From assembly GCA_036630325.1 (NCBI GenBank), contig CP142737.1, positions 310,001 to 374,000 on the forward strand: DNA of 64,000 nt, given 5' to 3'. Under the pieces are notes generated by a model, which saw only the letters and a program-made list of their open reading frames with translations, made no database searches and was not told where the DNA came from. This stretch comes from Vairimorpha necatrix (lineage: Eukaryota). This document shows, in pieces, positions 1 through 64,000 of this stretch. Both the position numbers and the translations under genes were made by a program. The stretch's first letter is position 1, and every line of letters begins with the position of its first letter.

Positions 1-59
1 TCTAATATACTCAGACATTTAGTCCTCGTTACAATTTTTAGCATTAAAAATAAAATCAA

Positions 60-826
60 GTGCTCAGCCTAATGGTCGAAAGATGCTTCCGTTGAGCAAT
101 GCCCGAGTTCAAATCCCGAAGGTACCAAAATCGCTTCTACTTAATGAGATGAAGTTGGAACAACTTAGACGGCGAAAATGTTTACGATAATCATTAAGTT
201 GATCCAATAAAACATGTGGGGATACAGATCCAAAGGGATAGTACCTAGTGTAGAAACGCACCTCAAAGCCGAAAACAGTATCACCTTTGTGGTGACTTTA
301 TGATCCATAAGTATCTGATGGTACGGCTTAGTAAGCCTCATGGCTGGTGCACTCTAGAGTGATTACTAGAGTTAACTAAGAGACTAGACGAAGTGGACAA
401 TAGAAGATCTTGTGGACCCTATTCTACAAGATTCTTTACAAAGTGGCCGAAACTAATGAGAGAGGCTAGAGGTCAGTGCAGAAATATAAAGATGCCGGGC
501 TAGTGATGCGGGGTAAGAAGCCGTGTAGACGATGCAGATAATTATGTGCTTCTTGAGTTAGTACGATGATATCTAATTTCGGATTATAGTGAACTATGCC
601 TGTTAGGTATATCCGCCCAGGGTCACTGACGCGATCTAGGTATTAATGGAAAAGGATGCTTAGAATAAAAATATGATGGATACGGCCGAGCTTGCTGCAT
701 TGACATGTTATGAGAAAAGAGTTTTGGTGAGTAAGAATTTCACAATGCCAGTTGTATAAAGATCACACCTAATCCTTCTGGTGCCATGTGAGGTTCCCCA
801 CCCTTTATTTACTAAGAAAAAAAAAA
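60..826 (+). mobile_element. tRNA-headed SINE-like / Pol III-type structured element (~770 bp)
   Basis: tRNA-like head 60-127 with A-box-like AGCCTAATGG (66-75), B-box GAGTTCAAATCC (105-116), anticodon-like stem TGCTT/GAGCA and end GGTACCA. The body is GC-richer, non-coding and has several hairpins. A10 tail at 817-826. No TSD recognised. Confidence 0.7.
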
Positions 827-2558
827 TTAATTTTATATGAATAAAATTTCTTATTCTAATATTGTCATCGAAGATAAAAACTAATAAAGCAATGAATAGA
901 ATCTAAGAGGCATTAGATAACTCTAAAAATAATAAAAAATGTCAAGAGCACATTTTAAACCTAATTAATCCAAATTTTAGGTCTCATATATAATATTGAA
1001 CGAACTGGAAAAAAATTATCTAAAAAAAGAACTAGCTGGGGAATTTATATATTAACAAAAATTAATTTGATCTTCAAACAAGCGCGTATGATATCAATAT
1101 GCTTACACTGAAAACTAAATAGTCATAGGCAGACATTTTATTATACCATTTGTTTTTTTAAAATTGTTGTTTGTGGTGCGATACATACATCAACAATTTA
1201 TTCCGCAATTAGATAATATATGCCAAAATAAATTATAAATATTAAATTGAATAAAATTGTTTACTGCCCAGGTTACAATTAAAAATATGATGTAGGAAAA
1301 TTAATTTTGAGTTTATCGTTTTGGCTATAATTAAAAAAAACTCAATTTCTGTTCTTTCATCAATGTCCTCTTTAACAAATCACAGTAGTCCATTATATGT
1401 CTCTTAAGATTCTCTAAGATAATTAAATTATTTTAATATCGAGTGTTATGTGAAAAATTTTAGACTTTAGTCAGATTAATTCTATAACTGGCATTATATC
1501 TTGTAAATATGCAAATATTTGGCACATTTCAAACCTATTCTAAATGAATCCTTTTCTCAATCTTAAATCTTAATATTTAGCAATATCAACACCAGCATAG
1601 AACTAGGTCACGTTTGATAAGAATTATAAGATGATTCCAGTAAAATATTTTTATAGACGACTGTTTTTTAACCTATATTGGGTCTAAGTTGGCCCAATGA
1701 CCGATTATAATCTTTCCTTTTTCGTATAAAATTCGTGTTAAGTCATCCAATAATTCTAAAAATTAGGCTTCATAAGTGACTAATTTCTTATAGTTTATGA
1801 AAAAAAATCAAAAGACGCAATATACCTTCGATTGTTGTTCAATATTTTAGTTGATATTTATTTCTATAACATCGGGACAATTTTCATTTTTTAACAAATA
1901 TTATCTATACTTATCCTACGGGGTTATCTGCAAGTCAATAATACAATCGCTATTATGTACTTTACATTTATTTTCAATAATGATTCAAACGCAAATATAC
2001 ATCATATTATAGAGAAGATCTACAATGTTAACGCACAACAAGTTCTAAAAAGAGTCTTACAATTTAATTTTGGTTAAATTAGATATTTTAGAAAAAATAA
2101 TTTTTTGCTCGTTGGGCCGCAATCCTTCTATGAGTTGTAGTTAAGATAAATGAAGAGATTCAATAAGTCTGTGATACTTCCTGCTCTATATACCTTGGTT
2201 AAATTTTCTTTGAGACGATTTTTTGATTTTTTTGATTTTTTTACATAAGTTATACAAACGTAAGTACAACTATAATTTTTTTTACGATAAAAATTGGTTT
2301 ATAAATGAAATGGTCAACTTATAGTTTAAAAAGTTTACCAAGACTATATTGTCTTTTAAATTTTCTTTTGACATCATTGTGTTGACTTTATAAATTTTAT
2401 GAAAAATTCTCCTAAGTTATAATTCAAATTTTGAAATTAAATCTCCCGAAATACGAATATACCACTTATTTTCGAATTTCATGTTTTTTAATGTTTATTC
2501 GGACCTATCAATTTAAAATATAATATATATAATTTTTTTAAATTAACTAGATAATTTA

Positions 2559-3743
2559 TTAGTTATTTTCACCTGAATATCTCCCCATAAAAATAGGTAC
2601 ATTGCTAAATTGAGTTGATTCTTCATCCAAAGGCATATTCTCAACTATATAGAACAGAAAAGGCCTGTTTAATGTTATTTCTTTAATTGAATCCGACCTT
2701 GGAATGTATTGATTCCATTTTAATTCGACTTCTTTTATACCTTGTTCATTAATATCTACCATAGCAATATGTTCAAAATCATTTTTAGAATCTAAAAAAA
2801 AATTACCCAATTTTATAAATTTTTCATTTACTTTTTTTTCTTCTAAATTCTCTTTTGCAATATTTGTTTTCATTTCTGCTAAAAGATCAAATTTTGATTC
2901 AATTTTAAATTTTGGCATTTTAAGATTTATCACATGTTCTGTGGATTCTTCCATCATATCATGTAGTCCATTTCTATTATCCCCTGTAATAAATTTATGA
3001 ACATCAATAAGACTAATATCGTTTTTAGGAAGAACTGCGATAAAATTCATACAGTAAATATTTAAATGCATTCCAATAGCTATAAAATCATTTGTTTCAT
3101 ATTTAAACATTTTTTCGGTTTTTTGCATCATTGGTATTTTTATTTCTTTATTTTTGTTAATATAAAAAATTTCTTCCACCAATTCCAATGAGAAAGGAAC
3201 TTCCCATACAATTTTATACAACACAGTATTCAGTAGTTAAGTTTTTAAATCGTTAAGACTTATCTTCTTTAGTTTATTTACCTTCCATTTAGTTTCGCAA
3301 TCGACAGTTTGAATTATTAGCTGCGTTAAATCTTCTGATGTTATTTCGGGATCAAATTCATGAATTTTTACATTCGAAGACTTGAGAACGGGATTGACAT
3401 CTTCTTCTATAAGTTTTAAATCTTTATTGTAAAATACGAAGTTGTTTACATACACAAATCCTTCTGATTGTAATTTATACCAATGAGAAGACTCAAAAAT
3501 ATTGCGTAACTTAAATGATAAATTTCTAAATTCGTCATTATATATAATTCTACATTCAATATCATCTTCATGACTAAATTCCAGATACTCATGTCTAGCT
3601 AAATTATCAAAAACGTTGAAATAAACCCAAAGTAAATTAATAACTGACAAACAAGAGAATACGAATGTACTATCAGACTCTTGTAACATATGATTAAATA
3701 TATTATTAGATGTGTCTAGCATCATTATGTTTATATTGTTCAT
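2559..3743 (-). pseudogene. Serpin with one in-frame premature stop
   Basis: ORFs 3237-3743 and 2559-3224 are in the same frame (1185 nt in total) and read DLKT*LLNTVLYKIVW, where paralogs have K at the stop. Serpin motifs MMQK, AVLPK, MPKFKIES, LNRPFLFYI and FMGRY are present. Confidence 0.85.
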
Positions 3744-4836
3744 GTAAGGAGGACAATAAATAAAACCGATTTTAAAGAAAGTTAATTTATCATTTTGATG
3801 ATTGCAAGTCTAACAATGCTCTAATATAGCGTCTATTTTGAGATCTTTCTATACTTTTATAAATCAATATATCGAGACAATGCGCCAAAATATGCAATTA
3901 ATATAAATAAATTATTAATCTTATACTTTGAATCAGTATGATTTATATTTTTGTTATTACTCAGTTTTTTAATATACACAATTTCATAGTGTTAATTAAA
4001 AATAAATTATAAATTGGTAACATGCCATCAGATCGTAAAAATGATGTAACTATGAGCAAAAATATTGTTATATGATTATATCAAATTTACCAATGCCTTC
4101 ATATTGAAAAAAGATACTAAAATAGAACAAGTTATTTTTTTATGACAAATTGATTTACTTATTGACAAATTCTTATATAACAAAATATAGACTTGTTTTA
4201 CGCTCGAAAATATAATTAGATTTCATCATTGATTTTATTTTTTTACTGTTTTAAAATATAGATAGAGCTTTCAATATACAGTTGTATCCGAAAATAATTC
4301 TCCATATTTTAGTCTCATAATTTATACCAAAAAATATTATTACCAAAGTTTATTAAAGTCAATTTGTAAAACTATATGAAGTTATATTACATTTTACAAT
4401 AACAAGGCTTCACATTATTTGTCTAGAGTTTTTTGGTCAGTTTTATAATGCGAATTATATTTAATGACGTGGTGTTTGTTTTCTATTATTTTGAGATGAG
4501 GAATCTTATACTATTGAAAAACTGGAAAAAACAAATACAACGTTAAATAATACAAATAATTTGATAACGCAAATGTCATTACATTGATGAAACCCCGTTT
4601 TAACTTAATATAAGTACAACGCATAAAAAACACGTAATCTTATAGCTACTACACATCCATACATTGAATTCGATTTTTTAACGTCTTTGTATGAAGATTT
4701 GTTAGAAAGATTCATCCTCGCACCATATCGAAGAAAAACAATTATATATCCACATCTTCAGGACTTTTTGTTTATAACAAACATTAAATTAGATATTTAA
4801 GATAAAAAACTTGCTTTCAGTCAATAAAAAAGTTTA

Positions 4837-6015
4837 TTAGTTACTTTCCCCCGAATATTTTCCCATAAAACATGGAATAAAAACCATTTCCCCGGGTTCT
4901 ATATTATCTAACCATACCAAATCGACGATATAAAATAAAAACGGCTTGTTAAAAGTAATTTCTTTGACCGGCTCTGACTGCGTGAAATAAGATGAAGCAT
5001 TGGATTCAATTTCTTTTACGCCTTTCTCACTGATGTCAACCATGGCAACATGTTTGAAGTCTTCCTTGGAATTTAAAAATAATGTAATTATTTTTTTAAA
5101 TTCTTCGTTGCCGTTTTCTTTTTTAAATAACTTCTTGACAACCTCTGTTTTCATTTCGGATAGAATGTCGAATGTAGATTCGACTTTAAATTTTGGAATT
5201 TTAAGACAAACATTCCGTCTTTCTGATTTCGCCATTATATCGTGAATACCATTCCTGTTATCTTTTGTAATTAGTTTATGAACGTCCTGAAGACTCATAT
5301 TATTTTTAGGTAACACTGCTATAAATCTCAAAGAATTAACTGAACATATAATTTCCACCATTTGAAAGTCTCCGGTTTCGATTTCCCACATTTTTTCAGT
5401 TTTTTGCATCATTGTTATTTCTTTCGATTCATTTTCGTTGATGTGGAATGTTTCTGATATTAATTCGCTTGAAAACGGGAATTTCCAAACATTTTTATAT
5501 AGTGTTGTGTTCAATAACGTATTCCTTATATCATGATGACATATTTGTGAAAGTTTATTCAATTCACAGCCCGTCAAATATGTTACTGTATAGGTAATAA
5601 GTTTTGACAAATTTTCAATTTTTATGTTAGATCCGAATTCTTGAATTATTATTTTCTGAGATTTTAAAATCACATCAGAAATCGTGTTTATTAGTTTTAA
5701 ATCCACATTACAAAATATAAAGTTATTCGTTTGTACATAGCTTTTTGATCTTTTTGCACTATAACATGATTCAATAAAAATGCGATTGATTCGTGAATTA
5801 AGATCTTTGAATTCTTGATTATAAATTCTTTTACATTGTTCTAAATCTTCAGCACTAAATTCTGGCCACTCATGTCCGGATAAATTTACGAATGCATTGA
5901 TATAAATCCAAATTAAATTAACAACGGATAAAGGAGAGAATACTAAAGAATCTGTCGATTCTTGTAAAAGCTGGTTAAATAGATCATTAGATAAGTCTAA
6001 AACCATGTCGTGCAT
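4837..6015 (-). CDS. Serpin family protein (392 aa)
   Basis: VFSPLS, W-x-FPF, MMQK, AVLPK, IPKFKVES, FNKPFLFYI and FMGKY motifs; no signal peptide seen. Confidence 0.9.
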   Translation of the reverse strand: MHDMVLDLSNDLFNQLLQESTDSLVFSPLSVVNLIWIYINAFVNLSGHEWPEFSAEDLEQCKRIYNQEFKDLNSRINRIFIESCYSAKRSKSYVQTNNFIFCNVDLKLINTISDVILKSQKIIIQEFGSNIKIENLSKLITYTVTYLTGCELNKLSQICHHDIRNTLLNTTLYKNVWKFPFSSELISETFHINENESKEITMMQKTEKMWEIETGDFQMVEIICSVNSLRFIAVLPKNNMSLQDVHKLITKDNRNGIHDIMAKSERRNVCLKIPKFKVESTFDILSEMKTEVVKKLFKKENGNEEFKKIITLFLNSKEDFKHVAMVDISEKGVKEIESNASSYFTQSEPVKEITFNKPFLFYIVDLVWLDNIEPGEMVFIPCFMGKYSGESN

Positions 6016-8237
6016 TTTATACGTTTTTAAGGATTAAAAAAAACATTTATAATTTTTAGATTAATTGATTTATTTGGCACATTTATAATAGAAATTTAAT
6101 GATATACATTCCATTTTTTTAGTTTATTTTTTGAATAACTTTAATTTTATAGCTTTTCGACAGAAATATAAATTTTTTTTCAATGGGCACAACATTGTAT
6201 ATATATACCCATAAGCTACATTTTTTAAAATTTATTAAAATGTGATTGTGTAAAATAAATTAAGCAATATCCGCTTTGTTATGTCTTTTATTAGATACAA
6301 TTTGTATCTAAATTCCTTATAATCATGTTGATTTCTTTGAGAAATTCAAACATATATAATATAATAAAAACTAAATAAATATTCATATAGATTTTGTAAG
6401 CTAGTTTACAAAGAAAAATTTTTATTTGTTGTTTAAATCCATAACTTATACATGTTAAATATCACTTTAATTTTTTGAAAAGTGCGAAACAAAAAAATTG
6501 GGTTAATCTAAAAACCACTCGTGATATTGTGGTAAACATGTCAACAAACATAAATGTAATGGAACCATAACTTTGCACTTATACTTTACAATATTTTTTT
6601 CGATAAACACCCAATTGTTATTAATTTTTGCTTTTAAAATTGTGCACTACGAGTATAAACTAATTGTTAAAGTGTTACAATAGAAATCAAAACTTAATAA
6701 ATTAGTTGTTATCAATTGCAAAACTTTCTATGTATATTTGAGACATCAGCAAAAAAAAGTTATCAAAAATCGATGTAGTTTAGTTTTAATAAAACTTTAC
6801 CTTCCAATTTGTAAGAGACTATCACAAATATAGAAAAGGGTTTTTCAAAACGCCACAAGCGTTGGCCTCCATAAGTGTTGATGCCGAATAACATTTGTTC
6901 TAATTGTAATACCTTAGTATTTTTACGAATAAGGCTAAAATTGTAGTTATCTCGATTAACAGCAAATATAGAGACTGTTATTAGATGCGTTATGAAGAAA
7001 AATGGCATTGAAATGTCATTTGTTGCAGATGATTGAGTATATAATGAATATAGCGCTATTATTTTGTAACATGTGTAAATATTAAAGTTTTAGGTTGACA
7101 AGTATAAATAAATTGTGCGCACAGATAGATCTGATTTTTATTTTTGATCATATTAATTTTGTAACTTATTTTAAAAAAAGAATAAATCAATATTTTTAAA
7201 ACCGATTAATTATTTATTGTTTTTTGTACAAATTTGATAATTACATTTATTCTATTTTTATGATGTGTTCACATGTTAAAATCCTCGATTAAAATTGCAT
7301 TATGTTCAATTCGTGCATTGAAATGCAATGCATACTATATAAAGTTTTTTTTCAAAGCACATGATTTTGTAAAAGTAGGCTTTATCGATATTTATGAATT
7401 GTTATGTGATTGAAAAAATATATTGATACTCAAAACAATGTGTCGCTATGCAACAAACATTTTTTTTCTATTGTTGGAATTTGTATATAACAGTATGACA
7501 TGTTTATTAAAACGCTTCGTGGCATTTAATGCAATTTTATAGGTTCAATACACAAAATTGTTGATCAAAACGCACATCAATTTAGGCATGAAATGATATG
7601 TGTTTAGAAAAATCAAAAACAATTACGACCCAGACAATCATCTGTATTTTCATGTGGTCTCTTAAATTATATGAAGTTTCGATGTTAATTCTCGAAGAAC
7701 CTTGGTATTTTAAATTAATAAATTGTAGACGTAATTCGAGATAAAAAAGATAAAAGCTCCGACGCAATGTAGTACCAAGTAAAATCGTGTGGAAAAAAGA
7801 GCGAATAGTGGTCTATTGTATTTATGAACCAGTACGATATGTTTTTTACAGACAATTCAACATACAAAAAAAACTATTTATGCTGCTAGATATAAAACGA
7901 TCTACATATAAGAGGTAAATGTTTTTTTTATACCGAAGATAATTAAATGTATAATGACTCGCTGGATCAGGAACTTCTTTTTATGATAATTTTTAAGATT
8001 CACGTAAATCGAAAGGTTTCTTTTATCGGTATAAATAGACAAACTTGATTATTTTGGCATTAATTTGCGTAAAATAAGTTAGCAAACTTTCATTATATAA
8101 AATATAATTAAAAATTTACCGAGTTATAAGCTTTGAATAGGTAAAATACGTTTGTTGTCAGATCGTGTCCTCACATTTTTTTGCAATAAAACATTGATAA
8201 TTTTTATAAATAAGCTTGAAATGTTAAATTCATTATT

Positions 8238-9428
8238 TTATTCAATATTTTCTCCAGAATATCTTCCCATAAAAATCGGTACACTACTAAATCTTTTTAA
8301 TTCATCATCTAACGCTATATTTTCGACAATGTAAAATAAAAAGGGTCTGTTCAGTTGTATTTCCTTAAATTCATCTGACTCTGATGATGATGACATTTTT
8401 AATTCTATGTCATTTGCGCCATGATCATTAATATCAACCATAGCTATATGTTCAAAGTCGGTTTGAGAATTAATAAAAACATTTTCAAAATTTATGAAAT
8501 TTTCATCAATGTTATTTTCTTTAAATATCTTTTTTACAGATTCATTTTTCATTTTAAATACAAGATTTAGTACCGATTCTACCTTGAAACTTGGCATTGT
8601 AAGTGTTAAGAAGTGCTCTGTTGCTTTTGACATCAAATCATTCAATCCATTCCTATTGTTTCCAGTAATTGATTTGTGGATATCAAAAAGATTTTTATCA
8701 TTTTTAGGAAGCACTGCTATAAAATTCATACAATATATATTTAACGGCAATGTTACCGCTATAAAATCATCTGTTTCAAATTTTAACATTTTATCAGTTT
8801 TTTGCATCATTGTTATTTTTACAGTTTTATTTTTGTTAATATAAAAATTTTCATTTTCTAACTCCGTTATAAAGGGAATTTCCCAGACACTTGAATACAA
8901 CACGGTATTTAAAATTTTTGTATTGAGATTATTACGACAAACATTTGGAATCTTGTTTAATCTCCATTTAACTTCAGAATTTATAGTTTGACTTATTAAC
9001 TTTGATAGGTCTTCTGACTTCAATGATGATTGATATTCAGTAATAATTAGATTTGGTGACCTAGTAATTTTTTGATCGATTTCAAATATTAGGTTTGACT
9101 CGTCTTTACAAAATATAAAGTTATTTAGGTATACGAATCCTTCAGAATGTCCTTGTTCTAAAAACCAATTGGTTTTGTCAAAAATATTGCGAATTTGATG
9201 ATTTATATCTGTAAATTCGACGTTATATGATTTTTTACGTTGAACAAAATTTTTAAGGTCAAAATCTAGACAAGTATCTCCAGCTATTTTTTCATAAACA
9301 TTAAAATATATCCAAAGAAAATTAATAACCGAAAAAGGAGAGAACACAAAGGTATTTGTATTTTCCTGTAACATTTGATCATATATAACATCGGATATAT
9401 CTAGCATCATATCGTGCAATTTATACAT
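8238..9428 (-). CDS. Serpin family protein (396 aa)
   Basis: VFSPFS, WEIPF, MMQK, AVLPK, LNRPFLFYI, FMGRY; close paralog of 12084-13271. Confidence 0.9.
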   Translation of the reverse strand: MYKLHDMMLDISDVIYDQMLQENTNTFVFSPFSVINFLWIYFNVYEKIAGDTCLDFDLKNFVQRKKSYNVEFTDINHQIRNIFDKTNWFLEQGHSEGFVYLNNFIFCKDESNLIFEIDQKITRSPNLIITEYQSSLKSEDLSKLISQTINSEVKWRLNKIPNVCRNNLNTKILNTVLYSSVWEIPFITELENENFYINKNKTVKITMMQKTDKMLKFETDDFIAVTLPLNIYCMNFIAVLPKNDKNLFDIHKSITGNNRNGLNDLMSKATEHFLTLTMPSFKVESVLNLVFKMKNESVKKIFKENNIDENFINFENVFINSQTDFEHIAMVDINDHGANDIELKMSSSSESDEFKEIQLNRPFLFYIVENIALDDELKRFSSVPIFMGRYSGENIE

Positions 9429-12083
9429 TATGGCTAAAAAAAATAAAAATATATAGTTTCAAAAATAAATTGACTGATTTGAACTGTAATTATAATTACC
9501 ATAACAACTGAAAATATTGTGTAGAGTATTATGGTTCTATCAATCGTCCCTTTTAGGCCAAAAAATGTATTTATCGATTTTTGACAGCACAAGCAAAACG
9601 ACCAACAAGTAAAAGAACAAACAGAATATATACAATAAATAATTTTCTTCTTTTTTTGAGAAAAAAATTCAAAACATTTCAATTTTAGGTTTTTGGATTA
9701 AAATTAAAATTCTAAACAGTTTCTTTATAAATTTACATGTATTAGCGAATTTTAAATATTATTTGTGATATCAATCATTAATTAAGAATTAAAAAAAAAA
9801 CTTTGTATTTTTTACTAATTAAATATTTCTTCAAGGTGATTTTGACGTATGTAATAATTTGTAGATAATTATTTAATATGGCTAGCTCGTTGTGTTACTA
9901 GAACCGAACTAGTTATAACTTAACCATAGAGGACCATTTGTTACAAAATTATACTGAAGGTTGTAAGTATGTAATATTTGAATATTTGATATTTTTTAAT
10001 ATCAAAAAATTTGAAATGATAAAAAAATGGGTAAAATCATTTTATAAGATGTAATTTAGTTTTTATCGTAATTAGTTTTACTTTTTACCATAAGCTTTAT
10101 AGCCTTATACGTCTATTTGTTGTTAACTATAAAGAAGCAATTAGTATATAATTATCATTTTTACAATATCAGCACAATTTTTTAAACATTATAATAGAGT
10201 TTGTAATTAATCTTTATACGCTTATTAACTAGTAAAAAATCATGGTTTTAATTCCAGGCAGTTTCCATATTGATTATAATTTTTGCAATATGTTAAGACA
10301 GTTTGGATTTGTAAATAATTATAAATAAATGTTATAAGATGCATCAACTAATGTTAAGGTTCGGCCTTTGATATGAAAATTAAGCTTTACACATATATAT
10401 ATATATAACATTGTTACATTGTATTTATAGAATAATATAATAATTTACAAATAAATCTAATTGATTTAATTTGAAAAATTTCATTGTCCGTAGTTTTCAT
10501 GTCTCCATGTTTTATCATTGGAATAAAGCATAATGAAATTTGTTTTTTATAGAAAAAACAAATTGAAGATAGTTTCTAAAAAAATTATTAAGACAAAATA
10601 AGAGGATCAAATTTTTTTACGTTAAAAAATCGATTTCTGCCAATTTTTTATTTCAATTTGCACCGAGTATCACATAAAGTTTAATTACATATCTAAGCTC
10701 AAATACAACAAGTCTTAAAAATTTTGTATTATATTGAAGATTAAAATTACTATATCGCTTAAAGGAAAATTTTTATAGAATTATAATAACAATTTTTGCC
10801 CATTCTTAGCAAATAATGCCTACTGCTATACTTATATTTTGTTTACAACACCAAATTTAAGTTTTATAGATGATTTTTCTTCAACGCAATCTTTATCATC
10901 ATTTTTCTATGCAAGTCTTAAACCTCCCTTTTCCAAAAAAGATTTAAAAATTTAATTATAGAATGTACAACAACGTTAAATTAGAAAAAGAATATAATAG
11001 ATACAACAATTTATATATAAGAAATAAATTCCCGAGTAAAAATGTTTTTTAAATGCCGAATAAGTGTTCATTTAATCTTTTAACTTGATCCTGGCCGCGG
11101 ATGACGATGCGTGTCATAAAAAGCAAAATATTTTTCTCATTAAAGTTTCCAGTTAATCTTGACACCATAATCTTTATTATTGTTTAATTAATGTTTTTTA
11201 TGAAATCCATAGATAAGTATAATGCAATAAAAACCCTTCTGAAACGCTGCAGATTTTATGTAAATAAATAAGAGCCATGCATTGTCTGTTGATGATTGCT
11301 CCTTCGAATATTTTGTTCGATACTAGTCTCTCATAATCTAGGTCAATGTTACATCTTTCAAAAGACTATTTAGCTAATAAATGTTTTTAAAATTGCTTAT
11401 TTTAAAGAACTTGTGCCAGTGAACACACATTGCATTTTGAAAAGGTATAATAAATTTTCTTGTGGGATATTGAAAAAAAATTGTTTACGTATCTCATATA
11501 GACGTTTATTAATGGGGATTTTGCCTATGTTGTGTTTTTTTTCTACTTTCAAATATTGTACAATACTTTCTTTTTTACAAATTTGTAATCCTCGTCGATT
11601 CCCCATGAAAGAGTATGTTATCTACAAAATCTAAGTCCTCGGCTTTATTTTTATCAAATATTGCCGGAATCAATTCATAAAACCTTATCATCTCCTTGCA
11701 GTATTTTGCGAGAAGATCATACTTTAACGAGTCTTGTTTACTTTCATATATACGAAATAAATTTTTTTAATTTTAATAGTCTAATCATTTTAAATGTATT
11801 TCTGTTAGCTTCAGACGTTCGCTTTGACGTTGCGTATTGCATATATGAGATCAAGTCCCCCGTGTGTGAAAAATTAATTTATAACTAAAAGATTTTAATC
11901 TAAATGTGTACTGACTATAGATATTAAACTTTAATTGATGAAATTTTGAAACTTATATCATTTGAATAAGAGAGATTCCAAAAAACGTGTTGGTAGCTAA
12001 TCCGCTAGGCTCGGCGATAAAAATACTTGTCTTATTGATACTTAATTTGCAATAAAACATATATAAATTTGTTTAAAATGAAT

Positions 12084-13271
12084 TTATTCAATATTTTCTC
12101 CAGAATATCTTCCCATAAAAATCGGCACACTACTAAATCTTTTAGCTTCATCGTCTAATACTATATTTTCAACAATGTAAAATAAAAAGGGTCTGTTTAG
12201 TTGTATTTCTTTAACTTGATCCGACTCTGATGTATCAGATGAAATTTCCAATTCTATATCATTTGCGCCATGATCATTAATATCAACCATAGCTATATGT
12301 TCAAAATGATTTTTTGAATTAGAAAAAATATTTTCAAAATTAATGAAATTTTCATCAATGTTATTTTCTTTTAATATTTTTTTCACAGGTTCATTTTTCA
12401 TTTTAGATGCAAGATTAAGTACAGATTCGATTTTAAATTTTGGCATTGTAAGATTAATTGTATTTTCTGTTGCTTTTGCCATTATATCATTCAATCCATT
12501 CCTATTATTTCCCATGATAAATTTTTGAATATCACAAAGATTTTTGCCATTTTTAGGAAGCACTGCTATAAGATTCATACAGTATACATTTAATGGCAAT
12601 CCAATTGCTAAAAAATCTACAGTATCATATTCGAACATTCTATCAATTTTTTGCATCATTGGTAATTTTACAGTTGTATTTTCATTGATATAAAAATTTT
12701 GCTCATCTAACACCGTTAAAAAAGGAATTTCCCAGACACTTGTATACAACACGGTATTCAAAAATTTTATCTCAAAATTCTTACGACAAACATCTGGAAT
12801 CTTGTTTAACAACCATTTGGTTTTATTATTTACAGTTTGTACTATTAGATTTGGTATATGCTCAGTTTCTAAAGTTGGTTCAAATTCTTTCAAAACTAAA
12901 TCCGGCGTATCAACAATATCTTGTTTAATTTTACTTATAAGGTTTAATTTTTTGTTACAAAATACAAAGTTATCCTGGTACACTAAACCTTCGGTTTGTT
13001 TTTTATACCATTGAGAAGATTCAAATATATTGCAAAACTCGATGTTTAAATCGTGGAATTCGTCATTATATGTTTTAATACATTGAATATAATCTTTAAA
13101 TACAAATTCTGGACTCTCATGTTTGACAATTTTTTCATGAACATTAAAATATATCCAAAATAAATTAATAATGGACAAAGGAGAGAACACAAAGGTATTT
13201 GTATTTTCCTGTAACATTTGATCATATACTTGATCGGATATATCTAACATCATATCGTGGAGTTTGTACAT
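12084..13271 (-). CDS. Serpin family protein (395 aa)
   Basis: Same serpin motifs. Start reassigned to ATG 13271 (CCCATAATG, MYKLHDMMLD as in the paralog) rather than the TTG in the ORF track. Confidence 0.9.
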   Translation of the reverse strand: MYKLHDMMLDISDQVYDQMLQENTNTFVFSPLSIINLFWIYFNVHEKIVKHESPEFVFKDYIQCIKTYNDEFHDLNIEFCNIFESSQWYKKQTEGLVYQDNFVFCNKKLNLISKIKQDIVDTPDLVLKEFEPTLETEHIPNLIVQTVNNKTKWLLNKIPDVCRKNFEIKFLNTVLYTSVWEIPFLTVLDEQNFYINENTTVKLPMMQKIDRMFEYDTVDFLAIGLPLNVYCMNLIAVLPKNGKNLCDIQKFIMGNNRNGLNDIMAKATENTINLTMPKFKIESVLNLASKMKNEPVKKILKENNIDENFINFENIFSNSKNHFEHIAMVDINDHGANDIELEISSDTSESDQVKEIQLNRPFLFYIVENIVLDDEAKRFSSVPIFMGRYSGENIE

Positions 13272-14619
13272 TATGGGTATAACGATTAACAAAAATATAT
13301 AGTTTTTATGACGTTTGATAGATTTGAAATATGATGTATATTTCAGTATAAACTTTGTAAAATGTAAAGCATCGTTTTTCGAATAAATTGAATTTATAAG
13401 ATTTAGAAAAAATTAATAAATGGAATTTTGACACAACGAAGAAAAGTTATCGCGTATAATGTTATTGAGTTAAAGTCGGCTTTAGCAAAAAAAATTCAAT
13501 ATAGGATTTTTTGTTTTTGAATTTGTTAATTGTCAATACATAGTCAACAGTACGTTTTACCAATATAAATTAGTATGAAATGGGTTGTTTTAAAAATTAA
13601 AAGCATTTTATATTATTTTGATATTTTATATCAGAAAAGGTTCCAAAAAACGAAATTTTACTGATCGATGCCGTATCGAGCATGTCAAAAATAACTTTTA
13701 TCGTGTTATCATCTAATAGTTTAGCTATTAGCTACGCTTTATAATTAAAATGTCATTATTAATGTCTTAAAATCAATGATATCTGCATTGGACTTTATTT
13801 TGTTTACTGATTAACTTGTTTGTTTTATAGAATTGCCCTTTATAGTGCATTCTTAATGTCGCAGACATAACAACAATATTTTTCTCTATTTGATTTTTTT
13901 TATGTATATGATAAATCATTATAAGTATTTTATTTTGTGCATCAAGAAATGTTTTCAATATATTGGTTTAACTCTATAAAAGTTATTCATTATTATAACT
14001 GCGCTAAAAGTGATAGTATTCTACCATAAAAATTTTATTGCATTTATAAATTCTTATAATTTTATACTTACAAGTTATTATAAAAAATTTAAGCCTCGCA
14101 TTAATTTCGCATTTGATTGTACACGTATTTTTATAGCATTTCACAATTTACATACTTATTTTCTGGTAACAGTAGTCGCGCTATATATGGGACGCACCTA
14201 TCTTAACTTTTGTTCCCTCTGTATTGTTTTACATGTTGCACATAGTGTATTTAAATGTCTGTTATTTTTTAATAAAAAACATGTCCCCATAATGATCTCT
14301 AGTAATCCTATCAAATCTGTCATATTTTTTTTATCACTTTGATGTCTTTATATTGATTACCTTTATAACAATTACATTTATAAACATCGTAATATCTTAA
14401 CGATTTTTTTATAAGAGCCATTTACTTTGTAGATATTTTCCGCCTTTTAAAAACAAACTGAAGCTCTACTTTTGTATTTTTTTATTATAAATAAATTCAA
14501 TATTTATAAAAACAGCAAACTAATAGTTATAAACGTATCCATAATATTTTTAGGCTCCTAAATGTTTTACCTTGAGTCACTATTTTTTAAAAAGTCATTT
14601 TTTGGTAAATAAACATTCA

Positions 14620-15705
14620 TTCTTTGTTTTTTACCCGTGTATTTTATTATAAAAATTGTATAAAAACGGGTTTAATAGGTTTTATTTTGGGTAAAAAAAT
14701 AGAATATAAAAACAAAAGGCCTGTTGGTATTATTTTTTGATGTTTTCTGGGACGACAAACGATTGATATTATTAACATATAGATCATTTATACCAACCAT
14801 AGCTCATTTTTTTGATCTTCTTTAGCTTCTGAAAATTAAATTTAAAAGTTATTGGAAATTGAAACAACAATATTCTTTATTGAATAATTATGTAACATCT
14901 TTTCAAAAAAAAAATCAGAATAAACTTCATTTTAAATTAAAACTTTTTAAACTACAAAACGACTCTGATTTTCTCATCAAATTGTGTAGTCCATGCTTTT
15001 ATCTCTTATAATTAGATTATGGACGTCTTATAAAATCAAATTATTTCTAGGAAGAACTGGTTTATTTGTAGAAACAACCTATAAAATAGTAAATTGACAT
15101 CATTTGAAAAGAATATAATATAGATTTCTCATATTCTTTCGATTTTTTTGATCTTAGATATTACTGTCGTATTATTTTTGTTATTATAAAAATTTTAAAT
15201 ACTAATTTACTAAAAAAAATTCCAAAGACTTTAAAAAAAAAATAATCATCATCGCAGTCCTTATGGAGCTATGACTAATCTGCAAAAATTTAATTAATCG
15301 TATTTGGATATATGGTTACCCTTTTATATCATCAATTTCAGAGAACACTCAATTTTATACCATAATCAAAATCATAAATCCTTGTTTTTCGCGATTTTTA
15401 AATTTCATCAAAAACACAAGTATTAGTTTAGCTACTTATTACAAATTATAATATTCAACATTTCTTTTTTAATATAGTTTATTGGCAAAAGAAAGAATGT
15501 AAATTTCCCAATATATGACTTCAAATACTGTATAATAGCTTCATAGCTTATTTTTAGCTATATCTACTTCAAAAATCTACAAATTCATTAAAATAAATCA
15601 AAGTAATTTTTAATCGACAACAGAGAAAAAAACAATGAATTTAGAATACCCTTTAATATTTGATAATTATTTATTAAATATGTCTATCATCATACGATTT
15701 AAATT
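14620..15705 (-). pseudogene. Highly decayed serpin relic (not in ORF track)
   Basis: Minus-strand fragments in correct order: LNRMMIDIFN (~15700), TTTTCTCTGTTGTCGATT (VFSPLS-like, ~15620), VLPRN (~15050), DVHNLI...GLHNLMRK (~15000), NRPF (~14720), FIIKYTGK (~14640). Many stops and frameshifts; boundaries approximate. Confidence 0.7.
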
Positions 15706-15956
15706 ATTAATAAGATTGCTAAAGGCAAAATATGGCATTTTTTGATTTAAGTTAAATGACTTCCCAAATAAATGTTTAGATAAATTTAATCGTTTAAACT
15801 AATTACATAATTTAATATATAATCTTTAACTAAAGTTAAAATAATAAGCGGATAATAATATTGACAATTAATCCCAGTCATCATTAAACTTATAATTTTT
15901 TTCTAACAATAAAAATACTGTTAAAAATAACAGCAAATATATAAGATTAATTTTTA

Positions 15957-17354
15957 TTAAGGGTATAATCTGTTGGGATCCCTAGGGAAAAGTGTGAAAT
16001 ATCTAATATCTTTCATACCAAAATAAGCCTTAATAAATCTTTCTAATCCAATTCCACATCCACCATGAGGAGGTGCCCCCATTTTAAATGCTTCAACATA
16101 CCCTCCTAAACTTTCAACATTAATCCCGAAATTCTCAATATTTTCTTTAAGTCTTTTATAAGAATTGATTCTCTGAGCACCAGATAAAATTTCTTCTCCT
16201 CTTATGATAAAATCATAACTTTTTGTTAGTCCTGTATTTTTATCAACATCAGTATAAAATGGTCTGCAGCACACAGGATAATCTTTTATTACAAAGATGT
16301 CAGTATTCCATTTTCTCTTTACGATCTCACCTAACTTTTTTTCATTTTCGTTATTAAAATCATCTTCAAGTTTCATTTCAATGTTCTCTTCATCTTTTAA
16401 CAATTTCATACATTCGACGTAATCCAAAATGACAGGTTTGTCAGTAAAAACGAATGGTTCAAAATCAAAATACTTTCCTATTGTTTCCAGTTCATTATTA
16501 TAATTTTCTGATAAAAAAGTGAAAATATTTTTCATCAAGTCATAAATGAAATAAATAAGTGTCAGATAATTATCAGTAACTTCCATTTCTAAATCTAATC
16601 CTATAAATTCACTCAGATATCTATTAATATTACTTTCTTCCGCACGATAAACATGACCAATTTCATATACTTTTTTCAATCCACCAATTATACACATTTG
16701 TTTATAAAGCTGGGGACTTTGAGCCAGAGTAGCAGTTCTCTTGAAATAGTCAACTTTAAAACAATTTGCGCCGCCTTCGCTGGCTCCACCTATTAATTTA
16801 GGTGTTTTTACTTCAATAAATCCATTTTGTCTCAAGAAATCTCTAAATTTAAACATAACTCCGTCGATTATCCTCGTAAAGGCGTATCCTTGTGGTGATC
16901 TCAAGTATAAAGATCTGTTATCAAGACACAAATGATAAGCAACAGGACTCATATTAAATTTTTCTAATTCGGCCTTAGAATAAGACACGTCTTTATAGGT
17001 GAAAGGCAAGACTGCCTCACTTTCACTTATCAAAGAGAAAGATTTTACTTGTAATTCCATTGAATTTATAGAACAACTTTTTATTTTTTGAGCTACCCCA
17101 CATAATTTGCCTTCTACTTCCATAAATGATTCATTATTGACTTTTTTTATTTCTTCATTTGTACTTAAAATACATTGTAAAGTATCATTCAGATCTCTAA
17201 GAGTAAGAAATGAAAACTTTTTACCCACTTTGGTATTCATTACAAATCCTCTTATTCTTATTTCTTTGTCAAGATATTCTTCTGTTAGATCTGATAAATT
17301 TATTAACGGCATATTAATGTTCAATTTCTCAAGGGAAGATTCTAGTTCGCTCAT
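15957..17354 (-). CDS. DPS1: Aspartyl-tRNA synthetase, cytoplasmic
   Basis: OB-fold N-terminus, ASEGGANCF, LAQSPQLYKQ, YRAEES, EEILSGAQR, PPHGGCGIGLER, FPRDPNRL; CCCC upstream of ATG. Confidence 0.95.
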   Translation of the reverse strand: MSELESSLEKLNINMPLINLSDLTEEYLDKEIRIRGFVMNTKVGKKFSFLTLRDLNDTLQCILSTNEEIKKVNNESFMEVEGKLCGVAQKIKSCSINSMELQVKSFSLISESEAVLPFTYKDVSYSKAELEKFNMSPVAYHLCLDNRSLYLRSPQGYAFTRIIDGVMFKFRDFLRQNGFIEVKTPKLIGGASEGGANCFKVDYFKRTATLAQSPQLYKQMCIIGGLKKVYEIGHVYRAEESNINRYLSEFIGLDLEMEVTDNYLTLIYFIYDLMKNIFTFLSENYNNELETIGKYFDFEPFVFTDKPVILDYVECMKLLKDEENIEMKLEDDFNNENEKKLGEIVKRKWNTDIFVIKDYPVCCRPFYTDVDKNTGLTKSYDFIIRGEEILSGAQRINSYKRLKENIENFGINVESLGGYVEAFKMGAPPHGGCGIGLERFIKAYFGMKDIRYFTLFPRDPNRLYP

Positions 17355-18406
17355 ATTGGGGCAAATATTTTTTTTACCAATAAGATAATTTTTAATAGTA
17401 TAGGTAAAAATAGACTTTGTTAGGCTGGAAATGGTATTTACTTTCCACTCGACTTATTTATCATATTTTTAGTCGTTTTTAATTTCAGTTTTATTTTATT
17501 GTCTTTTATAACGGACATTTTAATAAGGGTCGGAAAATACAGATAAATGTAAAATATTTCAAAATATATGATAGATTTAACGAGTTATTTGAAGTATTAG
17601 TAACGGACATCTCTAATATTGTTTTTTAAAATGGGGTTTTAAAGATTTTATTTAATTGATAAAATTTTATTATTTTAAGCTGAAAAATTTTAACAGCTTA
17701 TGTAATACTAGCAAAACTATAGAGAATTAATAGAAAATCAAAATATTTGCAAAAAACATTAAGAAACACTTTTGTTGGATTATTATGTTATATAGGAAGT
17801 AATACACATGACGTAAAGGATAAAAGTGACTTTAGCATTATTTAAATTTACCAGGCTATACTAAAATGACATTATAGTGCATACTTTATATTTATTCAAT
17901 CCTAAAAATTTTCTCAACAATGTTTAATTATTATGTGTAGCTAAGACAGAACATGTATGTATTTAAATAAATCAATTCTAGTATTTGAATATATTTATAA
18001 AATCACAAATCTTTTCATTTTGTCTTATTTCGCTACTTATTTTATAAATTTGCAAATATTTTAAACTTCTGCAACTGTTAATAAAATAAGCAGAGTTATT
18101 ATTTATCTCATAAGCATTTTATGAAGATTTATATAAAAATATAATGAATAACATAAGACACAAACTTGTATTATAAATTTAGTAGTTCTTTGCTTTTATA
18201 GAATAATTTTTGATAAATTTGACATTTTTGCTTTTTAATTTTTTGAGTTTTCAAAATACTAAAGAAAAAGTAATTTCTTAGAAATTCATGAAAAAAATAA
18301 AAAAGTGTTAGTAACCAATAATAAACCATTTTATGCTACATTTTTCTTTCTCCCCACAATCGTGTTTTTGTAATTATCTATAAATATAATTTTTTCTTTT
18401 ACCCTC

Positions 18407-18596
18407 ACGTCGATTTTACTATTCAGAATCGTTTGTTTAGTTCATCGAGTCAGCATTGTGAAAGCAATGAAAACTATAAAACTAGGATGAAGAGTAAAGA
18501 CAGCTATCCAATTTTGAAATTTAGAAAGAACTTGTTCTTTCTTACTGATGATAATTACTAGTATTTAGTATATGGGTAGCTGTGATCTGACTAGTT
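18407..18596 (+). ncRNA. U3: U3 snoRNA
   Basis: CCC motif at 18402; box A'/A-like GATTTTACT...TTCAGAATCGTTT; terminal stem AACTAG(18480-85)/CTAGTT(18591-96) flanking box C' GATGAAGA and box D CTGA(18587-90); stem CAGCTATCCA/TGGGTAGCTG; hairpins AGAAAGAA/TTCTTTCT and TACTA/TAGTA either side of box C TGATGA(18546-51). 5' end approximate. Confidence 0.85.
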
Positions 18597-18777
18597 CCTT
18601 ATTTAATTTTTTACCAAGCAAATTCAATGTAATTTCCACTTTAAATGTGTTTTAAGCAATACGAAAAGACTTCTTCTACAATGATAAAAATCTATAACAA
18701 TATATATTTTAAGTTACAAATATTAAGATGTATATTATATTTATTACAATTTCATACTTTATTTACAATTTATGGTT

Positions 18778-19389
18778 TTATTTCTCTAATATTCTCTCTT
18801 TAAAATCCGTAAATTTGTTTTTCTTAGATAAAACATTTTCTTCCAAAACTATTCCTTTTATAATTTTCTCTAATTCATTTTCCTTTGCACTGATATTTTC
18901 CAGTATAAAATAATTAACATTATCTGCCAACTCAACACGCTTTTCTTGTATATCTACATTAGTACTATTAAATATCAAATATTCCAGAAAATCTTCTACT
19001 TCTTTTTCATATTCAAGTGCCAATTCTCCAAGTGCTTCTCTTAAGAATTGTATTACTTCTACTTCATCTTTAATAAACTTTAATTCGTATGCTTTATGAC
19101 ATGTTATATTTACATAGACTTCTTTATTTCTATATATACTTATATCTAGCTCATTAAGTTCTTCAATTGCTTTTTCTATATTTCCGCTTTCTATAAGGTC
19201 TCGGATCTTCGACCTCAAGAGAAATAAAGGAGGAAATGTAAAATCCATGTCTAAATCTTTGGCGTAGTTTATGCACAGATTTCCGTAGCCCATGTGCATG
19301 AAATAATCAAATATTAGAGAGTTGTATTTTGATAAGTTCCCCAGCGACTCGACTTCTGTATTAAAGAAATCATTTATAGGAATGAGCAT
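18778..19389 (-). CDS. LisH/CTLH domain protein (GID/CTLH E3 complex subunit-like, Gid8-like)
   Basis: LisH-like NSLIFDYFMHMGY, CTLH-like RSKIRDLIESGNIEKAIEELN, CRA-like KRVELADNVNYFIL; ATG 19389 follows CCC. Confidence 0.7.
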   Translation of the reverse strand: MLIPINDFFNTEVESLGNLSKYNSLIFDYFMHMGYGNLCINYAKDLDMDFTFPPLFLLRSKIRDLIESGNIEKAIEELNELDISIYRNKEVYVNITCHKAYELKFIKDEVEVIQFLREALGELALEYEKEVEDFLEYLIFNSTNVDIQEKRVELADNVNYFILENISAKENELEKIIKGIVLEENVLSKKNKFTDFKERILEK

Positions 19390-19532
19390 AATTAAGGGCA
19401 CAAAAAAGGGAACATATTTAATAACAATAACTAACCTAATAAATTATCAAATATAAATTTAATTTGTTAATACAGAGTTAAAAATGCATTTATAAGACTT
19501 GTTAATTTTTTTATGCTTTTTAGTTATTTTAT

Positions 19533-20357
19533 TCAGGTTGAATATTTCTTAAATTCGGTACACAATTTCGTACACACAAAATGCTCTTCATAAGCCCAAC
19601 TTTGGATTTTTACAAATTTGTTTGTTTTGTTTTTATAAGAAGACGAGACTGCATAAACAGCATAATCTAAAAATTCCTCCATCTGATAATCAGCCAGTGA
19701 AATTGACTCATAAGCAAAATATAAAGAGTCAAGTCTCAGATGGAAAAGGGAATTTGTAAATATATATTTAAGAATCTTCTTATCATAAGAAATAGATATT
19801 CTTCTATTTCTACTACCATACAAATTGTTTAAGACTTTGTAGATAGAAAGAGAAGGCTGATAAAAATCAAACTTAGAAAAAGGCAAAGAATGAAAATTCC
19901 CAGTAAAATTCTGTATTTTTGTACAATAAGACAAAGTGATACAGAGCCCTTTGTTTAGTGATTTGTGCATGTAAGGAAGTAGACGAGTTTCTATTATTAA
20001 ATTAGTCATCTGATTAATTTTAGATTTATTTCTTATGAAATATTCCAGATCGTCAATATCAGTCAAACATATCTTGGATTTTGTTAAAAGTTTATTTTTG
20101 TATAAAGTGACATCTTCAATATATTCAGGAACAAGAGACAAATCTTTTAAGACTGAATTGATAAATGTAGATTTTAAGCATCCTGATGGGCCAGAGACTA
20201 CGATAATATTGTCATGTCTATTTTCTAAAGCGCGCTTGAATGACAAAAATTTGGATTTGGAAATAGTAGAAAGTCCTGAAGACATGGAATTTGAAAAGTC
20301 GCAGTCTAAAGAAGAGAAAGAAAAATCAAAGTCATCTGAAATTTCATCTTGATGCAT
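19533..20357 (-). CDS. Rad17/Rad24-like checkpoint clamp-loader ATPase (reduced)
   Basis: Walker A-like IIVVSGPSGCLKST resembling Rad17 GPSGCGKST; Walker B-like ICLTDID; CCCC upstream. Confidence 0.5.
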   Translation of the reverse strand: MHQDEISDDFDFSFSSLDCDFSNSMSSGLSTISKSKFLSFKRALENRHDNIIVVSGPSGCLKSTFINSVLKDLSLVPEYIEDVTLYKNKLLTKSKICLTDIDDLEYFIRNKSKINQMTNLIIETRLLPYMHKSLNKGLCITLSYCTKIQNFTGNFHSLPFSKFDFYQPSLSIYKVLNNLYGSRNRRISISYDKKILKYIFTNSLFHLRLDSLYFAYESISLADYQMEEFLDYAVYAVSSSYKNKTNKFVKIQSWAYEEHFVCTKLCTEFKKYST

Positions 20358-20390
20358 AAAAAGGGGATACTAAAAATATAAAAATAAAAT

Positions 20391-20461
20391 TGGAGCCACC
20401 AGGAATCGAACCCGGGCCTACTGCTTGCGGAGCAGCCGCTCTACCGCTGAGCTATGACCCC
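20391..20461 (-). tRNA. tRNA-Ala(CGC)
   Basis: GGGGTCA TA GCTC AGCGGTA GAGC G GCTGC TCCGCAA GCAGT AGGC CCGGG TTCGATT CCTGG TGGCTCC A; G3:U70 Ala identity pair. Confidence 0.93.
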
Positions 20462-20548
20462 ATAAAATAGGAAGAAATTTATATTTAATCGGCACATTTA
20501 TCGTGTAGAAGAAATGAATCTCATAATAACACAGATATGTTTGTAACC

Positions 20549-21127
20549 AATGCATGGCCTTTTATAATCTGCATTATAAATTTATAGAAGGGAGAAATTA
20601 TTAAAAAAGAGACTTAACGATTTATTTTGAATAATACAAGAAGATGATATATACGTTGATTAAAAGGTATTTGATGAGCACAAAGGAACTGTAAAAGATA
20701 CTCATAGTGACACCATGAGAATTACATGCTTAGATCGAATGTTTCCCCAAAAACGACCCAAATCCCAAATTTGTTGAGTATGTGTCTCAAGATCGTTAAG
20801 GATTATAAATTGGTGGGTGGGTTCACATTCGTTTGCGCCATCATTGTAATTTGTCAAAATGCGGCATCATGTGCTCCCCATTGATCATAACAGAACTAGA
20901 AAATACATTATCTTGTATCCCCTCAAAAGAATAGCAGTATTTCTACTAGCCATAGGACATGTAAAGCACACTGATTCTAAATTATTCAAAGTTTTTTACA
21001 TAAACTTAACTTCATTTTCAAATTTAAAAAAACTCCTCTGTTTTAACAATGTTCGTTCTTTTTTATAGGGGTTAAATTTTCAGCGCATGTTCATTTATCC
21101 AATGCGGGTTCCAAACGGCCATACACC
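20549..21127 (-). mobile_element. 579-bp non-autonomous DNA transposon (MITE), copy 1
   Basis: Right end GCGGGTTCCAAACGGCCATACACC (to 21127), degenerate left end AATGCATGGCCTTTT; collinear inverted similarity to 54465-55043. Confidence 0.7.
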
Positions 21128-22030
21128 AAAAAAACTAATAGACATAAAATGTGCTGGAAAAATAATAAATAAACACAATGAACGACGAAAGACTCATGAT
21201 AGCGTTTCATGTATAAATATGGTTAAGTTATATATAACTCCTGCATGTAAGCGCGTTATAAAAAAAAGGTAGTCGAAAAGGCAACATTATAGTCTCATTC
21301 TTCGGATATGTTACAAAGTTAAATGCATTTTTATAAACAATTGACAAAATACACTGAATCTTGACAAAATATTTCTAATGAAAAACATCTATAGTTTAGA
21401 AACCCAAGACGATGATATATTGATAATTTACAATAAGTTTTTGAGATTTTGACAATTGCAAAAGAAATTTAAATAATGCGTAAGTGTAAAATCAATATGA
21501 ACAGCATGGGGCAAAAGGAGGACAATGAACTGGAAATCTGAGTTTACCCAGCAATTGTCCAAAAATTAAACGAAAAAAAATGTCGTATTGCAGGACGAAA
21601 GCGAATTTGTAAATATAGTGTAACCTCTGGCCGTATTGTCTGATATTATTGCTGCATAAAACACTTGTGTATTTACTATGTTCTTTAATTTTGTCTTATT
21701 ATTTTGATCATAATTCTTAAAAGGATTTTTTTATACCATAAGTTGCTGCAAATCTGGTCTCGTATTCCTTTTTGTATGCTGGTCTATAATGCATACTTAC
21801 TTAGATCTGTCAATAAAGATATTTTCTATGAGAACTGGGTGAAATAATGTAAAATTTCGCTAGTACTATATTTATGGTGTGATTTTATACCTTAAAATAT
21901 CACATGTGACCAGTATTTCAAAATACATAATTTCATAAATCATATGAGGTAATAGTTGCAATAATAAAGCTCATTACCAAAAATTAACATGGTTTAGTAT
22001 ACGAAAAATCGTTTTTTATTATGTACATAA

Positions 22031-22079
22031 TATAAGTGCTTAACATAATTGGGGTTTAATATTATTACTGATTATAACA
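22031..22079 (-). repeat. 3' LTR (49 bp)
   Basis: Minus strand TGTTATAATCAGTAATAATATTAAACCCCAATTATGTTAAGCACTTATA, preceded by the PPT. Confidence 0.9.
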
Positions 22080-22095
22080 TCCCCCCTCCAGACGG

Positions 22096-25000
22096 TTAGT
22101 CTCCTTCAACATACTTTAAATCCCCTACACCCTTAAGATCATAATGCCTTTTTTTCACCAACCTTCCATTCTCTAATCTCACTATATATGAATCCCCTGG
22201 ACATAGCTCAATCACTCTTCCCATGTCTAAAAATCGGCCCTTACTATACTTACTACATCCCTTTAAATTCTCATTCTTGGCAACCCTAACTATCTGGTTC
22301 CTTTTGAACTTTTCTCTAAACCAACTTTTGAACTGTTGCGCATACTTTCCCTCTGGACTATTCTCCATACTAACATTTCCTGTATTATCGGTTAAAGCTT
22401 CTACTGGCGTACACTTAATACCAGCATGAAAACTTAAATTATATTTCTCAATAGCTTCATAAACCTTGTTCTCGAATTGCTCTTTTTGGCTCTTTAAAAT
22501 ACTATCTCTTACAGTTCTAATAACTCTTTCTACTCTTCCATTACTTCTGTGCGACTCAACGCTGACCTTTCTATGACTAATATCCAAATTTCTACATAGC
22601 TCGGTAACTTTTTCGTTGCAAAGCTCTTTACCATTATCCGTAATGATTTCCTCTGGTTTTCTACCCTGTTTACACAAATCCTTGATAAATTCGGCAATTC
22701 CAGATGCGTGCTTGCTCTTCAATACTCTGCCCCATAATCTCCTTGTAAAGTAATCAACTGCCAAAACAATAAACGCTTTCTCATCCCTAAATTCTATTAA
22801 ATCTAAGCCAACCTTCTCTAAATATCTTGTCGTGTTCACTAAATCAGTACCGCCACTCGTTTTTCTATTAAAAATCTGACAAGTCTCGCAATTCTTAAGG
22901 ACCTTTTCGATCTGATCCTTAATTCCTGGCCAATAATACTGTTTCCTCAACTCATAATATACCGTTGTTCTGCTTCTGTGGCTCAAATTTACATGACAAT
23001 CCATTATTAATCTCTCTCTGTCTTGTTCCAAAGGCATCTCGCCTTCTCTACCACTATCAAATACCCAGTATTCTTTACCTTCTACAATTTTTACATGCTT
23101 ATTTCTTTTCCCTTCTTTTTGTCTATCACGGCGTGTTTCATTTCTCTTTTTCTTTGCATCTTTTTCTTTTGTATATACCCTACTTAGCGCATCGGCTACG
23201 ACCATATTTTCTGGAGTTCTATATTCTATCACGAAATCAAATTCCTGAATCTTCTCGACCCATCTATTAATTCTAGCATTCTTAAAGTCGGGCTTGTTTC
23301 TTATTTCGCCCAACGCTTTATGATCAGTTTCTATTCTAAAGTTCCTACCTCTTAATTCATATTCAAACTTTTTAACGCCCCAAAAAATTGCGTACATTTC
23401 TTTTTCTGATATACCATAATTAACTTCCGTAACGGTAAACTTCTTAGACGCCCACTGTACTGGCACCCATTCTCCTTGATTTTATTTCTGTAACAGTACT
23501 GCGCCCATACCTACATTACTAGCGTCAGTCCTCAACAAAAATTCTTTATGATAGTCTGCTATTTGCAGCTTTCCTAGGCCTTTCAATACTTCTTTTAAAT
23601 TATTAAACTCGTTTTTCATATCATCCGTCCACTTCCAATTATCATTCTTCCCTTTTAAACTATCTGTCAACCTAACTGTCAATCCAGCGTAATTCTTAAT
23701 AAAATCTCTGAAACAACCCGTCATTCCTAAAAATCTTCTTACATCTGACACGCATGTTGGTATCGGAAACTCTAGGGCTTCATTTTTCTTTATCTCTGAC
23801 GGTATTATATCTTCTCCATTTAAAGTGACTCCCAATAATTTAACTTCCCGTTGACAAAACTGAACTTTATTTGCATTCAGCTTCATATTGTTTTCCTTCA
23901 GTCTATTTAATACCCTTTTCACTAATTGCTCGTGTTCTCCTATCGTTCGGCTGTACAACACAATATCGTCCATATACACCTCTAATCCTTTGCCTTTCAT
24001 ATCTCTAAAAATCCTATCCATAATTCTCTGCAATATCTGCGGGCTATTCTTATATCCCATAACCATAGAGTTCCATTCATAAACCTTGCCATTAAAATCA
24101 AACGCCGTCTTATGTTTATCCTCCTCCTCTATCTCAATACTATAGAAGGCCTCTTTAAGTCGAAAACCGTCATATATTTTGCACCTTGTGTAGCTCTTAC
24201 AACATCTCTTATGTTAGACAATCTATACTCGTCCTTTTGTACAATATCGTTCAATGCCATCAAATTACTAACCAGTCTTATATCACCATTTGGCTTTCTG
24301 ATTGACCTTATAGGATTCCTCCAACTTGAATTTGACTCTCTTATCACTTTCCTTTTTAATAAATCTTCTAGATGTAGCTCTGTATCTTTTATCAACGCCT
24401 GCGGAACCATTTGTCCCTTTTTAAATACCTTCATACCCGCTTCAGTATTAATTTTACATTTTTCCAGTTTACAATATTTTATCTCCTCTTTTCCTAACTT
24501 AAAAACCTCTCCAAAACTCTTAGCATACTTATCTAAATTTAATCTGATTCTCTTACTCTCCTCTTTAACGGCATATTCTTTTTGATTTTTCTCAAATTTG
24601 ACTCTAAGTCCTCTTTTTGATCTTCTAAAATCTCGCTCCTGACTTGACTCTGATTCACTACCTACTTCCATTTTGCAACTGTTATCCTTGTTATTCTTTT
24701 TATAATAATTATCTCTATTAATCTTCAGTCTGCATTCAAACACCCTATGCCCTTGTCTATCACAATAGAAGCATCTCGGTACTCTCGATTTTTGTCTTGG
24801 TTGTTCTCTACTAATTTCTTCATTTATAGTCCTAGAAATAATTTTTCTCATTTCCTCATATATCTTTTCTTTTTCCTCTACTTCCTTAATCCTTAACAAT
24901 AGCTTCTTCCTTATTCCTTCAATATTTTCTTCCTTTTTGATATTTCTCACAATAAAATCTTTTAAATCCATCGAAGCCAACTTGAACAGCTCACTCTTCC

Positions 25001-25139
25001 ATTTCACTCTATCTACATCTCTCAAATCCAATTCATACAATATACGCTCTAACTCCTGTAACATCTTTCTGACCACTTGGCCACAGTCCTCTCTTGTGAA
25101 CTCTTCTTTAGGTATCGCCCCCATATAAGTGCTTAACAT
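22096..25139 (-). pseudogene. Gag-Pol polyprotein (CCHC knuckle, RT, RNase H, integrase) with one frameshift and one nonsense codon
   Basis: CFYCDRQGHRVFEC; RT YMDD; RNase H LRTDAS, ETDHKAL, ADALSR; integrase HHCC plus GLD/TDNG/VER. A 1-nt deletion near 24155 (GACTTAAAGAGGCC, expected DLKEAFY) and an in-frame TAA at 23482-84. Repaired length is about 1014 aa. Confidence 0.9.
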
Positions 25140-25172
25140 AATTGGGGTTTAATATTATTACTGATTATAACA
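25124..25172 (-). repeat. 5' LTR (49 bp) containing CCCC motif and Gag ATG
   Basis: Identical to 22031-22079; ATG at 25139 lies inside it; followed directly by the PBS. Confidence 0.9.
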
Positions 25173-25819
25173 CATAATAAAAAAATTTTGGTCAAAATGT
25201 TATGTATCAAAATGGAATTTATCTTAACATGTTTAAAATTCTAAATTATAAAATATATATATATTTTATGCCAGGATTGATGTTCCTTAAAGAAAGTTGT
25301 ATGTTTACCACTTAACATGTAAACTTAAGTTCCAAACTCTAAATAAAAACCAAGAGCAAAAAAATTGGGCGTCAGAAAAATTCATATAATTTTGAAAAAA
25401 TATTGTATATTTACATTTATTTTATAGTTTTGTTTTCCTTTCTTTGTAGGCTGTCAAACTATAATTGACATAAGAATATATGATTTGTTATCTTATAGAC
25501 AGATGATGTATCAAAGACCTAAGGTATCTAAATACAGCCTAAACCATGTGCAAGAATATTTTGCTATTTTATGTATGTGTTAAAAAAAAGCTAAAGTCAA
25601 TATCTCGTAAAACATGGCAAAAAATTAAAATTTGTAAACTATTATCTTTATAAAATACTTATGTAGATTTGATAATCATAAATGCCCTACTCTCGTAAAC
25701 TAGTCATATTTTTTATTTTAATATATTGTAGACATGATATCATTGCATTTCTTTTAATAGGCACCTGTCAATCATATTAAAAATTTTAAGGTTTAAATTA
25801 GTTTTTTCTCCCCATTTAA

Positions 25820-26962
25820 ATGAATACATTTAATAACATGATGCTAGATATATCTAACACTATGTTTTATGGGCTTTTACAAGAATCAGAAAATACACTT
25901 GTCTTCTCTCCGTTGTCGGTTATTAATTTACTTTGGTTGTATTACAACGGATCTGAAAATCTAAAAGACAGAAATGAATATGATTTAAAATCTTATAATC
26001 GAGAATTTAAAGATTTAAATGAAAAAATTTGCAATATTTTTGAAAGTACTCATTGGTATAAAAAACAATCCAAAGGATTTGTGTACATAAATAATTTCGT
26101 ATTTTACAACAAAGACCTGAAACTTATAGATAAAGAAATTTTTACGTCGACAAATGTTAAATTACAAGAATTTAAACAAGGCATTAAGGCAAAGACTTTA
26201 TCAAAACTAATAAAACGAACAGTGAATAAAACCACCAAATGGAAGATAAACGAAATTTTGAATATCAAAAATAATGTGTTAACTGCAAAAAATTTGAATA
26301 CTGCACAATATAAAAGTGTCTGGAAAACATTTTTCTCAAATGTGCTAGTACATGAAAATTTTTATATCAGGGAAAATAAAATAATAAAAATTCAAATGAT
26401 GCAAAAAAAAGACAAAATGTTAGTATTAGACACAAATGATTTTATAGCAGTTGGTGTGTCATTAAATATAGCAAATTTGAAATTTGTCGCAGTACTTCCT
26501 AAAAATAATAAAAAGCTACAAGATATTCATTATGAAATAAATAAAGATAACATTTATGGACTTCATGATATGATGGCAAAAGCAGAGAGGAATATTGTAA
26601 ATCTTAAAATGCCTAAATTTACAGTAGAATCAAAATTTGATATTTTTAAAGAAATGAAAACAGAGGCTATTGGAAATAAAGCAGAATTTACAGATTTGTT
26701 AGAAAGCTTTTTAAAGTCTGAAAATGACTATGAACACGTCGCAATGGTTGATATTAACGAACAAGGCGTTAAAGAGAAAGATTCATCATCAGATATGTCA
26801 GACGACGACGAAGAAGAACTAAAAGAAATAATATTGAACAGACCATTTTTATTTTATATAGTTGATTCAGTTTTTGTTAATCTTGGTTTATCTAGATCTG
26901 TCTATACACCAATATTTATGGGAAAATATTCGGGTAATAATAACGAAAAAAATTTGCTTTAA
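25820..26962 (+). CDS. Serpin family protein (380 aa)
   Basis: VFSPLS, MMQK, AVLPK, MPKFTVES, LNRPFLFYI, FMGKY; CCCC upstream. Confidence 0.9.
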   Translation: MNTFNNMMLDISNTMFYGLLQESENTLVFSPLSVINLLWLYYNGSENLKDRNEYDLKSYNREFKDLNEKICNIFESTHWYKKQSKGFVYINNFVFYNKDLKLIDKEIFTSTNVKLQEFKQGIKAKTLSKLIKRTVNKTTKWKINEILNIKNNVLTAKNLNTAQYKSVWKTFFSNVLVHENFYIRENKIIKIQMMQKKDKMLVLDTNDFIAVGVSLNIANLKFVAVLPKNNKKLQDIHYEINKDNIYGLHDMMAKAERNIVNLKMPKFTVESKFDIFKEMKTEAIGNKAEFTDLLESFLKSENDYEHVAMVDINEQGVKEKDSSSDMSDDDEEELKEIILNRPFLFYIVDSVFVNLGLSRSVYTPIFMGKYSGNNNEKNLL

Positions 26963-28070
26963 TTAAAATAAAAATCATCAATTAAAGATTTTTACTAATT
27001 TTTACTTTATATAGAATTTTTTTTAAATAATAATTATCAATACCTATATTATTAATTAGTTTATATTTGTAATATTGTTAATTATATCTTGTTTGTTAAT
27101 ACATAATGAACTTATACATAAAGAACATATCATTAGAATTTATTATTGTTTTAATAAACAAAATATTCGGCATTTTAAATTTTTTTCACAAAATTACTAC
27201 ATGCACATAAAACACATTGTCACTCGTAGTGGGAGATGCTCTACTAGCTGCTAGCCGGATTTAAATAATTTACATTTAAAAGCAGTAGATGTTTTATTAT
27301 TTTTAATCGCTTGGCATAGATCTGGAAAAAATCACTTTGATAGTTTATTTCTAATAGGCGTTATTAATCTTATAAATACGTCTATCATATGCAATTTCTC
27401 AGATTATGACATAACATGCAACAAACACTTTATGATTAGTCATCTGTCTGTTGATGATGACGAATTTGTTTGTGTCGATGGCTCAGTCGCATTGAAATAT
27501 GTTGATCATTTTCAAATATGCACAGAAAATATATTTCTTGCATTAAATATTAATATTATCATTTCATAATCATATTATACCGTAAATTTTAATGTATCAA
27601 TGAACAAGAATAATTTAATTTAACACAAGTCATAACTTATGAAAAAAACTTACGTATTATAAAAAAATCTTTGATTTTATGTATAATTACAATACAAATT
27701 ATTGCGATAAATAAAAGGTTTATTTCATATCTACAAACCTTTGCGTTGGTTAGAATGTATGTGTACTTGAATATATAAGAAAAGTGTAGTATATACGGAA
27801 AATTATCTGTAATTGAGTGCATTAATATTTCCTTAAAAACATTTATTGGTTTTAATTTTAGATTGACAATTTCGCGTAATTTATTTAATATTGATATTTG
27901 GCGGGGGTTCATAGAAGTTAATTTTTTTGCAATAAGTAAATATATAACTTACTTAAACAGATTTTTTGCTTTCATAAAAATATTACAATTTATTTATTAA
28001 AAGTTTACAGTTATCTGTCAAATATGTTGATATACTCAAAAAGTATAAACTTTTTTCTTACCCTCATTAA

Positions 28071-29221
28071 ATGTATAATTTAAATAATATGATGCTAGAT
28101 ATCTCTAACAATATCTTCATTCAATTACTACAAGAATCAGACAATACATTTGTTTTTTCTCCTTTGTCTATTATTAATTTGCTCTGGATATATTTTAATG
28201 GATTTGGTAATGTATCTAATAATAAAAAATCAATGTTCCTTGAACTTGACATATGTAGAAAATCATACAATAAAGAATTTCATAATCTATTTCATAATCT
28301 TTCCGATATTTTTGAAAAAACCAATTGGTATAATAAAAAATCGGGAGGGTTTTTGTACCTCAAAAACTTTGTTTTTTGCAACAAAGATCTAAATCTAACT
28401 CGCGATTTTCATAAAATGATTAGCAAGTCTCCGTATGTAAAAATTCAAGAATTTTTTAATGTATTGAAAAATGATGAAATATCTCAACTAATAAATCTTA
28501 CAATAAATAAGTATACTAAATTTAAGTTAAACAATATACCTAGTACAATACAGGACAAGTTAAACCCAAAATTGGTGAATACTGTTTTATACAAATGTAT
28601 TTGGAAATCTTCATTACAAATAAATTAGTAAATGAAAATTTTTATATTAATAAAAACCAAATTATTAAAATACCAATGATACAGAAGATAGAAAAAATGT
28701 TTGAAATAGAAACTACCGAGTTTCAAATGGTTCAATTATCGTGTTCTATTAAAAACCTAAGTTTTGTAGCTGTACTTCCTAAAAAATATAATTTGAAAGA
28801 TATTCACAATTTGATTTTAAAAAATAGCAGAGGTGCACTGTTTAACATAATGTTAAAAACTAAAAAACATTTTGTAAGTCTTAAAATACCAAAATTTAAA
28901 GTGGAGTCGAAAGTTGATATTATTAAAGAAATGAAAACGGATGCTGTTAAAAAAGTACTGAGAAATAACCAACAATTTCTCATATTATCGAATAAATTTT
29001 TGGAATCTCAAAATGATTATGAGCATGTTGCTATGGTTGATATCAACGAAGAAAGAGAAAAAAAATCTAAAAATTTTTATAAAACTAAAAAGATCAAAGA
29101 GGTAATATTTAATAGACCTTTTTTGTTTTATGTTATTAAACATGTTAGGTTAGATAATTATTCGCATTTGAATTCTTTTATACCTTGTTTAATGGGAAGA
29201 TATACAGGCAATGAGAACTAA
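28071..29221 (+). pseudogene. Serpin with single frameshift
   Basis: Two overlapping ORFs (28071-28628, 28595-29221) encode the N- and C-terminal halves. The total of 1151 nt is 1 nt short of a reading frame, with the break near 28605 (ATTTGGAAATCTTC). Confidence 0.85.
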
Positions 29222-30138
29222 AAACATAAATCAACTAACCGCTTTATAAATTAAGCATGAGGAAGTTGCGTAAAAAATAATCGAAGTCCTCAAAAACTTT
29301 AGAATGGCAAATTAAAAACAAGTAATAAACTTATATTTTTACAATGTTTCTCATATATGATATTTAGTACAAACAAACTCATTTGAAATCATATTATGAA
29401 AAAATTGCACATATAGGCCGTGTATTGGTAATTTTTTATTATATATAAATTATTTAAGTTTTAATTTATCTCCAGACTAAACAATATTTTTGTACTACTC
29501 CAAAAAATATATAGATTCTCTCAGAATGATTTATAGTTGTTATTCGTATCAATTCAATGTAATTTAACGCATTAATATTTAAAAATAAGCTTTGATTGGG
29601 ATATATATTTCTAGTTCATTAAAATTTGAATCTAGATAATTATACTAGAATATATTTGTAAATACGATCGCACCTTTTCTATTTCCGCCGCTATGAAAAT
29701 TGTTTAATATTCAAAATTGAGATATTAATAGTTCCAATCAAATGAAATGTATAAATTTGTTTTTTAAAATAAATGATATGATTCTGACTAAGTTATATTA
29801 TATATTTTGCCATGCAAATTGTGAAATATGCTGATGATAGTTTGTAATTATTGATTTTAGACTATTATAAAAAGTCCTCTTAACGAAAATGTTTGCAATG
29901 ATTGATTAAAAATTTGTGATATAATTTGATTAATAATTACTGATACAAATTGATTAATAATATGTGCTATAAATTGATTAATAATTTGTGATAAATTGAT
30001 AGACTTTAAACACACGAATGCGTTATCATTTTTCTATACATAAAATCGTCATCATAAATGCTATTAAATACCTGCAACGTCGAGTTATCATCTTATTTAT
30101 ACACAGACAATATTAGTACTGTTTACTTAGATTGTTAA

Positions 30139-30209
30139 GGGGCCATAGCTCAGTGGTAGAGCGGCTGCTTTGCAAGCAGTGTGCCCGGGTTCGATTCCCG
30201 GTTGCTCCA
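30139..30209 (+). tRNA. tRNA-Ala(TGC)
   Basis: Cloverleaf with loop TTTGCAA, G3:U70, C6-U67 mismatch; T5 terminator immediately downstream. Confidence 0.93.
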
Positions 30210-30305
30210 CTTTTTGTATCAGTTATATCCCACTCTTTTCTTCTTACATTGTTCAATACATGTTTTATGTTTTTTAATAAATTATTTATGAATTAAAATC
30301 TTTTT

Positions 30306-30581
30306 TTATTGTACGTTAAACAGTGTTATAACACCTATAATAAATAAATAGACACACGAGTATTCTTTTAAGATATCAATAAATGTAAGATCTGATTTTT
30401 TTAGCATTTTATGAATATCTTTGCTCTTACAATGTTCTTCTTCAAGATTGAACAATACTTGTCCGTTGATATACTTTAGCCCTACTTGTTTGTCTAGATT
30501 TAATTCTGATGTGGTGATCTCGTTTTCTTTCTTTATATTTGATGCTGTTGATAGACTTAATAATAAAAGATAGTAATTCAT
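30306..30581 (-). CDS. Small hypothetical protein, signal peptide plus C-terminal hydrophobic segment
   Basis: CCCC before ATG; MNYYLLLLSLSTA signal-like N-terminus; C-terminal CVYLFIIGVITLF. Confidence 0.65.
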   Translation of the reverse strand: MNYYLLLLSLSTASNIKKENEITTSELNLDKQVGLKYINGQVLFNLEEEHCKSKDIHKMLKKSDLTFIDILKEYSCVYLFIIGVITLFNVQ

Positions 30582-31045
30582 TGGGGATTTAAAAGTTAAA
30601 ATTTTTTATATTGAAAGCTTGTGAAAAGATTCTAAATATATAAGCAATATGTACTAGTATATTAATGATATAAAAGAAAACTTTATATGTTTTTTAATAC
30701 ATTAATCATGCGCTGCTAGAAAAGTCTCAATTAAGATAAGATAAAATTTTTAGAAGAAAAATTGTTTTTTTAAAAATAGTTCATTAACTCCCTATGTTAT
30801 CTAAAATTGAGACTATTTATATCAAATGCAATATTAAATATCATAGTAGAAAAAAAATAGATAAAATTTAAGGATAGATTTATATATTTGGAATTTCACA
30901 TAAGTGTTCTAGCAACTTCTTCAATCGGCCTTTCTTTAGCTCCTATCGTCTTCCGGTCCCAATATAGATCCCTTTTTTCTCCGGCTGTAGATCGTCAGGC
31001 TTCCGATCTCATAATTCAAAAAAATAAATATTTTTATAAAATTTT

Positions 31046-31116
31046 TGGAGCCACCAGGAATCGAACCCGGGCACACTGCATGCAAAGCAGCCGCTCTACC
31101 CCTGAGCTATGGCCCC
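31046..31116 (-). tRNA. tRNA-Ala(TGC)
   Basis: GGGGCCA...GCTGC TTTGCAT GCAGT...CCGGG TTCGATT CCTGG TGGCTCC A; G3:U70. Confidence 0.95.
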
Positions 31117-31278
31117 ATGCAAATATAAATAATATGTGTTATATAAATAAAAGAATAAATCAAAGTTACATATAAAAAATGATGCTGTGCATACATTTTT
31201 CCAATTTAAACTCCTTTTTAAATAGATAAAGTCTTATATTAAACTAGTTTTTTATTTTTGTTCCTTCCTCCCCTTTTT

Positions 31279-31530
31279 ATGACCAGAGATCTTCAAGTCG
31301 AGGAGTCCAAAATCCTCAGTAAATTTGGTATGTTAAAAATCAATGAATTAGAAGATGTGAAGAAAGTGAATTTCAGTTTAAAAAAAGGGAAGTTTTTTAT
31401 TGAGAATCCTAAAGTTTATGAGTTTGAGGAGACTGACTCAGTTTTGATCTTAGGGGATCCTAAGCAAGTTCTTGATCTTGAGTTTCTTAAGAAAATGTAT
31501 TCTGAAAAAATGAAGAACATAAAGAAATAA
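31279..31530 (+). CDS. EGD2: Nascent polypeptide-associated complex subunit alpha-like (NAC domain only)
   Basis: KILSKFGM...VKKVNF...FFIENPKVY...DSVLILGDPK matches the NAC domain pattern; ATG 31279 follows CCCC; no UBA tail. Confidence 0.7.
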   Translation: MTRDLQVEESKILSKFGMLKINELEDVKKVNFSLKKGKFFIENPKVYEFEETDSVLILGDPKQVLDLEFLKKMYSEKMKNIKK

Positions 31531-31614
31531 AATAATAATATAAATCTTCTATATATATTATTGTTAGGATTAATTTATTAAATATATATTCTCAACAATA
31601 TAAATTTATTTTTT

Positions 31615-33040
<1,426 letters not shown>

Positions 33041-33283
33041 AAATAAAGAAACATTTCTTAAAAAACAATTTGTCTATTTTATAAGTATAAAATAATATCT
33101 AAACTTAGTACTTTATATATGACTTAAAAAAATAGCATACAATTTTATCTAATATAACTCTATTTTATTTTTAGTATATAAATTAAAACTTTATTTTTAA
33201 TATAAACAAAACTACATGTTATTATACTACGGATATTTATTACTACAAATTTAATATTGAAAATAGAATATAAATGTTATTAT

Positions 33284-33380
33284 ACTACATATATTTAATA
33301 ACTACATATATTTAATAACTATATATATTTAATAACTACATATATTTAATAACTACATATATTTAATAACTACATATATT
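33284..33380. repeat. Minisatellite, 17-bp unit ACTACATATATTTAATA x ~5.7
   Basis: Units start at 33284, 33301, 33318, 33335, 33352 and 33369 (partial). Confidence 0.9.
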
Positions 33381-33403
33381 CAAATAATAAAAAAAATAAA
33401 CAT

Positions 33404-35392
33404 TTATTTAAGAATTAAATCCAAAATGTAAAAAAGACATGCAAAGAAACATCGATCAGCAAAATGGAAATAAAAACTCATACTATCAAACTCCCACCAC
33501 GTAACAGCAAAAACGCACAACAAACTGAACAAATTTAAATACTTAATAACCCCACTCTTCTTAATTAGAGACCTACTATATGTAAAATAAAATATACCAG
33601 GAATAAGACTATCAATCACAGAAGGGGAATCAGTAAAAGTGTAAGCAACAGAAAAATCAATAGATTTTATCGACTTATCTCCACCTATTAAATTTAAAAC
33701 TGAAAAAGTAGTAAAAACATCAAGACTGAGATAAGGAAGACAAAGAAGACAAATATTAAATTTAGGATTGTAAATTAACAAAGACATGACAGAAAAAGAC
33801 GGGTATAAAGAAATGAGCTCTCTGGAATTGGAAGAAAAAAAAGACGGGAAGAAATCTTTAAGAAGACTCAAAATAATAAAAAACGAAAAATTCTTATTTT
33901 TATATTGTAAACATATAAAAATTAAACAAAGATAGAAGAAAATGTCAAAAATGGCGCCTGTTTTGTTGTGTAAGAAATATAAAAATATAAAAGGAATATT
34001 TTTGGGAGACTTATTACAAATTAAAAAAACTAGTATCCAAATTAAAATCTCATTTTTGATAGCTCCAACAGAATGAGAAACCATTATAATACTGAAAACG
34101 AGTACTAAACATCTTAAAATATCAAATATTAATAATTTCTGTCGTGTCAAATATGTTTTACAATATGAAAAAGTGTTTACCAGTAAATACATGGCCAATA
34201 TCAAATACAAAACAAAACTAATAATTAGGTAGGTCGTGTTCATTCCAGAAAATTCATTATAAATATCTTGACTTAAAACATAATGAGCTTTAAAAACACC
34301 ATCACTTTCTAAAAATACCTCTTGTTTTTTATTTAACATTTTACATTTCTGATTGTAAAACATATTCTCAAAAGAGTTATCATTTACAAGTTCAGGTATC
34401 AAATTTCCATATGTATTGTACGGTACACAAATACCAAGTAAATAACAAATAGTTGGTAAAATGTCATCTTGATGAACAATATTACACTTTTGTGTGTCTA
34501 CACGATTAGAATAGGATTTATTAGTTAAATCATATTTTTTACTTATAAAATTTTTACGTATAAAATTTTTTTTTTCTGATACTTTGTAAATTGGTATAGG
34601 TTTTTTAGAAATTATAGATACAAATGAAGACATTTCATGTGAACTTGTGCCGCCATGTTCTCCTTGATCAGTTACGCCATGATCACTTGTAAGAACTAAT
34701 AATGTGTCAGTGTCCATTTTTTTATATATTTTGTCTATCATATCATCAAATCTAAGTAGAGAATTTTTAAGATCAGAATGCATGTTTGATTTATGAATGT
34801 GTCCAAATGAGTCTAGAGATATTAAATGGCATAGAATAGCTTTATCGACACCTATTCTGTCTAATAAATTATCAATTGATAGGTTTTCATTTTTTATTAA
34901 ATCAGTTTTCGAGTACGGGTCAAAAGCGAAATGCGGGCATTTGGACAAAACAGGACACAAAGATAGCCACGTTGAGTCACCAAAAAATGATATTTTACCA
35001 TCGTATTTTTTATACATTTGGTTGACCAAATTATCAATATAAATTTCAGACCTTAAAAAAGTTTTACTGCCTTCTAAGAAGTTTGAAGGTGTTCCTGTCA
35101 ATAATCCTGTTATTCTACAAGTAGTAGAAGTTGGAATGCCGCAAACACTTAAGGCTTCAAATTTGTGAGGTAAAGAGTAATATTTCAACATGGTGTTATG
35201 AAGATAATGAGAAGGAGTGTGGAGATTGTTGAGAATGTAATCGTATCTTAGAGCGTCTAAGACGATGTAAATGACGGAATTGTATTTGGGAGTAGATGAT
35301 AATTGAGATGTTTCTGGACTAAAGGTTACTCTTTTAAAAATGCCATTTAAGAAAGAGAAAATGATAAGAAGAGAAAGGCTTTTATAAAGCAT
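33404..35392 (-). CDS. GPI13: GPI ethanolamine phosphate transferase (PIG-O/Gpi13 or PIG-G/Gpi7 type)
   Basis: IVLDALRYD, PTSTTCRI..LLTG, FFGDSTW, LDSFGH, TSDHG..DQGEHGG, VHQDDILPT; multi-TM C-terminus. Confidence 0.82.
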   Translation of the reverse strand: MLYKSLSLLIIFSFLNGIFKRVTFSPETSQLSSTPKYNSVIYIVLDALRYDYILNNLHTPSHYLHNTMLKYYSLPHKFEALSVCGIPTSTTCRITGLLTGTPSNFLEGSKTFLRSEIYIDNLVNQMYKKYDGKISFFGDSTWLSLCPVLSKCPHFAFDPYSKTDLIKNENLSIDNLLDRIGVDKAILCHLISLDSFGHIHKSNMHSDLKNSLLRFDDMIDKIYKKMDTDTLLVLTSDHGVTDQGEHGGTSSHEMSSFVSIISKKPIPIYKVSEKKNFIRKNFISKKYDLTNKSYSNRVDTQKCNIVHQDDILPTICYLLGICVPYNTYGNLIPELVNDNSFENMFYNQKCKMLNKKQEVFLESDGVFKAHYVLSQDIYNEFSGMNTTYLIISFVLYLILAMYLLVNTFSYCKTYLTRQKLLIFDILRCLVLVFSIIMVSHSVGAIKNEILIWILVFLICNKSPKNIPFIFLYFLHNKTGAIFDIFFYLCLIFICLQYKNKNFSFFIILSLLKDFFPSFFSSNSRELISLYPSFSVMSLLIYNPKFNICLLCLPYLSLDVFTTFSVLNLIGGDKSIKSIDFSVAYTFTDSPSVIDSLIPGIFYFTYSRSLIKKSGVIKYLNLFSLLCVFAVTWWEFDSMSFYFHFADRCFFACLFYILDLILK

Positions 35393-35911
35393 TGTATGGG
35401 GTAAAGGGACAAATATATTAAATGATTTGTCATTTTCATCAAAACTTCAAATTTTAATAAAGAAATTTAAATGAGTTTTAAGATTTTAATAATATTAGAA
35501 ATTACGAAAAAAATAAAAATCTTCAAATAATTGACATGCTCATAAAAACAAATCAAAAATATTTGTTTTAAAGATCAAGAAGCAAATTCATAATAATCTT
35601 TGATAAAATTGAGTAAAATGCTGTCATAAACAAACAAATCTAAAACACGCAAAATTATAACATATTTTGAATATAACTCTAAAGAAGACGCTAGGAAGCA
35701 TTTCTCTGGACTACCGAAGAAGAGGAGACGAAGCCGATGTGGAAAGGAATTTGGAGCCACAAAGCTACCTACAAGCAGGAGACGCTAACGCGGAACCTAC
35801 CCTTGTTAAACTATAAATATAAACAACAATAAGCTTACCCTAATTAAATTCATATTTTAAATATAACTAAAGTATATTTTTTTATCATGATTAGATTTAT
35901 TTATTTTTAAA

Positions 35912-36895
35912 TTAAAAGAACTTTCTATTATTGAATTTTGATTTTCCACTGTGAAATATTTTCTTACCTTTTTCTATCGCTGTCCCGTCCCCTTTAATTC
36001 CCCAGTCTTCTTTGTCGTCATTACATTTTTTCATATTTTCTTGTATCGTAGACATCATAATCCGCAAATCTGCGTATTTCTTGCCTTTGTAAGTGACAAT
36101 ATAATCCCTCTTGGTCGTCATAGTGACACTATCAGTCCCGTATTTCTGAGGATCTGGTCTTTTAGTCTTATCAAATTGTCTATTTGGTACTCCTTGTAGT
36201 ACATTTTTGTCGTCTTTTTTATTCTTCCAGTTTTGGTCTTTGTTGTGCCAAATTCTCATTTTTATCTTGTCAGCTGAGGCCTGCGCATCTTGAGATTGGG
36301 TCATTTCTCTGAATTCGTCCCATGGTCTAGTCTTTGGTTCGCTCGTCTCTCTGTCTTGATTAATGTCCAGGACTTTGATATTTTCTTCTAATATCTTTAA
36401 ATCTTCACTAGTGGCTTCTTTGACTGTCTCGACTTCTTTAGCAGATTCGTCAAGTGGAGCATCTTGGCAAATGTTTTCTACACAAGATTTTGAGTTATTA
36501 ATTTCTATTTTATCATCAATTTGGACTGTGCCCACAAATTTCTGTATATTCGGTCTATAAATATCGCTTATATTTTCAGTCTTAATTTCTGTATTAATAA
36601 CATTATTAATCTTCATTTCATCATTAATTTCTTTACACGCGCAATTACTAAAATATCCTTCATTCCCAGGAGACTCCATTACTGTTTTCTTATATTTGAC
36701 AAATTCTTCTTCAGAAACTGTCGTTATAGATTTAATGTATGATAAATTCACAGACAAAGATAAATACACTGTAGGACTTTCCTCATACATTGCATTTCTC
36801 ATTATAATAATATCTTTATTTTTCCATATAAATTCTGCAAATATTACAGAGTCTGGCGATTTAAGACATATTTTGATAATAAACTTACTGTCCAT
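35912..36895 (-). CDS. Hypothetical protein (possibly Lsm/Pbp1-ataxin-2-like, weak)
   Basis: Long ORF, ATG 36895 after CCC; beta-rich N-terminus, charged middle, PWDEF motif reminiscent of LsmAD WDQF. Confidence 0.6.
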   Translation of the reverse strand: MDSKFIIKICLKSPDSVIFAEFIWKNKDIIIMRNAMYEESPTVYLSLSVNLSYIKSITTVSEEEFVKYKKTVMESPGNEGYFSNCACKEINDEMKINNVINTEIKTENISDIYRPNIQKFVGTVQIDDKIEINNSKSCVENICQDAPLDESAKEVETVKEATSEDLKILEENIKVLDINQDRETSEPKTRPWDEFREMTQSQDAQASADKIKMRIWHNKDQNWKNKKDDKNVLQGVPNRQFDKTKRPDPQKYGTDSVTMTTKRDYIVTYKGKKYADLRIMMSTIQENMKKCNDDKEDWGIKGDGTAIEKGKKIFHSGKSKFNNRKFF

Positions 36896-36991
36896 ATTTT
36901 GTAAACAAGGGCTCAAATTTAAAAGAACCAGCGAAAATTTTTAATAAATAAAAAAAAAAAATAATTTTTTTTTTCTAGTTTTTTCGCCCTA

Positions 36992-38146
36992 ATGGACAAA
37001 GACACATTTCAAAACATCACGCCATGGGAAGCACAAGTTAATACTGACAATAAAACAGTATCAATAAATTATAATAAAATTATCTCACAATTTGGTTGTA
37101 AATCTTATACAAAAGATTTAACAAGAAAATTAGAGGAATTTTCTAAATCTACAGCACATTTCTATTTTTCAAGGAACATTGTCTTCGCCCATAGGGATTT
37201 TGACATTTTACTTGAAAAAATGAAAAATAAAAAAATTTATCTGTACACTGGCAGAGGACCAAGCAGTGAAAGTATGCATTTGGGACATGTCATACCTTTC
37301 CAACTGTGCAAATATTTCCAAGATACGTTTAAATGTCCTCTAGTAATACAATTAACTGATGATGAAAAATTTTTATTTAAAAATCAATCTCTAGAAGAAT
37401 CTATGAAATATTGCAAAGAAAACATGAAAGACATAATTGCATTTGGATTTGATCCTGATTTGACTTATATTTTCAGTAATGTTGCGTCAGCACATTTATT
37501 TGAAAAAAACGTGTTAAAAATTTCTAAATCCATTACATTGAATGAAGCTTGTAAAGTATTCGGATTTGATATGAATTCCAATATTGGGATGATAAATTTC
37601 CCATCTAAAGAAATCGCGCCATGTTACGCGTCTTCTTTTGATTTTTTACAAAAAGGGTCAATGTGTCTGATACCATGTGCAGTTGATCAAGATCCATATT
37701 TTAGACTAGCGAGAGATAAAGCGAATATACTTAAAGAGCCCAAACCGACTACACTTTATGTTTCATTGTTACCAGATCTAAAAGGAGTCAATAAAAAGAT
37801 GTCTGCTAGCGACAACACTAGTTCGATATTTCTAACTGACACACCCGCCAAAATTGCCAAAAAAATAAAAAAATACGCTTACAGTGGCGGTAAAGAGACA
37901 TTAGAAGAGCACAGGTTATTAGGAGGAGACACTAGTATTGATATACCCTATCAATATCTTAGATATTTTCATACTGATAGTAGTGAATTAGAGAGGATAA
38001 AAGAAGAATATGAAAAAGGAAATATGTCTTCTGGAGAAATTAAGAATATTTGTATTGAAGTTATACAGAGATTTGTGAAAGAATATCAGGAAAGAAGGAA
38101 AAATGTGACAGATGAAGTTTTAGATAATTTTTGCAAAAAATTATAA
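36992..38146 (+). CDS. WRS1: Tryptophanyl-tRNA synthetase, cytoplasmic
   Basis: YLYTGRGPSS, HLGH, TDDEKFL, IPCAVDQDPYFR, KMSAS, KYAYSGG. Confidence 0.96.
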   Translation: MDKDTFQNITPWEAQVNTDNKTVSINYNKIISQFGCKSYTKDLTRKLEEFSKSTAHFYFSRNIVFAHRDFDILLEKMKNKKIYLYTGRGPSSESMHLGHVIPFQLCKYFQDTFKCPLVIQLTDDEKFLFKNQSLEESMKYCKENMKDIIAFGFDPDLTYIFSNVASAHLFEKNVLKISKSITLNEACKVFGFDMNSNIGMINFPSKEIAPCYASSFDFLQKGSMCLIPCAVDQDPYFRLARDKANILKEPKPTTLYVSLLPDLKGVNKKMSASDNTSSIFLTDTPAKIAKKIKKYAYSGGKETLEEHRLLGGDTSIDIPYQYLRYFHTDSSELERIKEEYEKGNMSSGEIKNICIEVIQRFVKEYQERRKNVTDEVLDNFCKKL

Positions 38147-38489
38147 AAAATATAAATTTTGATTTTTTTTTGCCCTTTTAAGTTCTTTTCAAAGTGAACA
38201 GTTTTATATTTTTCACTCGTTCCAAAGAACGATATCAATTTAAGAAGATTAAACTTAATTATCTTCTTAGTACATTTTTAAATAATTTTTATAACTCAAA
38301 AATACATTTTTTAACAAAGCAAAAAAAACCAAGGGAACGAGATTTTTTTTCAAATATAAAAAACATATTACAAATATTTACAGTAAAAATCTAAAACTTT
38401 TCAAATAAAAGTTAATTTTACAAATAAAAGTTAACCTTACAAATAAAAATATACTTAATATATTTTTTCATTTTTAAATAAATTATTTT

Positions 38490-39185
38490 TTAATTAGAAG
38501 TGTTCCCATCTGATACTTCTATAACCTTAATATTAAACAATTCACTCGGTTTGTCGCTCTTATTCTTATTCTCATCATCTTTCTTACTAAACTTTATAAC
38601 ATTCTTTACTATTACACTTATTTTATTAATAGAAGGTAAAAAATTATCAAGATCTTTACTAAACTTCTCTAAATCTTTAATTTCTTTCTCTGTAAATGAA
38701 ATGTTTACTGATTTAGGCTTAAAATCTTTAAGCAAGAAATCGGAAGTAGGTGTTTTATAAGTTGAATCCAAGGACAAAGTAGGCTTTATATCTTTTTTAG
38801 GCACATTCACTTCTGGTTTATGGGCTTCATTCTTTACTGCGAAATCGTATGGACTTATCTGGCCTTTATTAAGCTTGTCAATTTTAACAGCCTGTTTTTT
38901 TAGTTTCTGGTTTACAAGCGGTTTAAGTTTTTTTTCTTTTTTTTCAGTTCTGTTTTTTTCTTTTACTGGTTTTGACGACTTGTTTCTTTTGTCAGATATT
39001 TTAATAAATATTCCGTGGTCTTCTGAGCTTGAACTTGTTGAGTCTTCGATTTTGGTTGTAAGTTTTTCAGGAAGATTTTTTAGATTTTCATTTTTTGGTA
39101 CAACATCCTCGTCAACTTTGACAGTTCTTGAGAGTATTTGGACAGTAAATAAAGATATTATTAGTGTATTTACCAAATATTTCAT
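38490..39185 (-). CDS. Secreted lysine-rich hypothetical protein
   Basis: 231-aa ORF with signal-like MKYLVNTLIISLFTVQILS and a low-complexity K/E/S body. Confidence 0.7.
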   Translation of the reverse strand: MKYLVNTLIISLFTVQILSRTVKVDEDVVPKNENLKNLPEKLTTKIEDSTSSSSEDHGIFIKISDKRNKSSKPVKEKNRTEKKEKKLKPLVNQKLKKQAVKIDKLNKGQISPYDFAVKNEAHKPEVNVPKKDIKPTLSLDSTYKTPTSDFLLKDFKPKSVNISFTEKEIKDLEKFSKDLDNFLPSINKISVIVKNVIKFSKKDDENKNKSDKPSELFNIKVIEVSDGNTSN

Positions 39186-39841
39186 ATTGTTTTTTTATAA
39201 AAAAAAATTTTTATATTAAAATTTGAAACATGTTTCAAAGTGAAACACAACTGAGATTTTGAAATAATATAGAAGAAAAAAGACATTTTAAATGAGTTGT
39301 ATAATATATATAAGACATTTTAAATGAGTTTTATAATATATATAATTCATTTTGGTGTACATTGAAACATACAAAAACATTTGTTACACAAACTTAAAAT
39401 TGGAATTGTAGCTTAGATTTTTTTTTTAAGAGTCTGTATTAGACTAATATGTTATAAATTATTAGTGTATAAGTATTTTTTAGACAGTTTAGATATTACT
39501 AAATTATGTTTTTTTTATAAAGCTTTACTATTATAATATTTTTTATTATTGTCATATACAGCTTAATTATTGCTTTATTATTTTTTTTTTAAAGCTTAAT
39601 TATTGCTTTATTATGTTTTCCAATAAAGCTTAAAGCAAATATTATTCGTGGTTTTTATTAGCTCAAATCAATATAATAAGTTTTTTTATAAGTTCTAATA
39701 TATATAAAGTTTATGTTTTTTTTATAAGTTCTAATATACAAATATATTATGTTATTTATTATATATGACTCAAGTTATTTTATAAATGAATTGTGTTTGT
39801 CTATAAAGTTCAATATATGTTTTTTTTAGTAAATGCTTAGT

Positions 39842-41350
39842 TTATTTTTTAATAATGAGTTTATCGTAGATTCTGTAGGTTATGTAACAAGTCAACAAAG
39901 TCCCAATAATGTAACTATTTAATAGATAACTTATTATAAATATTATATAAATATACAATACCAGTATATAATTATTATCATTAATTTGTATCTTTTTTAT
40001 ACATTTATATCCTTTCATCATATCTTTCTTAGTCCCAATTCCCTGTGTATAGGCGAAGTATAAGCTAATTAAGCCTTCTGTATTGTTCAATGAACCAGAG
40101 GTCAAATAATAGGCATAGGCGGTCTTATGAGACTGCTTTACTCCCTTACCATAATAGTAACAGTCTCCTATACGATTAATATATGACAGAGAAGTCTTCT
40201 CATGTTTCAAATACAATTTAAATAATATTTTATCTAATAAATCTCTAATATTCTGATCTTTCGTCATTTTACAATTTTCTAATAAATATATCGCATTTTC
40301 TAGGCTTGAATTAGAGCCCATTTCTATTGTCATGAGTAGATACACGAGACAAGACATGTACTCTTTATTTTTATATTTTTCATACGCTTTATTCTGTAAA
40401 TTTATTACAGTCTCGTCATATTCTAATATTGCTTCAAATCTGATAAGTGCCGACCTGTAGTCTTTTTTCTTGTAGTAATTCTCGCCGTCTACAAAGATAG
40501 CAGGTAAATAGCCCAAGGAAACAGCCCTAGACAAATAATAAGAAGCAAGGGTATCCATCATGAAATGATTCTTACACAACAAATATAGTCTGAAATCTGA
40601 CTCATTGAAATTTATATCAGAAATAGCATCAAAATGCTCTTTAGCCCCAGAATAATCTTCATATTCACTAGACATTAGAATTTTCCCTATACCATTGTAA
40701 GAAATATAATCCGTGCCAAGATCTTTGCCCTTAATAAAATAATCAAGAGATTTATCTAATGATTTCTCAACTCCGACTCCATAAAAATACGCTTCTCCTA
40801 AGTAGCCAAAGGCCTTGGCTTGTCCCTTAGAAGCCAAATATTCAAGAATTGAAATTTGATCTTTAAGATCGATTTTCTTATTAGACAATAATTCAAAATA
40901 TAATTTTATACTCTTAAGATCACCACTTCTTGTCATAATAAAGAGATTTCTATAATCTTCTTCTTTATTTTTATAATAAACTTTTGGTATAAAATCATAT
41001 CCATTTTCTAAATATCGAAAATAACACTTTCTACAAATTTCTAATATCAAATTACAAATATTAGAATAAGATGAATACATCTCATTTGAACTTAATACAA
41101 GAGAAGAATAAACAAGTCTCATGTATTTATCAGTCATCAACAAATCCAGAATTTTATCATTTTCATTGAGAGTGGAGGATCCACTCTCTGGCATAAAATA
41201 TTTCTTAAGTATGTAAGAAATAAGAAAATCTTCATCACTTTGAAGGTTGTCTAACATATTCATTCCTTTGACGATATTTCCTTCTTTTAAGACTACTTCC
41301 TCAAGTGAAGAAGAAAATATTGAATTTAGAAAAATCAATAATATTTTCAT
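39842..41350 (-). CDS. HRD3: SEL1-repeat ERAD protein (Hrd3/SEL1L-like)
   Basis: Signal peptide MKILLIFLNSIFS; SEL1 repeats LGEAYFYGVGVEKS, IGDCYYYGKGVKQS, YTQGIGTKKD; C-terminal TM. Alternative ATG at 41365. Confidence 0.8.
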   Translation of the reverse strand: MKILLIFLNSIFSSSLEEVVLKEGNIVKGMNMLDNLQSDEDFLISYILKKYFMPESGSSTLNENDKILDLLMTDKYMRLVYSSLVLSSNEMYSSYSNICNLILEICRKCYFRYLENGYDFIPKVYYKNKEEDYRNLFIMTRSGDLKSIKLYFELLSNKKIDLKDQISILEYLASKGQAKAFGYLGEAYFYGVGVEKSLDKSLDYFIKGKDLGTDYISYNGIGKILMSSEYEDYSGAKEHFDAISDINFNESDFRLYLLCKNHFMMDTLASYYLSRAVSLGYLPAIFVDGENYYKKKDYRSALIRFEAILEYDETVINLQNKAYEKYKNKEYMSCLVYLLMTIEMGSNSSLENAIYLLENCKMTKDQNIRDLLDKILFKLYLKHEKTSLSYINRIGDCYYYGKGVKQSHKTAYAYYLTSGSLNNTEGLISLYFAYTQGIGTKKDMMKGYKCIKKIQINDNNYILVLYIYIIFIISYLLNSYIIGTLLTCYITYRIYDKLIIKK

Positions 41351-44300
41351 GCCCCTGTTTGGCATAAAATTTTTATTTTATTTATAGACAAAAAATTTGT
41401 TTGTTGGTTAAATTTACCATAAAAAGAAAAAAAAGAGCATAAAAATAAAAAAAAGCATAAAATAAAATTTATTAAAATTAAATTAAGATAATATTTAATA
41501 AAATTAAATTATATTTTAAATTATTTGTAAGGTGGAAATTATAATTACAAGCTTCAAATAATGTGGTTCAACTAATATTTTAAAAATTTGGAAAGTAAAA
41601 ACTTACAATTGAAGTAGTTGTTTATGGAATAAAAACATAAGACATGCAAATAAATCGAAGCTTTTTTATTTATAACTCTAAATTTAAATGGTTCGCGAGG
41701 CTTATTTCAAACGCGGGAGGAAAACTTGTTTTATTTAGAAAAAGAAGCATTGTTGGGTAATGAAAAACCATTTCCTTTGTAAATTTGTAATAAAAAGTGC
41801 TTTATTTAAATAGTGTGATAATTAAGAACTTCATTAACTGCAATAAACATTTAACAATTTACAAAATTGAACAAAGAATTAATTTCCAATGATATTTAGA
41901 ATTGGTATAACCAACCAGGATCAACTTACTATAGTCGAGAAAGAAAACATAAAGTTTATACAAATCCGAACTAGAATAGTTCTTTATTGATTACGTGAGA
42001 CGGGAAATTACTTTAATTTACAGAAAAGTATCGGGGAGCTGAAACTTCTTACTTTTTCGATGCATAAATTTCGTCTTTCGTACCATAAGACTTTTGTGTC
42101 TATTTCCTGGTCGAAGACGAGGATACGACCAGGAAATGAAGAATATCAAGTAGTGTATGAAAGTGCACAGTGCCGAGGAAACAGAGTGTGTAGAAAATCA
42201 AGGCCTAATAGTTCATAGTACCACAAAGCATTATTAATACTACAGAAATCATAAATGCGATGCGCAATATACTTATAAATGACGCAGAAAACATAAATGC
42301 TAATAACATCTAAAGTCAAGAAAAATCAACCCTGATACATTTTTATTTAAATCCTCAATTTATCCAACAAATTCTAAAAACTTAGAAATTAAGTAGACAG
42401 TTCATTACATGAAACGTTTTGTTTTGAAAAAAGTATAATTCATAAATTAAAACTACAAGTTTATTATAATTAAAAACGTAATTAAAAACTAGATTAATCT
42501 TAAGCCCGGCGGAAAAAGAGAAGTTCAATGGCTTTTTGTGTATTTATAAACTTCTTCTGCTCTGTAATCATCGGGAAGTCTAGTTTTTAAATTCTTTTAG
42601 ATGTTTCATGATTATAGTTCTTCGACCTTATACCGAATGGTTTTTAAGTCTATACCAATTAGTATAGGAATCTAGTGGAACCATAATCATAATAAAATAT
42701 ACACAATTGAAGTCTAAATATATAATATAGTCGATTGTTCTTACTAAAGTATGTCTGGTATGCAACTTTCTGCCTTTTAAAACATAAAACATTTTTGTAC
42801 TGTGACAAATACAGGTGCATACTGAATCGATGTATATTTTAAAGAATGTTGCATATGGAGACAGGACTATTGAGAGACCAAGAAAATACTTAAATTGACA
42901 GGAAACATGACAAGCCTGTAAGTACATCTATTCGACAATAAAAGATTTGACCCCAATGTGCGTCAGCAATTATATAAACAAATGCGCCCGAGAGGATGAA
43001 ACATAGGAAGATAATGGACTTGAAGGCTCGAAAATATCAGAATCTAATAAAACATTTATATTAAAAACAATTCTACGTCGACGGCTAGAAGGCAGCCACA
43101 TAAACGTATTGGTGAATTATAAATAAATTTTATAACAAATATATTTTAAATATAATTTTTCAGATAAATCACTTATATATTAATAATGTTTCAATAATGA
43201 CATAACGGGGGTTGTATTTACACATTTAGATCAATGTTTGTTACGAACTATTTTTATCAGGTAAGTATAATTTAGATCTACAACTATAATTAATCCATAT
43301 GACTAATTTTATAAGTATTAATAGTTTTGGAGACTTTGTGAGTCTTTTTACACTAGTGTAATATTAACATAAAAAAATTTAAAAGATTCATTAGTCTGCT
43401 TATATTTTTTAGTATACTGCAGCAAAACAAAATTTACAAAAAAAATGAATTTTAGACTGAACTGAATTTGTGTGAGGTGATTAGCTCTTCTAGATGCAAT
43501 GTCTTTAGCTTTGCACCTGATCCTAAAAGTTACAAGCATTAAAAATCTATATAAATAAAAAGCCGGGTTAAGTATTTAATATGAGTATTTTCACGACATG
43601 ATATTTTATTGGGAAGAATATTATATTCCCTGAAAACTTTTTTTTTGCTTATATAGATGAATGATGTGTTTAGCTTTCCAAATCAAAATATGAGACTGAA
43701 AGCTATGATTTGTACCCGCTATTTAACATATTCAAATTTTTTGTCCTTAAACATAAATTTATTTTATAGTGTCCATATTGACATGCTTTTAGAATTACAC
43801 CTTGAAGTATTCGAGTTAATTCCAGTAATGTTTTCAATTTTGTTCGGTGCGCATATTAATATAGAATCATAATTATAAGAAATAGAAAATTTTTTTTTAT
43901 AATCAGTAAGAGTTTACTGCTACTGACATCGCCAAAAAAATTTCTCAAACGCCTCAATTGGAATTAAAAAAATTCAGTATTTTATTTACGATATTAAGCT
44001 TACAAATTTATTATGGGATCGTTGTTTGTACCTCTGTTGCAACAAATCTGATTTTCAGATGAAATGTAATAATAAGTATTTATAGAAATTTTAGATATTT
44101 TAATAATATTATGAGTCTCTGAAGTAAATATTTGTCTTATTTATAATCATGTTCTTTCTTTGCAATACAACTTTATCAACGAAGATTTTGTTTCGATGCG
44201 ATTTGTCTTTAAAGAATAATGAAACAAAAGTTAATACCAACGAGACTAAATCTCATTATCAATGTTCAAATTTTCTTGCTGTCACTTTTAGAATGTATAG

Positions 44301-44423
44301 ATTAATTTTGAAGAAAAATTATTATTTACACTTTAAAACATTATTTTTATTAGTACTAAACTTATTTATTATTCAACCATGTGTTAAATATTTATTTTTT
44401 TATTTCAATAACAAAAATTACTA

Positions 44424-45152
44424 TTATTGATTTAATGAAAAAATGAAAGCGCTATAAATTGAGTTAATGATGGTCTCAATTTCCTTAATTAACTCACAAC
44501 TCGAAACAATTTGCTCTCTCCCTATCGAATCTATAATAGTTATATTTTTATAATCATGTCTTTCATCTAAAATATTGTCTGTAATTTCAGCATCAAATTC
44601 TTTGATTTTATTTTCATCATAAACCTGCAATACTGTTAATTTCATATCTTCATCTAGTATAACGTTTACGCATTTTTTAAATTTTTTTTTTCTATCCTCA
44701 TAATTAAATTTCTTAGATACCAAAACTAAGTTTTCAAGAATACCCAACATCTTCTTACTCTTGTTAGCAATATTTTCTGCTAGCATATATACCGCATCTT
44801 TTTTACCAAGGCAATTCTCTCTTAGATTGCGAATTTTTTTTGGTTCATTAAAAAAAAAGGATGTCAAGTCCTCCTTTTTTATCTCATAGTCCTCCCCCTT
44901 TACATGGGGCCAATTAGATTGCATTTTTATCGGAAATGTCATTTTGTCAAAGATACTTTCGAATACCATCTTTACTAGTATTTGTCCTATTTCTTTTGGA
45001 CCAAGTTTGGGCAGATTCAATAAGTCATTTACATAGTCTTGATTTAACTGTCGCTCTATATTACTTTCTTTAGTAGATATAATTTTATCGATTTCATTGT
45101 TAGCATATGATTTTTGTAAAAAATAGAAAAACAACAAAGATGTTAAAAACAT
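44424..45152 (-). CDS. Secreted lineage-specific family protein, member 1
   Basis: Signal peptide, CCCC before ATG, motif ESIFDKMTFPIKMQSNWP..DYEI shared with 52991-53692 and 57563-58264. Confidence 0.8.
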   Translation of the reverse strand: MFLTSLLFFYFLQKSYANNEIDKIISTKESNIERQLNQDYVNDLLNLPKLGPKEIGQILVKMVFESIFDKMTFPIKMQSNWPHVKGEDYEIKKEDLTSFFFNEPKKIRNLRENCLGKKDAVYMLAENIANKSKKMLGILENLVLVSKKFNYEDRKKKFKKCVNVILDEDMKLTVLQVYDENKIKEFDAEITDNILDERHDYKNITIIDSIGREQIVSSCELIKEIETIINSIYSAFIFSLNQ

Positions 45153-45426
45153 TTTATGGGGTTAACTAATTTTTTTTTATAGAACAAATATATTTGTTAA
45201 TTTACTAATTTTATGCAAAATTTTTATTTTCATGCCTTAACATGAAGTGCAGAAAGAGGAGCAGAATGAGTTAACATTTACTGTTTTTTTCTAATATTAA
45301 AAATTTTTTAAGTACTTATTTAGTTATAAATTAAATTTCAATCCGTGCTATTAATATCATTATTTACATTGTTTGTATATTAACCATTAGGGATTTAATT
45401 GAGGGGGACAAACAAAAAAAGGATGT

Positions 45427-45997
45427 GGGTACCAAACTATCCCCTTAGAGGGTGTTCACTTTTTTTTTCGAACCCTAAAAATTTAGTTTCCTAAATTTAG
45501 GAGCAGGAACGAGACAAAAATAACCTAACGCTTGTAACATTAAGTATAACAAAAAAAACTTATTACTATTTGAAATTTTTGATAGTAAATTATGTTATTA
45601 CTAAAAATAAAATTATTATGCAGATTTAGCCCCGTTAATTTTATTTATTTTTTTCAGTTGATTTATAATATTAGGTTTTTTTTTTTCATAAATTTTTTCT
45701 ACAATAGACAAACTGCTAAAAAGAGGGAACCAGTCAGATATATATTTATTAAACACATAATATACAATCCAAACAAGCTTTATTGTAAAAATCAAGATAT
45801 TAAATAAGCCGTATTTGCTTGAACTATATAGAAAAAAGAGTTTAGTCATTTAAAAATCAAATTTTATATGCGATATATATTTATTTGATGTTTTTATGTT
45901 TAAAAAGCAGTAATTTGAGGGTCACTGCTACTTTTCATTTTTTCGGTTTAAAAAATAAAGTGAACATCCTCTAAAGGTAAGTAATAGTTTGGTACTC
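45427..45997. mobile_element. MITE-like element with imperfect ~45-bp inverted ends
   Basis: Left GGGTACCAAACTATCCCCTTAGAGGGTGTTCACTTT vs reverse complement of right GAGTACCAAACTATTACTTACCTTTAGAGGATGTTCACTTT; AT-rich non-coding interior; exact ends and TSD unclear. Confidence 0.65.
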
Positions 45998-47217
45998 TTC
46001 CCCCACCCCGAGAAACCTTTTAAAGTAAACTTTATTAAAAATTAAATACCGACTGGATATTTATTTACTTTTACTATTTTTAAGAAATTTTTTTAATTTC
46101 TTACTTCCTCCCCTTTTACTGATTTTCAAATCTTCAAACCATTATTTTATGCTTATTATGTATTTATAATACCAAAAAGATTAAGCACCAATTTTATAAT
46201 TATAAGTGCGTTCACTATTTGTTAATACAGCTTATAATTTTATTTGTAAAACTTAGCAAAGTATATTTTCGGAAAACTTTTTGAGAATATAATTAACCTC
46301 CCCCCGAAAGAAAACAAATAACCAACTAAAATGCGCAAAAGAAAATGCTTAAAAGCAAATTAAAAAAGTTAAAACAATTTTAGTTCGATTATAAAAATCT
46401 TTATAACTTCCTTTTACTATTTATATGTTACTAAAAAGTTGTTCAAAAAACCACACCATCTCCTTTTAAAATTTTTGCTTCCCCAAAAATGAAAAAGGTA
46501 AATGTTAGAAAACAAATCTATGGAACATATCTTCAATGGTCCTGTGATTTTTTCGGAGAATGCTATTCTTTATTCTTTCCTTTTCCAATCAATGTTTTAA
46601 AGAAGAGGTACAATGTTTTTTCTCTGATAAACATAAAAGGAATATTAAATATTACAAATTTCTCCGTCTTTTTTGACAACTGAGGAATTGCAGTCAAACT
46701 AAATTCTAAATACTTGAAATTTTGTTATTTACATAATCTTTAACGTATATGTATATTTTAGGTCTAAAATCATAAAAATAGCTCTACAAATAATTACCAA
46801 ACAGAATTAAATTTTGTTCTTCGCTTATTATATTATTTAGTTAACAGTTTACTTATATTTTTTAATTTATAATTTATGGCAATATGCCAACTTTAGTCTT
46901 TTTTTGCTAAATTAGAAACCGTTGAGTGTGAAGATATTGATCATTCAAAAAAGCCATTGTTTCTTATACAAACATTATAACTCTCATATTTTAATTTTGG
47001 ATCAGTTAAATGATATAATTAAATCTATAATGTATTGAAACAACAGTAATAAAAATTAGAAAAATTTTCACAAGTACTAAATATATAAATAAATCTTAAA
47101 CTTAAATTACAATTATATTATTGTACTTATTTTCTTATGGAATCATTACCAAACAAAGTGTATGTACCAGCCCCATTGCCTAAAATTTGACATTGGTCGA
47201 TATGTTGAGATTTAGTC

Positions 47218-47304
47218 GGTATTTACACCGTTTTCGACATTTTTAAAAATGTTTATAGTATCTTTCGGGACCTCAGCAATTTCTCCTAACCCTCCAATGA
47301 CGCC
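47218..47304 (-). pseudogene. Internally deleted Merlin transposase relic
   Basis: GVIGGLGEIAEV (cf. TIGGVGCIVEID of the intact copy) followed closely by TINIFKNVENGVNT (cf. TVNHSQNFVDNITGAHT). Confidence 0.45.
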
Positions 47305-48809
47305 ATCAATATTATTGATAGTAATAAAATCTGAAAAAATGAAACTGACTCCTTTATATCGATATTAACATACTTATAAACAATTATTTTACATGGCCAA
47401 TATTAAATTTAGCAATATTTAAATTAATTCACATGAAAACTTGATATAGTTGTCATAGATTCATTGTCAGAAAATATAATACTCTATTTACCGCTTGCTC
47501 TTTACCAGTTTGTTTATTGTTCCAATTAGGTGCCTAAAAAATTGATACCTATTTAACGATTCGCGATTAATATTCTCTTTGTTTTTTCATTTTCTGTCCA
47601 TTAAAATAATATGAGTTTTTTACTTATAATGGAAGTTCAAATTTATTTAAAACAGTACTGGTAATTGTATTAATAATTTTCATTGCCTATTCAATGTTTT
47701 TTTTATTATGATAATAAAAAGGATTATAATACAATTACAACTGTTTACATCATCATGATTTTCGGTTGTGTTTCCAGAGATAGGTTTACTTAATGATCTT
47801 AAAATATTTAGAATGATTAGTATCGAAACAAAATACATCTTATGGGATTGTAGATAGTTTCATATTATAAAAAAAATAATTTTCAATTTATTGATTTAAA
47901 CAAATTTCAAGCTAAAATATTACAAATGTGACTTTAATTTTAAATATCTAATTTGTAAAATACAATTTTTAATTGATTTAGATTGAAACAAAAAAAATAA
48001 AGAGCCGAAAGAATTATATTATTATTGCATTTACGATATTAAATCTTTAACTAAAAGCTTCTAAATATACAATACAAATTAACAGTGATTGCCAAGCAAA
48101 AAAATTTATGTCACTGAAATTAAATTAATGTCATCTATTATTAATTTAATCACTTGTGTTTCTTTAATAATGTTTTCTCATTTAACGATTTGATATGGAT
48201 CTCAATTCAAGCTTTTTGGAAAAAATTTGTTTGGTGTTATTTATATTATTTTAATAATGATAATGCAACCATTTATGTATGAGGTGAATAAAACTTTTTT
48301 GTTTAAGATCTTATAGCCCTAGGTTTAACATTGATATTTAAGGTTTTTTAAAATCAAATTGTTATGAATTATGTTTTAATCAAAAAATTAGATTTTGCAA
48401 TATTTTAAAATGTATATTTTATAATAATCAGAAAAAACAAATCGTAATTGGAAGAATACACATAATACACAGTGCGAGGGTTGTTGCACTCACCACACAC
48501 AGACTTAACAGTGCAAAACTTTTATAACAAAAAAAACCAAATTTGGCGTTAGGCTAAGCCCGGACCTTCCCCATTTTTTTAGGTACTAAATCTGAGCTCA
48601 GACTGTAAGGTGGAGAATATTTTTTACAGATCATATACCCAGAGGTCGAAATTTCACAGATTTGTTGAATTTCATTCGAATTAACTTTTTTTAAGTTATA
48701 AACTTTGTTTGTTTTTTAGATGATTTTTTCAAATATATTTTACCCTTATGGTATGTCTGGAGCCGCTAGACAGTGAATCAAAAATCTTTCAAGGCCCACT
48801 TGAGGCAAT

Positions 48810-49480
48810 ATGTTGGTCAGTAAACAAAAATCTACTAAAACCCCCATAGAACGGACGTGTTGTCCTGAGATAATAATAATATTTAAAGACGATTCGTACA
48901 TAGACTGCCATGGATTAAGTGTAGGAGAAAGACGGGACGTGAACATCAATCAGAAATTTAATAAAACTTCATTTCTACACCCAGAATACCTATACATTAT
49001 TTTTTATATATTCTGTGTTCTTTTTCTGGAAAACAAGCCCAAACTAAACCTAAACAAAAAATCCCCTTGTCAGTTTATATGTCTTCGGGGCCAAAAAAAT
49101 TTATGAAGCTCTGAAAAAGGATAATTTTAAGCACTAAAAAATAGGATTTTTGAAGAGACATATTCTAACGAAATGGCCATGATAAAAGGAATAATTCTTA
49201 AATCGCCATCGGAAAGAGGTGATACAGCTAATTGTGTTCTGTGGTAGCCAATAGAGGGAAAACATTGAATTGAGAATGGATATAGTACCCAACTGAACTA
49301 TACAGACTATGAAACGGTTTTAAAAAATACATAAAAAACGAACGATTTGCATAAAATATGGGAAATATTCATCAACAGCGAACGGCGTCTTGTAATTCTG
49401 AAGAAGGCTTTATAAACGAAGCAAGAGAGACTACAAGTCCAACAGAAGTAGTCTGGTAACATCTTAAATGTGATATATTA
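48810..49480 (+). pseudogene. Decayed Merlin transposase relic
   Basis: IVPN*TIQTMK at 49282 (cf. IVENRTRATL) and NSEEGFINEARETTSPTEVVW*HLK at 49394 (cf. NHSQNFVDNITGAHTQTIEGMWSVIK). Confidence 0.55.
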
Positions 49481-52400
49481 ACTAGAAATGAGATTAAAGT
49501 TAGTATGGGACTGGATTTTTTTATAAAATTTGAATACAGAAGGTGTACAATTTATAAAAACATCATGAATTACAATGGGGTTTTATTGGAATTGACGAAA
49601 CCTAGAGGAGCTACCTCTGAGCAAATATAATTCTATTAGATTTAAAGTATTACTATTTTTGAATAGCTGCGTTGCCATATAAGTTGGGAATTGTTTTTCT
49701 TATGCACATTCGCTCTTCCATGATGTTGTAATCCAAGGGCAATAGTCATGCATGTTTTGCTTGTTTTCGTCTCTTAAATTGTCCTGGAGCGAGGTAAAAA
49801 TTAAATAAAAAATTAATTTTTCGAATAGACCGGTTAATGTCTATTTCCAAAAATACAAATTATGAAGAAATTTTTTTTGTAGTAGCTATAATACCACAAA
49901 ATTACCAAAATTTCTTAGGAAAAAACGTTCGTATTATTCGTTTATTTCATTTATCTCTAGGTGTTCTCCTTAAGTGAGAAAAGGTTCGAACTCAGCCAGT
50001 TGCCCCGACATATGAAACAAATTAGATTTTACAGCACGTATTAAACTCTAATTCAAAAGATACATGATCATTGATCTAAAATTTATTATTTCTTTTTATT
50101 AAATATGATAAATAGATCATATAAAATTTAATTATATAAATAAAACCTAATTTAAATTCATCACTACAACTTCTAAACATTTATACATGCCTTTTACCTC
50201 TGTCTTTTTGCTATATACTTTATTTCTATTATTTTTTTTTGCTATTTCTATTACTTCAAGCTATCTCTCAAATTATTTCGCGTGTTTCCAATTATGTCTA
50301 CTACACATCAGCAGATGTATGCACACGAAAATCTCGTTTTATGATGTCCTAACATCTGCTCTTTTTTTGTGCCTATAATGTTATTTTTTAGATACAATAC
50401 TTTACGTTTAATTTTTTTACTCTAAAAGAGAATTTTATTGTGTAAAAACAATTTTTTTTTAATTTTTGGACGGAACATCCACTTTGTGTTGCTACGTGAT
50501 GGTACTCTTATAGAGACGATACATGATCATGTATTAATATCAATTTTTTGGTTAAATATAAGCGTTTCTTTAATTTTAAAATCTCAAGACCGGGCTTCAT
50601 TAATTTATCAAAGTTTGTATTATATAAAATTATTTCCCAAGAAACTTTATAAATGTCGAGAATCGAATTTTTTTTTGTTTTAGAAATAACCCCGATATAT
50701 TGTTTCGGTCCGAAAAAAGCACTAGCAATTAAATAAATAAAATTATAACCAATTCAGTTCCATATATATAAATGCTGATAGTATGTTTTTTTTTAAGTAA
50801 TTGTGTCGATATAAAACCGATATGCTGAATGGTATTCATTATTCGTTAAAAAAATTTCAGAGTTAAAACGAAGAAATTTGACATTATATGAAAAAATTTA
50901 TGAGAATTGAAATAAAATAAACGAAAATACTAGCAATTTCTAATAATATTCCCAATTTTTTTTAGTTTTCATTCGGTCTGTTGATGCTAGTTTTTTTTAG
51001 GTACAAGTCGGATATTAATTATATTATTTAATCGAGTGTTTTTATCAATAGCCGCACGATTTATACAGTAAAATTTATTAATGTCTTAATACTCCCGTTT
51101 GAATTGGTTAACCATCATTTATAATTTGTGTCGTATTGTGGTATATGAGGTAATTATATTTCTTAATGACTTCTTTAGTTTGTAATAACAAAAACAAGTA
51201 TGTAAACAAACGTATAATATATTTGTTGTTATTCGATGTGTACAACATATATATTCGTTGGAGATTCCTTTATATTATTGTAAATACCAACTCGAAAATT
51301 CCATTTATTATTTTATAGACTATACATAAACACGTATATTAATCTGTAAAAAAAAAATTTATATGGCAATTGATAAGAGAAACACACAAACGCAAAGTTA
51401 ACGTTTTTAAAACGATTGTACTCTATTCACGAATCTTCTTTCATGTAATCCTTAAGCGTCATATTTATAAAACGTTATTTACATATATTTTTGCATTATT
51501 TTTTAAAAAATACCGTTTATTAATTAGATTGTATTGTTTTGCACTCTTTATTGTTTAAATTATAGGTTTTAATCATCGTTATTTATCATATACCAAAATG
51601 TTTCAGCACAAGTTTGTCCAATCTACACGGTTATCACAAACAATTGTTTCTAACACAAACATAAAAGAAAAGGTTTCTTAATAAACAGACAATTTTAGAT
51701 AAACTCTTTATTTGAATCAAATAAAACAATACAACACAAATTTTGAATGTCATAACAAGATTTATGTTCCTTTAAACTTAAGAAAAAAAAATGAAATATA
51801 ATGACAATAAATATGTATAAATTATTGATTATTTTACAAAAAAGTTCTAAAATAGTCTTTTGAATAAGTTGTTTTGTAAATACAATGCATAAAACACATG
51901 TAATGGTACATTGATTAAAATCGGACTTTATAATTAAACAATTAAATCATATATTCTCCCATTTCAAAATAAAAGATAAGTATAATAGGGGGAATTCAGT
52001 TAAATTAAAGCTTATTCGAAGTTTATAACAATATCATTAATTAAAACAGCATATTCTCATAATTAAACTTAAAGCTATTATTTAAAACAGAATATAGGAG
52101 ATTATGTGTATAATTTAAGCCTTTTACTATGTACATTTGTACAAGAAAAAATTCATCTTTGTGCTACGTAACCTTTTAATTATAGAAATAGTCTATAAAT
52201 AAAAGAATTTAGAGTTTTACAGTAAAATTTATGTATAAAAACTAGAATTGTGCATGGGTCTAGATAACATCGTCGTATGATCCCACTATACTAAGCTTAT
52301 TATTTAGTTAGTAGGCAGATTCCTTAGTTTATTTAAATAATATCGATATATAAAAATATGTATGTTGAGATAAGCAGCTCAAGTCTCTCGTCGTTTATCA

Positions 52401-52990
52401 ATGTTTCTGATATCGATAGATGGTTGATATTTATTAAAGGCAAATGAAATCTTTCTCAAATTAGATATTTTTATGTATATATCTATATATTTCTTGGCTC
52501 AACCCCTTATGTGCCATTTTCTTGGGGCTACTAACACATTTTATTGTTTGTTCGTATGTGGCGATAGTATTTTTGATCCACAATATAGCATGAATTTCAT
52601 AAATGAATAAAAGAATATAATTTATTTGGTTATATATCTTACTTACTAATTACTTAAACAAAACATATTAACAATATTTTCTGACAGCTTCCGGAGTTAA
52701 TTCTGAAATCTAAATATTAGGCTCTTAAATACCCGTTCCTGATCAGCATCAAGCTCCTGTCTGATTGGCATAATTAGGCCTTAAAGGCAATTTTAAGGAC
52801 TTCTGTCTGTATGTATGCTTCTGTTATAGGGTTAATCGTGGCTCTTTGATGTGCGCGTTGTGAAAATTTTTTACTATTATATCGTAAGTCATTACATAAA
52901 AAATAATTTTCGGTTTTTATTTGTTAGAGAAGCCACATGATTAGCAAGCATGGTATATTGAATAAAAAACAATAAGTTATTGAAAAATTT

Positions 52991-53692
52991 TTATTGCAAT
53001 CCCAGAATATTAGAAGAAGTGGCCATGTTATTATTAGAGTTATTAATCTTTTTAAATTTTAAATTGATGTCATCAATTGTATTCATCGAATGATTTCCTA
53101 AGTTAAAATTAATTTCTTCTGCAATGTTTTTAAAATCTTTAGGGTTAAAAACTCTCCATACCTTAAAACTATAGTGTTCATTCATTTTCAAATCGATAAA
53201 CTTATTAACAATTGCATTCAATTTTTTAATATTAATCTTTTTTACTTCAGCATTAATACAATTTATAGTTCTAGTAAAATCAAAAGACAGATTGCTAATA
53301 GATCTAAATAAAGCATAAATGGCGGCTTCTTTTCCGCGACGGACCTTTTTAATATCATACATATTTAAACATTCTAGATATGAATCAAATTTAAGCTCTT
53401 CTCTTGTAATTTCATAATCTGTTACGTTCGAAGTTTGTGGCCAATTATACTTACTTTTTAAAGGAAAGGTCATTTTATTTAAAATAGCTTCAAAAATTAG
53501 CTTTTCTATTGTTCTTGCTTCATAAAAGTCATTTTGATAATAATTTAGGTCTTGCTCTTGTCTAAAAAGTATTTTACAGCACTTTTTTATTTCTTCATTT
53601 GTAAATTCAACTTCTTCGAATTGTAAATCGTCATTAGGATTAGTCATAACTTTTTTCATATTTAAAATGAGTACTAAAGAAAATATGAACAT
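52991..53692 (-). CDS. Secreted lineage-specific family protein, member 2
   Basis: ATG 53692 after CCC (MFIFSLVLILNM); EAILNKMTFPLKSKYNWP..DYEI, KKVRRGKEAAIY, RVFNPKDFKNIAEEIN. Confidence 0.82.
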   Translation of the reverse strand: MFIFSLVLILNMKKVMTNPNDDLQFEEVEFTNEEIKKCCKILFRQEQDLNYYQNDFYEARTIEKLIFEAILNKMTFPLKSKYNWPQTSNVTDYEITREELKFDSYLECLNMYDIKKVRRGKEAAIYALFRSISNLSFDFTRTINCINAEVKKINIKKLNAIVNKFIDLKMNEHYSFKVWRVFNPKDFKNIAEEINFNLGNHSMNTIDDINLKFKKINNSNNNMATSSNILGLQ

Positions 53693-54464
53693 ATTATGGG
53701 GTTCCATTTTTTTTTTATTTATATGCATAAAATTTCAATGTTTAAAGTATAAACTGTCAATAACTAAAGAAAAACATGTTAAGATCTTTTTAATTTCCTG
53801 ATGTTTGTTTATTTCATGAGTCACAACACATACAATCACATCATTTTACAAGATAAAATATATTATTTTTGAATAAAAAATGGTTGATTTTGTAGATTCT
53901 TTTTAATCACGGAAATTAAATGTGTAGTTATCAATTTTATGCCACTTAAGTCAAAGACAACTATGTGTTGAATATTCCTCGAAGAAAATCCTCAAATACT
54001 TACATTTTTTTTTTCTGAAAATATATCTTCCTGTAATAAATGAAAATCAAAACCCAGGCGAAATAAATCTTTTAATTATAATTTTTGAATTTTTGCCTGG
54101 TAAAAAACATCATTAAGTACTATTGCGTCATTCGTGAGGTTGTCTCTAGAAACCCCGTACATAATATATATACGTATATTAATAATAGTCTTTTTGTATT
54201 ATCGTTTTGTTTAATAAAAACATCCTAAAAAGAAAACAATTTATTTTTATGACATAAAAACTATATTACTCATTATTACTATCTGAAAATCACAAACACG
54301 TTTTTCAATATAAGATAAATCATCATAAAAAAAATTGTAATTACATCTAATGATAAAATTCGAATGTAATTTTAGTCTATGTATATATTACAATTTTAAG
54401 AACTAGCAGCTATTCAAAGTTGCAATTAATATTTTTGAATTTCAATATTGACATAAGAAATTTC

Positions 54465-55043
54465 GGTACATGACCGTTTGGATATCGCTTTGGAAAAATG
54501 AACCCGCTTTGAAAATTTGAAAGGACCTCTATAAAAAATGACAAAATTGGTATGAAAAAATTTGTTAAAAAGGAAGTGTTTTTGAATAAAAATAAATTAA
54601 GTTTCAAAAAAATAGAAAAATACAGAACCAGCGTGTGCATTATTTGTCCTGTAACTAGTAGAAATGGGGCTATTCATTTTGAGGTGATACTAGATAATGT
54701 ATTATTGGTTTTATTGTGATCATTATCAATGGTAGTATATAATGCCGCATTAGGCAAACAAGGGGCTGTAGCACAGGACTGTGAATCATGACGTCAATTT
54801 CGTAAACTTTTTACAATATTGAGACGCAGTACCATACAAATTAAAGATTTTGATTTCTTTCAAGAAAATATGCGGTCTATACATTGAACAACCCAGAACT
54901 AACACTAGAGTGCCTTTTACAGTTTCTTGGTCTTAACTTATGCCCAAAAAATCGAGGTAAAATCATAATCTTTTATAATCAAAATAAATTGTTAAGTCTC
55001 TTTTTTATAAATTTTTAATACGGGTTCCAAACGATCATGTATC
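54465..55043 (+). mobile_element. 579-bp non-autonomous DNA transposon (MITE), copy 2
   Basis: TIRs GGTACATGACCGTTTGGA / TCCAAACGATCATGTATC; flanks AAGAAATTTC and AAGAACATTC (8/10, possible eroded TSD); homologous to 20549-21127. Confidence 0.75.
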
Positions 55044-57562
55044 AAGAACATTCTTATTTATCGATGTATGCTCTCTATATAAATTGAAATACATGTTAAA
55101 AATTATAATATACTTATTAATTCTTATATTAATAAATTCTCCCAATTTAAATAAATGGTATAATTTACAAGAAATGTAACTCTAAGTATCGTAAATATAC
55201 AGAATAAAGGTATAAAAAATCATAAAAAAGCACTTTATAAATTGATTTTCAATGCTTAAGTACATAATTTAAGGGATAGTACACATAATATAGCTCATAT
55301 TTTAAATATATGTGTTATTACCAAATTTTTCAATTTTACTTTTTATTAGATGCGACCAATATTGGAAACTAGAAATAAAATATAGGAGATAAGATTTAAT
55401 GTTTTAATTTTGATCTATCTAAAACAAATAATTTCTTCGTAATATAAACCACAAATAATACTATATTCGATTACCTAAGATGGCACAGTCACTATGTAAC
55501 ACGCAAGAAAAAAAAATCTGATATTTTGAATCAAATATAGTTTTATAGTAATTCTTGAATCTCAATATTGTTTCTGAAAACATTTTAATGAACTGCAGGA
55601 GAAGAGAAGACAAGAGGAAAACAAAATCTATAGATCATGTAGCTTTGAATAGGTCTAGTTTTCAAAATCAATAATCAAAGCATACAAATGAACCCAAAAA
55701 AATATTAATCAAATAAATACAACTTATACAATTATTTTGGAAGTTTATAACTTTGCAAAAAAATAATATCATTCTATTTATGATATTTTTAAGTTTTTCT
55801 CAAATATTAAAATCACTTATTTTAAAAATTTAAAAAATTCAAAACACTAAAAATTTGCTCTCTTGAAATAAGAAATTAAAACATCATGTTTTATGATTTA
55901 AAATTCAAAATATTACATTATAATCTCTTACAGTAAAAGATTGAAAACAACTTATTCTATTTATTCGATTTTTTAGTAAAATACTTAGAGTATTGGGGTG
56001 ACACAACATTAAAAATAGATATAAATAATTAAAAAGTAAAAAATCAAGCATTTATAAAGAGGCAATATAACAGTAATTGTAGATATTAGAAGTATATGGC
56101 ATTATTGCACAATAAAAGTCGAAATGAGTTTGGTAAATTCGAAGCTAATGTATAAGTACAAGTTCAAACTATTAACATCAGATAAATTGTAAAAGTATAG
56201 TTACTATTTTGTTATAAAATTAAAAATAACTGGAACAGTGAATCGGAACGATGTATATTTTGGATTTAGTGTTCTTAATACGACTCTGTAAGTTATAAAA
56301 GTATAGCTGAAAACTTAAAAATTAATAAGATTTATCTACGTTGAGCTTTTTAAATAATTTTTTATTGAGGACAAGGCATATGACAGCTCTTGTATATAGT
56401 TAATACATGAATTATATTTACAAAATTACTATATCAAAATTCTGTTCTTTTGCTCTTTATTAGTATCGTAGCATAATATAGAAATATTTTCTTATTACAG
56501 TAAGCATATATATTATATCAAAAAAATCAATTAAGTTTTATAAATAAATAATATAACACACTAATCTACAGTACCTATGAAACCTAATAATTTATTTTTG
56601 TAAATTGTATTATCAATTAGCATTGTTTTTTGTTCGTTTTTATAATCAAAAAATTAACGAAAAATAATAGCAATCAATTATATAACGTCAATCTCGTCGA
56701 ATTGTGATCTATAATGCCTATATTTAATTAATAATTTAGATTTAGATATAAAGTTTGTCATGCAAACGGCAAACTTGAATTGCTCGTTGATTACTACAAT
56801 TTCACTATCACTTTAGCACAAAACTGGCGAGATGTTTTAAATTTGCGACCAAAACGTTTGCTAAAGCTGTTCTGGTTTTATATACTCTTGGTAGATGCTC
56901 TAAATACTAATTTGGCAACGTATGTATTATTATGACACATGTTATGATAATTCATTAATTTACTATCTAATTGTTTTTTCATGATATAATAATCGCAATA
57001 AGGAAATGTTCTTGTTGACAATGATTGTATTTGTATTTTTAAAACATAATATTATGATGTAAAACGTTATCATATAAAAAAAGAAAATTAAATTTTTCTG
57101 TGTTAAAAGTATGTTATTATTTACTTGTGAAAAGCCAATGCCACAATTTTACACTAAATATTTCTAATAAATTACACAATATCTAGTATTAATCGAATTA
57201 AAATTATATTCTAAAGATAATGATAGACGATAAAATAAAATATCATAAGATTTGTATCTTTGTAATAATAACTATATTTTTTCAAGTATTAAAGTACTGT
57301 ATCATTATCAAATTTAAAACATACCAAACAATCAAATTTTAGTATTCAATAAATTGGATTGAGAATGTACATCTTAGATAAATAAAATAAATCTAAAATT
57401 TTAATAATAAAAAATTATGATTTTGTGTTTCGTGACTAAAAAAATACAAACATAGTATTAGTAATGTGTTGATATATATTTTTATATCACGCTCAAGAAG
57501 TTTTTAATATTTAAAGTTTTAAATTAATTAGATATTTAAAGAAAAAAATATTAACCCATAAG

Positions 57563-58264
57563 ATGTTTTTCGTTTATTTAATATTAAATAATATGCAACA
57601 GGTAAAAGGTATTGGTAATCAACCAACAACTTCAAAAGAAGATTTTACAAATGAAGAATTAAAAAAGTGTACTAACATACTTTTCCAACCCGATACTGAA
57701 ATATTATATTATAGAAATGATATTTATGAAGTTAGAACATTAGCTAAAATAATTCATGAAGCTATTTTAAATAAAATGAGTTTTCCAATGAAAAGCCAAT
57801 ATAACTGGCCTGTAGCAGAGGATATGAAAGATTATGAAATTTTAAGAGAAGATATTAAATTTAGTTCTTATTGGAAATATTTATACACTTGGCCCGAGAA
57901 AAAAGTCCGCAAAGGCAAAGAAGCAGTTATTTTCGTGATATTTGAGTCTATAATGGAACATTCTCAATCTTTTTATAGGACTTTAAAATGTATTAATTCT
58001 AAAGTACAAAAAATTAATAACGAAAAGTTAATTAAAATCGTTGATAAATATGTGGATTTAAAGATGAACGATTATTATAATTTCAAAATTATGAGAGTTT
58101 TTAATCCAAAAGATTATAAAAACATTGCTGAAGAAATTAATGACAGTTTTAGAGAATATAAGATACCAACGAGAAAAGAATTTGATATAAATTCAGAATA
58201 TAATAGGATGAATATGACTCTAAAAAGTAATACCGGCTTTTCCAATTTAAGTAGACTGAAATAA
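57563..58264 (+). CDS. Secreted lineage-specific family protein, member 3
   Basis: CCC before ATG; EAILNKMSFPMKSQYNWP..DYEI, KKVRKGKEAVIF, RVFNPKDYKNIAEEIN; close paralog of member 2. Confidence 0.85.
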   Translation: MFFVYLILNNMQQVKGIGNQPTTSKEDFTNEELKKCTNILFQPDTEILYYRNDIYEVRTLAKIIHEAILNKMSFPMKSQYNWPVAEDMKDYEILREDIKFSSYWKYLYTWPEKKVRKGKEAVIFVIFESIMEHSQSFYRTLKCINSKVQKINNEKLIKIVDKYVDLKMNDYYNFKIMRVFNPKDYKNIAEEINDSFREYKIPTRKEFDINSEYNRMNMTLKSNTGFSNLSRLK

Positions 58265-60098
58265 ATCTATTTTATTAACCTTTTTTTTATTTGATATTTT
58301 CATTAAACTACGTATTTTTTCTTTTATGTAACTAATACGAAAACATTAATACGAGCATTGGACTCTTCGCCGAGATCCTGTTGAATTCCCTTTATGGGGT
58401 TTTTACTCACTAGACCCAAACCTTTAGAGCAGCATCTGTCCGTAATTCTTGATATAAATCGAGTTTTGACTGCAGGAAATCGCCTAAAGCCGTTACAAAT
58501 ATTACGTTAAAGTTATTTTCAGATGATATCATCATCAAGCATAAAGTGGGTCGTAGATTTTTTTATAGACTCAACCTAAGTATCTAATATTATTCAGATT
58601 TCGCATGTATATTCATATATTTTTAAAGTTATTCCTTTATGTCTTTGCCATTTTTTCATATATGTATTCCAATTTTATGATCATGGCTTACAATTAATCG
58701 TGTAATAGTATTTACCATGACCTAAATTTTTTTGATGTATTCAACTGAATCCTAAAAGAGGTATTGGGAAATATAAAGGGCCGCCTTCAACTACTTTTAA
58801 ACTTCAAGGTATATTTTAACTATCTTATTTTCAATTTGTGGCGAGTTCCGCCAATCAGACAATAATTCCTTGTAATAGACGTCTACAAGAATAATATTCA
58901 AATTGGCATTTAGTAAAACTTGTTTCTTAATATTGATACTAATATCCATCTTTAAGAAATATACAGTTTGGAGAATCCCAATTAAACACTTTTTTACATA
59001 TAAACACAATGCTTACAATCAATATGGTCAAGATATAATTTAAATCGCTTTTATTAGAAAAAAAGAATTAAATCATATTAAAAGTTCTATCAAAAAAAAT
59101 CGTTTACGAAATAAAAAATTGTTCATCTTTAAATAATGTTTGAATTTTTTATTTTAAAAAATTTGTAAATCAAAATAACCAAAGAAAGTATCATTAGTCT
59201 GAATTTCCATATCGACTTTGTTAGTTGAGGTTGTATATAAAGAGACACCTGAAAGGTTATAAGATATCGCAATTGATTTAGTTAGCATGTTAATTTTTAG
59301 TTGAAAAATGTTTGCAGATTTCAAAACAATACCAATTGGGTCATAATTTAAAGAGTATCATAATCAAAACACATTCATAAACAAAAAAAAACTATTCTTT
59401 ACACTAAGAAAAAATATATACTTGCCCTAAAAAATTTGTCTGTAAATATTAATATCATACGTATTTAAATCTTAAATTTCCTATATACTAAGTAATTACC
59501 TAAAGATGACTTTATCGAATTCCTACAAACGTTAAACCTTAAGAATATGTGCAAGGGTCTAAGTATAATCTATATTTTCGTAACTTTAATATTATTTTAG
59601 CTGTTTTACGGACAAGTTGTTAGTAATTATAATAATTTAATGAATTACATGTTAAAAATTACCCGTAACAGAAGTTTAAAGCTCTAAACATAAAAAAATA
59701 CACTACTCGATTTAATTTCTATTTATACTACAAGTCTTATAACTCAAGTCATATACGTTATATAAAGATGATTCTAACTAATTTCAATATACTTATACAG
59801 ATTGACCTATTTTAGATAATATTATGAGGTTTAGATATAATAAATATGTTAATTCTTACTGTTAGACTATAAGTTGCTTTCTTTTTTTATTTTTGAAACT
59901 ATCAATCAAAAGTGTCTCAAGTAGAAATCACAAAAATCGCCTAATATATATTACGTCGTTCACAGTTAAGCTCAAGTTCCAATCAACTGTATCTATTTTA
60001 TAAATCGCTTTAATACTAAGTACTTAAAAAAATTGGATTCAAATGTCAAATTTTTATATATAAATTTAGTTTTAAATTCCTTCCTTTTTGCCCCCAAA

Positions 60099-60719
60099 AT
60101 GACCAGCACATTCTTAGTTGACGAAGTTCAAAAAACTATCAATAATAAAAATCTCATTGATACATTTAAACAATATTTAAATAAAGAGAATGTGTCCTGT
60201 GACCAAGTAAAATTTGTTATAAATAAAGATTCAGAATTAAAGAAGTATGAAGATTTATTAATTGAATCTCATAAGATATTTGTCTATTCTCAGGAGATGC
60301 TTGATGAGTTAGCTTGCAAGGATATAACTCCTTATAAGAACAGGGATGTGGATATTGTAATGTGTTATACATTTTACTCTGGTGTTTGTGTCATATTAGA
60401 GAAATATTTGCCAGCCGACTTGTATGAGAAGATATTAGACATCTATGAAGAGGCTAATATAAAAATGAATGTTCCGAGAGACGACGAAGAGGAAAACAAA
60501 ATATTCTTCAATATTTTGAGGATGTATTTTAGTAATTTCTTTATACCAGTAAAAATGAGTCATACTGAAGTTAGTATTAATGAATATGATTTTGGAATGA
60601 TGTATTATGAGAAAATATTAAAATCTGAGGAGATTCCCGAATTTATACTAAAAAAGATGAGTGGGAACAAAGTTCAGAATGATGTAGAAAGTGAAATATT
60701 AAATATGTGTTTCATATAA
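60099..60719 (+). CDS. Hypothetical protein (206 aa)
   Basis: ATG 60099 preceded by CCCCC; AATAAA follows the stop; no recognised domain. Confidence 0.7.
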   Translation: MTSTFLVDEVQKTINNKNLIDTFKQYLNKENVSCDQVKFVINKDSELKKYEDLLIESHKIFVYSQEMLDELACKDITPYKNRDVDIVMCYTFYSGVCVILEKYLPADLYEKILDIYEEANIKMNVPRDDEEENKIFFNILRMYFSNFFIPVKMSHTEVSINEYDFGMMYYEKILKSEEIPEFILKKMSGNKVQNDVESEILNMCFI

Positions 60720-61136
60720 TAAAATTAATTTCATGAAAATTTATATATTTTGACAAACTTCTTTTTTTTAAAACAAATGGTTCGTATGACACTTGTTTAA
60801 AATGAAGCCTTTTATAGTAATAAATTTTAGTTATACGCTCGTTATAGTTCTTTATTACCTAAGGAAGCTTTATATTTTATTTTACAGAACCAGAGTCTTG
60901 CAATCTAATATTAAATACACTTTGACTTAAAAATATACCTAAAACTCCAAAGAACTCTGGGTGATACTTATAATCTGAAAATAAATCTTTTTCTCGGACA
61001 CTTATATTCTGAACTTCTGACTTGATTTTTTTATTATCAATACACCTTATAAATGCACACTTAACAGTTTTTCTAAATATTCATATAAAAGAAAGAACCT
61101 CTAATTAGTAAACCCTGCACGAAAGACGCAGATAGC

Positions 61137-62400
61137 GGTTAAGTTCTCGACTTACCCCCCCACCCCTAAAAAAAATAAAAAAAGGGGAAAAAATAAAAAA
61201 AAATAAAAAAAGGGGAAAAAATAAAAAAAAATAAAAAAAGGGGAAAAAATAAAAAAAAATAAAAAAACGTTTAATTCTCGACTTAACCCCCCTTACCCCC
61301 CAAAAAAAACAAAAAAAATTATTCCACAATTGTAAAGTCTATTTCAGGAATAATATCATAAGCTACAATACTAAAATTACCTATTTGAAAAAATTCTAAC
61401 ATTTTATCCAATAGATTTTCACGATATATTAATTTGAATCTGTTAATGTAAATCTTTCTTACAAGATTCATAATAGTACCATGACTAGTTCCTCCTTTTC
61501 TTAGTTCTCTTTTAATAACCGACCACATTCCCTCTATAGTCTGAGTATGCGCACCAGTTATATTATCAACAAAATTTTGGCTGTGATTCACAGTCAAATG
61601 TAGATACTCATATTCTACACAGATTGTTTGAATATCACAATATCCACGCCAACAATCTGTCACAATTGTGGTCCCCGGAGCAATTTTTCTTGTAATTAAT
61701 TCAACAAGAGTAGCTCTTGTTCTATTTTCTACGATCTCAAAGAAAAAAGAATTTGCATCCCCTCTCACAACGCCTCCAACTGCCCATACTTGATATTGAA
61801 GAACCCTTCCCGCATGGTTTTTACTTTTTACAAGTAAAGTTTCATCAATTTCAACAATACAACCGACGCCGCCAATCGTTTGATTGTTTATATATGTTGA
61901 ATAAGAGACGTACACGGCGTTATTAAAACGCGTAAACCATCTTGATACCGTACATTTACCTATATCAAGTTCTAACGTGGAGGCCAAATTACTTGAACCC
62001 TTTACCCATTCGCTAAGCAATATTAAAAGATCCTCAATAGGCAATTTTGAGTTCTTAAAAACGCTTTGTTTCATTATGGTTCCTTTGTTAGAACATTTTT
62101 TACCATCACGCCTTGAATAACAACGATAGTTTTCAGTGTTGGTCCGATTTTGAGTCATTGGTATATTGCATTTATTGCACATAGGGACCCTCAAAATGTT
62201 TTTTGCAATTAAAAATTGCATTAACTCATTTTTTTTATAGATGAGTTTTCTAAATTCTTTAATTCTCATTATGGGTCAAATTTTTTATTTCTTTTATTTT
62301 TTCCCCTTTTTTTATTTTTTCCCCTTTTTTTTATTTTTCCCCCCTTTTTTATTTTTTTTTATTTTTTTTAGGGGTGGGGGGGTAAGTCGAGAACTTAACC
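61137..62400 (-). mobile_element. Intact Merlin (IS1016/IS1595-like) DNA transposon, 1264 bp
   Basis: Perfect 46-bp TIRs starting GGTTAAGTTCTCGACTTACCCCCCCACCCC; 8-bp TSD CAGATAGC (61129-36, 62401-08); subterminal A-rich GGGG repeats. Confidence 0.95.
61319..62269 (-). CDS. Merlin DDE transposase (316 aa)
   Basis: N-terminal CxxC...C...C zinc ribbon; VEIDET, IVTDCWRGY, HLTVNHSQNFVD, HTQTIEGMWS; CCC before ATG. Confidence 0.95.
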   Translation of the reverse strand: MRIKEFRKLIYKKNELMQFLIAKNILRVPMCNKCNIPMTQNRTNTENYRCYSRRDGKKCSNKGTIMKQSVFKNSKLPIEDLLILLSEWVKGSSNLASTLELDIGKCTVSRWFTRFNNAVYVSYSTYINNQTIGGVGCIVEIDETLLVKSKNHAGRVLQYQVWAVGGVVRGDANSFFFEIVENRTRATLVELITRKIAPGTTIVTDCWRGYCDIQTICVEYEYLHLTVNHSQNFVDNITGAHTQTIEGMWSVIKRELRKGGTSHGTIMNLVRKIYINRFKLIYRENLLDKMLEFFQIGNFSIVAYDIIPEIDFTIVE

Positions 62401-64000
62401 CAGATAGCACTTTCTGATATCATTATTTGTAAAATTAAACATCTACCTGATATTATTCAAAAAAAATTTTAAAAAATCAATATTTCATTACTACATTTAA
62501 ATGGCTCAACAAGATTAAACTTATGTAAATTCAAATAATATATTTCTTTTATTATCATAAATAAAAACACATTGTCTGGAATATATCGATACTAGTATCA
62601 TCATAACATAACAATGAATTACCGTCGAGATCTTAAAATCTGTAACTTATACCACCGTAAAATTTTTTCTTGTAAAGGTAATAAAATTTAAGAAGATTTG
62701 TTAAATAGCAAAAAACACTTTTTTCATAATTACTGTCTATCTTGTTCCACATCTGTTAAATTCAAAACCACATAAATATCTTTGTCACTGTAATTTTATG
62801 TATATTAAACACTAGAAGAATTCATTACGTGTGACCAATTACATATTAGTAATAATTGATAATACATAAGATGTATTTAAAACTTCAAATGCGTAAATTT
62901 GAATCTACCTACATTCGAAATACATTTCGATTTATGATCGATGCCTGTCAAAAAATCACGCTATCTAAATCAGGTTTATAACAAGATAATTAATAAAAGA
63001 AAAAGCATAAAAATTATATTAAAAAACAGTTACACATCATTGGTTGACCATCTAATGTATAACCAAAAAAAAATATTATTTTAGAAGAGTAGCTAAAAAT
63101 ATTTAATTCAGATTCTTCATTAGATACTCAGACCATTATAGAACATAAGTTTTATTCGTTTTTCAAATAAATAATTAGGGTATACTCTTAACCCAGTTTT
63201 GAAGTAAACAATTAACTGGTCAATTTGGTATTAATACAGTACATTGTAAAAAAATAACTAAGGATTTGATTGCCCGACATACCCCAAGGTATTACAAGTT
63301 TAAAACCTTATTTTTGTTTTAATATCCAGACATCCTTAGATGTTTAATCATATATCATAAAATTAAAATAACATTGAAAACAAAAAAAGTGCATTAATTA
63401 TCAATATAAAAAAATTTTTATCTAATTTCTATGTAATAATCGCTTTGTAATTATCATAATTTAAATTTTAAACTGTTTTTTACTTAAATATTCAAATAGA
63501 AAATAAAAAAAACTTCATACCCTACGAATTAAAACAATTATAATACGCACAAAAATAAGTATTTAATACTCTACTTTAAATGCAAAAAAAATTACTAAAA
63601 AAGTTTAAATAACTTTTTTCTTTATTTTAAAGTAAAGAAGTGTATATTGGAATCTTTGTCCTATACATTTCTCTAGTCTTTTGTTAATTTAGCCATAATA
63701 CTTTTTTCGAAGACAACATCGAAAAAAAAAATTTAAAACTATATTATTACGAGATATGTGTTTGTGGATAGTTTTAAATTGTAGTTTGGCCCAATTTCTT
63801 AATCAATAGGCAATACAACAAAAATCAAGTTGTTATACGTATTTTTGCATTTTTTAGTGGTCTTATAGAGAATTCTCGAGATTATTTTTTTAGTATCTTG
63901 AGTTTGGAACTACAGAAAGTGAGAAGATAATTTGAGAGACAAGATTTAAAATACAGAAGAAGCGAACAATCAATCTCTGATTAAGAGAAATTTATACCTA

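What the first reader, a model, noticed from the sequence alone, without database searches (positions are those of the whole stretch)
60..826. Long tRNA-headed Pol III element with a densely structured RNA body
Seen: a tRNA-like head, then ~690 nt of non-coding, GC-richer sequence with stems TCACC/GGTGA (281-295), GGCTT/AAGCC (325-337), ACTCTAG/CTAGAGT (351-372), ATCTTGTGGA/TCTACAAGAT (407-432, with G:U) and GTG-TAGAAAC-GCAC, then an A10 tail. The + strand has no T5 and only one T4 (722-725) over 770 nt, whereas the flanking DNA is full of T-runs. That fits selection against Pol III terminators. It is much longer than typical SINEs. I recall a similar-sized Pol III-promoter repeat being noted in Nosema ceranae without a function; this recollection is unverified. 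Inference: a mobile structured ncRNA (SINE, possibly ribozyme- or guide-like) of unknown mechanism.
Basis: partly seen in the sequence, partly recalled or inferred. Interest (0 to 1): 0.75.

Follow-up and report, generated by a model that had tools for sequence, protein, structure and literature searches.

The report
Lone SINE-like insert in a microsporidian
A 760-base non-coding, unusually GC-rich insert in a Nosema/Vairimorpha-type parasite genome starts with a worn-out tRNA copy and looks like a retroposed SINE-type element, and nothing shows it to be a specially folded RNA.

Summary
Window 57-826 is a sharply bounded 41% GC island in 25-27% GC DNA. It starts with A- and B-box motifs, has no ORF over 64 aa, and ends in A10. 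The head is tRNA-derived. It aligns to the window's own tRNA-Ala genes at z 4.4-5.2, but the cloverleaf is lost: there is no Rfam tRNA hit, and ARAGORN calls it only at a 70% threshold. An A-rich 11-mer (10 of 11 identical) abuts both ends, against 0.7% of mock placements, which suggests a target-site duplication.

Folding is no better than shuffled sequence (whole element z -0.99; 120-nt windows mean -0.36, minimum -2.07). The lack of T-runs follows from the element's own composition (P = 0.38).

Only one copy lies in the 64 kb. No genome or sequencing run was available. DNA-motif and protein searches found no relative. So copy number, transcription and a LINE partner are untested.

The recalled Nosema ceranae repeat carries a candidate polII promoter, not Pol III.

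Best reading (about 0.5): a tRNA-derived, SINE-like retroposed insertion, possibly foreign. SINE-like elements of 700-900 bp are already listed for fungi. Interest is low to moderate.

The parts
46..56 (+). Candidate 5' target-site duplication, AAAAATAAAAT, directly abutting the element
   Evidence: It matches 817-827 at 10 of 11 positions. A match this good at both borders occurs in 64 of 8986 mock placements in the window, or 0.7%. The sequence is low-complexity and the word length was chosen after seeing it, so this is suggestive only.
57..127 (+). Decayed tRNA-derived head with Pol III type-2 promoter motifs: A box 65-75 (CAGCCTAATGG) and B box 106-116 (AGTTCAAATCC)
   Evidence: It is one of only 5 A+B pairs (<=2 mismatches each, spacing 24-60) on both strands of the 64 kb. 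Three of the five are the true tRNA-Ala genes. Global alignment to the three tRNA-Ala genes gives z 4.4-5.2 against shuffles. ARAGORN calls a cloverleaf only at threshold <=70%, and there is no Rfam tRNA hit.
128..816 (+). Non-coding body, 41% GC, purine-rich on the + strand (56%)
   Evidence: The longest stop-to-stop frame is 64 aa. All six frames carry 17-28 stops per 320 codons. By my own estimate from base composition, chance would give about 22 (+) and 17 (-). No Pfam hit has E<0.1. phmmer against 1.84 billion proteins gave no hit for frame 249-815+. Nothing else in the window resembles it.
351..372 (+). 7-bp perfect hairpin, ACTCTAG/CTAGAGT
   Evidence: Present. The local 120-nt window starting at 340 gives the best z, -2.07, which is not significant across 46 windows.
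407..432 (+). 10-bp hairpin with one G:U, ATCTTGTGGA/TCTACAAGAT
   Evidence: Present. The 120-nt windows that contain it give z -2.07 (start 340), -0.56 (start 370) and -0.44 (start 400), none significant.
722..725 (+). The only T4 run on the + strand inside the element; a possible weak Pol III stop
   Evidence: The next T4 run lies just past the A-run, at 832-835.
817..827 (+). A10 run plus T: a poly(A)-like tail and/or the 3' copy of the target-site duplication
   Evidence: The + strand of the 64-kb window has only 7 runs of A>=10, and one of them sits exactly at the 3' border of the GC island.

Best explanation
Window 57-816 (or up to 826) is an inserted retroposon of the SINE type. It is a copy of an RNA that began with a tRNA-derived leader carrying an internal RNA polymerase III promoter (A and B boxes), continued through about 690 nt of non-coding sequence, and was reverse-transcribed into an A-rich target, leaving an A-rich duplication at both ends.

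Shown here: the sharp compositional borders, the promoter-like boxes at the 5' border, the tRNA ancestry of the head, the absence of coding capacity, and the A-rich repeats at the ends.

Inferred: transcription by Pol III, mobilisation by a LINE reverse transcriptase, and membership of a multi-copy family.

At 41% GC the body is more GC-rich than the host's genes, its U3 snoRNA and its other transposons. The insert is therefore probably young or of foreign origin, for example from an insect host. Host-derived transposons are reported for Nosema bombycis. This copy shows no sign of a selected RNA fold and is most likely an inert insertion.
For: - The GC island has sharp borders at about 51 and about 800 and is the most GC-rich tile of 633.
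- The A+B box pair is at the very 5' end. Only 5 such pairs occur in the window on both strands, and 3 of them are real tRNAs. A composition-matched shuffle carries one in its first 120 nt 0.5% of the time, and anywhere in 3.1%.
- The head aligns to the window's tRNA-Ala genes with z 4.4-5.2. The T-arm stretch is about 16 of 19 identical by my reading of that alignment.
- Read against the recalled degenerate consensus GTTCRANNCC, the B box is fully intact while the stems are broken (acceptor 5 of 7, T stem 3 of 5). This is the usual state of SINE heads.
- The A10 run sits exactly at the 3' border, and the + strand of the window has only 7 runs of A>=10.
- The candidate TSD is 10 of 11 identical and abuts both borders, against 0.7% of 8986 mock placements.
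- There is no coding signal.
- Body GC is 0.41, against genes 0.30, U3 0.31, gypsy 0.35 and flank 0.25.
- LINE families are reported in every Nosema species in Table 1 of PMC4202319 (4-15 families). PMC3614468 Table 2 lists SINEs as 0.18% of the N. bombycis genome and reports host-derived transposons.
Against: - Only one copy lies in 64 kb.
- No relative was found anywhere I could search. A head 22-mer and a body 26-mer each gave 0 hits in the viral and prokaryote genome collections. A head 18-mer gave 35 metagenome loci that match nothing beyond 18-26 nt. These collections hardly cover microsporidia or insects, so the blanks are weak evidence.
- The head does not score as a tRNA with Rfam or with default ARAGORN.
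- The TSD is low-complexity, and its length and borders were chosen after the fact.
- The window holds no LINE: the only reverse transcriptase is in the Ty3/gypsy element. The 3' end matches nothing else in the window beyond A/T-rich words.
- Transcription was not examined.
Confidence: 0.5

Rival explanations
1. Chance composite. A decayed tRNA pseudogene, or merely box-like motifs, happens to abut an unrelated GC-rich non-coding fragment. That fragment could be the 3' untranslated end of a 5'-truncated LINE, another transposon remnant, or a piece of horizontally acquired DNA. On this reading the locus is neither one Pol III unit nor a SINE family member.
For: - The element is single-copy in the window.
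- The head fails the tRNA covariance model.
- An A+B pair occurs somewhere in 3.1% of composition-matched shuffles.
- The + strand is purine-rich (56%), like the sense strands of the window's gypsy element and of TrpRS.
- The A-run could be the poly(A) tail of any retrocopy.
Against: - The boxes sit exactly at the 5' border of the island and in the same orientation as the A-run (0.5% for the first 120 nt).
- GC stays high without a break from head to tail.
- No frame shows any coding remnant.
- The window holds no LINE to be truncated from.
Confidence: 0.27
2. A resident single-copy gene for a long (about 660-770 nt) Pol III-transcribed non-coding RNA whose promoter lies in a tRNA-derived leader. 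From memory, yeast RPR1 (RNase P RNA) and SNR52 are built this way.
For: - The promoter boxes are kept while the cloverleaf is lost.
- There is no T5 within the unit, with T4 runs at 722-725 and at 832-835 just past the A-run.
- GC is maintained far above the 25% of the flanks.
- It is single-copy.
Against: - There is no excess folding stability, globally or locally.
- The genome's own U3 snoRNA has only 31% GC, so function does not require 41%.
- No Rfam family matches, including RNase P, MRP and SRP, at E<=10.
- There is no template for the TTAGG-type telomere repeat reported for Vairimorpha necatrix in PMC10759460, which argues against telomerase RNA.
- The A-rich duplication at both ends points to an insertion.
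Confidence: 0.08
3. One reading: a mobile RNA whose body is a selected, densely folded functional structure (ribozyme-like or guide-like).
For: Two hairpins are longer than expected singly: 7 bp perfect at 351-372 and 10 bp with one G:U at 407-432.
Against: - Whole-element z is -0.99, and 4 of 20 shuffles fold as well.
- The 23 local + strand windows have mean z -0.36 and best z -2.07.
- No ribozyme or other family matches in Rfam.
- Stems of 5 bp are expected several times by chance in 767 nt. This is my own estimate of about 4-5 for loops of 3-8 nt, not a tool result.
- Covariation could not be tested because there are no homologues.
Confidence: 0.03

Closest known systems
tRNA-derived SINEs of fungi, including the long SINE-like elements listed in the introduction of PMC5063351 (Egr1 700 bp about 50 copies; egh1/EGH24 900 bp; mgsr1 800 bp about 40 copies; MgSINE 472 bp), and the low- or single-copy AfuSINE2 families of Aspergillus fumigatus (same paper; abstract and passages read)
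   Same: tRNA-related head with degenerate A and B boxes, an extended tRNA-unrelated non-coding body, short flanking direct repeats, a size of 700-900 bp, and low copy number in some families.
   Different: No second copy, no transcript and no LINE-matching tail could be shown here. There is no sequence similarity to any named family. None could be searched directly, because no Repbase, Dfam or SINEBase library was available.
SINE fraction tabulated for Nosema bombycis (0.18% of the genome; Table 2 of Pan et al. 2013, PMC3614468, passages read)
   Same: Same clade of microsporidia and the same repeat class. The same paper reports host-derived transposons in Nosema.
   Different: That paper only tabulates the class and describes no element. 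Whether this element is related is unknown.
The ~700-bp novel dispersed repeat of Nosema ceranae (Cornman et al. 2009, PMC2685015, passages read; its Fig. S2 alignment is an image and could not be read)
   Same: Similar length, no conserved coding potential, no homology in the databases of its time, and a Nosema-clade genome.
   Different: That repeat is on 250 contigs, often in tandem, and carries a candidate polII promoter. This element is solitary in 64 kb and carries Pol III-type boxes. A head 18-mer and a body 26-mer (both strands) are absent from the roughly 2 Mb of N. ceranae contigs held in supplement 2.
   Same: A and B boxes lie in a leader upstream of a longer non-tRNA RNA.
   Different: Those RNAs are conserved and structured. 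This body has no Rfam match and no excess structure, and it is flanked by a possible target-site duplication.

Membership tests
tRNA-derived SINE | 5' head derived from a tRNA, with internal Pol III A and B boxes | tested here: met
   A box at 65-75 and B box at 106-116, with <=2 mismatches each to the recalled consensus and 30-nt spacing. It is 1 of 5 such pairs in the window, and 3 of the 5 are true tRNAs. Alignment to the window's tRNAs gives z 4.4-5.2. Caveat: no Rfam tRNA hit, and ARAGORN calls it only at <=70%.
tRNA-derived SINE | Non-coding, tRNA-unrelated body | tested here: met
   Longest frame 64 aa. Stops are at about chance density in all six frames. No Pfam hit. No hit in 1.84 billion proteins for frame 249-815+. 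Only 3 of the 6 frames were searched against large protein libraries, and each only in part.
tRNA-derived SINE | A-rich or LINE-derived 3' tail | tested here: inconclusive
   An A10 run is at the 3' border, but it may be part of the target duplication. The LINE-tail match could not be tested, because there is no LINE in the window and no genome was held.
tRNA-derived SINE | Target-site duplication flanking the insert | tested here: inconclusive
   46-56 and 817-827 are 10 of 11 identical and abut both borders, against 0.7% of mock placements. The repeat is low-complexity and the test was post hoc.
tRNA-derived SINE | Multiple dispersed copies in the genome | tested here: inconclusive
   One copy in the 64-kb window. 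The rest of the genome (the window's own contig is 992,507 nt) was not available. External exact-motif scans were blank or chance.
tRNA-derived SINE | Transcribed by RNA polymerase III | not testable with these tools
   No sequencing run was listed, so no reads could be laid.
Nosema ceranae ~700-bp dispersed repeat (Cornman 2009) | Sequence similarity to that repeat; frequent tandem copies; candidate polII promoter | tested here: inconclusive
   Exact head and body motifs are absent from the roughly 2 Mb of contigs held. That is only about a quarter of the assembly, only exact matches count, and the repeat is said to sit mostly on short contigs. There is no tandem copy in the window. polII promoter prediction was not run.
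Structured functional RNA (ribozyme or other Rfam family) | Match to a curated covariance model | tested here: not met
   Only noise below every gathering score in 1-1200 and in 40-150.
Structured functional RNA (ribozyme or other Rfam family) | Folding energy beyond composition; covarying pairs | tested here: not met
   z -0.99 for the whole element and a best local z of -2.07. Covariation is not testable without homologues.
Solo LTR / MITE / Helitron | TG..CA ends with a short TSD; terminal inverted repeats; or 5' TC and 3' CTRR with a 3' hairpin, inserted between A and T | tested here: not met
   No terminal inverted repeat of the element's ends appears among 16 inverted pairs. By reading the sequence, there is no CA at the 3' border with a matching TSD, and the CTAA at 812-815 is followed by G, not T. 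These definitions are recalled, not looked up.

The most novel reading that the evidence does not exclude
The locus is a resident gene, not a dead insertion. It would encode a roughly 700-nt non-coding RNA transcribed by Pol III from a tRNA-derived leader promoter, kept GC-rich by selection in a 25% GC genome. That would be a long Pol III RNA of unknown role in a microsporidian. A less bold variant: it is a SINE captured from the insect host, which would be a documented host-to-microsporidian transfer of a non-autonomous retroposon.
Probability: 0.08. Interest if true: 0.65.

Novelty: new member of a known kind. Interest (0 to 1): 0.25.

Why it matters
If genome-wide copies confirm it, this would be a characterised tRNA-derived SINE family in the Nosema/Vairimorpha clade. 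So far SINEs there appear only as one line in a repeat table. Its GC content would make it a candidate marker of horizontal transfer between insect hosts and their microsporidia. As it stands, it is one probably inert insertion beside a serpin gene array. The more exciting claims, a structured RNA body and terminator avoidance, do not survive controls.

Tried and rejected
- Whole genome: none is held for this window.
- Sequencing runs: none was listed for 40-860, so read laying could not be used. No RNA holder was listed.
- Earlier scan notes: nothing by place, sequence or words.
- The listing of cluster members: switched off, and the query could not be made.
- Exact-motif scans:
  - The head 22-mer gave 0 hits in viral contigs and 0 in genome contigs.
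  - The body 26-mer gave 0 hits in both.
  - The head 18-mer in metagenome contigs gave 35 loci. All are chance: blastn shows only 18-26 nt aligned, and the loci have GC 0.31-0.66.
- Gypsy integrase as bait for related contigs in viral contigs: 23 pattern hits, none confirmed.
- Protein-level searches for copies or coding ancestry:
  - Minus frame 469-762, with X at the one stop: no candidate.
  - Minus ORF 168-353: no candidate.
  - Plus frame 249-815, with X at stops, against 1.84 billion representatives: 0 hits.
  - The other three frames were not searched in large libraries.
- Pfam on 12 stop-to-stop frames of the element: one hit at E 0.17, which is noise.
- tblastn of all six frames against the rest of the window: nothing below E 0.5.
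- Telomerase-RNA idea: no stretch of 8 nt or more matches the CCTAA repeat on either strand.
- Solo LTR, MITE and Helitron readings: rejected on the end structure.
- Full-text search for two motifs of the element in papers: 0 papers.
- Window peptides (AspRS, serpin, ubiquitin, TrpRS) were not found in the N. ceranae annotation supplement. The nearest named TrpRS is Vairimorpha bombi at 77%. The window is therefore probably not N. ceranae, but cells in that file are cut at 400 characters.
- Two paper-tool calls failed on term syntax. The first was rephrased. The second was not repeated.

Full report
**Setting**

The window is AT-rich: GC is 0.267 overall and 0.20-0.37 per kb. It is packed with intronless ORFs. 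It carries:
- a eukaryotic U3 snoRNA and three tRNA-Ala genes;
- aspartyl- and tryptophanyl-tRNA synthetases;
- a ubiquitin-S27a fusion;
- seven serpin-like ORF sets, a Ty3/gypsy element and an IS1595/Merlin-type transposase.

The TrpRS has its best named relative in Vairimorpha bombi (77% identity), followed by other microsporidia. Its own contig is 992,507 nt long. Among microsporidia, serpins are reported only in Nosema and Vairimorpha (PMC10759460, passages read). The window therefore comes from a Nosema/Vairimorpha-clade microsporidian. Window peptides were absent from the N. ceranae annotation file, so it is probably not N. ceranae. No whole genome and no sequencing run were available.

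**Checking the observation**

- the hairpins at 281-295, 325-337, 351-372 and 407-432, and the small GTG..CAC motif at 248-262;
- A10 at 817-826;
- a single T4 run (722-725) and no T5 on the + strand.

The region is also the most GC-rich stretch of the whole window. In 50-nt bins GC rises from 0.26 to 0.42 at about position 51 and falls from 0.46 to 0.14 at about 800.

- T-runs. The paucity is what the element's own composition predicts. Dinucleotide shuffles carry 1.96 T4+ runs on average, and 38% of them have one or none. It says nothing about selection against terminators.
- Structure. The body is not more structured than shuffled sequence.
  - The whole element gives z -0.99, and 4 of 20 shuffles fold as well. 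The minus strand gives z +0.17.
  - Across 23 overlapping 120-nt windows per strand, with 200 shuffles each, mean z is -0.36 (+) and +0.18 (-).
  - The best single window, the one holding the 7-bp and 10-bp hairpins, reaches only -2.07.
- No Rfam family comes near its threshold in 1-1200 or in 40-150.

**The head**

ARAGORN at default settings finds no tRNA here. A cloverleaf ('Thr cgt', 59-127) appears only at a 70% threshold or lower. It has 5 acceptor pairs and 3 of 5 T-stem pairs. At 60%, two evidently spurious calls appear in the same 400 nt. Rfam's tRNA model does not match even when only 111 nt are searched.

The tRNA ancestry is nevertheless real.
- Global alignment of 59-127 to the window's three tRNA-Ala genes scores z 4.4-5.2 above shuffles. 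The variable-loop/T-arm stretch is about 16 of 19 identical by my reading of that alignment.
- A-box plus B-box pairs (<=2 mismatches each to the recalled consensus, spacing 24-60) occur only five times on both strands of the 64 kb. Three are the true tRNAs, one is this head, and one lies in a coding ORF. Composition-matched shuffles carry such a pair in their first 120 nt 0.5% of the time.
- Read against the degenerate consensus GTTCRANNCC, which I recall rather than looked up, the B box is intact and the A box has one mismatch, while the stems are broken. That combination is typical of SINE heads.

**The body**

- No stop-to-stop frame exceeds 64 aa. The six frames have 17-28 stops per 320 codons. 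By my own calculation from base composition, chance would give about 22 on the + strand and about 17 on the - strand.
- Twelve frames gave no Pfam match better than E 0.17.
- A read-through of frame 249-815+ found nothing among 1.84 billion protein representatives.
- Two minus-strand frames found no word-sharing candidate in the 5.8-billion-cluster collection.
- tblastn of all six frames against the rest of the window found nothing below E 0.5.

A recently decayed coding element is therefore unlikely. An anciently decayed one is hard to square with 41% GC in a genome where flanks are 25%, genes 30%, U3 31% and the gypsy element 35%.

**The ends**

The A10 run sits exactly at the 3' border, and the + strand of the window has only seven runs of A>=10.

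The 11 nt at 46-56 (AAAAATAAAAT) and at 817-827 (AAAAAAAAAAT) match at 10 of 11 positions and directly abut 57-816. A match of that quality at both borders occurs in 64 of 8986 mock placements of a same-sized element in this window, or 0.7%. This looks like a target-site duplication in an A-rich target. It is low-complexity, however, and I chose the word length after seeing it.

No terminal inverted repeats, LTR-type TG..CA ends or Helitron ends are present.

**Copies and relatives**

Within the window the element is unique.

Exact-motif scans gave no related sequence:
- a head 22-mer and a body 26-mer in the viral and prokaryote-genome collections;
- a head 18-mer in the metagenome collection, which gave 35 loci that all match over 18-26 nt only.

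Those collections barely cover microsporidia or insects, so the blanks say little. Multi-copy status, the defining property of a SINE family, is therefore open.

The window has no LINE: the only RVT_1 hit is in the gypsy element. The proposed tail comparison could not be made. LINE families are reported in every Nosema genome surveyed (Table 1 of PMC4202319, passages read).

**What it most likely is**

The anatomy has five parts:
- a tRNA-derived head with preserved Pol III boxes at the 5' border;
- a non-coding body;
- an A-run at the 3' border;
- a probable A-rich target duplication;
- a composition foreign to the genome.

This fits a retroposed, SINE-type insertion best (confidence about 0.5).

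Shown: the borders, the boxes, the tRNA ancestry, the lack of coding and the end repeats. Inferred: Pol III transcription, LINE-mediated reverse transcription and family membership.

The high GC suggests a young or horizontally acquired insert. Host-derived transposons are documented for N. bombycis (PMC3614468, passages read), but no host sequence could be searched here.

The main rival (0.27) is a chance juxtaposition of a tRNA relic with an unrelated foreign or transposon-derived fragment. A resident Pol III gene for a long non-coding RNA with a tRNA-like leader, as I recall for yeast RPR1 and SNR52, remains possible (0.08). Against it are the absence of structure, the absence of any Rfam match, the lack of a telomere template and the end duplication. 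The ribozyme-like or guide-like reading has no support (0.03).

**Comparison with what is known**

The length is not exceptional. The introduction of PMC5063351 lists fungal SINE-like elements of 700 bp (Egr1), 800 bp (mgsr1) and 900 bp (egh1/EGH24). The same paper describes tRNA-related SINEs of Aspergillus fumigatus that are low- or single-copy.

SINEs are tabulated, but not described, as 0.18% of the N. bombycis genome (PMC3614468, Table 2). The word SINE does not occur in the microsporidian transposon surveys PMC4202319, PMC7313128 or PMC12449221, or in the genome papers PMC10759460 and PMC8206274.

Cornman et al. 2009 (PMC2685015) report a ~700-bp dispersed repeat without coding potential on 250 N. 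ceranae contigs. It is often tandem, and its conserved motif is a candidate polII promoter. Its alignment is a figure I could not read. Two exact motifs of the present element are absent from the roughly 2 Mb of N. ceranae contigs held in the supplement.

**Verdict**

I class it as a probable new member of a known kind. Membership cannot be closed without the genome. Interest is 0.25.

Noticed in passing
window 2559-13412 (-) and 25820-29221 (+): Two opposed clusters of serpin genes (Pfam PF00079, E 1e-12 to 1e-31), 60-90% alike at the DNA level. One copy is interrupted by a single in-frame stop (2559-3236 / 3237-3809). Another is split by a frameshift (28071-28628 / 28544-29221). The studied element lies at the left edge of this array.
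   Followed up: partly
window 22030-25172 (-): A Ty3/gypsy retrotransposon (RVT_1, RNase H, integrase) is bounded by 50-nt perfect direct repeats at 22030-22079 and 25123-25172. The RT and RNase H-integrase parts are in one frame, separated by a single stop at 23482-23484. The upstream gag-like ORF overlaps in another frame. Its GC is 0.35, above the host genes.
   Followed up: partly
window 61137-62400: An IS1595/Merlin-type DDE transposase ORF (61319-62275, -) is flanked by roughly 120-nt inverted arms (81% complementary). The arms are built of tandem 28-nt A/T-rich units with G4/C4 blocks (61168-61267 and 62281-62400). This is probably a Merlin-like DNA transposon with long repetitive terminal inverted repeats.
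   Followed up: no
window 20390-20462 (-), 30139-30210 (+), 31045-31117 (-): Three tRNA-Ala genes (CGC, TGC, TGC) lie within 11 kb. The two TGC copies form an inverted pair 836 nt apart, with similarity extending about 15 nt beyond the tRNAs.
   Followed up: no
window 18410-18595 (+): A U3 snoRNA gene (Rfam RF00012, 62 bits) has only 31% GC. It served here as a yardstick for how GC-poor a functional RNA can be in this genome.
   Followed up: partly
window 44424-45161 (-), 52991-53734 (-), 57515-58264 (+): A family of roughly 245-aa ORFs with a hydrophobic N-terminus has no Pfam match. The copies at 53 kb and 57 kb form a 248-nt inverted repeat at 73% complementarity. They may be a lineage-specific family of secreted proteins.
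   Followed up: no
window 33269-33387: A tandem array of a 17-nt AT-rich unit (about 7 units by my count) lies just downstream of the ubiquitin-S27a gene.
   Followed up: no

Follow-up and report, generated by a model that had tools for sequence, protein, structure and literature searches.

Vairimorpha necatrix carries, on the minus strand of the 64-kb stretch of DNA analysed here (the window), a 3.1 kb element that is probably a recently inserted, now broken Ty3/gypsy copy from a microsporidian lineage without a protease and with LTRs of about 39-49 bp. Maturation by a protease and LTRs of hundreds of bases are regarded as basic to retroviruses and LTR retrotransposons, and a lineage that couples intact active-site residues with no protease and such LTRs shows how far LTR retrotransposons can shrink. 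There is very little doubt about the boundaries and target site duplication (TSD), the order Gag, knuckle, RT, RNase H and integrase, the lineage-wide absence of the protease, the catalytic residues and the layout of the LTRs, all of which are directly observed. The features, read along the element, are:

25173..25177, no strand: TSD on the 5' side, CATAA on the plus strand
25124..25172, minus: 5' LTR, 49 bp, TG...TA, with ATTAAA at 25153-25148, CCCC at 25147-25144 and ATG at 25139-25137
25111..25123, minus: putative PBS directly 3' of the 5' LTR, starting with TGG, coding (M-G-A-I-P)
24732..25139, minus: small Gag, four helices (aa 17-112) and one CCHC knuckle (aa 123-136)
24535..24731, minus: charged linker of about 65 aa at the site of the relatives' aspartic protease; no protease
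23476..24534, minus: RT (YMDD; Pfam RVT_1, E 4.7e-27) and start of RNase H; frameshift near 24150, stop at 23482-23484
22096..23475, minus: remainder of RNase H and integrase (HHCC, DDE core, C-terminal beta domain); stop codon 22096-22098
22090..22103, minus: conserved pre-PPT motif GAGACTAACCGTCT, a candidate cis signal that overlaps the stop codon
22080..22089, minus: PPT, purine tract GGAGGGGGGA (22089-22080), adjoining the 3' LTR
22031..22079, minus: 3' LTR, 49 bp, exactly equal to the 5' LTR, ATTAAA at 22060-22055
22026..22030, no strand: TSD on the 3' side, CATAA on the plus strand

The PPT and PBS on the inner side and the 5-bp TSD on the outer side confirm that the 49-bp repeats are the entire LTRs, and the original prediction of identical 49-bp repeats bounded by a CATAA TSD, PBS and PPT holds at every junction (22031-22079 and 25124-25172, all adjoining). 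By coincidence the first base of the PBS equals that of the TSD, which extends the exact repeat to 50 nt; for the TSD itself, the probability of a random 5-mer agreement in these flanks is 0.3%. If the true LTRs were longer, other copies should share flanking similarity beyond the 49 bp. Instead, a complete related element on a metagenome contig (L005, 3163 bp, LTRs of 39 bp) has its own 5-bp TSD (TTATA), and an X2 contig diverges from the window flank 3 nt beyond the 3' LTR. Two further metagenome-contig elements have LTRs of 49 bp (L003, following a PPT, with the 5' LTR outside the contig) and 59 bp (L004, between PPT and PBS), while L001 and L002 are fragments of the clade without recognisable LTRs. 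On the minus strand the LTRs of the window element end in TG...TA rather than the usual TG...CA, which is found in L003, L004, L005 and, by eye, retroL of Anncaliia algerae; such termini are a convention and not a strict criterion. The TGG start and the position are as expected for a PBS. The site has no match in the three tRNA-Ala of the window, the only Rfam hits near the element, and presumably resembles a tRNA-Pro site. Neither solo LTRs nor further copies occur within the 64-kb window.

Between the ATG in the LTR and the stop of the integrase, coding sequence spans 3044 bp, i.e., 96.9% of the 3142 bp. The originally proposed value of about 97% therefore stands as a span, but not as one open frame: the frameshift in RT and the stop in RNase H, both missed in the original prediction of a single polyprotein frame from the LTR ATG, leave the window copy broken and unable to encode the full protein. 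Unbroken relatives have a single ORF, and unbroken members of the lineage are at least 42% identical to P0001. Two contigs of run X1 cover positions 22052-25143 and differ from the window at 18 sites and by one gap (5 of the 13 differences examined are synonymous, which is uninformative), and the in-frame stop of the window copy is missing from both the X1 and X2 contigs. The depth in X1 is 34-37 for the element and 2.7-4.3 for its flanks, which suggests many copies, though depth is no copy number. Logan contigs of 3.0-3.3 kb say nothing reliable about the length of the LTRs, since contigs of this kind end within repeats of any sort; they were not used for this purpose.

The domains downstream of the linker are well recognisable (Pfam RT_RNaseH, E 2.6e-20; Integrase_H2C2, E 1.3e-14; rve, E 2e-9), and the C-terminal beta domain of the integrase is read from the P0001 model. 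The protease-less lineage retains the catalytic residues of RT, RNase H and integrase: at each of thirteen catalytic or zinc-binding positions, at most one of the 37-45 sequences that cover it deviates.

The aspartic protease is absent from the whole lineage and not only from the window copy. None of 45 chosen clade proteins scores with a protease profile (maximum 3.0 bits, window copy below 0) that was built on eight relatives and recovers 8/8 of them in leave-one-out searches at 20.7-56.8 bits; protease status was set by this HMM, motif-based labels being unreliable for the outgroups. It is highly improbable that the LTRs were once longer and only 49-bp remnants survive, or that the loss of the protease is a deletion private to a dead copy. 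The two lesions of the window copy would fit such an explanation, as would the LTRs of 105-272 bp in most complete An. algerae families (PMC4202319), but PPT, PBS and TSD adjoin the repeats on four sides, LTRs of 39-59 bp occur in independent elements including L005 and retroL, and the protease is missing clade-wide from unbroken ORFs of about 1000-1050 aa. In the tree of RT-RNase H, with outgroups restricted to gypsy-type hits (no copia or BEL rows), the 33 rows without protease group together (97/84), and their sister group bears the protease (98/94; union 100/99). The protease-less proteins are thus nested within protease-bearing sisters. Support for the deepest protease-less branch, P0141, is just 86/66, and a single loss of the protease is therefore not proven. 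The lineage is found in Nosema granulosis, V. necatrix, Enteropsectra breve and, by eye, An. algerae; a scan of viral contigs found no relatives.

Gag is small, with a median of 134 aa ahead of the knuckle (33 sequences). The knuckle itself lies below the Pfam cut-off (zf-CCHC, E 0.013-0.019), and residues 21-110 are modelled by AF2 with pLDDT mostly above 90. Fold searches with this model gave nothing significant in the PDB with Foldseek (best E 0.91; Arc C-lobe E 1.2), with VIA-align (best Z 6.6) or in BFVD (best E 0.13, HIV Gag fragments). Profile-profile comparison with the sister Gags is weak (probability 3-6%, E 0.006-0.014, N-terminal lobe), and the Atlas leads are Retrotrans_gag/Ty3_capsid clusters (0.89-0.92). 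An MHR-like motif occurs in 0/37 clade Gags as against 6/15 relatives; a profile of the capsid CTD failed its own leave-one-out control.

The LTR holds, as originally claimed, ATTAAA (positions 20-25), CCCC (26-29) and the ATG that opens the polyprotein (34-36). The accompanying claim that CCC precedes most host ATGs in the window is borne out as well: it lies at most 20 nt upstream of 15/21 other ORF starts, compared to 5.4% of background 20-mers. The order of poly(A) hexamer, CCC and ATG recurs in LTRs on which the original prediction did not draw: L003, L004, the 3' LTR of L005 and, by eye, retroL. The compact layout is thereby supported. Four of the five LTRs tested, including that of the window, fit this pattern, the exception being the 5' LTR of L005; shuffled sequences fit at frequencies of 5e-5 to 6.5e-4 for a pattern composed post hoc from LTRs already inspected. 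A sister LTR in X1, visible as a 29-nt loose end, has CCCC at 25-28, and AATAAA/ATTAAA is absent from those 29 nt.

The last base of the LTR (25124, A) and the first two of the PBS make up another ATG in the same frame, and the PBS is itself coding, as had been proposed, reading M-G-A-I-P right after the LTR. The N-termini of 22 of the 53 top relatives follow M-x-[YHND]-M-[AG]; in 22/22 one of Y, H, N and D precedes the second Met, as expected for an LTR that ends in ACA or ATA directly before TGG. Seven of the 53 start solely at the junction Met. In L003 the LTR ATG and the junction ATG are in different frames, and P0051 and P0012 read H-G-T and D-G-T at the junction; the LTR ATG must therefore be their start.

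Given the promoter and terminator grammar of microsporidia (PMC2803860), we consider the following reading of the LTR likely. The 5' LTR would act as an ordinary microsporidian promoter, with RNA starting 1-7 nt before the ATG, at about LTR positions 27-33. The poly(A) hexamer would lie upstream of this start, so that only its copy in the 3' LTR would be transcribed, and the RNA would end near positions 35-45. The R region would thus measure about 5-19 nt and minus-strand strong-stop DNA about 17-23 nt, with a host tRNA priming at the coding PBS. The shortest retroviral R has 16 nt (PMC6088434).

How the polyprotein functions is a more tentative matter. The leading option, to which we give slightly less than an even chance, is that the protein of about 1010 aa acts uncut: the knuckle would bind its own RNA, one chain would carry out reverse transcription and integration, and the disordered linker would serve as a tether. 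The distance from knuckle to RT is at most 80 aa in 39/42 sequences, and the stretch equivalent to the linker has pLDDT below 50 in the P0001 model, i.e., it is predicted to be disordered.

Alternatively, gypsy families of the same genome that still have a protease may lend it for cutting the polyprotein, which would make the lineage semi-autonomous. We regard this as rather unlikely. In its favour, protease-bearing relatives do exist, including the sister group with L004, An. algerae has longer families besides retroL (one with a D-T-G motif, by eye), and the linker is exposed in the P0001 model. However, retroelement proteases generally work within co-assembled particles and little is left of Gag in this lineage, the linker measures anything from 27 to 170 aa and conserves hardly any residue, and the 64-kb window contains no protease-bearing element. 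Cleavage of the disordered linker by a host protease, releasing Gag from RT-RNase H-integrase, is equally improbable in our judgement; the linker is unstructured and charged, and the clade consensus shows a weak N-K...Y pattern after the knuckle, but a conserved cleavage motif was not found in the linker and its length is highly variable.

The uncut polyprotein could be taken further, to autonomous retrotransposition without protease or closed capsid in an old and widespread microsporidian lineage. This is possible but doubtful. One uncut chain, beginning with a helical stub for oligomerisation and continuing with zinc knuckle, RT, RNase H and integrase, would then act in cis on its own RNA in a LINE-like manner, and strong-stop DNA of about 15-23 nt would be transferred across an R below 20 nt. 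Within RT, about 18 nt separate the polymerase site from the RNase H site, close to the proposed strong-stop length. If true, proteolytic maturation and encapsidation would be dispensable, and the life cycle a minimal one for an LTR element.

The tiny LTR is already on record, so that the novelty implied for it in the original prediction was overstated; the absence of the protease and the lesions of the copy are additions to that prediction. Table S1 of Parisot 2014 lists retroL of An. algerae with an LTR of 50 bp and an ORF at 32-3049 of 3127 bp; the element belongs to the Microsporidia Group 1 of that study, listed beside N. bombycis Nbr5 (PMC4202319). The main text, in the passages at hand, notes a single polyprotein and not the LTR size, and the word "protease" does not occur in the main text (PMC4202319). 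By eye, the retroL LTR begins with TGT, ends with ACA and measures 49 bp; AATAAA lies at 20-25, CCC at 28-30 and ATG at 31-33. Like the window element, retroL measures about 3.13 kb, has one ORF from inside the LTR and a coding PBS, shares the pre-PPT motif and, by eye, lacks a protease motif; it differs in the LTR end (CA instead of TA), the hexamer (AATAAA instead of ATTAAA) and the PBS. The window lineage is likely to be Parisot's Group 1, the likeness to retroL being judged by eye and off the tree.

The protease-bearing sisters (L004, P0136, P0048, P0153 and P0232) are gypsy elements of microsporidian type, and L004 has the same LTR layout in 59 bp. They differ by keeping the aspartic protease and by an MHR-like Gag motif in three of the four tested (L004, P0136, P0048 and P0232). 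Ty3 of Saccharomyces cerevisiae shares the order RT-RNase H-integrase, the PPT, a 5-bp TSD and presumably tRNA priming with the window element, but has LTRs of about 340 bp, GAG3 and POL3 in separate frames, a two-lobed capsid and a protease needed for maturation. Terminal repeats with TSD, PPT, the order of RT, RNase H and DDE integrase, and the gypsy-type RT grouping agree with Ty3/gypsy (Metaviridae). The TG...CA termini and the aspartic protease between Gag and RT are absent, and for lack of the latter the window element is a variant and not a standard member of Metaviridae. Miniature elements of the SMART/TRIM type likewise have very short terminal repeats and a 5-bp TSD (85 bp in FRetro129, in the available part of PMC3281118), but they are non-coding and non-autonomous, whereas the repeats of the window lineage are shorter still and enclose genes for RT, RNase H and integrase. 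The coding domains (Pfam) rule out a TRIM/SMART identity for the window element.

LTR finders with a minimum of 50-100 bp would overlook such elements, so that counts of microsporidian transposable elements are probably low. At 3.1 kb the lineage offers a minimal system from nature in which to ask whether Gag-RT-integrase transposes as an uncut chain, and what the lower limits for the length of R and of strong-stop DNA are. A candidate signal at its 3' end is the pre-PPT motif, for which stems with the PPT were predicted, without shuffle control, at -10.8 (L003), -9.8 (L005) and only -3.7 kcal/mol (window). The motif is identical in retroL, similar in L003 and L005, and present at the C-termini of 15/53 relatives, where it is read in several frames.

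The Ty3/gypsy copy on the minus strand of the window is delimited by two short repeats:

22031-22079, minus strand: 3' LTR, a 49-mer identical to the 5' LTR
25124-25172, minus strand: 5' LTR, a 49-mer identical to the 3' LTR

The polypurine tract (PPT) abuts the 3' LTR, the primer-binding site (PBS), which starts with TGG, abuts the 5' LTR, and CATAA lies immediately outside both 49-mers, a match expected in 0.3% of random flank 5-mer pairs. Because these contacts set each of the four element boundaries without reliance on the repeat, the original prediction of identical 49-bp LTRs bounded by a target duplication, PBS and PPT is borne out. The LTR terminus is TA, not CA. ATTAAA, CCCC and ATG, likewise claimed for each LTR, are present at positions 20-25, 26-29 and 34-36, and CCC does precede most other start codons of the window, being found within 20 nt upstream of the ORF start in 15 of the 21 other ORFs versus 5.4% of background 20-mers. 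The proposed coding content of about 97% holds as a span (LTR ATG to integrase stop, 96.9% of the 3142-bp element), but a frameshift in RT near 24150 and a stop codon at 23482-23484 interrupt the frame. Pfam recognizes RT, RNase H, integrase and a weak CCHC knuckle in the element, and no protease domain. The element, whose neighbours are a Rad17-like gene, tRNA-Ala and serpins, is genuine, though broken, and belongs to a compact gypsy lineage.

Four sequencing runs were compared over window positions 20500-26500. In run X1 two contigs span 22052-25143 with 18 differences and one gap relative to the window. The stop at 23482-23484 is missing from the contigs of both X1 and a second run, X2, and is therefore private to the window copy or to the assembly. 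One X2 contig diverges from the window flank at 22028, 3 nt beyond the 3' LTR, consistent with a different insertion site. X1 additionally contains a diverged sister element of 3165 nt. Among the 20 of 151 loose ends listed, one of 29 nt in X1 represents a sister LTR, which keeps CCCC and has no hexamer in the visible stretch.

Related elements in metagenome contigs have LTRs of comparable size. A scan yielded 79 loci; of the seven inspected closely, three carried LTRs. L005 (3163 bp) is a decayed, complete element whose LTRs are 39 bp long with one mismatch between them and whose target duplication is TTATA. In L003 an LTR lies downstream of the PPT; its length of 49 bp is inferred, the 5' end being missing from the contig. 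L004 carries a single 59-bp LTR flanked by PPT and PBS. The order hexamer-CCC-ATG, a pattern defined after viewing the LTRs although its three parts had been named beforehand from the window alone, matches the window, L003, L004 and the 3' LTR of L005, its frequency in shuffled sequence being 5e-5 to 6.5e-4; the 5' LTR of L005 misses it, that ATG being lost.

The tiny LTR and the LTR-internal start are already on record through the table entry for retroL, an Anncaliia algerae element. In the portions of Parisot et al. 2014 (PMC4202319) considered here, retroL is complete (LTR 50 bp, ORF 32-3049, 3127 bp in total), retroS has an LTR of 45 bp, and most complete families have LTRs of 105-272 bp with the ORF usually starting within the LTR; the word "protease" does not occur in the main text, and no LTR lengths are given in the main-text passages covered. 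RetroL is adjacent to Nbr5, a Nosema bombycis element, in the Group 1 listing, an adjacency of figure text layout and not of topology. By eye, the retroL LTR begins with TGT, ends with ACA and measures 49 bp; it contains AATAAA at 20-25, CCC at 28-30 and ATG at 31-33, and like the window element retroL displays no protease motif. Among terminal repeats that we found discussed, the shortest (passages of PMC3281118) has 85 bp and belongs to a plant element that is non-autonomous. The LTR lengths of L005, the window element, L003, retroL and L004 (39, 49, 49, 49 and 59 bp) differ by steps of ten, about one helical turn, which in a small sample of five may be chance.

That the polyprotein is opened by the ATG inside the LTR is supported by the N-termini of relatives. 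The start M-x-[YHND]-M-[AG] is shared by 22 of the 53 closest proteins, their second Met falling at residue 4-11; seven others begin at this second Met, the Met of the LTR-PBS junction, and the remainder are truncated or different. With any residue permitted immediately ahead of the second Met, 22/22 have Y, H, N or D in that place, as expected with an LTR ending ACA or ATA immediately before TGG. In L003 the LTR ATG and the junction ATG are in different frames, and the proteins P0051 and P0012 cross the junction in that alternative frame, so that in these cases the LTR ATG is necessarily the start. The residues after the junction Met differ by subfamily (GAIP, ANTR, APSE, ATAA and ASAT in the N-termini of P0001-P0053), implying several distinct primer sites within one clade.

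In the sections of PMC2803860 consulted, Encephalitozoon cuniculi has 5' UTRs of 1-7 nt, a CCC-like motif before most starts, and 3' ends marked by AAUAAA or AUUAAA. By these rules, the RNA would start at about LTR position 27-33 and end near position 35-45 of the 3' LTR. The hexamer would fall in U3 and thus be transcribed at the 3' end only. This predicts an R of about 5-19 nt and a strong-stop DNA of about 17-23 nt; since the shortest retroviral R is 16 nt (according to the part of PMC6088434 used), such an R would be at the known limit, not past it.

The part surprising to a specialist is the lineage-wide loss of the protease together with a much reduced Gag. Each unbroken relative is a single ORF of about 1000-1050 aa; the named ones are proteins of Nosema granulosis, Vairimorpha necatrix and Enteropsectra breve. 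Our alignment A3 comprises 45 proteins, 40 of the top 53 relatives plus five from another search; we excluded P0048, which has a degenerate protease and was placed in the sister group, and 12 rows that were truncated, short or chimeric. A Pfam aspartic-protease family was found at E 0.01 or better in 8/8 relatives preselected for a visible protease motif and in 0/4 clade proteins run beside them, and is absent from A3 among the 25 of 54 families listed. With a profile of the eight proteases, held-out members were all recovered, at scores of 20.7-56.8 bits, and L004 reached 61.3 bits; the scores were at most 3.0 bits in 45/45 A3 proteins and less than 0 in all six window frames. Of 42 clade rows, 39 have a linker of at most 80 aa between knuckle and RT, the other three having 109, 112 and 170 aa; in six protease-bearing rows this linker is 99-125 aa.

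A tree of RT-RNase H from 58 chosen rows unites 33 protease-less rows, the window among them, in one clade (97/84; with P0141, 86/66) beside a protease-bearing sister group (98/94), the union of both receiving 100/99. This placement indicates that the loss is derived and happened once or twice. At thirteen catalytic or zinc-binding positions, at most one of the 37-45 sequences covering each position deviates, which argues that the lineage has gone on transposing. Literature searches and PMC13174016, PMC5012567 and PMC7313128 contained no account of a protease-less microsporidian gypsy lineage in the parts covered; Xu et al. 2006 (Nbr1-8) may cover the structure of Nbr5.

AlphaFold predicts Gag, RT, RNase H and integrase of P0001 as folded and linker residues 143-198 as disordered (pLDDT under 50). 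The polyprotein might be cleaved by a protease borrowed from another retrotransposon or, equally, by a host protease, both rather improbable; the linker is variable and a conserved site was not seen in it, and for this reason we rank above them, tentatively and at somewhat under even chances, a polyprotein acting uncut in cis. An in-frame fusion joins the Gag of a clade member to an RNase H fragment from another gypsy element in L001:50-2578 and L002:1092-3620, probably as the product of a nested insertion or deletion.

The usual capsid protein is two-lobed and longer than the Gag of this clade before the knuckle. With a median of 134 aa (33 sequences), this part of the clade Gag is below that length; its predicted fold comprises four helices, the last one long. 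Fold searches with the Gag model returned nothing significant, and its look-alikes in the Atlas, which include Retrotrans_gag and Ty3_capsid clusters (0.89-0.92), are leads only. An MHR-like motif occurs in 0/37 clade proteins versus 6/15 relatives, a comparison whose corresponding profile failed its control. The protease-bearing sister L004 (positions 886-1437 and 1445-1503) has an additional 183-aa ORF between integrase and PPT, with a CCHC-like knuckle, its own CCC-ATG start and no significant Pfam match, and no knuckle was seen before the protease in its main polyprotein; in this gypsy element the nucleocapsid function may have been relocated to a 3' gene.

A motif within window 22080-22103, L003:3191-3221 and L005:3633-3663, immediately preceding the PPT, is conserved at the DNA level across several reading frames, is able to pair with the PPT in L003 and L005, and by eye is the same in retroL and the window element. 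It is a candidate packaging or plus-strand priming signal. At this position L004 has a different, 6-bp hairpin (L004:1414-1444).

The retrotransposon adjoins a serpin-like gene array (2559-13271 and 25820-29221) with some genes split into two ORFs, the Pfam Serpin assignment resting on 25820-26962. Between Rad17 and the retrotransposon (20595-21300), X1 and X2 show high depth and numerous loose ends, which suggest a further repeated and decayed element. A 316-aa Merlin/IS1595-like transposase (Pfam DDE_Tnp_IS1595, E 4.8e-13) lies at about 61270-62395 on the minus strand; with its inverted ends TTCTCGACTTA it has the appearance of an intact DNA transposon.
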